DNA of 64,000 nt from Laetmonice hystrix (lineage: Eukaryota), in the NCBI GenBank assembly GCA_965235115.1, contig OZ249444.1, positions 9,548,001 to 9,612,000 of the forward strand. The letters run 5' to 3'. The position numbers and the translations under genes are program-made. This document shows positions 1 through 64,000 of this stretch, in pieces (the first letter of the stretch is position 1; each line of letters opens with the position of its first letter). The notes under the pieces are model-generated. The model was given only the letters and a program-made list of their open reading frames with translations. It searched no databases and had not been told where the DNA came from.

Positions 1-1941
1 ATGCGCTTTGAAAGATTTATTTCTGCCACCTTGGATTTCTTCAACTGTCCTTCAATTTCCATCTTTTTAATCATAAAGTCTTTGTGCATTCCCCAATTGA
101 TCCTTGAGCACCCAAGAGGCACCGGCGGGGCCGTGCAAATGAGGTTAGGCAATGCTCTCCTCCGAAAACACTGCATTCAAACTAGGCAGGCCAAGTTTTC
201 TCTGGGGCCATTGCAGGCTCATTTAAAGATAATTTTTACAATAAATTTTGACAGCCTCAACAAAAGTGGCATAATGGGATTTTCAGAGTGTCTATCGGTG
301 TACCTACAACTGATGCTTTAATATGAGGAAAATCTGAACTCTTAGAAATAATTTTTTGCAGTCATCTTCCACCTATAAATGGGTCTGTCTTGCGCCGTCA
401 TATGGCATCACTAACACGCCTATTTAAATGTTGATCTGTGAAATAATACATATAATAACCATAGTAATTCCCATACAGGTCTGTGTTGTATTTTTGTGGT
501 GTTTGTGTGCGGTACTACTGGCATGTTGGGAATCAGTAAAATGATGGATGAGCTCCGGGACATAGATTATACACCCCACCCCGTACCAGCCACATACAAC
601 ACTATGTAAGAACTGTGCCCTGTCATGAACGAAGATATGTACATGTACCAATCAAGGCATCATCTGCTACCACTTCATTAGTCAATTTTCCTATATTAGC
701 TTAACTCCGTAATTAGTCTCTAACGATCCCAGGAAAGTTCGGCGGGATGTATGGCGTTCCTCCTCCCTTCAGATTCTGTATTGGGTATTTAGGTTAATTA
801 ACTTCCACCTGCTGAATATATTGATAATTTTGAACGTCTGTGTTTGGGAAATGGGACGCACCTGGAACCAGTGCCAGCCGCTGTCCCCGGCCTGGCACAC
901 AATGAGAACGCGGTGTGGCACTGGTTGCTGTGGTAACCAGTCACCTGACTGCTACACCACTGTCCTCGACCTCTCTTGTCGACATTGTGTGGTATTTGTC
1001 ATGTGGCCCTTATTCACCTCCCGTCCTGCCCAGACGACTTGCCATCAGTTGACCCCCTACCGACGAGAAGGGCTTTTATCTGTCCGTAGGGGAATCATGG
1101 GTCTTATCTTGACGTTCACCTGTACGGTAGGCAATGCTGTCTGCCCACTGCCCTTCTAGTCCGGTAAAAAATGGTGGTCTACGAGGCACCCACTGAATCC
1201 CTGCCCTGTTTGACCGGCTGACATTTCTTTCTGATGTTAATATCAGGGAATCAGGCCAATGCAACTCGATCAAGAGTTGGTGTAGAAAGGCACTCGAGGC
1301 AGGCGGTATAGCTCCCTCCCCCAGGCGACTAGTATAGATACTGACATCAGGGCGCGGCATTTTCCCTCAACCAACGCCTTTACTGCTTCCAGTACCGAAT
1401 TGCCCAACGATTGGATAGTTTTTGACTATTTACCGATATCCACCCTCTGTTTTGCTACAGTTGTTTCTGTCAGATTCAAACACGTACAATCTGCTAGGAT
1501 CTGTTTAAGTTCAAGGTCAGATATTGTCCTCGGTGACACCAACGCCGGTTTTACTCAGCGTTGATTATTGATTAATGGCTTGGCTGCTTGTTCCTCTATA
1601 ATCTGTGTAGAATCTGAGGCGTGGATGGTAGGCCGTCAGCAAACACAAGGCATTCACCTGTTGTTATATGTGGCACACCCTCAGCGGGCAGTCAACTCGA
1701 CAGCCACCTCGGGAATCACACCCAAGGCTTCACGTAACCTTGCCTAGTTTTCTCACCGAAACATCCAATGCTCAATCGTACCATGAAAACCTGACGGAAG
1801 CTGAGCGGATAGCTCGGTCTATCAGACGCGCAGGTGTGTACGGTAAAATGCCAGTGGAAATTCCTGTTGTTTTACAGGTGAAAGACGTTGTTCAGGAGAG
1901 GGCATCGGAAACAGCAAGATCATACCTCAAAATGGTTCAGC

Positions 1942-2022
1942 ATTCAAGTCCTATAGTTAGCACCATATTCAAGTCCTATAGTTAGCACCATATTCAAGTC
2001 CTATAGTTAGCACCATATTCAA
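1942..2022. repeat. Tandem repeat, 25-bp unit x3.2
   Basis: ATTCAAGTCCTATAGTTAGCACCAT at 1942, 1967 and 1992, partial at 2017; perfect copies. Confidence 0.95.
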
Positions 2023-2802
2023 CCATGCAAAATAATCTACACTTTACAGTTCCTCATACAATATCCCCATACCACATTATAATATTAACACATACATATT
2101 TATACAAGCTATGTTAGCAACTATCTACTTTATCATCTAATACCGGAGGTATATTAGATATCTAATTTATCATCTACTTGAGCTACCCTGATACATTAGA
2201 CATCAATAATCACATAATTTCATAGGCCAACGACGGCAACGTTTGCGAGTAGTAGTCCGACTCATTTACTTATGCCACATACATACAGATCTTAAGATAA
2301 AAGTAAAAGATTAAAGAGAGTGTAGTGTTTATTTTCTGTGACTTTAGTTTATATCTCACTTCATAGAATGATCGACAGGATACATGTATGTACAAGTGTG
2401 AATTTTTAAAAAACATGTCATGTTAAAGTTAGTAGTGTGTTTTTCTGCGATTTTAACTCTATTATTACGAATATTAAACGTTTCAAACTACAGATTAAGG
2501 AATTAGGACTCACAAAGGAAATTCTTGCCTGGGCAGGATTATTCTTCATGGAACAATAAACTGGGCACAGATTTAATTAATGGTAAAAAGACCCGTTTCC
2601 CGGAGAGGGGGAGGGGTTGGGGGACTCTGGAATTGTCTGGAAGGAGAAGGAACTGAAATCTTGGGGGGGGGGGGGGGGGGGGAAGAAGGAAATGGGAATG
2701 AAGGTTAAGTAGTCGCAATGCATGCTGGGTTAAGGTCCTTACAGACTGTGCACCCTGCCGCCTGGTGGCAAACATGGAAAGGAGGCGAGTTTTGATACTT
2801 AC

Positions 2803-2970
2803 TGTCGGGATCATTCCTGGCACCATTGGTTGCAGGTTGGTTGCGGCGATAGCTTGCATCTGTAGGTTTCTCAATATCAAGTTATTCCGCCCATTCTGTA
2901 AAAGCTGCTCACGTAAGTGCTGGGGAGGATGTAGATATTTACAAGGGGGATCTTTCCTCTGACATTTGCC
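2803..2970 (-). CDS. mbl: Muscleblind second coding exon, 56 aa: remainder of CCCH finger 2 plus conserved linker
   Basis: Acceptor ...tttctgtattttcag|GGC and donor ACA|GTAAGT. Translates GKCQRKDPPCKYLHPPQHLREQLLQNGRNNLILRNLQMQAIAATNLQPMVPGMIPT, in frame with the 43616-43428 exon. The invertebrate-type finger-2 spacer (QRKDPP) is present. The ORF track shows only its 3' half. Confidence 0.97.
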
Positions 2971-4238
2971 CTGAAAATACAGAAATTACAAATCTCCATG
3001 AATACAAGATGACTAAAAAACATTTCTCTCACAAAGAATTCAATACTTGCTATTCATACAAGACTATAAAGGAGTACAACATCCACATACATGCAAACAG
3101 ATGCCGCAAAAGATAATACAAAAGCTAAGGGTCATGTTGCTGATAACACGAATATTTGGTCTATTTCTGCAGTAAGATGAAATAGGGGGTTTAAGTCTCG
3201 TGACCTGGATATGCAAATGACGTTAAATAGCCTCAAACCAGCTCCCGGTAGCGCCGCAAGTGCGCCAAGCGATTGTGACGTCAAAAAATTTCCCATAGGA
3301 TTAACATTGGCAGGGCCGACAGGTTCACAAAAACCAGCCTGTATATTCACAACCTAACTTTCTAAACTATAAAACAAACTTTATCCTAGAGTAAACATCC
3401 CGGTAATCATGTATTGTAACGCTCAACATTAACAGCGACTTGGCTACAGAATGAAAATATTTCAAAGTTGACTGTCACTGTTCCCTATGGCCATCGCAAT
3501 GTTAAACCAGCGAGGCTATTTGCTCCTTGTCCCGCTAACGCGAAATCTCTTGAATTCTCGTGACATACTTAAACGCCCTATATCGCATGTAAAAACACCA
3601 ATCTAACTAAAATACTACCAAACTAACTAAAATGATCAGTGACTATGTGACACAACGACATCAATAATTATTTAAAGAGGTTAATACTTCAGTACAGAAT
3701 CTCTCAGGAAATATTGCATCGATGCGGACCTTGGCCAATACGCAGTGACTGAGGAAACTAGATTATTAAATTGCTAAAATCTAAATGACAAGTGTTCCAG
3801 ACCAATAAAACCCGTCTCAATGAGTTTTCACCGGGTCACCTGTTTCTGATCCAGGGCCTGGCCACCCGGTGACCTCGATCTACCCCTCAATCACCCTCAC
3901 CTCCCACAACCCTACCCACCTTAGATCTGGAGGGTATTTGACCCCCTCCTCACCTGTATCAACCCTTCCTTAATCACCCTACTCAAGGTCTCAGCGTTGT
4001 AAGCTCCTGAGCGATAAAGGGCCTTTGACCCTACCCCATGCACTAGCTTTGAGAGCTCATCAATCGACAGAGCAGCCACTCAAAGGCCAGTCAGTCCAGT
4101 CGCCTGTGTAAGGCACTGATTGGCTGCCTTCTTGACCACCACCATTCCCCTCCAATCAACCCTCCTTTGTACGTTCTATCCAAGAAAATATAATGTAATC
4201 ATTTCATAGCATGTATCTAATGGCGGAAGGTACAATAT

Positions 4239-4916
4239 ACACCTTTTTAAATATATCTGTAGTCATCCATTATTTTCTAAGATGCCTTTGTTGTTGAAAC
4301 CCCACAATTTTTCTCCTATGGTCTGGCGATGGCAACACCTTTTTAAATATACCTGTAGTCATCGATTATTTTCTAAGGATGTCTTTGTTTTTGAAACCCC
4401 ACAATTTTTCTCCTATGGTCTGGCGATGACAACACCTTTTTAAATATATCTGTAGTCATCGATTATTTTCTAAGGATGCCTTTGTTTTTGAAACCCCACA
4501 ATTTTTCTCCTATGGTCTGGCGATGACAACACCTTTTTAAATATATCTGTAGTCATCGATTATTTTCTAAGGATGCCTTTGTTTTTGAAACCCCACAATT
4601 TTTCTCCTATGGTCTGGCGATGACAACACCTTTTTAAATATATCTGTAGTCATCCATTATTTTCTAAGGATGCCTTTGTTTTTGAAACCCCACAACTTTT
4701 CTCCTATGGTCTGGCGATGACAACACCTTTTTAAATATATCTGTAGTCATCGATTAATTTCTAAGGATGCCTTTGTTTTTGAAACCCCACAATTTTCTCC
4801 TATGGTCTGGCGATGACAACACCTTTTTAAATATATCTGTAGTCATCCATTATTTTCTAAGGATGCCTTTGTTGTTGAAACCCCACAATTTTTCTCCTAT
4901 GGTCTGGCGATGACAA
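4239..4916. repeat. Minisatellite, ~97-bp unit x7
   Basis: Unit ACACCTTTTTAAATATATCTGTAGTCATC...CTATGGTCTGGCGATGACA starts at 4239, 4335, 4432, 4529, 4626, 4723 and 4819; near-identical copies. Confidence 0.97.
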
Positions 4917-5984
4917 TATTTCAATATGTCTCCAACATGTTTATAATTGCCACAGCTCCGTCACTGGGTCACGTGTGACAAGAACCATTTGTTGAGACGC
5001 CATCCATCACTGTCGGCACCTGGAGCACCATCCTGACATACGCATATTAATAAATATTTAATATGTACACAGGCCGGCCGACTGCAGTGAAAACCTGCTC
5101 TCTGACCCGGCGCGGAGGCCAGGCGGGGTCAGCCCGGGAGGCCAGACTCATACACAGTGTTGCAGTGGTGACCAGATGTTGTATAGCATTAGCACTCATT
5201 ACATCATGTCGCTGGACTGGGGCCATATTGGCTGGAGGTGCCTTATGTCATAACGGTCCATTACATCACCATGTATTGTTATGTCCCAGACATATGATAC
5301 GCTGGTATTACCAACAGTCGGCTGAGCGGAGCCGACCAGGTCGGGACAAGTACCCAATACCCTCTTCATCTGGTACACTTTCAAACTAAACTTTTAGTGG
5401 GTAAGACTAACCTAGGCGTTACAATGACGTGGGGTGTGACATCAAAGATCCCATACAACTTACTGGTCTGTAAGTGGGATAAGGTAGGAGTTCGACATGT
5501 ACAGTATGTCCGAGTCCTAGCCCCCCTGGGCTGCAGGAGTAACAGTGGCTTCTAACGATATATGCCCCCCCATCTCCCCACCCTCCCACGTATAATTACT
5601 CGGACGGTTATAACACGTCAGGATAGACTTTACAAAGTTGGACGTAAACATATCAATACATTAAACTCTGAAAGTGCGCGTCCCTGAGAGGGAGGTAAGG
5701 GGAGGGGAGGGGGTGATGCCCCCCAGGGGGCTGAGCTACGCCCCTCCACGGGTGATTAAATGTTGTCCAGGGATTTGACACCAGTCCCAGTTGCATGACG
5801 TCCATGACAGACACGTAGAACACGATCATCATTACAGTATTAATGTTGTGGATGTTAATGGCTTGCAAAACCTAGCGTACCACCATTATGGTTCATGTGA
5901 ATTGTTTGAAATTTTACAAGGAGATTAAGGTCGTTACTGATACATACCTGGTTTATATGGTTTAACTTAACGGTCAGGAAGTTA

Positions 5985-6190
5985 AGTTTACCATGATGGT
6001 GTCAAATGCTTTACCCTCATCTACAAGCCCATGTTTTCCTCCCCTACTGGTCGTATGTTATAACCCATAAAAGTCCTGTTGAGTGCCAAGTCTGATTCGG
6101 ATTAAGTTAGTCATCGGTAGTCTTTTGTTAGAGCAGTTTCCATACCTACTTCTCGTTGATATGCGCTCCTTGTAATGATATTACGTCGGT
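5985..6190 (-). mobile_element. Decayed non-LTR retrotransposon (CR1/L2-like) reverse transcriptase fragment
   Basis: Manual minus-strand translation gives NIITRSAYQREVGMETALTK (cf. Q-S-A-Y-R..HSTETAL.K) and LVDEGKAFDTI (cf. LDLSKAFDTV), in the correct order, with stops or frameshifts between. Confidence 0.55.
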
Positions 6191-9100
6191 CTACAGTCTA
6201 CTAAATGACATCAGATTCAGCCTTAATCTCATCAAATTCACAACTTCGTTTACGTAGGAAATAAGCTGGCTTTGTTGACACCATACAGAACCGCATAAAC
6301 AATATATGAATTATGCACCACTGCCTTTTTCACTCCTTTACTCTCGTCATTCTAAAATCATACGTCAATTACATTCCGGAGAATTATAGTGTAATTAATG
6401 AACTTTCTATTGCGATTAATTATAGCTGAAATGAGTAATAACATGAATAAACTTAAATTACATATAAGCCATGATTAATACTACCTAGTTGCTATAAACT
6501 CGAAATTCAAAACCAGGCGTATTTGGGGCGCGACTTATAAAACAGATTAGTTTTAAAATCTCATATTCCGGTGAACAGATTAAAAAAATAAATAAATAAA
6601 AATAAAAGAATTTTAACAGCATGAAATTCTTGCCCCTTCCACTCACACTTCCCTATAAAGCTCCAGACTATTTTATAGACTTGAAAATCATTTTCTTTAT
6701 TTTTGTCTTTTCATTAAATAGAGCTAGTTTCTCCGATGATAAATATGTCGCAGCATTAGCGAGAGAGAACATTTCCGAAGTGCTTTCTCCGTGCAGTGAA
6801 TGGCAGCGATCGTGGCTATATCCATAATTCATGTTTCCACGGTAGGCCCACACATGCTATTGCGTGGCGCACGAACCTGGTGACATTCTGTCTCAACGGA
6901 CGGCTCCAAGTTAGTATTAGTCGTACTATTCATCCTTTTTAACGTTCTCCATTATGTAAAGGAACCAAATTACATTGCATAAGTATATGGTAATTGATGG
7001 GCCAAAGATAATGTAATTTGCCATCCTTTTCTCTGAGAGGCCTTATTTTGGCTGAGCACCCTCATCCCGGGTCTGATCCCTTGCCTTTCTAGGTGCAATT
7101 TAAATTCATTACATCCTCACAACACAAAGAGTTTTGGCTTGTGATAATCAAAGTCTGTAATTCACCAAATGCCCGTGTGAGGCAGCAGTGTCGTCAAAAG
7201 CCGTTTCGTGCGGAGCGACTTTCATCCCTTTCCTACCCAACTAACAGGAGGCAACCGTGTCTTTAGGGGCTCCGAGTCTCTTCAAATCACAGCAAGCAAT
7301 GGAGGCTGTGGCCGGTATGAAGCCGCATCAAGCTGCACCCGTGTATTGTACCGTTTAAAGGACTTCACTGAAGGTCGAGGGGCGCAGGAAAACAATTTAT
7401 GATTGTTTGCATAACTAAAGCTCTTTTGTTGTATGTAGGACTTATGTGTCATAAGTTTACAACCATTTGCCTCATCATATCCACTCATGATGTCCTAAGA
7501 TGCACCAGTGTTGTAAAAATGACAACATTATTTTTAAATGAGTATAATTAGGGAAGCCAAAGGGAGGCACGGGCCCCCTGTGGCCCCCCCCCCCCGACCC
7601 GCCTTTGATACATTACGCTTCTTGAACTGTCTGTAGAGAACTGGTAAATGTCATTGATGACAGAGATGGACTCTGAGACACAGCAGGTATTCCAATATGA
7701 TGTCTCTCTATATCTCGGACAATGAAACCGATGGTTCTGTCTAGTTTCTCAGAATGTATGAGGGCAATTCTAGTGTCTCGACATCTAATCAAACATTACG
7801 AGAAAACGTCAATTCCTTCTGTTCACTTTCCCTTTGTTCTGCCTCTTTTCTTCTTTCTTTTCTTTAAAAAAGAAACTTTGATAGACAATTTCAATTTTCA
7901 TGTTCATCAACCCTTACATGCTGGCCCTTTGTTGAGCAACTATAATTCGATCTTCAATCATGCATGACTTCGGTGTTCATCAGCATTCATTAAATAAAAC
8001 GCCATGCGCCAGAGCCAGACGACAAATATCACTTTATTAAATGGTCAGTCAATGATATGCTACAATCAGCCCGTCTCCAATTCCTCAAATACATTTTTTC
8101 TTCTTCCTCCAATGGCACAATCTACTTCTGTGCTCTAGACTTGAAGGTCATTTGACAGCGCCCGCCGCCCGTCCTACTCCCTGAAGATTTAATGGTAGCT
8201 TCACATTATTTGCGAGCTTGTAAATTCGAATTTAGCCGACTGGAGTGGGGACGCCATTGGCAGTTTGCGTGGTGTCGTGACGCTCCCCGAGAGATTACTC
8301 TTCCTACAGCCGGGCGTATATATCGAATAATTCCGCCATGGAGGCTGGCCTTCCAACGTGACCTGGACTGGCGCCAACACCGCCATCCTCGCACTCCCGC
8401 TGCTGCTGCACATAATATCAATGGCATGTCGAGGGGTTCTCCACCACAATGACAGACAGACACAAGTCAGGCTGGTATCGTGCAGGTAGACGCGGTCGTT
8501 TGAAAATAGTTCCATTTCTTTGATAGAGACCACCGCAGATAAAAAAAGATCGGCTTTTGTATTTTCTACATATACCTATCCAAACTGTTTGGCTGCGGGA
8601 CAAATTATTACAAACGTTTCCATTGTTACGTTCTATTCCACTATGATTGTACAAATCCTTCGCTTTTTCTGACACCTCTCACTATTTCTTAAAGGCTGCC
8701 ATTTCCTTCCTTAGCCTCACCACAAGACCGTTCCGATGGCGGTAGTTATAGAACTGAAGAGAAGTGATAGGATTTAGGGATTACTCTTCTAACACTCTGA
8801 TCTTATTTGGCATGCCTCTTTTAGATTGGTGTGGTAGAACCATGTTTCCCTAGCCATCAAATCAAGTGTCATTCCTTGTTGGCTAAGAGACTCTCCGACC
8901 TGCCTTACAATGTAGACACCGTCCAAAGCCGTCTGCTTCTATTCAACACGCTAAATTCACTAATGCTCTAGATGGAGTGTCATCTCGTGGTCATGGTGAA
9001 ATACTTTGTGCCCAATTTTCTGCCTTTATGGGCCGGTCAGTTGTGAGGACCAGGCGGCATTTGGTGGTCGTGTCATGCGACCGTCTCGAACTGGCCTGTC

Positions 9101-12100
9101 GGGGCGGCCTGGCAGGCCAGGAAGTGTGTTTTTTACGGGCGTCCCGCCAGGTAGACTGCTTGGCTCTTTTGACTTCTATCAAGTTACCGCTCTCGCACAC
9201 TCTCCCCCTCATAAAAAATCCCAAACATGATAGATGGGCCGGCCTGGATGTTCTGCCTGCATTCACTGACTCCTAACGTTTGGAATGCTTGCCCAGCAAC
9301 GAGCAGGATAAACAGGTAGAGCCCCAAGAAGGTGAACTAAGAATCTAATCAAGATGTATGCTTTCTGCACGGTGAGCAATGACTCTATGACGAGTACGGA
9401 AGGGGAATAAAAATTTGAAGGAGGGTCGGATTTCTATCTCCCTCAATACTAGGCTAAGTCCGGAGATATTTTATTTGGGGAGGGGGGGGGGGTGATGGTG
9501 AGGGGTGTTGAGCCCTCCTATCTTTTCGGAAACCACCAAATGACACCCTATAGAGCAAGTAAAGGAGAAAAGGGTTCCGCCGTGTCCCCGGCCTTGCTCA
9601 CCGGGGGTGGTAGAACATTTATCTTTGTGGCAGGGTGAGCTCACACACAGGTTTTTGGCCGCCGTTTTTTTCCGGTCTTACATCCCCTGGTGCCCCCCCC
9701 CCCCCCCCCCGTGGCCTTCATCCGTGGCCAAACACCGTGCCCCCTCTGCCTCATTAGCTTTCACCCCATTCCACATTAATCATTCCCTTTACCAAATCAA
9801 CATGAAATAAATTTCTGAAATATTTCTGTTAAATTTTGAGGGTTGAAGCTCTCTGTATTGTGGCTATCCCATATAGACGTTGCCCTTCATGAATTCCGTT
9901 TAGATATCACGGATATCAACAAGAACAATATCCACTTACTGCCCATAGACACGGCTGTCGCCAGACTATCCCACATATTGTTTTCAGACTCAGCTATCGT
10001 TTCTCCATACCCTAAGCTGTGGCATCATCCGCTCAGACCAATCACATGAAGTGTACCATCAACATGCTCATATTTTTCAATGAGCTATACTAAGCCAACA
10101 TGTGTTGCCAGGTGAGGCATCTCGTTGCTATGCCAACTTGTAAACAAGGCCTAAATTTAGGAGAGGCCCAAGACATGTACAGTAATATTAGCAGGCTCGG
10201 TGGTGTCTGGAGATGGTCCTATTCTGGTCGATGTTTATTGAATGAACGAGGCTATAGACATTACCAATGGGAAACATCTCAAGTGTAGAATTACAGGTGA
10301 TGCAACGTAGAACCGAAAGCAATTTTCTTTATGTCCTAAATTTACGCTGGTCAAGACCGTCATGAAAAATAAAATGAAAAAGAAAAGAAAGTCAGGAAGA
10401 CAAAAAAGAAAAGAAACACGGAGAGATAGAGCTAGAAGAAAATGGTCGCAACTATTCGTCAATTTTCGTTAGTCGAGCAATGATTGACTGTGAATGGCTG
10501 GTGTAGAACGGGAGATTTTTCACCAATACAGGTGTTCCCTGAACAGCCCTGCTACCATCAGTTAGGAAGATATTGTAAACGTTTTCAGCCTTTCTCTCAT
10601 CCTGGTAGATAATTATGTCCCTTGTCTGACTAACTTACAAATTGCAGCCATTATGTACTGTAATAGATAATTTACAGCCCAGCTGCCATGTGGCACCCTT
10701 CCTATATATCTCATCACCCGTTTCGTACATAATGCACGGTAAGCCGACTGGCCGAGTGATGTATGGCTACCGGTACTAGGATCAAAGTCTGGTAGACTTC
10801 TATCTCAGATAATCCAGGGTTGGCGACCAGAGAAGAATGGTGTAGGCTGGTGGTTGTGTGGCTGGGTGAGGAGGGAGCATTGTCTTATTATGATCACATA
10901 GGAACCGGGGGTTTCTGGGGTACAACACACTTCTCTCTCAGTACAGGAAAACCTTTGTACCTTTACAACTACCCCCACCCCGCCTTCCTGAGCTCCCAGG
11001 GTGCAGAATTCACCCAACCCTCCACTCCCAGGTGGCTGGTTCCGACCGACCCCCCCCCCCCCTCCATTTCCCAATTCCTGTGACTGATGCCGACCATAGC
11101 CAGCCAGTCTGCAGTCGACCAGCCGGCAGACCGGAGCCATTTACCAACAAATATTTCATGTTTCTTCAAAGCGCGGTGAATACCAGCGCCATGCATGTCA
11201 CTTATGCAGTTTCGCTCAGACTCCTCAGTCAAAGCCAGCAAGGAACAAATCTAATCTATCGGCCACGCTGCCTGAAAATAACGCTGCATATTGAGAAAGA
11301 GAGTGATGGATAGAGGATCATTTCCTACCGGCCTCTTTCATTGCGGCTGTCTGCACGAATGACACGCAGTCTTGACGTGCATCATGCATGTTAACCTTGC
11401 TACGACCTTGACCTCATCTAGTTGATAACCTAAAGCTGTCCATGCAACCAGGTTGACTTCTAACTGACGTATAGCGCAAGCAGACATTTCAAATCGCAGC
11501 AAAACGCTAGCCATTTTTCATATACTCAATTTTAATGATAATGCTTGCCAGAGCATGCAACACTTAGACTAGTCGCTGATGTAATCTCATCAACCTGTAT
11601 GTGAGGGTTATTTCTTACTCTGACGGCAATTACCGGGCTCAATTAATGGAGAAGAAAATGCTTCACCATCTATGGCTTCCTGTCGCTTGCTGGTTGCGCT
11701 TTTTTTCTGGCTTCCATGTCACCATTAATAAATGGCAAACACTGAATCATGGCTTGTAAACTCTCCTGGCAAGTTTCACCTGTGCAGGCGCTTTTTTCAG
11801 GTATATGAGTACAAATCAATCGCTACCTGTCTGCCTTTCATCTGGTCTTGCCACTTCCCAACTTGTATAAACGGCTTGCCATGAAGCAAAGAGAGAACCT
11901 CGCTTGGGGAGTTCCATCTCAACGTGATGTGAGATAGGTTGGTTATATCATGCTTTACCTCCATCAGTTCACAGCAGCCTCCAGCATTTTACAATCCGTC
12001 ACTTCTGGGCGGCACACAACTGTGCATTATATACCTATCTGCTCCATCCAAAGTACTTTCCAATGCCCATACATGTCCTTTTACTTTGTCCCTCCCGGAC

Positions 12101-13649
12101 GGAGACATTGTTTTTTTTGTGTCTGTGACTGTGGGTCATAGATGTTGAGGAGGACATGTGTGATTGAAGAGGTTGGCGTTCTGCCGCCGCCGCCAAGCCG
12201 GTCGACCGTCTCCGGTTGGCCGCCGGTTCCATACACATGCAATAGTCAGATTGGAACACCAACACCAACCTCCCAGCTCAGTTCCACAGTTGGCGGCCCT
12301 GACATGCAAGTCGTGTCCAGCGTGGAGCCAGTATATAACCCAGCCAGACAGCTCCCCCCAATCAGTTGTAGGCACGACACGGGCCGCTATGGAGGCCCTG
12401 CCTCAGCAGCCGGCCGGCAAGGCACTCCGCCTGCCTGTTTGGCCATCATCACTCTAGCCGCCAACCGTCTTCACAACACCACCCATCTAATGGCAATGGA
12501 AGGCTGGCACCAATACCGGCTTCACAGACATGGAGAGCGCACCTATCAGGCATCCATTTACAGGTCATCAACCGCGGCGGAAAGCAAATAATGGCGATAT
12601 ACGAGCGTAGACGTCACCTTTTACAGGCCCACATAGATAGGTAGTGTGTCGTGACCCGGCCAGGGCGTGGCCCTAGAGTCCCTTACTGTGGTCATCGCCT
12701 CAATGCGTCCACTTTACCCCCAGACAGGTTCTCTCAGCTCGTTGGGAGGCCGCCACCTCGGAACCAACTCACCCACATCTATATCCAGCCCTGATTGACT
12801 CCACACTTACCGACTAATACAGAATATATCAAATATTCTTCTTCTCCTGTAAGGCATAAACATGAAACCCATTACCACTGTACCTTAAATAATAATGTAC
12901 CCTTTTATTTCTACAGAAATACATCAATAATCCTCAGTAAAAGCCATCTTTCATTGGGTTTTACCTGATGAAACACACCACGTTTTCATGACTATAACCA
13001 AGGTGAGAACCGTCACCCTCAGCCACCTACGTCAAAAAAAAATCAATTACAGCGTATATAAACCGTGGCATGAGGGGAAGATAATTTACCCTGTACCCAT
13101 GGCAACAGGGGGTAATAATAGGCTAGAGGGTTTGACATGTGCACTTGTTGGGTGTGTGGTGTACCGAGTGGCCTTCACAATTGGCACCCAGTAAAACACA
13201 AGTTGTGATCAGTGGCAGGGATCGTTCAACGTGGGGTGTGATGTTGAAGCCATTTCATCGACAGCCTCTTCATTTGTTCAAACACACACCCACTGCTATT
13301 CCTGGTCAAATCCCAGATCACAATGCCCTATATTGGATTTGTGCTAAAGGCAATTGCGCCTGGCCTCATCCAAATGGGTGTGGTCCGAACACAATGGTTT
13401 TATGAAAATATACACCACACAGCCGCTGACCTTTGAAACCAAAATGAGTTAGTGTTCTTATTGTTATTTTCCACACTGTTAGACTTTACTTGAAATTTGC
13501 AATAACTTCACCGTAAATCTGGGAAATGGCTTGTCCTCACACATTACCTGGTGAACCAAAACGATAACCTGTAACAACACATTTATTATAACTTAAAGAA
13601 AGACTGACAGCGCTTTAACCAGAGGACCTAATTGAATTGGACTAAGATT

Positions 13650-14560
13650 TCCCAAGCTGTGAATGCACACTGGGAATGTAGTCGGACCGTGAAGTGACTT
13701 GAGTTGAACCATGATGGTAACACAATCGCAGCGCGCTGTAATAGCCACCGACCCAGCACAAATAAAGTTGTCCAACTGTCATGCAATCATTGCCAATATT
13801 CACTGCTATTGTTGCACGTGTTGACGTAATCCAGTCATTCCAAATCATGATCTGCGGGTCTGATCTGAGACAATCTCGCAGTCCATTGTGCGCCCACACC
13901 AGGCGGGACAAAATGAGGGTTTCATTTGGCACCACTCCCCCTCCCTCTCACACTGACCTCTGGCCCACATTCTGGTGGTCCACATTCTGTCCCACCCTCA
14001 CAAAAATCGGACAGAAATCTTTGTATTCAACCATGTGTGATATCAGCAAGATAGAACTTACAAAATTAACCAACACTGAATAATTTATCATGTGACACGA
14101 AATTCATGATCTCCCATGTCTAAAGTATGTGGCAAAGGAAGTCCTGGTTCATGGTCACTAAGACCGAATATAATTAGGCAGGATTTGTTTCTATTTTCGG
14201 TTTTAATTATTTCAAAAGTGTATATTCTATGTTAACCTTAGAAATCAAAGCCTTTCAGTTTCAACTTCATAAAAGTATCTGTGATATTATGATTAATATC
14301 ACTTTTTAAAATCGTGTCAAATGTTGCATTCTTTCACTGAAGCTGTTTGACGGATATCCAGATTCCCTGTTTCTCGTAAATGACAGATAGGAATTTGTCA
14401 TGATTGTGATTTTAGAGCTGAAACAGGCCAGATTTGCATCATCCAGGCCAGCTCATGCAACTGTTTGAAACCAATGAATCTTTCATACCCGACTCGTGGG
14501 ACCCACCCAGAAATTCTTGTTGGTGAATACAAGTACACTGATACAGACAAATCATGTCGG
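13650..14560 (-). mobile_element. Highly decayed L2-like LINE ORF2 remnant
   Basis: Ordered motif echoes on the minus strand: ISVL (~14550), NATFDTI (~14320), ETLILSRL (~13910; cf. ALILSRLDY) and RSDYIPSVHSQL (~13670; cf. DHITPVL..LHW). Weak, by-eye match. Confidence 0.33.
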
Positions 14561-17500
14561 GGTACTTTTCATTGTACGTCACAGGTCACACACACGGCCA
14601 TCTTCAAAGACTGTGCCAGACTACCTGCAGGCTAGATCGACAACAGCATTGTCCTGTCTGAGTGCAGCAGCAAGTTGTCCTAGTATGTGTCCAGTGTGAG
14701 ACATGATGACACACACCAGGCAGAATGCAGTCAGGGAGTATACTTCATCTTCAAACGTCGACCGATCTAAATGCACGCCTCCAGCGTGTTGGCCCCAGAC
14801 AACACGACTGCCGCGAGTCATGAACAGTCCAGTTGCCAATTGCAAAGGCTCTGCTCTGAATAGTGCATTAATTGATAACAGAACAAAGTTTGGAAAAAAG
14901 ATGATATATTTCATGACAGTGGAACCTGTTCACCCCTGACGTCTATCTGCTCCGAGCCGAGTGAGCGACACTTTGACCGCTGTCACATTATGTGACAATC
15001 AAATCAGTGAACACAATCAAAAACAAAGATTGAAACCGACAGAGAAACAAGAAACAAAATCGCCAAAATAGGCGATATCTCTGTCAGCCATGCCTGGTAC
15101 CTAGGTACCTGATTACATCGTTTTAGAAACCTAACTGTTGATACACCATAACATAATCCAAGGCTCGAATAATGTGAAACGCCATTTTATAAAAGGTATC
15201 CAACTTTCTGCAAATTCCACGGTATCAAAAAGGTTAATTCCCGCCCCCGTCTTTACGATGTTTTTCCGCTTTTTGCAGATAGGAATGTAACGTAGTTTTT
15301 TGCTCTGCCCTTAGAAATGTACGGCACGACGACTGGCCATCCAAGTAGAGGAATGTTGCCCGTTTCTCCCAGGTTCCCCATTATCTCCGGGACGATTGAA
15401 CGCTCCTCCTCCACATGGCATTAATTTGGTGACTTTTTGAAGGTAACCATTTCCCTGGAAACGGCCCCGGTAGGTAAACACTAATTGAAGTGTTGAGAAA
15501 ACAAACCAGGGGATGATGCACATGCTAGTGTCTCGTTCCTCAGTCCCCTCCACCACTCAGCGTGGCCCCCGTACTATCTCCCGTCACGTCACTGATGCCA
15601 TTCATTGACGCCCCCTCCCCCCTTTCTGGTTTTCTCTGGGGCGTAATATTTTTTTTATTGCTGAGGTTATTTCCCAGTACCCCTACATGACTGGGACCTT
15701 TCATCCTGACACGTTTGGCCCCTAGGTCCCATGTCATAATTCACATCTCCTGGTATCGGAAGGTAGACGAATCAACTCCTACTATAAAAAGGTCGCCCTA
15801 CCGGCCGGGACAGTAACTAGCGTCCACGTAACGGCCCACAGCGTCCGTCCGTCCAGCCAGCGTCTATGTGACCTGGTTGAGAGGGGGGGGGGGGAGGAGA
15901 CTGTCTCCGACATGTAGACTACCTCCCGCTTTCATCTTCAGATAAACCATGTCAGCTGCCAAGCAACCGAGCAACAGGTCATAGGTCGAGCAATTGGAGA
16001 GTAAGAGGTCGTTGTCATGACTACTGGCAAGTTCAAATACAATATGTCTCTTGTAGACATTGCTTGTTTTGCCAGTAAACAAGTCCAAGAAAATATCCCC
16101 CAAGTACCCTAATATTGTTATCCCACTGTGCGAGAGTTGGGCAGTTGTTGTGCATGCATTATTTGACATCAGAATCCTGGTTATTACGCAATCCTCGCAA
16201 TGATAGTGTGCTTTGCCAGATAAACGCAGATCCCAGCAAGATGCAATGAAGTACAATGTACTTGGTACCCTGAAAGTTATTTAGATGATGTTTAAGCCCG
16301 AAATCCTAACCGATTGGGACAACATTACTGCCTCAAAAGGAAACGGCATTGTGAAGTAAAAATATGTAGATTTTACCTCGCTCAACAAGAACTCATACAT
16401 TTCTTTTCCATTTTACATTCCTTCGTTTGATCTGAAAATATTTCAAACTGCGACTCACAAAGAGGTTCTTTCAAACAAAAAGCAAAACAGCGAATACCGT
16501 GCCGCCATTGGTGCAGAGCCGATACCATATATGGGCGTTCAGGTTGCACATACTTTAATTCACCCAACCATGGCGTCTGTGCCTTTTACCTTTCCAGCCT
16601 ACACTGAAATCGATTTGTGGTCCTAGTCTGGTACAGAACTTGGCACAGGACTCCATACTACAACACAACGGAGTGAAGCCAATGCCTTCCCCGAGCCCTG
16701 ATTTCCTGCACAGTTCGACTTAGGTTCACAATTCACATCATACAAGCAAATTTCGTTTAGAGTAAAAGTTAATATTTGTAAACCCATCGTGTCCGTATAA
16801 TTTTCATTTGAAGCAAATGATTTACAACGTTAATACGGATGAAAAGGGTACGCTTTCAGCAGGGTCCTTCGTACTGGGGGCTGACGCAGTGCCAATGTAT
16901 CTGGGTTGCGTGCCAGGGAGTCCAGACCGTACTTCTCTGTTCTGGGTTTGTCTGAACTGCCCCCTCCCTCCTACATTACAGGCACCGCCCAGATCGTGCA
17001 CCGTGCATCAATGTAACAAATGTAGTTTGCCCACTCCATATTACCCGCTACAATTCCACCGAGAGACCCAACTCGCGCTCGCCCAACTTATCATTTCCTT
17101 CATTGTCCCTTGCCATTGATTGCGGGCTTTGCTTCAATTTTTCACATAACGCAATGCGTAGCAATCGCTCAATCCCGCCTCTTAAATTTACGTTCTGATA
17201 GAATTGGTTGAATATAATATCACGGACCGCTCCGTCATTCATCAAATACGAACATGGAGAGCAGATTTGATGCGTGTTGTTGGTTGTATTTGCTAGTGTC
17301 ATTTTTCACGAATCAGTCTGTCGTATTTGAGAGTGGATCTTGGCCGTACAAATGAGAGCAGCTGTCTGGGTAATCTGCAGCAAGGCATCACGTGCTCCCT
17401 GTCTGGTCAGCGGGTGACCGCCGCCATCCATCCCAGAATTCCATGCCACTCGAGGGTCTTGGGAAAGGTTCGGCAGCCAGGTCTTGCCTCCATCACTCAC

Positions 17501-20500
17501 CCCAGACCCTGCCAGTATGGGCCAACCAACCTCCCATATTTTTGGTGGCGGGAACTACTTGAGAAATATACATGCTTATTTGTGCAAATCATGTCGTGGT
17601 CCTCAGTTCTGGTCGGCCACCATGAAAGTTAAATGAAGGCACTCCGGCGTCCTGCCCTGCAGCCTGCCTAGACCTATTACATCACCTGCATAGTCTGCTG
17701 TCAGGGATACACCCTTACCGAGGACCTGCATAGGACACTAGTAATGGTAATGTCAACTGGAGGCCTGATAGACCTGGAGGGGGGGTACTACCCCATTGGT
17801 ATTCCCGTGGCGTTGTAAAGCTGAGTGGTCCCATACCTGTGGGGCCCTTTTCCATGAGGCTTCCATGACCAACGGTCTGTCTGGGCACATCTTCTTTATA
17901 CGAACTGTCGGAACCTTCATGTCTGACTCAACTTAACATTAGTGAAATAACGGCTATCGTACACGGGCAACAAGACACGGGGAGTTGTCTTTTTTCACGC
18001 GGTTTGGCAGATGGTCTGAATAATGCTGGTCATTTTGTGTGTGCTGAGCATGCGCGAGTTTTCTCATGAAGTCACCACTGGGTGGGCCGTGGATGGATAC
18101 ACACTCCAGACAGGCAGGACCTCTCGGGTTATCCTCACTATTAGTTTAAGGCCACGTTACCTCACCTTGGTGCTGTTTGCCAGGCTCGATTTCGACCCGA
18201 GCACCAGTATGTCTTCTGTCCCATTCCTTGTGTCTCACCATCAAACATTCTACCAATAATTCACCGTCTTCTTTTCCTGGCTCTGGTCTCTGGAGTACTC
18301 TCTTCGCGCCAGCCTAGCCTAGCGATAACAGTAGGGGCAAAAAAAAGAAAAAAAAAAGCCCCGTACAGGCATACATAGGAGGTAGTGTGTTGCTTAGCAA
18401 CTGCCTGGAAATGAGAAATCTATGGCTAGGACGTTGGCCCTTGTGGGACAGAAAGGGGGGGGGGGGGTGGGTGGAGGTCAGGGGGCAGTGGATGGTAGGA
18501 GGAACCACAAGGTCGGACTGACCGGCCGCTGGGTGTATTGATCTCTGGGATATGTCCTGGTGGGTGGGTGGCCGCCGGCCGATCGGGAGCGGCCCCTACG
18601 ATAGCAGACCTGTCCGTGTAGTCAGAACGGATCAGGCGTCTCAAGACAATGGTACAAACCCGTCCTCCCTCTCTCTCTGCCTCTCTGTCTGAGCTGTCCC
18701 TCTCCCACCACCTCCTGCCACTTCAGTCAACTGATATCCCACACTTGGCCACCAACTAATCACTATTGACAAACGCCGCCGGGAAGAGAACGTCCCATGG
18801 GGTTTCCAACCAGCACACTGGCTATGTGTATGCTCAGTGACGAATACAACATTCGGTCATCAAAAATCTTCTGCTGTCTTTTTTCCTTTTCGTCGATTTT
18901 GCCAACTGGAACACAATTTCTAAGACCAGGATTGAATCAGCTATTCATTCTTTGCTTCATTTAAGTGGCTTGTCATGTCAATGCCGAATCATAGCCAATT
19001 ACATTTCACAGTCCGACACCGTACAACAGTAGATGGCAATATGATTTATTGACAGTGTGCATGGGATATTGTCTTAACTGGTAAAGTGGATCCAGTTGTT
19101 TACAGATTAGCCGCGCCTAATCCGCTCCGTCATAGCCGACAGATTAGGGGAACCATAATCTGTTTGACGACTGCCGCCGGGAGTTTATCTGTGAAGAACA
19201 TGCGTTGTCTGCAATGAATTAAACTCCATTTCTTTGCCAGTATTTCCTTCAATATATGGAATGTGTCACACACAGTCTGGCCGGCGGCAACTTGCAGGCA
19301 TCATGCACCACCAACCAGTTTGTCCCCTCCCCCCCTTCCAGGCAAATATTCTGGCCATTCTGAACCGGCATTTCCTCTTCGGACAACTGGCTATACGGAT
19401 AAAGCTTTCAGACTGCCAACATTAAATCGGACAGTTCTCTTTAATCACCTTTATGCTAATTCCCCGTCCTACACATTGAAAATTGCCCATGTCTCGCTGA
19501 AATGTTGCAGGCATTGCAAAAAATGGGAAGAGTACCGGTACATTGTGGTTGTCAATTATGTATTACCAACGTTAGGTTAACATGTAATACATGGCTGAGC
19601 ATCCTCTTTAATCTTGCTTCATTCGTGGCTGCCGCCAGTTGCAGCAAGTTTTTTCTTGGTAGAGAACATTCGCTGCCCACCTCCCAACACTGTTGGAGCA
19701 TATTTACACATAGACCGGCTTTGCACTGGATCAACCTGAGTATTGACGACTCAAGGCGTCAGCTCCGGTCCTATGGAAGCTGTTGCTGATAACTCGTACA
19801 AACATGAGCCGAACCGTTCAGCCTTTCCTTGATTCGTTTGTCACGGAGCCGCTAGCTGAACAAAGTGACATCACGCTGCCACGACCAGTTCACAGATCTA
19901 CCGACCTACACTATCTGTAGGCGACGTAAAATGGTTTAAACAGGGAATCAAGTCGGCCACCTCGCGAGTTCAACCAATTTGCAGAAGTTCAATCACCCGC
20001 GCTGTTCATGCAAGTTTCCTTTAGTCCAAGTCCAGGAGGATTCTTGCCAGCCACATCCTGGCCCAACCAGGTGGGTCGACAGACAGGCGTGTGTGCAAAT
20101 TTCACGGCAATGCATAATTCAATGCCGAATACGCCAGAATTCTGTCGATGGCAAAGTGACCTTTTATCACGTCATTATATATGTAGCTTGGCTGCTGCTT
20201 CCATTGTAAGAGCTTTATCCAATAATACCCTGCCAGTCTATTTGTTGCTACTGCAGAATACCAATTTCTGGCAGCATGTTAAAAGCAATATGATAATGGT
20301 TCTCCTGGGGATGGTTCTGTTTGTACTGCCTCTAATGAACGTACCAGGCTGCAATCAAACGAGCCTGCCAAGCGCAATGTTCTCATAACATCAATGTTTA
20401 CTAGCTGTTCGTCATTCTTCATTAAAGACTTAAAATCTCTTCTCTCTACCTGTCATCGCGGTAAAGATCAACATCGTCACAGAAAGCAGACGTCAGCAGG

Positions 20501-23500
20501 CGTTACCCACCAGCCAATGCTGAAAATGACCTGAATCGCAGCCTTTTACATTTTACCTTTCACTGTTGGTTCTGGTGTCTTTCAATTCGTACACGTCTGC
20601 CTTTAATTGTTTGAGCTTTACGCTGTGGCTGGCGGTCTGTCGGCATGTGTCAGGCCTGATCCCAGCTCCCCCGACCGACTCAACCAACGGCTCGTCTGTA
20701 AAACATGATCCTTAAAAAAAATCGGCATCGGGGTCGTAGGTGTAAACATGAACGAGACTTTGAATGTGCCAAGGTGGTCCCCTGCGCCCGCTCCGTTCAC
20801 CCTGCGCCTTGCCATCATTAAACCCGTTCCTTGCACTGCATGAAATATTCAGCCTCATTCATTTCTCCTTCTATGCTATCCATCACTGGTGGTCGACGTT
20901 ACGGCACCGCGCGGGGTCACCTGATCTCCGTCCCCCAGTCGCCAGGATCAAGGGTTGGCAATGGCCAACAAAGGGAAAGATCCCCACCATCAAGCAGACC
21001 CGATTCCCTGGATCCTTAGCTGGCACGCCGTGGCAGCGACACCAGGCAATCTCCCTAAGTAGCCCCATCCATTTTTCCCTCCGTCTGCCAGTGTGTGCGA
21101 ACCCTTCCACCTGTGGAGTCATACTGACGCCAAGCTGTCTCTGCAATACCTGACACTGACGGATCCCAAACCACATGCCGTACTCGGGCAATAATAAACA
21201 GAATGGTTCTGGGAGTGCGACAGCATCGTTAACACCTGACAATACTTATACACCGACATACTTTGATCTCACAAACGATTTGAAAATCTACTTTAGAGTA
21301 CCGGAGATGCGTTCCTGGTGTGCCGATTCTACCCTTTATAGTTGCTTCCTATAATACGACTGGCGAATGGGATGTGTGACTCGAGGCAGTAACTGGGATG
21401 TGGAGTGTTGGATGCCGCCAACTGACGCCACTGTTTCCAACTACTTACGACTGCAGCCATTGAAGTCGTGGGAACGAACAGGGTGTCTGCCTCATTGTCT
21501 TCTTGTGGAGTAGTTACCATAGGCAAAGGTTACCACTAACAGCCAATAATAATTGACACTAGTCAGAGTAATGGCTATCCTATCCATCATTCCCCTGACT
21601 ACAGGTGTGAGGGCACACGAATCCCCCTGTTTTAGCCTTGGACATCGTATATATCAATAACCAGAATCAGATTCAGCGACTTCTTAAATGCCTTCTTCTT
21701 TAGTCTCCTTCAAACTTCTTCATTATGTGACCTTAGACGGTAAATTATCAACAGGCCAGTGTCTCCGTTCAGTGATGTCCCCGGGCTTTCTGTATTAACA
21801 GCACTTAGACAAAAAGAGCACACAGAAACCGGAACTTTGTGGATTATTATTGCTCCACGGACAGAAACTGTAATAAAATCAGGCAAGCTGCAAGACAGCA
21901 CAAACTTAATATTGCCGCTCGGCCCTGTCTAATTTGGACGTCTGGTTAAAGGCGTGTTCGATCAAGCAGGAACCATTTGGTTGTCCCGGAAATACCAGCT
22001 TTCACAGGATGAGTTGAGTAATTGGTCAATAGCGGTGGTTACCACGCATTAAGGCACCGGCAGTTTGGTCCCAGTTCTGTTGAAATGTAAACTGTTCTCT
22101 CTTGACCTAGTTCTATGTATTGACACAATCTGGCCATGATGCCAGACAATTCACCCTCATCTGGCCACATTGTTGAGTCACATACAAGATAATACAGCGC
22201 TACACTGCCATTCTTTATTCAAGATCCGTCCTGCAATTGATTGATTAGAAACGCGTGGTTATGGAATGCAGTTATATATGAAACAGGTGGTCTTGCTTCC
22301 AGTTTCTATCTCCCGTTTTCTGTATGGTTTATTCCAAGCTGGTCGGTAATATCCCTTCCGGAAGGCTCTTCGTCATTCCTCTTTTTCTGGCTTACGAGCC
22401 TCTGGAATCAACCAGCGTTACCCAAATACCCCTATAACTCCTGGATATCTGCAACCAGTTTCTTCTCCACCGCCCCCCTCATCAGGCGCAGCACGGCTAC
22501 CCCCACAATCACCATGATTGAATGAGAATACGTCAGCGTTCTGATGAAGCCCAGTTCTATTGTTCAGACTGGATTTCATGTCTTACCCTTAATTCCCCCT
22601 GAGAGACCCTTCAGTCTTCATTGCGTCTGGTATGGACAACTCCCTTCCCAGACAAGGTGTTGAATTTTTTACTATTGAAGGCTTACCGGCCGGCTGACAT
22701 GCAAAGTATTCAAGACCAATCATTATCATAATGGACCCTTTGTGGATACCCAGAGCATCGGTTCTGCGTCTCAAATACATGAGAAATGTTAATAATTATG
22801 CATGTGGACAAATAACATGGCTTAACAAGCTAAACAATTTCCATTCCTGTCGTAAAGCACCGCCTATTTAATATCACTGCTACCATTAAATGTACCGATT
22901 CATCATTCCTATCCATTCACCGGCCAAGATTAATCAATTCTACCAAAACAATCTCACAAGAGTCGAATCTAATACTAGAATTTGAAACCGTCTTTTTTTA
23001 AACTAACCACAGCCACTGGTGTACGGATATCAAATTTGCTCGAGCGATGTGTGGAACTAAGTGTTAACACGAGCCGAATGGCTGGCCGCCTCCGCCAATT
23101 CTCGTCCAGTTAACGTCCACCTAACGTGAGTCTGTGGGGACCCGATCTAAACAGCACCTCAGTGTGCTACATGGGTTTCACGGAATCATACCCCCATAAA
23201 GTTCGCCATCATTCCCAGTGGGACCAGGGCCTCTATGGTGATTATTCCAAGACGTATCCCCTGGGTCAGCCTACTGTACTGTTGGCTTCAAACAGACCAA
23301 ACTCGAAATGTACATTTGGGGACCTCATGTGCAACAGCCTGCTGTCACATGTTTTTCACCAACAATTCCACTCCCTTTCTGTGTGAAATTTAATCGGAAC
23401 CAAGACAGGTATATTTTAATTCACCCGAAAAATGCTGCAAACCTGAAAATGAAATTCCGTCCTGCTGTATTAAACATGAACAATGAATTGTTTGATTTAT

Positions 23501-25179
23501 TTCAGTTAAGGCTGATTCTCATGCACTCTACCTATCTACTTACTGTTCGATCTCAATACTCATTAACTATGGAGTATGAATTATCTTTCTCTACACAATT
23601 TATCATTTACATTTCATGGCCACGGGAAAGACATGTTTACAAAAAGGTGAAAAAAAATTAAACAAGTATAATTTATTTAATGTATACCAGTAATACTGGT
23701 ACCAAGAAAAATTAAAACTGTATCGTATTATAACCTTGACACAAATACTTTTTCCCTGTTTACCATTCTAGTCTGACATTTTGCTTTTACTTCATGCATT
23801 TTCTAAGCTACGCCTATTACATGCTCCACAGACTTGCACATGTACAGAGACATATAAATATATATGTGTATGACAGAGACAGTGATTTCCAACCGTGCTA
23901 GATCATATCCGGCCACAAAGCATTACTATATCTTGCCTTCATACTGAACACTTTAAGCAGCCAAACGCTAAATGTACCCCAAACTATTGTACTGAACCAA
24001 AATAATCCATCAAAAATGTCAAGGTACCAGAAACTCTTTTATGTGTTAGTCTACTCTTTCAAGGTTCGTTTTTAAGTATGCTATTTCTACAAGTTCTGAA
24101 TAATAATTTTTGATTCAATTACACGCTATTCAAAGAAAAATAAATCATCTGAAGAATATTATGCCCCTAAATGGAATTATTCAATTTTTTTTCCAACGTC
24201 AACATGAGCCGAGGACAGATGTTGGAACGCTACCCGACTATCAGGTGATTCGTTTCAAATTGTATTATTGATGTGGGTTTCAACTCTCATTGTTCCAGTC
24301 AAGTTCTATGGTATCATTATTGTGAATGTGAGGACACGGTAAAATATGTCAGATAAACAGGCACGTGCAATAGAGAATATGCTGGTCCATTGAGTGTCCA
24401 TCGTGCCACGTGAATGGTATGAAATACTGGCTCCATCAACTTGTCCGAAGCTTCACCCCTCTGTCGTGGTGAAAACCACCTGGTGGTAGATTGTTAAACT
24501 AGGGCAAAAATACCGTCTCTCAATTAAAATAAAGTATGGACATTCTCAGTTAATCAATCATTGTCATTGGAAACTTACTTTTTACTTTTAAATATATAAT
24601 TCCAGCACTGCTGTCATTCTTACCTTTTTTTCAAAATTGTGGTAAATGGTACATTATACTAAATAATCAGTAATGAATATAAGAGTAGTCTAAATTCTGA
24701 TCGTGTTTGCATTAGCATGTATGTCATTAAATGGCTGCATTTCAGGATCTTGCTTTCCCAGTATTTTACAGACAGGTGTCCACTAAATAGAATGTACACC
24801 TTGTTTTGCTATACCACAGACAAAATCTACAATTATGAGAAGAAAAGAAAAGTAAAAACCACAAAAATTCACCCTACCATCTAAGCGAGTCCAGATGTTA
24901 GTTGTAAAAAAAAAAAGAAAATGCATGTTTTACGTCAGCATGAGTTAAGTGATGACTCAAAAGTAAATGCACGCAATATTGGCTGCAGTGGAATGGCAGA
25001 AATGGCTCCTTTGGCTCAAACCTGCACTGAACAAAGCAAATCAGTTATTGTCTTCTTTCAACTCTTAGTTCATGCAGCAAAAATCAACATATCAATATGC
25101 AGTCATATCAATGCCAAGTCGAGGCGCAACTCCTACTTTCACAGCGTATGTGCGGCCCTCAAAAATGCTTCTTAAACAT

Positions 25180-25308
25180 CTCATAACTAAACCAATTGTC
25201 AAATTAGGGACGATTCTCATGACCAAACTAAGATCGAAATTAGTGACAGTTCTCAGGACCAAGCTAAGTGTCACCTTAGAGACACAGCTCATAAGCAAGC
25301 TAAGCTGA
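25180..25308. repeat. Degenerate 36-bp tandem repeat x3.6
   Basis: Units begin CTCA at 25180, 25216, 25252 and 25288; plus-strand translation is LITKPIVKLGTI/LMTKLRSKLVTV/LRTKLSVTLETQ/LISKLS*. Confidence 0.75.
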
Positions 25309-26030
25309 CGGACTGTTCAACGTCGGAGCCTGTAAATCATGCATGACGGGTACAAAAAAAAGCATGAGTAATCATTTGCAATTTTCTGCCAACTGTTCTC
25401 GTAATTTTCTCGGTGAAGATAGCCTGCTAAGGGCTGCTTGGCCAGTTACAGACATAAACAAGCATCAATTGGGTAGTTTTGCAGACAAAATGAAACACAG
25501 GGACGTGATAAACGGTTTGTGTCAGGCAGTGCATCTGACAACTGTTCCACATCATTTCTGGAAGAAGCAACAGTTAGGGCACCGGCCGCCGGCACGGGCC
25601 TGGCGTCAGTCAGTCAGGGCAGGCGGACCATTGTCACCGACATGCTCACATACTAATATCATCTCACTAGGCCCCACAGACCCTGCACTAGATACAACAC
25701 ACAGTCTACAAGTTAAAAAATTCTAGGGCATAACCGACCAATCACATAGACAAGATAACTCACAAAACAAGGAACCGTTTACACTAGTCTACAAGATCTC
25801 TGATTCCAACACACACATATAAATAAATTCTCTTTGTATAAAAAAAAGGGGGGGGGGGTAGAAAGTGAATTAGATGACTCTCCCAAGGTTAACACTGAGC
25901 TTTGCAACTCAGGGGGGAAAATGGCTGTCCTCTTCCTAATGAACCAGTATTAACGGCGGAATTAATGAGATTAATGGGCACTGGGCAAAGCGCCCCTTGT
26001 TGATCCAACCAAACCAAGCGATCACTTCCT

Positions 26031-27296
26031 GCTAAACTAATCAATCACTTCCAGCCTGTTCCGCACCTCCTCCCAAGCTGAAGACTAGCGCATCACTTAC
26101 ACAAAAAAAACCAATGCTTCATTCCTGGTCTCTTCTCTCCGTCACCCGAGACTAACTTCAACTCCTCACTCCAGCCTAAACTAACCGATCACTTCCAGCC
26201 TGTTCCGCACCTCCTCCCAAGCTGAAGACTAGCGCATCACTTACACAAAAAAACCCAATGCTTCATTCCTGGTCTCTTCTCTCAGTCACCCGAGACTAAC
26301 TTCAACTCCTCACTCCAGCCTAAACTAACCGATCACTTCCAGCCTGTTCCGCACCTCCTCCCAAGCTGAAGACTAGCGCATCACTTACACAAAAAAAACC
26401 AATGCTTCATTCCTGGTCTCTTCTCTCCGCACCTCCTCCCAAGCTGAAGACTAGCGCATCACTTACACAAAAAAAACCAATGCTTCATTCCTGGTCTCTT
26501 CTCTCCGTCACCCGAGACTAACTTCAACTCCTCACTCCAGCCTAAACTAACCGATCACTTCCAGCCTGTTCCGCACCTCCTCCCAAGCTGAAGACTAGCG
26601 CATCACTTACACAAAAAAACCCAATGCTTCATTCCTGGTCTCTTCTCTCAGTCACCCGAGACTAACTTCAACTCCTCACTCCAGCCTAAACTAACCGATC
26701 ACTTCCAGCCTGTTCCGCACCTCCTCCCAAGCTGAAGACTAGCGCATCACTTACACAAAAAAAACCAATGCTTCATTCCTGGTCTCTTCTCTCCGCACCT
26801 CCTCCCAAGCTGAAGACTAGCGCATCACTTACACAAAAAAAAAACAATGCTTCATTCCTGGTCTCTTCTCTCAGTCACCCGAGACTAACTTCAACTCCTC
26901 ACTCCAGCCTAAACTAACCGATCACTTCCAGCCTGTTCCGCACCTCCTCCCAAGCTGAAGACTAGCGCATCACTTACACAAAAAAAACCAATGCTTCATT
27001 CCTGGTCTCTTCTCTCCGCACCTCCTCCCAAGCTGAAGACTAGCGCATCACTTACACAAAAAAACCCAATGCTTCATTCCTGGTCTCTTCTCTCAGTCAC
27101 CCGAGACTAACTTCAACTCCTCACTCCAGCCTAAACTAACCGATCACTTCCAGCCTGTTCCGCACCTCCTCCCAAGCTGAAGACTAGCGCATCACTTACA
27201 CCAAAAAAAACCAATGCTTCATTCCTGGTCTCTTCTCTCAGTCACCCGAGACTAACTTCAACTCCTCACTCCAGCCTAAACTAACCGATCACTTCC
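26031..27296. repeat. Composite minisatellite of two modules (A ~78 bp x10, B ~66 bp x7) with higher-order structure
   Basis: A (CCGCACCTCCTCCCAAGCTGAAGACTAGCGC...CTCTTCTCT) at 26061, 26205, 26349, 26427, 26571, 26715, 26793, 26938, 27016, 27160. B (C[CA]GTCACCCGAGACT...CAGCCTGTT) at 26139, 26283, 26505, 26649, 26872, 27094, 27239. Confidence 0.97.
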
Positions 27297-30200
27297 CGTT
27301 CTAGAGAAACAAACGTCTAATATACGGTCCGCGATCTGTGACGCAGCATTACAGGGTGCGGAACCTGTCGCCATGGCACATCTGACATGACCTTTTTATG
27401 GAGGCTTCATTATTACTGACACAGTATCCCGGGGGAGATAAAGTTTCCGCGCATACAAACAAGTCCATGTAAGCGAGGCTTGTAGGTGTGCCACACCGAT
27501 AACGCCTCTATTTATAGAACTCAGACACTAATTGTATTGCATGAGATGCCCACGAGCTAGTGCAATATACATAAATATATATACAGCTTGAGGCTATAAA
27601 AGTATTCTGAAGTGGGAATAAAACCCGATAGCTGTGGTAATGTTATCACAGCGACCACGTCTGTATGAATTTCTATCTATTTACCACGAGAAGAGCAACC
27701 AGAGCCCATAGCAACATAGATTCGTATCTTAATGCTTTCAAAATATTGCACTACAATTTTATATGTCACGAAGAGCTGCGGTCTATGTTGACAGAGATGT
27801 GCTGTGATTATATGATAAAATATTGATTGCCTGATCATTCAGTCACTGAGTTATTTGTCTCTGCCTCTAACCGTCCATCCAGTGATATTTGGAATCCGAG
27901 GGGTAGCTGTAAGCATTATCAAATATCCCAGGCCGATTCCCATGAGGGATATGTAACTCTACCAGACACAGGAATCGGGAATCTTTTTGATAAGTTGGAT
28001 ATCATCAAATACATTCACGACACCAACGCACTGGCAAGTCACATAAATCTACCTCCACATCTAGAAGATGATCAGTAAGCAGTCCATGTGTGTTATCAGT
28101 ATGGGAACCCCTGCCCCCCCCCCCAAAAAAAAGAAGTGCATTCCTGTTTGACAAATCATACCCCCGACCATGCCCGTCAGGTGGACTACTGCTGGCTGGC
28201 CACGGGGTTCCAAGAATCCCCTCCAGGGCCCGTGTCCTAGAAGTTTCACGTCACTGCCAGAGTTTGTTCTGCGCAATCTTATTGGCTAAACGGCAGGCGG
28301 TCCTCCAATCACAGATCTTGAGCGCAGCTTAAGTCAATTCTAAAAGTTCTAGTGTCGACCCCTAGAGAGTTGTCTGGCAGCTTGAGCAAATAGGTAGTGG
28401 GGGGTTGGGCGGTGGCTGGAATGGCCGAGGTCAGGGGGCACAAGTAGGGGCAGCATGTCAACAATGTTGTTGTTTTCCGAGTGGTTCATCCAATGTTGGG
28501 ATGACTCAGACGTACGCACTGTGACCTAATGACATAGTCAGGTAATACCTCACCAGTCCTCACCTCAGGTCACTGACTGTCCCACATTAATAATAAACCG
28601 CTCAGCCGACAGGCAGGATCCATCACTGACAATTCACTGGTTGACTGTGATGATTTTGTGAAGGAAACTTGTGGCTTCACTTTACTTCAATTCAAGCACT
28701 AGTTGCACCTGGACTCGTATCTTTGACCTGGTATCAAGGCTCCAAAGATAGAGACCCCCTTCACGGCAAGTCTGGCACCTTGTATTCATAAGAGCATGCT
28801 CGTAGATACCAACTCTTGGACTTTGGTCAGGTTAAATACCTGTACTGGTCGTGTACACAAGAAACGTGAGATTACTAGCTGATTGCCCGTGACCCACTAA
28901 AATAGGCAGACATGCCTCCTTAGCTTGTCGCGGCACGGATAGCGTGGCCTGAAGTTAAACCGGGAAGTTTGGGTCATAAAGTTGCGAGGGATACTTATAT
29001 GTCCTCATGTCCCCGCAATACAAAGGAATGACTCAGCTTTTGTCAGGAACCAGCGCTGATTATTACAACTCTTTCAACCGTAAGCGGTGAACATGATTCA
29101 GACTTGTACAGACTTTTCTGGTTCTGTCCTGGTCAGACTGTCCTTCAGTAAAAACCTGGAGTTCACTTTATATACTAGGTTTACCGGTTATGGCAGGGGA
29201 GTGACGGCCTTCAAAGAAGATTGGGGTTCTCTGTCCTTTACATAATCCTACCAGACATTTGCTTTCCATTGGACCTTTCAATTTGTACGCAGGTCCACGA
29301 TCCCTGCTTTTTGCCTGATTTTTTTTAGGCGTGGGTGTTTGGTAGAGAAAAAAAATATCAGTATGTGATTTGGCGGCGGAGGTTGAGTTGAGTCATCATA
29401 TTAGGGAGGGACTGGCAAAGCGCTGCTTACCAACTTGTTGCTTGTGTATACCAAGGCGGCCTTCCAGCGGCCCACCTACGCCGCCATCTTTGCTGAGTTT
29501 ACATAGTTTAATGTTAGCATAACGTTATAAAACCTGGTTAAACACAGAGGCCCACCCTCAGTCCGCCCCCACGTACAGACCGCCCCCCCCTCACTCCAGC
29601 CTGAGCCTCATAAAAGAGTTCTGAGAATGATTACTCGGAGGCGCCCTTCTAACTTCCCAGTTTCTGACAGTCGGCCGGTTGGATAGAGAAAAAACGAAGT
29701 TGGACGGATTCTTTTTTTAACTGGTTCATCCTCTTCTGGGCGTCGCTTGGCGGCTTTGTGGCGATGGCGTGGCAGCGGGTGAACTGTGGAGGGGAGGGGG
29801 GCGTGGAAGCCGGTTGGTTGACTGCGGCCGAGAACTTGTCAGATGTGAGCATCACTCAGGCCAGCTCTGCTACCCTTGTCAGCACGGCTAGATACCCCGT
29901 GGTCTAAACGCAAGTGTTCTGTCAACATGCCTGCCCCTCCGTCTGGAGGCGTCCAGGCCACAGCCGGTTGTCTCAGAAACTTCAGCTCAAGTCGCTGCTA
30001 TTCCTTTCGCTGTCCGGTTGGTTTTGAAATGTAACACTGTTGATAGGAACTCTCATAATCTGCCATGCACTTCCCATGTCAGACTGGGCATCTCAGACCT
30101 GTCAGGCCCTCACAGAGCTCGCCGCCCCAGCTGCCCCCACAGCCCCGTCAACAGCCGTGAAGCTTGACTTTACTTCTCAAGTCTATCTGAGAGAACTTTC

Positions 30201-33200
30201 TACTTGTAATCTTTTTGGCCTTTCCTGCAACACAATCTTCTCCTGCATTTTTTCTTGTAGTTGGAGGTGAAAATATTTGTGTTATACGACTTTGGGAACT
30301 ATAACAACAAACCCTTTTCTCATCATTTGAGTCCATATAGCCTTTCCAGTTTTTCCTACGATTTGGCTCCTGATGTTTTTTCTTCTTCTTCTTCTTATCC
30401 CCCCCCCCCCCCGCCCCCGCCACAGACGCGTCTCGGCTGTCTGCGCTGATGACATTACCGCCGGTAGCCACGTGGCTTCTGGAACCGCCGCACCGGGGCG
30501 CCACTGCCCAGGCACCACTGTGGCCTGCCTGGCTCAATTCTTGGCACTGCCCTGTAGCATATTAGGTGACAAGTCCCCAGAACAAAGGACTGTGAGATGA
30601 AAATAATCTGGCTAGGAAGTGTGGCACGTTTTGTGAGGGTGGTTCTGGTGTCGCCAACACGCCCTGAAAACATCTCTGACCGACAGTGTCTAATCTGGCC
30701 TAGAGATGGCGCTGTCGGCAGCCATTAGCCGACCATGAAGTCGTCACCCTCCACGCCGCACTGGCACTGCAGACCGAAATATACGATTCCGTCCCACTAA
30801 AACTGAAGTACAGACCCATGCCCTATCTCAGCCTCTCGTCTAATACACCTAGAACGCAGCTGCTCTGATTATCTGTACTCTTATCTGATTGGTTACATTT
30901 TATCTAGCCTGCCATCTGCTCAGTTGAATTGCTTCTTGGATCTAGGGCACCTTATCAAGGAATTGCCTTGTCCATCTCGTCCCCCGTCTTTGTTCGAAGC
31001 TTTGATCATACCAGTATTATACAGGAAATCTCTTTAATGTAAGTGGCACAATCTAAAGACTTGGTCTGCTCACGGTTGTTAGATTAGAAAATCCTATTTG
31101 GCCTTTCCGCCACTTCAATAGCACCTAGAATTTGTTAATTCAAATTTGTCCGCATTGAGCGTCATAATTAATTAACACGATCACGTTGATCCGTGTATGT
31201 ATTGAGTGTTGGTTTTCCTGTCCAATATTAGGTGTGAGAACCAATCGAAGACGGGTTGGGTAAAATGTCTGCCGTCCGGAGTTTGAACATCCTGACTTCA
31301 CGTCCTGGCCACCACCGACCGACCTCTCAACATTTTATGATGTCACTGTAACACAAACCGGACATTCCTGTGTTTAACTTTCTCATCCGCCTTACAATCC
31401 CTCTTTCAGCGGGTCTTCCTGAAATCGGATCCATGTTTACCCTATCATATTTAAAGGTTACTGTTACACGCTGTGCAAAGTCCTTGTCCCATTCCAAGCC
31501 ATCCTCCCCAGCCAAAATTCCCGCCTTTTGGTCCGTCAAGACTTAACAGTAGCTTTGTCTCGATTCAATGTCTCTGTCACCGAGTTTTTGTTGTGCGATT
31601 AGTTTTTACATGAAGTCAAAGGGACAGTAATTAGAAGTTGTTCATGTGTTATCACAAATACTACATTTTTTCCAAGCCTATTTCAGATTTCCACGCCACA
31701 TGATATTTTCTGCTCAGTGGATAATGGCAATGAAATTACATAATTTCGTAGTTCATGGCACACTCTGATCTAGAAAATAACCTGGGTTGTGACAAAAGTT
31801 TTGGAAATGACTATTCATCATAAATGCCACATTTGTTCAGTAAACAGACCATGTGATGTTAATGGACTGCACACTGAGCGAGCACTCCACGCTGCACTGA
31901 TCCACATGCGGTCAAATTGAAAATTACATCAAGATTCTGCAGTCGTTTTTATTTGACTTAACTCGTATAAGTAAACCTACACTACTAATCAGCATTAGAC
32001 AGCGCTGAAGACTGTATTCCACTGTGAGAGAGACCTCTCGCTCTTCTGTCCCAACTCGAAACAGGACCGACTCTGGACCAATGCCAGGCTGCAGCGGTTC
32101 GTCTGGAATCCCTCTGAGTGCTATATTGTTATGCTACAGCATACAACAGCCTGATTGACTGTGAATTCCCAGTTTGTGCCCCGTCTCAGCAAACTCATGT
32201 CCCAGCATAAATATTTGCAGACGAGCTCTCTCCTCGGCGGCAGAGATGGCCACTACCTCCATTACTTCAGAGGCCGTCATATGGTTAACCCTTTGGACGT
32301 TTAACATCAACCTCCTAATAAAATGATGTGGGATACAGGAGTTTTCTCACACCGTCACACGTTTCGTCACATCCTGGTGTCAGACAAGTGTCTATTGTGT
32401 CACCACTCCCCTTGAACGTGGGTGTAGACATGGGTGGAATCGTATGGAACACCCCACTATCAGGCCCCGATCGGGACCTTCTACTTCAATGCAAGATTAT
32501 GGACCATTTATACTAACCTTCTTTGAAACACTGAATCCCACTTACTACACTGACTACAAGAAACAAAGATCTGCACATTATAGATCACTCTCGGAGTAAA
32601 CGCTTCGGAAACACAATAGACGTTTGTGTAAAATCTCCGCTCACCCATCATTTTTTTTAAAACCTTTCCTTGAGGAAGAGTTGGGCGAGCTGAGCATGCG
32701 CTACCACTGTTCCCGCGGTACACGGTATCACCAACCGGAAGTCTACTGCCAACGTACCACACTCCGAAATTCTCGGGAGGAAAGCCTTCCCTGGCACCGT
32801 CACAAACACAAATGTGCACTTAAGGGAGTCTTACGGCGGCAAGCTTACATAAAGTAACACGAGCTCAGGGTATATGAAGGCTGTAGAAATGCGGACAGAA
32901 CAGGAACGGGGTCTGAAAGAACCACTCACTCCTAACCTTGCGGCCATGCAATTAACATTAAATAGCAATTAGTGCTTAAAACCCATATCGTGTAGGACTT
33001 CGATCAATTTTTCCATGAGCTGATGACTAAATAGTAAGGACTGTTGGCAAGTCGGCTCACAAGGCTTTCTCCCCTTCCGCACAAAACTGGAGGCAAAGTT
33101 CAAATTTGTGACAAGGAGAGGCTGGAGAATGAGAACGACTTTTGAGAGCAGATACAGGACATGAAACAACCAATGAACTTCGGAACTCTGCCATCGACTT

Positions 33201-36200
33201 CCTGACATGATAAACATGTTTTCTTTTAGATAGGAAGACACATCTTCAGGATGTCCTCGGTCGGTGTTCCAGTCAACACCAATAAGTGATCACAAGCTAG
33301 AGAATTTCCTTTTGAAGAAACAGCAGAAACCCTTTAAGATCAATGCAGAACTGCTGGTGCTCTGGTTTTTGACGATTTAAGCCAAACAGCTTGTACGACG
33401 TCTAGTCTGAGATTAATATTTATTTATGAAACTGAAGATTAATTTGCAGATTATGAGGGAAGTGGTCGCATGTATGGCAGTATCTAACGGCATAGTTAGC
33501 AAACTTAGATATACGTAATTCTGTGTTAAAAACGAAGCACAGTAAATCTTCTAGGCCTAGAGGTAACCTGATCATCTTACAAGTTTCTGTAGGCTGCGTT
33601 ACTGCAATCTAGTATAACCTAACTACTGCATTTACAATAAATAACATGCTCTACTGTTAATCACAGGCAGATATTTTCTTAATTAGGATTTCCAAATTGC
33701 TTTGAATTAAAAGATATTAGGGAGTTAGTTATATCTAGGGAGGCTTTTAATTCGAAACACTCTCTTTGCGAGACACGAGACGGTTTTCTCGTCAGAGCTC
33801 CTCAGACTCTGCTAATGCCTACTCCTTCAGCACTTGCCGATAATGTCGAGACAATTAAACAATACTGCAATGAATGCCACCAACTCTGAAATGTCACGGC
33901 GGGCCGATGTTGTCCATCGGTCGGACCCCATGGAAACTCTGAATATATTCTGTCTCATGACAGATCCACATAGGATGACAAGGCCGTTACCGTTCACACC
34001 CACAGTGCAGTAAAGATTTTACCCATTGTCGCCCGTACTCGGCCCAGATCCTCGGCTCAAGGCCCCCATCACCATGAGGGTTGTATCAACTGACATTTAA
34101 AGTGGTTAGCGCAGCAATCAGGAGGCCTCCTTGAGCCGGACTGGTTGGGAGTGTGTCATTGTGCTCGCCCGCATCATGACATAATAACACCCCGCAGCAT
34201 ACTCTCATCGCTGGATTACCACGCCAGGGTCGGTGATTAGGGTCTGCTGGTACCTTTCTATAGATGATCGTACCCGAGTCATCATCAAATAATCACTTAA
34301 TCCCTGGCTGTCCTGGGCTTTCCAACCCTCCCAGGCCGCAACGGTAGAATCTTCAACGGGAACGGGTTGAAATATGAAATATGGAGCGAAGGGTCTTTCT
34401 AACCGATGGCTGAAACCGATGTGATGAGTACTCTTAACTGCACCTGATCCCGAAACGGTTGTAATTTGAAGAACGGAACCCACCCTATATGCTTCTGGGA
34501 ATCTTGACCTCGGCTCAGGTTAACCTTTAATGAAATTACTTGCGAACATTCACAACTGCTCCCTTTGCTGGTATTATATCTGACAATTGTATGATTATCT
34601 CTAATCGTAATCCATTCCGCTTCAAGGCTACATAATCGTCAAACAACTGTATTAAATGAATGAATTTATTTATCTATTTCTCTGTTAAATTCCAATCGAC
34701 TTTTACTTACAGCTCTACAGACGGAAAGGATAGCTGGTAATATTCACATTCTAAGCCAATGGTCGACTTTCCAAAACCTATTAGACTCCATGTAGTTTTA
34801 GCGAGCCATTAATTTTCCCCCTTTTCTTCCTCAAGGCTCTCCTTTTTTTTGTTCTTGCGCTTCAAGCAACAACTTTTTATGGACAACAGAAACTGTAGAC
34901 TGCTGCTAGACTTCTATCAGTTAACAACTTCTTGTGTTTCTTGTCTGCTTTTTATCCCTTATCGGAACATTCCGATTTTTGGTTACATTTTCCTTGGATC
35001 TGATGACAACTCGGGAGTCGTTTGACCTACTCAATGTGGTTCCGTCACAACCCTAGCCCCCTCCCCCACCGGCCAGCCTTCACCCCACCCTCAAGTCATC
35101 ACCCTGCCTACCGTCCTCTCTCACCCTGATTCTCATATCTTTTCTCCAGGGTCTTGTTTGCCAGCTGTTTAGCATTCTTTTCCCACTTTCCCTGGCTTCC
35201 TGAAATTGATCTCCAGCAGTTGCCTTATCTTTTTTTCCGAAGAGAGAGACACACAGAATGAAAAAGCGCGAGTTGTTTTTAGAAGCAGGCACTTTTTTGA
35301 GACAGAAACTTGGGGCCGAGGGAACTTCAAAGACGATCTTCGAAGACTGTTGCCGTCCAGAAACTATTTGGCCCAAATATTCCTACGTGGAGTTAGCATT
35401 TTGTAAGATAATCCCGCATCCCTTCACGCAATGCTTGCCATATTCAGGCTGGCTGGGCAGACACAGAGGAACAGGTCGGGTTTCCGCTCAGTCTCTCAGT
35501 GAACCATAACTACGGTCTGTGGAGCTTCTCGTTCCTCAATACGAGACCGTCCTGTCATGACATACGACAATCTGACATCTTTCCAACCTCAGGGCATGGG
35601 GCTCATTTTTCATCTTTTTAACCCTATACAGCTGCAACTCACTCAGGGGGCGGTAATAGGTACGCAACACATGTACGGAAGTTACGTGCAGATAAAAAGT
35701 TATACCACGGATGGATGGGAGGATGGGGAGAAGCAGTTGTGGTTTACTCTGAAAAATTGCCTTTGTTTGAATCAAGTAGACAGACAGCCAACCACATGGT
35801 GTGCCACGCTGCCCCTATCTTGGGCTATATCCGTCATTTCTAATGGTTTTACTTAGCTGTCAACCAGTAGGTCAGGTAATGAGAGACAACTTCAGGTGGA
35901 AACGTTTCTGTTTCACACCTTGGACAGCTTCACAATATATTGCATGAATCCATGAAATTTGTAAGGTTAAAAGTGGCGGCTGAGGCCGAATCAACATTAT
36001 GGGGTTGCTCAATCTTTTATCATCCGATGCGTTATACAAAAGGCAGTTATCCTATCTTTGACATATGGCTGCGTGCTTCTGCAGTGCATACCATTGGACT
36101 TTTTCCTATTTCTGTCACATGACGCGATTTGCTTTAACTGCCTAGTGACAGAACCTGTTAAATTCTCCCGACACCTTCTTGATGGTGAAGCTGAACGAAA

Positions 36201-39200
36201 GACAATCTATTCGCGTAGTCTGCAGCACGCAGCTTTAGACACCCACTCCGAGTTGGATGGTGGCGGCCGTTCTAATAATATTCACCCAAGGCAGGTATTT
36301 CCGCCGACAAAAGGATCGGATGACCCCAGCCTGCACAATGTTAATCGACATCATTAACGGTTAGGGCTTGTCACTTTCCGCCATCTTTTTGCTAACAGCC
36401 TTGGTTGGCGTTGGATGGGCGCGCCGGGGACGTCTCATCTGTATTCTGGGACCGTTTCCTGGGAAACTCTATTTGCGCGCGAAACGTCTCTCTGCAAACA
36501 CCTATTCCGCTGGGCAAACGAAGGCGTTCTGCTAGTCATTACGTACGAATACGTCGTTGGCGTTTTCAACCAGGCAGTCTGTGTGGCTAGAACACAGGCG
36601 TGTCGCTGCCTGGGCCAACTCCATGTCAGAAACTGTAAGGTCAACGGCGGCCATTCCTCACGTTTATGGTGACCGTGGCACGGCCACTATTTTACCATCA
36701 AACATTCGCACTGCTGTCTCAAAATCAACCGGTCTAATCAACTGTCTGTCCCGGCAAACACACCAGCAAACATCCCTTCTACCTCCTCGCTCGGCTTTAT
36801 TTGTCTGGTCATACTCTATTGCTTTTTCCAACAAGTACTACTATTTTATCATGTCCTACCAAAGTAAATACTCTGATATAAATGTCCAGATTAATAAGTC
36901 ATTAGTGTGTCTGATCAGACGTACGAATATCGCTGTCTCCTGAGGACTAAAGTCGGATCATTTTCGTCCTTCCTTGCGACACAAAGTTTCAAATCCACAT
37001 CCACAGAATTTCAGTATTATTTCAAATGGAAACTCCCAGCATGGTGATCATGTTTCAAAGCTGGAATTCCTCACTCAATACCTGGGTCCGAAGGCAGGGG
37101 TTCTTTTGTCGGATCTATACTATCCGCGCAAGGAACAAAGTGTGCATCGGGCCTGGATGACATCAAATGAACATCTGAAATTCAGTCAGCCAGGCCGACT
37201 GTTGAAACAGAACTCATTTCAGATTCCGACCCGTATCTTACAAACACGTCCCCCAGACAATCAGACAACATGGTTGGAGGGTGAACAGGTTGGTTCCCCC
37301 CACCCCCCCCCCCCTCCCCGTCCTACCCGTCACCGACAACCCTCGTTTCGCAGCCAATAACCTGGCGTCAATTCCTGTTCGCTCCTTATTGATCGCTGAT
37401 CGCCAGCTGCCAGACAAGGGTGCTAGACCTTGAGTCTGTACGCCCAGCCTCTTGGGCACGTTATTAAATATAAATCAGAGGCTCCAGTCGTTTTTTCTCA
37501 CCATTCCCTTGACCCCATCACCGTGGCCCCCTGTGCATCCAATCCCAGGGGATCATCAAAGATTTGATAGACCCATCAAGGCCACCTCGTGTGGAGACAT
37601 CAATGGAGAGACAAAATGTCAGGAGGGAGAAAAATTTTGTGGCTTCTTCTCCCATATCTACGGAGTCACAAATCTATTTCCCAGTCGTGACAAAGAAGTC
37701 TAGCTTTTTTCCTTCCTCAATTTTGGATTATTCAACTAGAAGGGGTTAAAAAACAGAATCATATTTTGCCACGGCTGATGTGCAGACTGTTATTTTGCTG
37801 ATGACTCATGACATTTTGTGAATCACACATGTTAGTTGCTCATTTCGAGTTGTCATATACAAAGGGTGTTTGTCACAAAAATGTTTCAATTATTAAATCT
37901 GGAATCAGTTATCACATTTCGAATCGGGAATAACACAATTTTATTGATTAGTGAAAGAATTTTTTTATTCGACACATCAGAGATATCTACGGGGCCATGC
38001 TTGCCGTTCGACAATATCATACCAAATTGCCACTTCCTTCGGTTGAGGAAAATATCATGATTACACTGCTGTGGTCGCAATACACCAGTATCCTACCGGT
38101 AAGATGCGAGGTACAAGAACTAGTGTTCAAGGCATGTCCAAGGTATTGCTCAGAGAAAGACCAAGATCGACTAGACCTGATATTGTGCTATAGATACACT
38201 TCTCTTCGGAACTGTCAATTTGTGTTGCCTCCCCAGGACTGGGACGCGCCGCCTGACTCTTCCTGTTATGCCCATTACACCAAACTAGGTCTCACCCCCT
38301 ACAAATCATTGATGCCTTGGCCTCTTCTCCTTCACAGCTGTGGTCCCAATACAGGAAACGTAAAACTGAGCCTTGGAACAAACAGGAGGCAGCATCTCAA
38401 GACGAGGCAGCTCCAGCCGGGCCCTCGCTGATGGACATGTTGACTCAAAGTGTCTTGCCATTAATTTTGCAGCTGACTGGGACAAACCTGTACAGCTCAG
38501 CCAGTGGAAGCGTTGTGAGTTCTTCACTCCAGTTTGCTGCCAGTGTTGAAGCGGTTGTGCTGACTGTACGCACAGCTGTGCTAACACAAATCATCCAATC
38601 GCCCTCGTACAATTTCCACTCCACTTTTGCCACTAAAACAGGTACTTTTAAAGAATACCCGACTTATGCCGTAACAACACAGGGAGTAAGTATTCTCCAG
38701 TCTTTTATCTGAACTTGGTCGAACATGACTAATCAATGGCGCACGTTTCATTAACAAATTCAATCCTGACTAAAACTCCATGCAGCCCGGCCACCACTGT
38801 CTTGGGAGTCTAGGATTCTGGACTTTATCCTCTGAACACTCCGACTGAAAGCTTGGGGAATCCCCATCATCAAACAGGGTGGGGGCGCTCACGGATTAAT
38901 GATGTCAGCGTGTCATTATTTACTGCCTTCTCTCCATTCCAATAAGCCGCGAGGGTTCATACGAATGAGGTCAGACGATAGCCATTGGGGCCGGGGTGAC
39001 GGTGTGGGCGGAAGGTTGGTTAGACCTTCCAGAAAGACATAACTCACTCCACCCCATCAGTTCCACTAACCGTCATCAAGACCATTTCTGATGTTTCCAA
39101 TGTTACTTTTTCTTCATAAAGAATACGGCAGTTCCTGCCGCTGCTGCTCAACACATGGTATCGTTTAAATCAGTAAAAAGTAACTGCATAATTAATGTGT

Positions 39201-40717
39201 GCATTTGTGTTTGGTAGGATGGCTGCAGAGTGTTTACTCAGCCTCAGCATAATCATTGCCAGAGCCGCAATAAGCTAGTTTTTTTTCGGGCAGAGCCCCC
39301 CCCCCCTCCTTCTCCTCAGAAATATTTGTCCCATGAGGTATAGCCATCATGTTTTATATTCATATCTGCTTTGTGTACGTTAAGGCGAAGCGGAAAAGAT
39401 AATCTAGATCTTGTTCATCTGCGTATACGAAAACCACATCTTGTGGTTTATCACCCGTCGCCTGCCTCCTATCTACCCCTCAGGGAACCACTCACAATGC
39501 AAACACCCTTGGTTTACGACCAAATTAATAAGTCGATCAAGATTTCTAATGGTCCCACCCTCCTTCAAGCCTCTAGACGGAGGCTGGGGGGGGGGGGGGG
39601 GCTCCTTGTTCCCATGGCAACGCCAGAAACATATTGCACATGAAGTGCTCCCCAAACATTAAAAATAATACAGCTGATTCGATAACAATAGCGCATCTTT
39701 CGACCTGCTGGTTTCTGCTGGCCGGGCAGCCGCCCGCCGTCCTGGGGGATGTCAATGGAGTTGCAGGGACGGTTTGTTTACTCACTGCCTGCCCACTTTA
39801 TCTGGCCAACAAAGCCTAGCTCACGACATGGCGGAAAGGACACGAGTTGCTTTTTATGCTTCGGTTATTTCCACGCCGGTGACGGCCAGCCTGCCTAATG
39901 GACCTTGTCTAGACGCGGCCTGATATGAATCATGGAAATTATGCCACCACATTTTGGACCAATCATCGGTAGTCACCTGTCCCGCCTGACTCACCCCCCC
40001 CCCCCCAATATACTGATCTTACCACTAGTCTACAGCTATCACTTGAAGCATGAAGTGTCTTACCAAGACAGTTTCTGTTATAAAACTTAATTACTTTTTT
40101 ATTTTACAAAAGTCACGAGACGCTCTTTAGATGAGACTCTCTTATCCATCACATTTACAAAGTCAGATAATTCCGAGCACATCCCCTGCACGTAGAGTTA
40201 AATGCAGATACATAAAATCAATTACGCACACACATTCTAATTACCATGTTTCACACTGTTTAATCAAATGCTCATAAAATAAAGACCGGAATAAAAGAAC
40301 TTGTAGGTGTTTGTCATGTGCTTACTGTCCTATAACGACCAGTATCTCATCCAAATATCAATATCTCACAGTGTAAGAATCAATACTTTCCCTCCTCTAT
40401 CATTTTCAAGTGATCTCCCTATCCTGACAGGATATGAATCAAGCCTTTCTTTTTAATTACCGTGGCCTAAATTACCAGCAATACAATTCCCATGTCTGGT
40501 CCCCTGGGTCATGTGATTTTGTAGTAGGCTGTTGGTATGCGGCCAGGCAAGGCTGGCACATTCAAGCTTTGCTGCACTGGTGTACTAGCAAAAAGTTCAC
40601 CCAGTACCACAGGCACTGGGCATGAGCCGCCCACTTGGAAACACCTAATTAAATAATTGAATAATCTTTAATGACTCAAGCGAGGGATATAGCAGGATGG
40701 ACGTGTGGAGGTTTTCT

Positions 40718-40740
40718 CTGTCTGTCTGTCTGTCTGTCTG
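40718..40740. repeat. (TCTG)n microsatellite, about 5 copies
   Basis: tctgtctgtctgtctgtctgtctg read directly. Confidence 0.85.
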
Positions 40741-41849
40741 GGTGGGTGGCTGTGAGAAGGAGGCGATACTCCCCGACCTGGTGACTAGACCTGAGGTCCG
40801 AGCCTACCAGTCGTACGACCCCCACCCACCCTAACTGTACCCCCACCCCCTCGCTCCCGCCGACTCACACACACAGACCAGCCAGTACGGTATCTAGTCT
40901 CCCCGGGATCTTCTCTCCTCAAGATGTTTGACGTACCACTGAATCATGTAAACGGGAGATGGAGATACCAGCCCACCTCCCCCCGCCATGCGCTATTCTC
41001 ATTTCTAGGAGATCGATTCGGGACCCGTGCCAGTTTAAGGATGGGTCACCGGCAATTTGGTAACAATTACCGCTGACGTATCACACAGAGTGGGTGTGGC
41101 CACATCGGTCACAGCCACCAAGTTTGACACAATGAGTCGGCATTTTCGGACACACCGACACACAGACAGACAGGCCGGTTGACTGCCTGGCGTTGTCAGC
41201 GCCCTCTCCCGGGCTGGTAATCATGTTATGTTTAGAATAAAATGACCAGGCCTCATGAGAGGTCTCATTTCAAAGTCCTGATCGATTTGTCCCTATGTTA
41301 TACAGGCGGCGGTCAAAATAGAAATTGGTTGCAGATGTGCGCTTATCTGGCCGTAATTGATTTCCATGGGCATGCTATCCGTCTGCCCTTAGAGCTCGGG
41401 CCGTGCACCCATGGGGCGAAACTCGACGGCCAGCCGGTATATGTACACTCAATCCTATGTCGGCTCCAGGGAAATGGCACACTTGTCTGTACAAAACAGC
41501 AACAGTGAACAATCAACCTAGTTATACCATCCACTATTGGAAAACGTGTATAGGAAAAACCTTCTGTCTGTGAAGTCCATATAGGCCAACCCTCTAGCAC
41601 ACGTTGATCATGGCTTGGACAATGTATGACATCCCGCGGCATTCTGTGTGTGAGACAGACGTGGCACGGTTCGATTGAACACCACAAACTGCTCGTCACA
41701 ATGTGTCACTGACGTGTTCGATTTGTGCAAGGTTTTCCCGGAATGATGGCCACACAGGAATGTGCCCAATGAAACGGCAATAAACGAAAAAGAAATTAGC
41801 GAATCATTGTCTTTAAAAATGTCAACCAATTATTGCACTGCTCTATTTA

Positions 41850-42130
41850 ACCGCCCATGTGTTATTTTCTTTCATAAACCATAAAATACCATAAAATAAA
41901 AGCTGAGCCCAAAGGGGAATTCTCACGATTAATATATTTTTCCACCGAGGTACTAACTGTTTCATCAAGAACTGTCCCTGAGCAGAATAAGTCTTTATTT
42001 CATTCTCTGACCATATCAGCAGGCAACAGTTAGCACTTGACAGATTATTGATGGAGACAGTGTTGACACACAGACAGTAACCGCCATCTGTCTTACTATT
42101 TGCCCTGCCACCTAGCACCAACTCGCCGCA
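41850..42130 (-). mobile_element. Decayed Ty3/Gypsy reverse transcriptase fragment
   Basis: ORF 41843-42121 contains KTDGGYCLCVNTVSINN (cf. K.DG.YR.CVDYRKLN) and LVPRWK..IVRIPL (cf. F.TP.G...RMPFG). Confidence 0.4.
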
Positions 42131-43427
42131 CTAGCAGCCTAGTTGTTAATGGGGGTGAAAGTCCACCGACACACCTGAGTATCCAATCCCCAAGTACCAA
42201 TTATTTCTTATTACTCTTCTCCTATAATCAATCACCATGAAATACCCTAAGGTCTCAGGGCGCTAAATATCACTCTTACTCGGCGGCTAACAAAGAACAC
42301 TCTCCTTTATAAAAAGACCATGGAATCATTAACAGTTCCCGAATTTTCCACTTCGATGTTTCATCCTACGATAACGTCTGAAGACTACTCATTCCGTTGA
42401 AACACTTGACGACATGGTGTTATGCCACAATACAATTATCTATCATATACAACCAAATATATATCACACCTACTATATATGATAAAATACCCGTACACCA
42501 ATGGCTTCATTCACCTTACCACTGACCACCAAAAATCTCTACTATTTACATATAGTAATACAAATATATAAATATACAAATATTCACACAGAACTGATAT
42601 TTCAACCAAACGGGGTGACCTACATCAGCATTCAATGAGTGGTCCTAAATGTCCGATCCTATCAGTCACTGAGTTTAAACATGATCCGCACGGTAACACT
42701 AAAACTAACACGGGCCAACCAACACTGATGATGCAAATCAATTCACACACACAATTCAAGCCTTCAGCCTCAGACGTTTCCCAAAAAGATGCAATAACGA
42801 AATAATTAATTTTCTCCTTCCAGACATTTTTGGTAGTCTGATGCGGCCGGAGTAGAATCCACCATAAAGGAGCAATTTCCTGGTGCGTCCAGGCAGTTAA
42901 AGTCATGATGATTTGTGTGGTAGAGTTGACTTTTCATGTTTAACAGTTACAAGATTGTGCGTGTGACTTTGCAAATGCTACTTTTTCACATCTGAGATGC
43001 TCATTTCTCGTTGGAAAGGAAGAGGAAAGATCTGGGCTTTAAGATATATTCATTATAATATCATTTCAATATTTTATCTTTTCGACATGCCGGAAATAGA
43101 TCCGGTTAATCTTTGTACTCAACAGGAACTAAGGATCAAGTAATAAGGAAATAGGTCGCAAGATTCAGCGACTCTTAAACTTGAGTAAGAACTGAACTTT
43201 TCAAAAACCCGTCTTGGGCTAGAGTTCTGAAAACGAAGCCCTGCCCCATTCCGCTTCTTCGAATCCAGGTGCAAAGTCACACATACAACCTGACCAAACT
43301 GATGCAACCGCCACCTAGGTGAAAATACCGGTAACGTAACGGACAACACATCTTGTTTTAACGCACACAAATCGAAAAAAAAATTAAGTAAATAAATAAA
43401 TTACGATTTACTCGTATGAACACTGAC

Positions 43428-43616
43428 CTTTATAGAGTCGAAGCAGCAGGTTACCCTGCCATTCTGCACTTCTACGTGGGGCGGTGGGTGTGCAAATTTG
43501 CACTCTGTTTCTGATCGTGTGCACTTGTTGCGTTGAAACTCGCGGCATACTTCCAACGTAAGCCATCGGGAGTCCTTGACCTGCAGGGGGGGTAGGATTG
43601 AGCCGACCATGGCCAT
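43428..43616 (-). CDS. mbl: Muscleblind (MBNL family) first coding exon, 63 aa: CCCH zinc finger 1 plus start of finger 2
   Basis: Translates [63 protein letters not shown], the hallmark Mbl/MBNL N-terminus (W-L-x-L-E-V-C-R-E-F; C-x7-C-x6-C-x3-H). It ends at donor AAG|GTCAGT in phase 0, the conserved MBNL intron position. Confidence 0.97.
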
Positions 43617-44045
43617 AATATATGACTCAGGACCTCTTGCGAAGTGGTTCCGATTGAAAACAAAAACAAAAGATGAAGATGAAGATGTCTATCACAGCCC
43701 GTGCTGATCTCCTCTGTAGCAGAGAGTGGGTCACAAGCTGAAGAGAACGATTCCCATTCGTGGACAAGACTCTACTGATGGATAGACCGTCGCACGCCTG
43801 TCTAAAGGCATATGACTGGAGGACCGTGCAAAACTCTACAAGAGTACGTCACAAATGTGCTTCCAAACGTGGAATTCCTTCGTTGTATGTCGTATGTAAA
43901 TTGCAATAGTAATAAAAATCCACTTCTAAACGTATAATGTTTTTTGTCATAAAAATATAATGTCTCTCTGTGTTGGTTTCGGAAGGCTTGCGTCAAGGAC
44001 TTGTGCTCCTTCTGGTGTTAGAACCATGCAATTCCTTTAAGTTTC
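43617..44045 (-). other. mbl: Probable 5'UTR portion (429 nt) of the mbl ATG exon
   Basis: Strong acceptor ...tctcttgttttctttcatgtctttccag|GAAAC at 44046/44045 with candidate branch points. A long UTR ahead of the ATG in this exon is typical of fly mbl and human MBNL1. A weaker alternative AG lies near 43636. Confidence 0.6.
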
Positions 44046-45604
44046 CTGGAAAGACATGAAAGAAAACAAGAGACATGAGCGAAATACCAAAATCAGCAAG
44101 AAGAAGAACCTTACATTCAATGGATGAATAGTTAACTTCACATTAAATCAAACTGCACATGCTCCACAAATTTCCAAAACAAATTACATGTACTAATAAC
44201 GACTCCGCCATATATCATGTCATGATGTTATGGTTATGACCCTCAAGGTGAGTTTAGCCGCCAGGGTATGACAGCCAGCTGTGACTGAGAATACACATTC
44301 CCATTCAAATGATCAGCGACAGCCATTAAAGTTGCGACATGCTTGCGTAATGAGGGCACGAGTCAAGATGGCACTTGAGCCTCTGGCCCAGCGTCTACTG
44401 TCTGTAGACCGACCGGCCGGCACAGCCCCTCCCTGCCTGGCGACCCTAACACACTATAGCATCCCCCCTAACACCTCTACCTCACGCAACCGTCTCCATC
44501 ACAATTATTAGCAACCCATAGCCATCGGATGAAAAGGCTATAAGAAAAAAAGAAAAAATGGCGGGCAGATTCAAGGATGTGCCCCTGCCGTTTATTTCCC
44601 ACTTCCCAATAAAACAGCATGACCGTGGAAGTTCACAAATTCAATCATTTCTAATTTTTTTTCACTGCAAACTTAAATCTACTTTTCCCCCTCCACCCAA
44701 ACACTACCAGGCTGACATCACATGACGCCATGCGTCCCACTCCATGAGGCGGGTCTACATGAGGCGGGGGCGGCGGTAGGGAGTGGAACGAGACCGACCA
44801 GGCCACTTGTAACACAATATGTTCATTCTCACTCCAACTCCGCCAAATTTTAGGTCACAAAACTGTGGGAAACTTCATGGCCGAGGTTCATCCCGCTACC
44901 CTATACCCTCTACCCTACTGACCCCACCCCCTTCATCTGTTTGTCAGAGCTCCATGCATTTTCATAGGGTGTCAATTTAGAGATGGCCTCACATGTACAG
45001 CATTCTGGTTCTTAGGTCCTCAGGCTTAAATATAGTACAGGACTGTTGGGAGTTGACAGAAAAAAGGTGGTTGCATGTGTTGAGCATGTGTTTAAATAAG
45101 GTTGGTTGCTGGGATGTTTGAACGTTCGAGTATTTCTAGAACCCGTGTATAACCAGCCTCATGGTAACCGTTATAATTCTCTACTTCTAGATGGAATATA
45201 TATGTCGGTCCTTGGTAAAAATGATGAAATCCAAGAAATATTTCTATTTTGTTTGTTCAGCAGTACTGCTCCCTTACCTTCGAACAGATGTGTCAAGAAA
45301 TGCTTGGATTTTCTTATAACTGTCACTCACACTACAGAATGAAACGTCTAAAATAAAACCTAACGTCGATATCTTAGAGTTGGGATAGAAACATGATTAA
45401 TGATGATAATTTTACGGTTATCTTTTCCCTAATTACAAGGGATTTCATGTTACACCAAACAATTAATTTGTAATCCTGGTCTAGATTTGTCGTTGTGTTA
45501 TAATCGTCATAAGCTTTGGCTTCACATTCTATAATTACTAACTCCTCATTAATATCCTTCAACCCAATGTCAGGCGGATTTACTGTCCCCAAATCAGCCC
45601 AGCC

Positions 45605-46040
45605 ACTGTCCCCAATCAAGTCTGTCTCCAAAGCTAATGTCCTACAAATAGGACAGTTACTGTCCCCAATCAAGTCTGTCTCCAAAGCTACTGTCCCACA
45701 AATAGGACAGTTACTGTCCCCAATCAAGTCTGTCTCCAAAGCTACTGTCCCACAAATAGGACAGTTACTGTCCCCAATCAAGTCTGTCTCCAAAGCTACT
45801 GTCCGACAAATAGGACAGTTACTGTCCCCAATCAAGTCTGTCTCCAAAGCTACTGTCCCACAAATAGGACAGTTACTGTCCCCAATCAAGTCTGTCTCCA
45901 AAGCTACTGTCCCACAAATAGGACAGTTACTGTCCCCAATCAAGTCTGTCTCCAAAGCTACTGTCCGACAAATAGGACAGTTACTGTCCCCAATCAATCT
46001 GTCTCCAAAGCTACTGTCCCACAAATAGGACAGTTACTGT
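45605..46040. repeat. Minisatellite, 54-bp unit x8 with internal palindrome
   Basis: CTGTCCCCAATCAAGTCTGTCTCCAAAGCTACTGTCCCACAAATAGGACAGTTA at 45606 + 54n. It explains the repetitive ORFs on both strands. Confidence 0.97.
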
Positions 46041-46124
46041 GATTTAATTACAGACTGTCCCGTAATTCATGGAATTCCTTTCACACAATCGGCCGAGTCA
46101 CTGATCGGCCACTGGGCCAGTCTC

Positions 46125-46141
46125 TGACCTACACCTGACCC
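46125..46141 (-). promoter_or_regulatory. DR5 nuclear-receptor element (RARE consensus)
   Basis: Minus strand GGGTCA-GGTGT-AGGTCA. Confidence 0.25.
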
Positions 46142-49100
46142 ATTCACTAATACATTTCTGTTCTGCATCGTCAATCGCTACGGAATTGAAACGTTTGGCG
46201 TTTTTGTAGCATTCAGAATATTTAGTGTTCACATCACAAACCATCATTTTCAGTCTTGATACGTAAAGTTCATTTTGATGACAAAATGATTCGCAATATG
46301 TTTCTATCAAATCCTTGGTAGTCCCCCCCCTAGCTTTCCTCCACTGTCTTACATACATTCTGCCCCCCCCCCCCCCCCCAACCAGATTAATGGTGGGAAC
46401 CGCTATACAGAAGCAGCAGCAGTCCTGCCCACACCCCAGACTGTGTGTGATCGGCCCCTATTGGACACCGTATTAGATGACAGCACTGTGTCTGCCTTTT
46501 GGCTCCTGTTTCATCCAATACCCACCATTTTCTCATCCTCTTTTTGTCTTCCCTCTTTCCTCCCCCGTCTTTCCGGCCTGGTAAAAACGGGCCGTCTCCG
46601 CTCGTACAGCACCAGCCTCTGTTGTCAGGGCTTACCGCATCTCAACGACTGGCTATTTATATTCGGGGAGTCTGAGTTCTGAGTCCTGCTGACACTGACA
46701 ATCCCAGCCGGATGACAGCAGCACGAGCACCAAGACCTACCGCCGATATCGGCGCTGGCATTTAAACACAACGGACATTGCTGTGAAATCCTTCAGCCTG
46801 CCAACCTCTCCCTCCAGCTCTTGCACTCAATTTAACCAAGACGGGCCGCTGGCCATGCAGATAAACCCGCCCATTTATATATGCTTTATTAAATGGTCGG
46901 CGAATTTTGATCGCTTGTTGCGGTGAAGTGTTGCACTGTATAATCTGCCGGCTGGCCCACCGGTCCCCCGCCTGGACTGTCTGGCAGGCAGTCTGGGGCT
47001 CTGCCTATTTTGACAAGCATTCATTTAGTGGCAGTCCTGGAGGCCCCTCATTGGCAGCCTCGAGACAGGCAAGACCTTTTGAAAATTGTAATTCCCCTGG
47101 CAGAAAGATATGATTGGAAAGCTTTTGAGTCCCACAGTTGTAATAAATGGCGCAGTACGTTTGGGACCATTGCTGTGAATAAACCAAATGTTGCCCATTT
47201 TACTGGCAATCTGATACAGTTAGATATCAGCGTGGATGAGTTTGGTCGGCCACAAATGGAATGCAAATCCCTCTAATCAAAACTCCCGCTTTTCCCTTCC
47301 CATCGTATAGTATGAATAATATTCAGCGGCAAAGCAAGGCGGCTTCACCCGTTATCGGACATCGGACGGTACTAGACTTTCACCAGATCAACCTGGATTT
47401 ACGACAGCAATATTCTGGGTGGTTTTTTTTTTTCAATCAACCTCCCTCCCCCAACTTCCCCACTACAGAAGAAAAAGACGCGGAATTAGAAAAGGGGACA
47501 TAAAGTCTGACGTACTTGGTTGGTTCATTTGCTAATGATTACTTCTGCTAAGTGCTATACAAGACTGAAAATTAAGCGTACATTGCGACAGGGCCTCCCG
47601 AATTGCCTCAAGTGCCTCTCTAGGCTCGTTCTGTGCAGGCTCGGCACGGTCCTTAGCCATCATAGAGAGAAAAGACACCCAAGGCTGGTTGCCAATCCCA
47701 TCCTACTGCCCTGGCTAAATGGACTTATCCCTTCAAACAAGCAGGATACTATTAGCCATATTGATTCATTAAGCAACACCCAAAAGCTTTCAGGTGTCAC
47801 CAGCGGGACACTGTAAGGCTGATTCTGATGGGACACTTGAAGGACACCGGAGAAATGCTAACGGCCTCTCATTACGTTGTTACATTAGTTTTGTATAATT
47901 GATCTAGAACTAGGGGGCATCTACCAGAAAGACCCCGTGGGCCTCATTTGTACATGGGCAATATTTGACTTCTTACCGCGTCAATTATATAATGGCACTG
48001 TAAGCTTTTTCCACTTTCCAAAAGAGGGTCTTGGCTAATCGTTGTGCAGGCCATTAATGTAACGACAAAGCTGGATTACTGGAAAGAATCCACTTCAATA
48101 CTAATCCCACTATGCCGGTTTGAAACCATATTATTCATAGGTTGCGTGTAAATGGGAATTTCATCCCAGAATACGATACGGTTGCAGGCGGTTGCCCCCA
48201 TACACATGACCGGGCGAACAAGGCTATAGCGTGACTGACCGGCCGTGCGGCCTGCAGTCCCTAATACTGCTACGACCCCGGGGATTTCATCACCGATTAT
48301 CCTAACTGCTTTACACTAACCCGCATCTTATGAAATCGTACCTCGCTGTAAGTCTGAACCACCAGGGGCAAAGTAGGATTATTCTTTTACTTCCATGAGG
48401 GGAGAAACACGAGAGTTGCCGCCAAAAGCCTTGACTGAATTCTCTAGGATAAATCCTGCCACTGCGACCACTCATAAACCGACATCTCATTTAAACCAGA
48501 ACCTCAATCAAATTTCTTTACTTTCATAAATCGCACACAATGTGCAGTCGTGCACAAATGGGAGCTCAACACCAAGCCTGAAAAATGTGCCAGTACATAC
48601 CCTAGTCAGCCACCGCAGACAAATCATTTACGAGGAAATGGGGCCCATCTCTGAGATAGTTTTAGTTTAAAAAAAGGCACTGCGGTCATTTATTTGATGC
48701 GAAATATAAAGATGAGACTTGCTTGTACATTGTTCTTTTGCATCCTATTACAGAGAAGCGAAATATTATCAGCGCGATTTCTCATAACCAGAATGCTAGG
48801 TTAGTGGAATCCTCTCGAAGTAGGTACCTTATATCATTTTTTTTACTGGATCGAATCCCATATCATAAAACAGTAGGGAGTGTCTTGTATCAGCAATGTA
48901 ATTATCGTTCGGACTTTAAAAAAATTATCATTAAAGCTTGATACTCACATAATATTCTGACAGAATATACGTCATTATGCAAGTCAAGATTGTGGCGGGC
49001 GCAAATTAAACTATAACCCAAAAAAATCTCATTTTTCACGGCTGCGTGTTGACAACTAATTCCACAATACATCCATTCCACTCATTCCAGTCGGGTATAT

Positions 49101-49651
49101 TTTTCTAATCAAGCCTCCATATAATGAGAAGCGGCCAAAATTCGCGCCGCTGTAAATTGTGAGTACATTGTAGTTTGATTCCCCCCCCCCCCACCCACCC
49201 CACCCTGATCGCTGTGTGGGGGCGAGCGTTCAGTGTACACAGACCCGTGTGGCCACTCCATATGGAGGTGTGATTTCTGGCCACTTCCACTGCCACTACT
49301 TGTCCCCTGACATTGGCTGTCGATGCTTCCCGCCATCTGCTGCCGCCCCCCCCCCTCCGTCCTCGCCCACACCACCCACAACTGACTCATCTCAACGCTG
49401 ATTGTCAAAGTTCACACCCAACACGGTCGTTATCCGTCAGCCCCGTTATCCGCCATATCATCGGGCATAAAGCCAAACATTTACCATACAATCCAACTCG
49501 GGACCCCCTTCTTCACTCTCTAGGATTACTAATGAAAAAATAATAATATTTCAGATCCCCTACATTAGATTGGATTGACTGGTACTACAAGTGTCGGAAT
49601 ATACACGTTTTCTTCAACACGTTCTTGAGATATGGATGAGTTTGGTCGGCC

Positions 49652-49811
49652 AAATGTTGAATCTTGAGATATGTCGATCCTGTCATAGAAATGTTCAATC
49701 TTGAGATATGTCGATCCTGTCATAGAAATGTTCAATCTTGAGATATGTCGATCCTGTCATAGAAATGTTCAATCTTGAGATATGTCGATCCTGTCATAGA
49801 AATGTTCAATC
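49652..49811. repeat. Tandem repeat, 37-bp unit x4
   Basis: AATCTTGAGATATGTCGATCCTGTCATAGAAATGTTC at 49660, 49697, 49734 and 49771; head-to-tail with no spacers. Confidence 0.95.
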
Positions 49812-51289
49812 AATATCTATAATTGTCAAGGTCCAGATAAGTCGAAACAGTGCCGAGGTATTAATATCCTTTCCATTGCTCTTCAAAGTAATCCTTTTAA
49901 AATTGATCAAACATGGATCCTTATATGTACTGAGGTTTTCCCATGATACCTTACACGGTAACCTTGCGAGTCACTTCTATAGAAAAATCTAACACTCAAT
50001 TTGACTGCACCCGCAACGTGTCACGGGCCAAATTAATGTGCCTGAAGAGTATAATTTCCAAAGCAAGAATTCCGACCCTTTCCTCATTCCAGATACCAAT
50101 ACGTCTCTCCCATATGCCAGAAATTAGAGTCAGATTTTTACCGGTGCCTGTACCTCTCCGGGCAGATATCTGCACCCCCAGCCACCCTCTCCCCAACCTC
50201 TTTATTTACTTAGACGCATGCTTCCACTCCAAAATGTGACTCCTTTGGGGGTTGTGGCTTTTGTTCTCAACATCTGCACCGCTGCTCGAGTCGCCTGCAC
50301 GGAGGAGCTCAAGGCCTAACATTCTGCACATTTGGTGCTTATTACTGGTACATTTCGTCAGGATCTGTAGACTATACGAGCCGCTATATCGGGACCGGCA
50401 ACAGCCGGTTGTGTATATACTTTCGCTATTGCCTCCGGATGCCAAGGCAGTCACATAATACCCTGGGCCAAACGAATGAGAAAGACGACAACACGCCAAC
50501 TTCAAACAAATTCATGTTTCTAAAGATAACACGCATAAAGACCAGAAGCTGCTTTTTATTGGTACACAACAGTACCTGACATTTTAAATCACGAAAAGAT
50601 TAACTTCTGAATCTGTTTGAAAGTATGATCCCAGTAGCCCGACAAGCCAGCACATCGTGCAGTAGGTCGTTTCTGCCTTTTGCCCCCATACCCATGTCAT
50701 ATCCTATCCATTTTGCCCTGACATTGGATAACTGTGACCTCTGCCTGCAAATCCACCCCCATCTCTGACAATCATACCCCAACAAGCCATGGAAACCCCC
50801 GCCTGAGCGTGTCCATGCTGACAAAACCCACCCTAACCCTGACAGAACTATGTGGCATCCAGCCAACCTGTACCAACAGATCCACAAGACCAAATATGCA
50901 ATATATACCAGCTGCCAGTCAAGTCAACACAGGTCTTCCACTGGGTGTGTGCTTACCAATGCCCCGTCATTTGTGCATTTTCTCAGTCTCAAATGGCAGC
51001 TGGGGTTGACAGGCGGCATCCCATGCCCAACATTGTGCTATAATTCACTATTCCAGACAAAACACCTCTTGCAGGTCCCCTGCTGTTTCCACGACCTCCA
51101 TATCTCCCATAGACTTGTAAATTGGTTTTGCCACTGGGTCCACAAACAATGTCGCACAGAAAGACTTCTAAATAGGTCATTCCATCGGCTTATCAACCAA
51201 TATCCGTCCGCCCGATCGGTAAAACTCCCATACCATTGGCTTTATGAACCAATATCCTTTAAAGGGACTTGTAAATGGGTCATGTCTTT

Positions 51290-51520
51290 GTAAATGGGTC
51301 ACAACTTTAGGTCATCAACTTCCGGCCAGGGAAACGTTAGCGGGTAATTCCACTGGGTTATCTACCAATATGAAGTCGACTTCTGTCCTTCTACCGGTAT
51401 CCCTGAGAGATCCTCTCTGCATAACGTCAATAAGTGATGCGTTATGACTCTTGAGACAACAATGAACAATCTCACAAAGTACATTCACAGATGTCCAATA
51501 TTTCCCGTTCAAGGGCTCTG
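51290..51520 (-). mobile_element. Possible decayed Gypsy integrase fragment
   Basis: KYWTSVNVLCEIVHCC...IDVM...TGRRTEVDFILVD loosely follows YWP..DV..C..C / DIVGPL...G.RYILV. Weak. Confidence 0.22.
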
Positions 51521-53707
51521 GGATCCATAATCTCCCATTCTCATCAGATGATGTCTATCTGGTCATACCAAATACAAGCCTACCTACGAGAGGCCGCTTT
51601 TAGTTTTACCCCAGGCTTACGACTGGTGCGGCAATGCTAGGAGAGGGGGGAAAAACCTGATGATAAATTAGAAGACTGAAGCCCAGGAACTTGCAGTTGA
51701 AATCAGCAGTTATTTTTCACAAAGCTGAAGATACGGCACATGTCTGTGATCTGTTTACATGTCAACACTGCATATCACTAGAGGCATTCCTTAGCTACCC
51801 TCACTAACTCCCAGCACACCACAAAATAGCAGCATCCTCCGCCAGGCTACAAGGCATGCCCCATCAATTCATCATTGCTAGCCCTCTTTGCCATCATGGT
51901 TCCCTAGCAACCGCCAGATTCATTTCGTATTTCACAGTCATGCTTCTTTACAGTTTTTCTTAGCTGGAAAATTTGTTCTCGTATGTCCGCGTAGGTAATT
52001 TATTTATGACACAACGTAAGCGAAGCACTCGTCTGATTGCAATCAGCGAGTTGTTAATGGTATTAAGTTGGATCCTGGTTCGGCTCCAGCTTGGGTTGGG
52101 TTTCCCGGGCCACCGTTCCGGGTTGGTGTAGCAGTCTGGGATGTCCTATAGCGGATGTGGGCCGTCTTGCATAACCTGGTGGGGGTTATATTGGAATGAT
52201 GTACGGTTAGGCAGACTCAAAGACGGCATCTGGGCTGGTCTCTGACAGGCCCATACTGTATGAGGGATAGGCCCAACTCGTGGGAGCCATCCCTTGTAGC
52301 TACAACCCATAGGTCATAATAAGGCCAGTAAGCAAGGGACAACAGCTTACAGTTGAACATCTCGGAAACACCCTTAGCATGGAAGATGCCCATTAGACCC
52401 CACTAGTATTCCCTCGGCATTCCCAAACTGCGGCACACGTCATCTGTCCCTGACAACAAACTAGATCGGTTTTGGCACTGACAAAGGCTATCTTTACCCT
52501 ACAGCTGATTTCTGGAGTATCCCGACAATTGACCTTAAACCTGGCCAACAGAAGTGAGGTCAAGTTGAAAGAATGATCCCAGCCAGCGGCTCAGTGAGGC
52601 CAGGGCCTGGAGAAGTGATTGGTAGCAAGTGGACGAGGTCTCTGACAGCGACATGGGGACAGCTCCGACACGGGGACCGGTCCGACTTATCTACGCTGAC
52701 ATTCTGCAAGTGATGCTGACCTCCAATGCCAGCTGACCAGTTGAAACCGTGGCTGCCAGTCTGTCCCTGTCTGCCTACTCGCACCTCCTTCAGGGCTGGA
52801 TCAGCCAATCCCGATGGCGCAGTACCGCGGCTTACAATAATAACCCAGTCTGCATGTACATGTAAACTGCCAAGTCCTCATGTCGAGTCACAGCACTGCG
52901 GAAATAGACCACATGTGCCTCAAGGCTCTCCGACTGTGCCGGCAGATCTAATTGTGTCTCCATCGGTTTCTGGGGCTCATCTTCTGCTTCTATAGTGCCA
53001 CAATATTGGATGCCATTCGGCCGAGACAGAGCATCAGTGAAAAATCATCCCACCCTTCCTTATCTGGCGCAATAAAAGAGCGCTAGTTATTTCTCTCTTG
53101 CATTAATATTTCTGATCACAATAAACGTGAAATACGGTTGCTGCCTTTTAATGTCGCATGTAATTCCTTATCTATAATTCGGTACTTCTGAGTTAGAAAA
53201 CAAATACCATTTTCTGAGATGAATTTACTTTTGTCATTAAAAATTCGGTGGCTGATGTGATAGGCACGCTAAAGGGGAGAGTTTCCGATGGACAATACTT
53301 GAATTGGAAAATTACTTCGCTGTGAATGTAATCACCTACATGCCACATCGTTTCTCTTCCAGAATCCCATCTTACAGGTAATCATTCACAGTGGAAAGGC
53401 CGGGAAGAAACTCTGACATAGGAACTCATCAATATCAACTAGAGTAACTTTTAACTCAAGTTTTACGTTTGTGCTTCATGGAGTTCTAAAGAAAAGAGTT
53501 TTTGTCTGAAAAGAGGGAGATTTGCGAGAGGGAAACGGTTGGTTGGTGGCCTGAGTCTGTCAGTGATGGTGTGGGCTGTCAGCTAGCGGCCAGGTTTGAT
53601 GGCCGTGGGTGGGTGAGTAAGGGGATGAGGAAGGGACACAGCTGCCGCCAGGCCAGGCCGCCAGTGTCCGTGTTTGAGGACCACTAGACGACCATCTGGG
53701 TGCTGGC

Positions 53708-53758
53708 TGGCCGGTGGGCCGGCCGGTGGGCCGGCCGGTGGGCCGGCCGGTGGGCCGG
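53708..53758. repeat. GC-rich 12-bp tandem repeat x~4
   Basis: (GGCCGGTGGGCC)n read directly. Confidence 0.9.
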
Positions 53759-54459
53759 TCAGCCACCTGACGGCCGCTATCAACACGCCGCCAGCCCACA
53801 CCGCCCTTCCTGCCCGCGACACCTCCACCTGCAAAAACAGGCCCGCGCAAAGCCAATTACCGCTCCGACTTCCAAAAAGACCTTCCACCTTGCAAAGACG
53901 ATGGTGTCTGCATTTGAAGCATTAGAAATGTACCCGTCTTCCCCCTTTCCCAAAATTTGCAGCAGAAAGAAAGTGTTGTATTTAGCAAAGACCTGGCCCC
54001 CAGAATTAAGAGCTGTTGGTCTGCCATGTGTAGGTTTGAGTGACATGCAAACAAACGGCGCTGCGCCAGAGATGGTCCGAGTCTGTTTGAACAAACTGCT
54101 CACCATTTGTAAATGACCACCACTGACCGCTTGGCCAACAGTACAGGAACTGCCCTGTCGTCAAAGCGTGACTAAAAACCTTTTCACTCATTTCAGACCG
54201 TGACAACCAATTTTCTAACCAGGAAACTGATGAGATTTTCGTAATGAATGTTACGCTGTAGTAGGTAAGCTATCACCGAGGCATTAATTTCTTTCAAACC
54301 TAATTCAGGACCGTGTAAGTCATATTCTTTTGCAATTTACTACAAATAAATCTTCCCTGTAATACATTGAAAACTACATAACACCCACCCTCACAAAACA
54401 GACCCTGTCACAAGTATGTAATACTCATAAACAATATTCTACACTGCCTAATATTGTCT

Positions 54460-54640
54460 GATTCCATGCAACGTCCCAAGCCCCAACAACAACAGATGAT
54501 AGAGATTGCAGATCATAGAGGGCGTACGCCTCTCTGATGTGTCAACCGAAGCCTTGTCTGTCCAGCACCGACATCACAGAGAACCTCATCATTGGAGATG
54601 GCCGTGACTTTAACAACACAATAGGCCTTGCCTTGTTATA
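54460..54640 (+). mobile_element. Possible decayed APE endonuclease (L1/Tx1-like LINE) fragment
   Basis: NVPSPNN (cf. NVYAPN) followed about 37 codons later by NLIIGDGRDFN (cf. IIGGDFN). Weak. Confidence 0.22.
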
Positions 54641-55329
54641 GACCTAGCCAACATGTTGGTCCAAACGAATGGACCACAAAAAAGGCCAAAGGCCCGGGGG
54701 CTTGAGTGTAGCGAGTCTCTCGGATCATCCTCAGCTTTGATAGGTGAGGAGACCCCGCCAACATTAGCCAATGGGGCCAGGCGAGTTTAAAACGCACCAC
54801 ACACTCTGACCTCGTGTCATTTCTTTGTGGCTTTCAGGTACACAGTCAAACTTTGATCCTAAATTTTCGGTCGGCATGCCTCGGTCTAATAGAACATGGC
54901 AAGCGTCCAGACATGTCTGTTCGTCCGATTAACCTAAAATAGCCACAGCGAGGATGGTTTAGTGTGAGTCCCGTCAGACATCCACTGGCTATGGACCATC
55001 TATATAATCTATGGCAGTAAGTTAATGACCTTCACAACGACTGGATCGTTCTTTAAAACCAAATAATGGGGCGCTGAAACCTCGCAAGCTGTGTTCAACC
55101 AAACATAAACTGCCTGGTTTACCATATACCACGGCACGCTAGGATTCCAGATAAGCAAATGCTGCAAAAATAATTAATCGTTTTGAGAAAAAAGTCTTAT
55201 CAGATCCATTGAAGATTGCAGCAAGGAGAGTGAAATGACAAAGTGAACAGAGTTAAGTGATCAACGGAATGCATACAACTTTATTACGTGATGCATGCAC
55301 TAAATGGCAGAATGCCATTGCTGACAACC

Positions 55330-55485
55330 AAAACGTCTAGCAGACACTCACCATGAGCTATTGTTGGATTTAGAAAATGGTGCTGTGCTTTATATAATGT
55401 TGGTAAAAAAACAGGGCACGCCAGGCATATAATGGAATATGATGTATGTGTCTAGTGGCTTTACGCCAAAGTACCTCATTTAACA
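55330..55485 (+). mobile_element. Possible decayed CR1-like RT fragment
   Basis: One frame reads ...VGFRKWCCAL...DVCV*WLYAKVPH (cf. GFRK.RSC..AL...AFDKVPH). Weak. Confidence 0.2.
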
Positions 55486-57007
55486 TAGGTAATAATAATT
55501 CATGAGCCACGTTTAGATCCGTACTGTGATTCTCCACAAATTATCCCGTTTGAGAAAAGTGCACAATGGCCCCCAGCTCTTTCCAATATCGACCCTCATG
55601 TGCTTAACCTGCACGAGGTGTCTTTGATTCTATATCCGCAATTGGCATGCCTTAAAAGATCATTTTGAAATAGAACACCTCATTTGGAATTCTATCATCC
55701 CCCATTACGGCTAGGATGGTTTCGACCCCCCGAGTTTTAGAGCTTATTCCCTGTAGGGCTGCCTGGCGCCACTCTGTCTGGCGTACCCATTTGCCGCGTT
55801 TGTTTGTCTGTCACAGTGCCAGGGCAGGTTCTATGTATTTGTTGCAGTGTCAGACGCCAATCAATAACCAATCAATAACCATTAATCATTCATGGTTCCT
55901 CCCGCCGTGGCTATCATATCAGGCCCCTCGTCTCTACACCCTGTGGCTGACGACCCTTCCTAACCACTCTACGTAACTGACGCCACGCAATGCTAAAATC
56001 AATTCTAAATTCCCTGTAAAAAACAAACCACGCCCTCTACCGGGAAAGGTGTTCTGTAAAGGAAATCCGTTAGACGATTGAAGGACGACTTTTCGTCAGT
56101 CTTTTGTTCCACAATATGTCTGATCCCTACCTATTTTGACAACCATTCATTTTTCCTTACCAAAAATGATATTACTGGAATAAAAAGAAAAATATATATA
56201 CGATACAATATGCAGTAAAAAAAGGCCAGGGTAGCTTAATTGATTAGGAAACATCGTTTCAAAACGTCAGAGTTTTTCATGTACGTAATCGTAGGAGATA
56301 AATTTGCATTCTCGTCTATACTTAAGTTGTTTTTCTCGTATCACCCCCATAAAAAACGGAAGAGATACCACATCCCACGTCCTTGACAGCTGTCAATTCA
56401 TCAGAAACAACAGCTGTCCCCAAAGTCCCTGGAACATGCATTTTCAAACTGCAATTAGTGAACAAAAAAATGTTGTAGTGTTAAAGCGAAAAAACCTCAG
56501 ACTGTAATTATCCGTTCACAACTAGTTTTCGGCAAAAGTTTTCCCTCGTCTAAATTGACTTTCCTTAACTAGCCCAATCACTTTCCTCTGTGGTATATTT
56601 TTTCACACTTTTACACAAGCTTGGAAATGTAATTGTTTTGCGTCAGTCGGCTTCCTATTGCTTGGTTATCGAAACACTCGTTGCCTAACGCTCATTCTTC
56701 AGTTGACAATTGAAATTATTTGGGGTGTTACCAGGTTAGGAGTGAATGGCGACCGATTTAACCTTCTGCCACCAAGCAGTATTATAGGGCAGGTAAGTGT
56801 TCAGCGGGGACACCTTAATCTACTAATCTAGTAATGATTTCAGTGTTCTACTTTGTCTTCAGACCATGTAATACCCTCATCAGCCATCAATGGGTGTGAT
56901 CAGATTAGGGCTATCTCACTGTAAGCCGCTTCCACTGATTGGCAACAACACTGCTTAAATCCAATCAGACACCTAGGGGCGGCTGTAACCCACGCCCGGG
57001 TCGGCCA

Positions 57008-57199
57008 ACGTAACGTTACGTCATAGGGTTGTTACGTAACACGGCCACGTGCCTTACCGCTCTGTCGCTGCTCAACACCCACCTGCTTCAACCTCAAGTA
57101 CCCTTAATGAGATAACGGTTCAAGTAGCTGTTGACCAGTCATGGTGTTACGTAACCCTGCGGCTCACCCAGGGTGTTCTCGGGTGACCTCAGGTGACCT
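57008..57199. promoter_or_regulatory. Cluster of PAR-bZIP/D-box palindromes, an E-box and a perfect DR4 nuclear-receptor element
   Basis: GTTACGTCAT 57015-24; GTTACGTAAC 57031-40 and 57146-55; CACGTG 57046-51; TGACCT-CAGG-TGACCT 57184-99. Confidence 0.45.
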
Positions 57200-57270
57200 C
57201 AGGTCGCCTCCACGCCTTCTCGGACCATGTGGTCAATGCAACACAGTCACAACCAGACGAGAGATTTAAA
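57058..57270 (-). other. Candidate non-coding first exon of mbl (5' end approximate)
   Basis: Minus-strand CTATAAAT at 57301-57294, GC-box-rich island at about 57620-57660 upstream, and donor GCG|GTAAGG at 57058/57057. Inference only. Confidence 0.25.
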
Positions 57271-59176
57271 AAAACGCATAGAAGCACGTCGCGATTTATA
57301 GGTCTAATATACTGCTTCCTTTGACGGCCGTGTTTTTCAGACTTATAGCTCACAGATGCCATGCTGCCTGATTTGTGAACATGCCCCCCTAATCGTCCCT
57401 TCCCCCCAGAAGCTGACAGATTCTAGGACTTGATTTCAAGGCCGACCCCCCTAAAGCCTGTGATTGATCAGCCTGCGGTCCTCCCTGGCTGTGGGCTGTT
57501 CAGGATGTGAGTCGTTAGCCGCCGGTGCCCCAAGCCAGTCGCTAACTTTACCCCGAGGGTAGCCTGGACAGCTGGAACAGTCACTCTTCCTTGGCGTGCT
57601 CAGGGTGAATGCCCGACGCGCGGGGGTGGGGGTAGTGGGGCGGGCGGGGGGCGGCCCGACCACACCGGTGCCAGTATACCGGTCGGTGGAGCCGGTTGGG
57701 GTGCGCCAAACCCCAACTATTCACCGCCACCCGGCCAGGATTGCGCGCCTTTCAGGCCAATAATATCTCATTTTGCTTCCCGCCTACAAGGCGCAAGAGA
57801 CTACGCACGCTGCCGGATTGAATTGTCAAGCAAGGTGTGCACACGAGGCCGGCCACCGATGGCTTTCTCTGATTCAATCTGACAGCAAGGAGCACCAGTT
57901 AGGTGTCAGCGGCCGTGATGCAGCGCCCACTATAGGACACAGCTACACCATATTGATGACGACCACGTGCACATGGCATCAGCGACCAAATTCTCATCAT
58001 GCAGTGTATTGAGATATCCTCATTTGGGCACGATTCACTGAATGCACGGCATGGGTCGGTTCCGTGCTGGCAGAGTTAGCTCTGATGAACCAATGGTTCC
58101 ATTGATTGCCGCCTGCTCTCTCATGGCGACACGTGTCAGAAGTCATTTCATTCTATCGAGGATCTCCTTTTTAACCGTCTGTGTCGAGTTGTTTCCTGTT
58201 ATTGATGAAATGATTGCAACATCTCCGTGACTAGTTACTGGTCCCCGGATCTACTAGTCCCAGTGTATCATTGGACCCCGGTAAATTGGACCTCATGTTG
58301 CCTTTTTCTCGACGTTACCTCCCCATAGAGAAAGATCACTCATGAACAACTGGCATTATACTTCGGCTGCCCACCAAAATAATTTACATCTTATTGGCCG
58401 GTAAAAAAGCCTGCTCATATCGTGGCTCATATATTTCGAATCCCCGATGTAGACGGTTCCCCACAAAGTACATTTACCGTCGCTGCCCACGCATCTCACA
58501 CACCTCAGCGTGTACACACTGATGGCCTCTTTGAATGGTCCTTTTCATCGTGAATTTAGCTATTCACCCGTCGCCAGGACTGCTGTCTGGCCCGTCCTCA
58601 CTGGCCCTTTCAACTACCCTTCAACACTTGTATGCATCACAGGCAATGTTTAGCTGGCCACATACATTACTGCATAATGTCATACATAAAATGTGCGCCC
58701 TGGACAATAGCACGCCCTCCATACCTCACTGAGGTTTTACTGCTGCGGCCTGGGCCCATGCGGCCCCCATAATACCTGCCCCTGGTATATAGAGCATGAC
58801 ATTATTACCATTACTCACAATCAAACTTTGGCAACCGGCATTTAATCAAAACAAACTCAACAAACGCTTCCAACAACAGTCGAGACCAACACTGGAGTTG
58901 CGTTTAAAAAAAGTGTATCTCTTGGTCACTCATGCATGTCGAGATGAGTAATGAGTTCTGCGGTTCCGTACCTTGGCACTTAAACCAGGTGATCGTGGAT
59001 GAGTCACCCCCACCTCGCCTCTGCTTGAGGAAAACACCTTTGTGTGCCACTACAACCAACCCTTGTTGTGGCCCAGCCATCGAGGTGCCCCAAAATATTC
59101 AAAACTCTCTGGTCATAAATGAGACGACACTGTTGGACATGCATAGCGACTACTAATCCAATGTCCTCTTCATTAA

Positions 59177-59242
59177 GATGACCCCAGCAAGATGACCCAA
59201 GAACGATGACCCCGGCTTGGTGACCTCACCAAGATGACCTCT
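59177..59242. repeat. Degenerate 14-bp array x5 with constant G(A/G)TGACC core
   Basis: TGACCY at 59179, 59193, 59207, 59221 and 59235, exactly 14 bp apart, with variable intervening bases. Confidence 0.75.
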
Positions 59243-59835
59243 GCCCGTGGCCATGAAAATGCAACAGGCCGCTATGCATGACTGGCATTTTTGGTCCCCT
59301 GACCTAGATTTGCCCTTGAACTGACACAAACCACTTGCAATAAGGGTGATATAGTGCTCAAAATGAGGGGTTTCATATGTTAAGATCATCAGTATCTAGG
59401 CCAAGCCAGAGTGTCTAAAATCCTGACCTGAAGTTCACGGCCGTTTTCATTTATTGGGTGAATAACAACTTTTAACTTAACCCATCACGACAATGCTGGC
59501 TGACCAAACGTTTCCACTGCTATTCTATGGCATAAAAATCCACAAAATATTGTTATCGCTCATGCCACCACTGACTATGATGTAAGTGGTAATGCTGGGG
59601 TCGCAAGAATGTATGACATTCAGGTCCCACGGAATTCCCCTCAAACCAGCAAAACTCAACATTCAATTTCATAAGGACTAGTGTCACCACTGACTTCAAT
59701 GTCAGCCTCGAGTGGACCAAGCCACAGTCCCTGTCATGAAACATTGACTATATTGGCTGATATCCACGTTGTCCGGGTCTTTTCAAAATGGCCGAGTCGT
59801 TTACCGCTTCCACTGCTCTTCCTCTGATAGGGACC

Positions 59836-59852
59836 TGACCTACATTACGTAG
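59836..59852 (-). promoter_or_regulatory. RORE consensus overlapping a near D-box
   Basis: Minus strand TAATGTAGGTCA fits WAWNTRGGTCA; overlaps TTACGTAG at 59845-52. Confidence 0.3.
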
Positions 59853-60419
59853 TCACCCGCCCGCCGAGCCGGACGACCGACCACCAGATACTGGAATCTT
59901 CCTGCCCGACACCGTCCTTGTTGTATCCGCCCCAGTTGCTGTCACTGGGCCAAGTCTGCAGCCAGCTACACAAACAAACCGACCCGCTGCACGGTCACAA
60001 ACACGGACAATTGATCTGTATGTAAATGTTGCCGTAGGATTACCACAAGGTGGATATATCTATGAAACTAAAAAGGTAACGGTTCTAGAAAGTGAAATGG
60101 GAGCCCCAAAGGGGGCCACATTGTCTTTTAACAAAAGGTCCTCATTAAGTATTTTTGTTTCAACAATGGTGGACACAACATCGAGGTGTCATGCAGTCAT
60201 GTGTTAACGTACGAGGCTGAACACCTTTGTAATGTTTGCTACCGCTGCAGCAACATTTGCAATACGAAAACTCCAATATGTCATGGAGTATAAATACATA
60301 ATGGATCGATTGACAGGATGTTGCTCAGGTCGTCCGGCTTGGGACACAATCCATAATTCATCAACTCTGGTGCACTGATCAGCAACCTCAAGAATGTTTT
60401 CAACGCCTAAAGCGTCTCA

Positions 60420-60900
60420 AAAGGTGTGAGCATAGTTCATCATGCCCAGGCAGGTCAGAATATCCCCATGAGTTTTGCAAAATAAATGTGCTTCTTTTCA
60501 CCCTCGAAGTAACCCCTTCTGTTTTGGAGGTTACACTGAAGTAACAAGTATACAATACCCTAGTCCCATAGGAACACACGCTGAACTGGCCACTCTTCCC
60601 GCATCAAATATTCACCAGGTTTTAACTGCTGACTCCACCAGCAGGGCGCACCACTGGTGCAATGAGCTTCAGGCAGGTGTGCTGGGCAACACTTACAATG
60701 TTGATAACGCGGTGATGGATAATGGCGGCCCCAACTGCTGACATTAGGATAAATGTCGCTGCCACAGTCAACCCTAAATTTGCCACACCTCTCGCATTAT
60801 CACGCATTGAATTATTCAGGTCAAACACCACATACGCATATATTTTCCCAACTTTCAGGTTGGTTGTAGTGATCACAGACTACATCTCGCTGCCTTTCCT
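60420..60900 (-). mobile_element. Decayed Ty3/Gypsy RT remnant
   Basis: Ordered motifs across frames: KVGKIYAYVVFDLNN, RHYPSP, CVPMGL and CLGMMNY (cf. GKIRICVD..DLN, HYPLP, RMPFG, FLGMVNY). Deletions are implied. Confidence 0.35.
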
Positions 60901-63900
60901 TGGGAAGCAATTCTTGCTTGCAATATTCCATCATCACCCCTGTATTCTTTTTTAGATTTACAATTAATTACTTTGAAGGAGTCGACGGATTTCACCATAT
61001 CTTACAAAATCCGTTTACAGACACAGCAATGGTGACTTTAGAGTTGGTCTGATGTTCTGAATGATTCCGAACCGTACGGGGCCTAGATGAGGCCAATGAC
61101 CTCAATGGGCCATTTCATTTCTTTCAGGTCCTTCGAGATCAGAAAGCAGAAAACAGCCCTTTCCGGTCAGCAGTCTTTAGGCGGCTTTGCCAGCATGATG
61201 TTGCTGTCAGGACGATGGTCGAATGTCTAAGTGCCATATCAGGCGATCCAGCCCTCAAGAGCTGCAATAATTCCCAACATGGACATCTGTTAGGATTGGG
61301 GTGAGGCGTGCTATGTAGCGGGGGCCATCCTGTGTGGCGTGCTGGGGGTTACGGTTAACACTCCTACAGCCCCTCCACGCCGCCGCTCCATCCTAGCAAA
61401 TGTAATTTGCTGGAACGGATGACATATATGACTACCTGGTTGTCTGGCTTGGAACTTTTCAACAGCATTTCTTCCTAACCCAACACACATCTTGTCTGAA
61501 GGTTGAGGATGCAGACTTGGGCGGTCAGGCCCGCCTCAAAAGCGCCTGCCCCTTGCATAGCAACAGGGAACACTTCAATGGCACAACTGCTTTAGCAGTC
61601 GACGCACACGGTCAGTTTGCTGACCATGTCTGGTGGCTCGGGCCAATAAAAATTCATTTATGTGTGTGGGCCTGGCAGGTTTGGCCTGTGTGCCACCGCG
61701 CAGTCTCCGCTGGCAGCCAGTTGCAGCCTGTCTACATTAGGTCCACAAGTGCCTAACTCAGAGACTGCCTTCGGGGGGGGGGGGGGGGGGGGGGGGCTGC
61801 ACCAAAAGATACCTCGTGGATTCTGTTCCACCGAAGCTGTTATTAACTGAATTTCTTGTAACATCTTCAAATTAGAGGACAAAGATAAAAGGCTTGATTT
61901 CCACTTCGTGGGAGCATTATTGAAATAATGCTACCAAAGATCTGAAGAGCCAAGGATACAAGATCATTTAAAGAAAATATAGGCAGAAATAAAGGGAAAT
62001 TTACCCCCATCTTTTACAATTCTCTCGAAAAACTGTGGCGGTGAGGGTTGATTGGTTGGGGGTGTAAGTTGAGATAGAGAGACACGCCCTAGGAGTGTGC
62101 CAACTGGAGGGTTAATTCACGAGTAGGAGCCGAGCAGGAATGTAGGCAATGTTATTGGAAGGAGTGGAAGTGCCTGCCATCTACAAATCATCATCATTTG
62201 GACCGGTGGCCTGTTGATAGTCGGATCACGCCCGGCTCGGTTGCCGGCCGGCCCGGCTCAGCCCGCCTGCCCGGCCCGGCTGACCATCCCCGCGCCACAT
62301 GGCTGTCTGTCTGCAGCTCATCTCAACTAATCAACTACAGCGCCCGAATTTTAAAAGCAACACTCTATCGATTCAAATGACGGCGCCAGAGCCGGCTCGC
62401 TTTATTGGGAATTCTTCTTAATAACTCCCCCAGTAGAAAAAAAACCTTCCACTGTGCGGCTTACATCGTGTCCAAAATACGGGTGAGAAATAAAGTATAG
62501 GTTCTGTTAAATCTAATACCGGTAAGAGCTAAAAAACTTGGCTATAAATCAAATAAACGATGCTACTCATGCCTCGACTGATAATATATGTAGATGTAGC
62601 ATATATTTATTAGACATCCCTGCTGGTTTCACCTCCCACATGTACTGGTTCTCAGACACAGTATAACCTCTCGCCAGAACTGCAGCAGCACAACTTGTGC
62701 ATCTCGAAGCCAAATTGCCGAGCACACCTTCTACCACAGAGAGGTATGGTTTAGGCCGCTGTCTGGCCAACATATCCTCCCAGATTTTCTACCAATCCAG
62801 CCGCAAGCTCTACCCAAGTTCAATGGGCCCATGAATGTGATTGATGATCTGAGCCTACAGAGGTTACCATAGCTGTACGTAACGAGGGCAGAGCTGGGGG
62901 TGGGGGTGCGGGTTGGCAGGCAGGTATTGTGTGGGTGTTGGTTTTTGCCTGTCATGTGACAGTTGGTGGCGTTGCCGTGAGGGGGTCACGGGCTGGTCTT
63001 ACTGTATAGTGATGGATGGTACCCCCTCTCCTCTTTATACGCCGACACCAAACGATTTTTATCCAGTCTACAATGTTTACTGCAATCTCTGAGTCATCGA
63101 CCTATAACCTCATTCTCGCCCTAATCAGGTCAACTTCCCTTTTTTTCATTTAAGCTTAATTGAGTTGAAATTGCTTTCCGCCAACATTGCGCCCATTTCA
63201 GATGGTTGAAGGTGGCATGGCTCAATATACGACACTATGGCGAAGACGTTATCTGGAAACCCCTGTCTTCACCAAAGTTGGTGTGTTAACCTAAAATTCA
63301 AGAATCTCAGAATATGTCTTTTCACAATTCAAAACTTCTCTCGTCGAAGTTATCAAAGATCTATCAAGATGTGCTTGGACTCGAGCGTGCGATACCGTTT
63401 TGTCGTTTGAAAGTTTCCCATAATGATGTCAACTTCCGACTGACACGGAATCACCCGCTTTCTCTCTGGCTGGCCCGAGTACTGTGCCGCCGAATTAACA
63501 CCGTCCTATACCCAGCTTCCCCCTGTTTGCCTTGAACGGTGGGTTGGTAGCGCCACCTGTGTAAACTATGGCGAAACCTGAACCACATTCATGGTTTTGT
63601 TCACATCACAGCCCGCCCCTGCCCCACTTGTCAAGGTTCTAGAGGAAGGAGGGGGTGAACTTCTTTGCCCCAATCTAGGGCGCCCGCAGTTACCCTGATC
63701 TAACATCCTGACCTGGGGGCTATGATATGTTCTACAGGGTTTCTATTACAATGCCATGTGGGCTTTAGAACAAGTTGTCTACACTTCAAATCCTTTAGCA
63801 GGCTTTGCCATCCTCGATCTGTTGACATTAAACTTACACAGACTTGCACCACCTCAATGTCTGTTTATTGTTTCAACAGCATATTTGAATTTTGCTTATA

Positions 63901-64000
63901 GCCGTTATTTTATATTAATATTAATATCACAGAATAGTTGTTCCCTTTAGAGCCAGGCCTGGCGTATTACTGCCAGATTTACATGTCTTATCTAAATCAC

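What the first reader, a model, noticed from the sequence alone, without database searches (positions are those of the whole stretch)
43428..44045. Predicted translatable circMbl exon: 618-nt ATG exon whose back-splice gives a stop two codons past the junction
Seen: strong acceptor at 44045, donor at 43428, exon length 618 nt (a multiple of 3), a 40-kb downstream intron and probably a multi-kb upstream intron. Joining donor to acceptor gives ...ATA AAG|GAA ACT TAA, a 65-aa peptide (63 aa + ET*) with one intact CCCH finger. Known: the orthologous ATG exon forms circMbl in Drosophila and circMBNL1 in human, and fly mbl circles can be translated from the host start codon to a stop after the junction. 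Inference: the same circRNA/micro-protein system may exist in this lineage.
Basis: partly seen in the sequence, partly recalled or inferred. Interest (0 to 1): 0.75.

Follow-up and report, generated by a model that had tools for sequence, protein, structure and literature searches.

The report
Muscleblind start exon with back-splice RNA
This is the start-codon exon of the animal's only muscleblind gene. The one RNA data set available contains a contig joining the exon's end to its own beginning, so the circular RNA known from flies and humans probably exists in this spiralian-like invertebrate too; whether it makes a small protein is untested.

Summary
On the minus strand, 44045..43428 is a 618-nt exon with a 429-nt 5'UTR and 63 codons of muscleblind zinc finger 1.

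One of four public runs (X2) behaves as RNA. Its contigs cover only 43427-44047. They join the exon to the next coding exon at 2970, across a 40,457-nt intron, and to two alternative upstream exons at acceptor 44045.

A 57-nt X2 contig reads the last 29 exon bases straight into the first 28. The junction sequence is absent from the window and from the whole genome assembly, and the exon is single-copy.

A single-exon circMbl/circMBNL1-type circular RNA is therefore likely (about 0.7). It rests on one contig, from one run of unknown library type, with no RNase R test.

The 65-aa reading frame (host ATG, then ...DSIK-ET-stop) exists, but a stop that early has about 9% chance probability. Its conservation could not be tested, because the relatives available align only in the coding part. 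Translation remains speculation.

Neither inverted repeats nor YGCY (MBL-site) clusters flank the exon, so how it circularises is open.

Verdict: a new member of a known kind. The scan holds no separate finding of this on other DNA.

The parts
43428..44045 (-). 618-nt second (first coding) exon of the muscleblind gene; the unit that is back-spliced
   Evidence: Sequence. X2 RNA-like contig record 9 covers 43427-44047.
44046..44075 (-). 3' splice site: pyrimidine-rich tract ending ttccag
   Evidence: Sequence. X2 records 12-14 join two different upstream exons here.
43617..44045 (-). 429-nt 5'UTR part of the exon, 58% A+U, with four upstream ATGs (44027, 43950, 43811, 43757) that open short ORFs
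43428..43616 (-). 63 codons from the host ATG: MBNL/Mbl N-terminus with zinc finger 1 and the first Cys of finger 2
   Evidence: Translation. PDB MBNL1 5u6h E=4e-25. Pfam PF22628.
44037..44045 (-). First nine exon bases, GAA ACT TAA. After a back-splice they are read in frame as Glu-Thr-stop (stop at 44039-44037).
43419..43427 (-). 5' splice site, AAG|gtcagtgtt
   Evidence: Sequence. X2 record 11 joins 43428 to exon 2. 104 of 120 short homologues read on from DSIK into V (a GT donor), so the donor position is conserved.
2971..43427 (-). Downstream intron, 40,457 nt
   Evidence: The X2 loose end at 43427 equals window 2940-2969; acceptor ttttcag|GGCAAATG.
2803..2970 (-). Next coding exon (168 nt, 56 codons: the rest of zinc finger 2 and a linker)
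43646..43695 (-). U-rich, G-poor patch 30-80 nt upstream of the ATG, with no AUG in between; a possible ribosome landing site (inference only)
   Evidence: model from bioRxiv 10.1101/2025.10.31.685782
43886..43965 (-). Second AU-rich (about 80%), G-poor patch, predicted to be the least paired part of the UTR in the circular fold

Best explanation
The stretch is the ATG-containing second exon of the genome's single muscleblind (mbl/MBNL) gene. In linear mRNA it is joined to one of at least two alternative 5' exons, and to the next coding exon 40.4 kb downstream. Shown at contig level: in the same RNA sample the exon's donor (43428) is also joined to its own acceptor (44045). Inferred: this head-to-tail joint marks a 618-nt single-exon circular RNA made by the spliceosome, the positional orthologue of fly circMbl and human/mouse circMBNL1. 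Inferred: by analogy with the fly, back-splicing competes with linear splicing and so takes part of the mbl pre-mRNA away from protein production. The circle carries a 65-aa frame from the host ATG to a TAA seven bases after the junction. Whether ribosomes use that frame is unknown, and I rate it unlikely to be a major product. What drives circularisation is not visible in the sequence: there is no intron pairing and no MBL-site cluster. The very long flanking introns are the only recognisable predisposing feature.
For: Identity of the exon: PDB MBNL1/2 E=4e-25 to 2e-24, aligned up to ...CFDSLK; Pfam zf-CCCH_10; 370 homologues, among them named muscleblind proteins. The exon is single-copy in the 627-Mb assembly, and the ZnF3/4 exon of the same gene lies 64 kb further down the same contig. 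X2 is RNA: its contigs cover only 43427-44047 within 6 kb, whereas X1, X3 and X4 cover everything, and its loose end at 43427 equals the exon at 2940-2969. Back-splice: X2 record 10 (57 nt, k-mer depth 36) has letters 1-30 on 43456..43427 and letters 31-57 on 44044..44018 with no mismatch. That equals exon end plus exon start, and none of its 31-mers occurs in window DNA. Its length is what a k=31 junction unitig should have: 30+30 minus the 3 letters AGG shared by both sides. A 40-mer across the junction is absent from the whole genome at up to 3 mismatches. DNA contigs show one copy of the exon, at the depth of its neighbours. For comparison only, the linear junction contigs have depths 75 (to exon 2) and 60 and 43 (from the upstream exons), which is the same order of magnitude. 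Literature: circMbl comes from mbl exon 2 in flies and from MBNL1/2 in mammals, shows up even in poly(A) libraries, and mbl has alternative 5' exons (PMC9352392).
Against: There is only one contig from one run of one sample, and the library type is not on record. The tool's own joints table lists none, because each side of the contig is under its 31-letter rule; a k=31 junction unitig can never meet that rule. There are no raw reads and no RNase R or poly(A)-minus comparison, so trans-splicing or exon repetition is not excluded. The strand convention of the table for '-' records had to be inferred. The other reading would be a non-canonical CA...CA internal deletion whose ends happen to coincide with the exon ends, which I reject. 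No reverse-complementary matches link the 20 kb upstream to the 40 kb downstream, and YGCY is not enriched in the exon or next to it. The features that drive circularisation in mammals and flies were therefore not found.
Confidence: 0.7

Rival explanations
1. Ordinary first coding exon only. The 57-nt junction contig is an artefact: reverse-transcriptase template switching, a chimeric de Bruijn path, or my misreading of the table's strand convention.
For: There is one short contig, below the tool's own bridging rule, and table 5 lists no joints. The junction has 3 letters of microhomology (AGG). The library type is unknown.
Against: The joint falls exactly on the two splice sites that the linear contigs use. 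K-mer depth 36 is of the same order as the linear junctions. The unitig geometry (30+30-3=57, anchored on the ends of the 621-nt exon unitig) is what a real branch at both exon ends produces. The other strand reading gives a non-canonical internal deletion while the exon unitig stays unbroken.
Confidence: 0.15
2. The head-to-tail joint comes from linear RNA: trans-splicing between two mbl pre-mRNAs, or exon repetition, rather than a circle.
For: Contigs cannot tell a circle from a tandem exon repeat in RNA. Junction signal in what may be a poly(A) library would fit a linear carrier.
Against: In flies the same junction is RNase R-resistant and is still seen in poly(A)-based libraries (PMC5387669; PMC9352392). 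Exon repetition by trans-splicing is rare (my own knowledge). There is no genomic duplication.
Confidence: 0.08
3. One reading: the circle is translated from the host ATG into a 65-aa one-finger micro-protein (..DSIKET) with a function of its own.
For: The frame exists. The ATG has A at -3 and G at +4. AU-rich, G-poor and weakly paired UTR patches resemble those proposed as 43S landing sites on fly circMbl (bioRxiv 10.1101/2025.10.31.685782). Fly circMbl shows a junction-specific stop-codon footprint (PMC5387669).
Against: There are no ribosome or peptide data here. The early stop is expected by chance about 9% of the time, and every frame stops within 17 codons. Four upstream AUGs lie in the UTR. 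The peptide ends inside zinc finger 2 and keeps only finger 1 of a tandem pair. Conservation of the stop could not be tested. Even in flies the translation output is described as low.
Confidence: 0.12

Closest known systems
Drosophila circMbl (mbl exon 2 circRNA; Ashwal-Fluss 2014, as cited in PMC9352392; Pamudurti 2017, PMC5387669)
   Same: The host gene is orthologous. The circularised unit is the second exon, carrying the 5'UTR, the host ATG and zinc finger 1, and ending at ..DSIK. The gene has alternative 5' exons and very long flanking introns. The circle-specific frame ends at a stop in 5'UTR-derived sequence shortly after the junction.
   Different: Fly flanking introns and the fly circle carry MBL binding sites that drive autoregulated back-splicing; simple YGCY counts show no such clusters here. 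Fly evidence includes RNase R, Northern blots, ribosome footprints and knock-downs; here there is one junction contig. The UTR sequences are unrelated.
Human and mouse circMBNL1/circMBNL2
   Same: It is the same exon by position: the protein aligns up to ..CFDSLK, with ZnF1 75-80% identical.
   Different: Mammalian exon circularisation is commonly helped by inverted repeats in the flanking introns (my own knowledge; PMC9352392 introduction). No reverse-complementary matches longer than 18-25 nt of low-complexity sequence link the two sides here.
Ribo-circRNAs (circRNAs that share the host start codon; PMC5387669)
   Same: The build is 5'UTR plus CDS, with the host ATG and a stop created only by the back-splice and lying close to the junction.
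   Different: Ribosome association has not been examined, and conservation of the stop codon could not be tested.

Membership tests
circMbl / circMBNL1 orthologue | The host gene is a muscleblind/MBNL orthologue | tested here: met
   PDB MBNL1/2 E=4e-25; Pfam zf-CCCH_10; named muscleblind homologues; single locus in the genome
circMbl / circMBNL1 orthologue | The unit is the second, ATG-containing exon (5'UTR + ZnF1) that ends at CFDS(I/L)K | tested here: met
   At least two upstream exons join at 44045. The donor after DSIK is conserved in 104 of 120 homologues.
circMbl / circMBNL1 orthologue | RNA carries a head-to-tail junction at the exon's own splice sites that is not encoded in DNA | tested here: met
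   X2 record 10, 57 nt, exact; absent from the window and the genome. Caveat: one contig, one run, below the tool's own bridging rule.
circMbl / circMBNL1 orthologue | The molecule is covalently closed (RNase R-resistant, no poly(A)) | not testable with these tools
   Only assembled contigs of one run were available.
circMbl / circMBNL1 orthologue | Long flanking introns | tested here: met
   Downstream 40,457 nt. Upstream at least 4.95 kb; its far end was not found.
MBL-autoregulated back-splicing (fly mechanism) | Clusters of MBL sites (YGCY) in the flanking introns and in the circle | tested here: not met
   Exon: 6 against a mean of 7.1. Upstream 1 kb: 18 against 11.5+-4.6 (top 10%). Downstream 1 kb: 4 (bottom 4%). 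These are crude motif counts only.
Inverted-repeat-driven circRNA (mammalian type) | Reverse-complementary sequences in the two flanking introns | tested here: not met
   blastn of 20 kb upstream against 40 kb downstream: nothing at E<=1e-5, and only 18-25-nt low-complexity matches at E<=50, as many direct as inverted
Translated circRNA (ribo-circRNA) | The frame starts at the host ATG and ends at a stop that only the back-splice brings into frame | tested here: met
   65 aa, stop at 44039-44037; not beyond chance
Translated circRNA (ribo-circRNA) | Junction-spanning ribosome footprints or a junction-encoded peptide | not testable with these tools
   No such data are within reach.
Translated circRNA (ribo-circRNA) | The post-junction stop is conserved in related species | tested here: inconclusive
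   The nearest available relatives (L001-L003) align only over the CDS at 74-78% nucleotide identity. The UTR and the acceptor do not align.

The most novel reading that the evidence does not exclude
Circularisation of the muscleblind ATG exon, together with a circle-specific one-finger micro-protein, goes back to the last common ancestor of flies, vertebrates and spiralians. In this lineage it works without the MBL-site clusters or intron pairing that are thought to drive it elsewhere, which would point to an unrecognised, older determinant of back-splicing at this exon.
Probability: 0.1. Interest if true: 0.8.

Novelty: new member of a known kind. Interest (0 to 1): 0.5.

Why it matters
circMbl/circMBNL1 is the textbook case of a conserved, abundant circular RNA that may be translated, but it is documented in flies and mammals. 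Full-text searches of the held library found no paper reporting an mbl circle in molluscs or annelids. A back-splice junction at the same exon in a spiralian-like invertebrate would place circularisation of this exon in all three great bilaterian branches. It would then argue that the circle is maintained rather than a splicing error. Because this locus lacks both known drivers (intron pairing, MBL-site clusters), it would be a clean system for asking what makes this exon circularise. The micro-protein idea gets a concrete, testable target: a C-terminus ..CCFDSIKET.

Tried and rejected
1. Mapping the two upstream exons. The 30-nt loose-end consensus at 44048 blends two unrelated records (agreement 0.62, T-poor). 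It matches nothing in the window at up to 6 substitutions, nor in the genome at up to 3 mismatches. The length of the upstream intron therefore stays open.

2. Conservation of the acceptor and the post-junction stop. The contigs of the best relatives (L001, L002, L003) align only in the coding part. One further relative had no DNA served.

3. Back-splice-derived ORFs in other species. Among 120 short homologues, the tails after DSIK are intron read-through (V) or annotated alternative exons; none is recognisable as a junction product.

4. Inverted repeats across the exon: none.

5. YGCY enrichment: none.

6. Genomic origin of the junction (tandem exon duplication or a retrocopy of the circle): rejected.

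7. Reading record 10 as an internal 561-nt deletion: rejected. The ends would be non-canonical, the exon unitig is unbroken, and the ends coincide with the exon ends.

8. Taxon. My searches give only a spiralian-like signal: the best named matches are oyster (81%) and a land snail (88% over part of the exon), and the unnamed matches reach 86-96%. 'Probable annelid' comes from another agent's unchecked note.

Not done: a structure prediction of the 63-aa piece, which would not bear on circularity or translation.

Full report
**The observation**

Read on the minus strand, the window shows a pyrimidine-rich tract ending ttccag, followed by GAAACTTAAAGG from 44045. It shows ...GACTCTATAAAG followed by gtcagtg after 43428. 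The exon is 618 nt.

The ATG at 43616 has A at -3 and G at +4. It opens 63 codons that end exactly at the donor. Joining the exon end to the exon start gives AAG|GAA ACT TAA. This is a 65-aa frame ending DSIKET, with the stop at 44039-44037.

**What the exon is**

The 63 residues match the N-terminus of human MBNL1 and MBNL2 in the PDB (E=4e-25 to 2e-24). The alignment runs up to ...CFDSLK, the end of the query. Pfam finds one CCCH finger at residues 23-51.

A search of the large protein collection returned 370 homologues, including named muscleblind proteins of insects, crustaceans, an oyster (81%) and a land snail. The best matches are unnamed, at 86-96%. In 104 of the 120 retrieved sequences the frame reads on from DSIK into V, that is, into a GT donor. 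The exon boundary is therefore conserved.

The next coding exon (GKCQRKDPPCKYLHPPQHL..., the rest of finger 2) lies at 2970..2803 on the same strand. In the 627-Mb assembly the ATG exon is single-copy. The ZnF3/4 exon of the same gene lies about 64 kb further downstream on the same contig.

Another agent's note calls this genome a probable annelid. My own hits say only that it is spiralian-like.

**RNA evidence**

I laid them on 43001-49000.

X1, X3 and X4 cover the whole stretch, as DNA does. X2 covers only 43427-44047 (record 9, 621 nt) plus an 84-nt piece of a repeat, so X2 is RNA.

- **Link to exon 2:** the X2 loose end at 43427 is identical to window 2940-2969. The exon is therefore spliced to 2970, across a 40,457-nt intron.
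- **Upstream exons:** two X2 contigs (243 and 160 nt) share 44019-44048 and then diverge into unrelated sequence. At least two alternative upstream exons, both ending CAG, are joined at acceptor 44045. No linear contig uses another acceptor.
- **Upstream intron:** no further X2 exon lies up to 49000, so this intron is at least about 4.95 kb.

**The back-splice contig**

X2 record 10 is 57 nt long, with k-mer depth 36. Its letters 1-30 lie on 43456..43427 and its letters 31-57 on 44044..44018, both on the minus strand, without a mismatch. Rebuilt from the window, this string is the last 29 exon bases, the shared G, and the next 27 bases of the exon start. It occurs in exon+exon but none of its 31-mers occurs in window DNA.

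The length is what a k=31 junction unitig must have when the graph branches at both exon ends: 30+30 minus the three letters AGG that fit either side. The same three letters explain why the exon unitig runs from 43427 to 44047.

The tool's joints table lists nothing. Its rule asks for 31 letters on each side, which such a unitig can never have. I say this openly, because the claim rests on table 8 and on my reconstruction.

If the '-' record were numbered the other way round, the contig would describe a 561-nt internal deletion. That deletion would have non-canonical CA...CA ends, its contig ends would happen to coincide with the exon ends, and the exon unitig would have to stay unbroken. I reject that reading.

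A 40-mer across the junction is absent from the whole assembly at up to 3 mismatches. The DNA contigs show one exon copy at the depth of its neighbours. The joint is therefore made at the RNA level.

The depths of the linear junction contigs are 75, 60 and 43, the same order as 36. The tool warns against reading more into contig depths.

**Circle or not**

An exact donor-to-own-acceptor joint is the signature of a single-exon circular RNA. Contigs cannot exclude trans-splicing or exon repetition, and the library type is not on record.

In flies the same junction is RNase R-resistant (PMC5387669) and is seen strongly even in poly(A)-based libraries. There too mbl has alternative 5' exons (PMC9352392). 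I put a true circle at about 0.7 overall.

**How it might form**

I compared the 19,955 nt upstream with the 40,457-nt downstream intron. There was no match at E<=1e-5. At E<=50 there were only 18-25-nt low-complexity matches, as many direct as inverted.

YGCY, the MBL/MBNL core motif, is not enriched:

| Region | YGCY count | Comparison |
|---|---|---|
| Exon | 6 | mean 7.1 for bins of this size |
| 300 nt on either side | not enriched | |
| Upstream 1 kb | 18 | 11.5±4.6, top 10% |
| Downstream 1 kb | 4 | among the poorest in the window |

Neither the mammalian-type driver nor the fly-type driver is visible. Only the long flanking introns remain as a known correlate. The competition between back-splicing and linear splicing is inferred from the fly work, not shown here.

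**Translation**

The frame exists, but the case for translation is weak.

- A stop within three codons has about 9% chance probability given the UTR's own stop-triplet frequency. The other two frames stop at codons 9 and 17. The length being a multiple of three is irrelevant once a stop is in frame.
- The UTR has four upstream ATGs.
- The UTR also has two AU-rich, G-poor, weakly paired patches, at 43965-43886 and 43695-43646. The second lies just upstream of the ATG with no AUG between. This fits the landing-then-scanning model proposed for fly circMbl (bioRxiv 10.1101/2025.10.31.685782), but it is a resemblance, not a test.
- The product would keep finger 1 only, out of a tandem finger pair.
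- Conservation of the stop could not be tested. The three relatives' contigs I could fetch align only over the CDS at 74-78% identity.

**Comparison and novelty**

By host gene, exon position, exon content, donor position, alternative 5' exons, long introns and junction, this is the positional orthologue of fly circMbl and mammalian circMBNL1. It differs in lacking recognisable MBL-site clusters and intron pairing.

The held literature calls circMbl conserved from flies to humans. Full-text searches found no report of an mbl circle in molluscs or annelids.

I class it as a new member of a known kind, of moderate interest. The circular RNA is likely. The micro-protein is unproven.

Noticed in passing
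window 45581-46040: A minisatellite of 8.5 copies of a 54-nt unit (96% matches) lies 1.5-2 kb upstream of the acceptor, in the upstream intron. Each unit carries a small internal inverted repeat (ACTGTCC...GGACAGT). DNA contig depth there is 5-6 times that of the flanks, so the family is repeated elsewhere or the array is longer in the sample. The RNA-like run has one 84-nt contig on it at low depth. No inverted copy lies in the downstream intron.
   Followed up: partly
window 43793 and 43515: At 43793 (in the 5'UTR), C>T is seen in all four runs, including the RNA-like one. At 43515, T>C is seen in X3 and X4 only; it is the third position of Arg codon 34 (CGA>CGG) and so synonymous. The runs, filed as one sample, carry different alleles across the region.
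   Followed up: partly
proteins P0057-P0118, tails: NCBI annotates many short muscleblind isoforms (about 80-110 aa) in bees, ants and wasps. They stop soon after ..CYDSIK with varied tails. Linear transcripts encoding a one-finger MBL may therefore exist in insects, which bears on whether a one-finger product needs a circle at all.
   Followed up: no
window 2660-2690, minus strand: A run of about 20 C lies in the intron just downstream of the second coding exon.
   Followed up: no
window 57008-57199: Another first-stage note (s1-311085) reports a cluster of clock/hormone-type transcription-factor sites here, upstream of mbl. I did not examine it, and the positions of the mbl 5' exons and promoters remain unknown.
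   Followed up: no
whole genome (notes of other agents): Several follow-up notes on this genome state that no RNA data exist. Run X2 behaves as RNA at this locus and could be used to test those other findings (recursive splice sites, the ZNF608/609 exon).
   Followed up: no
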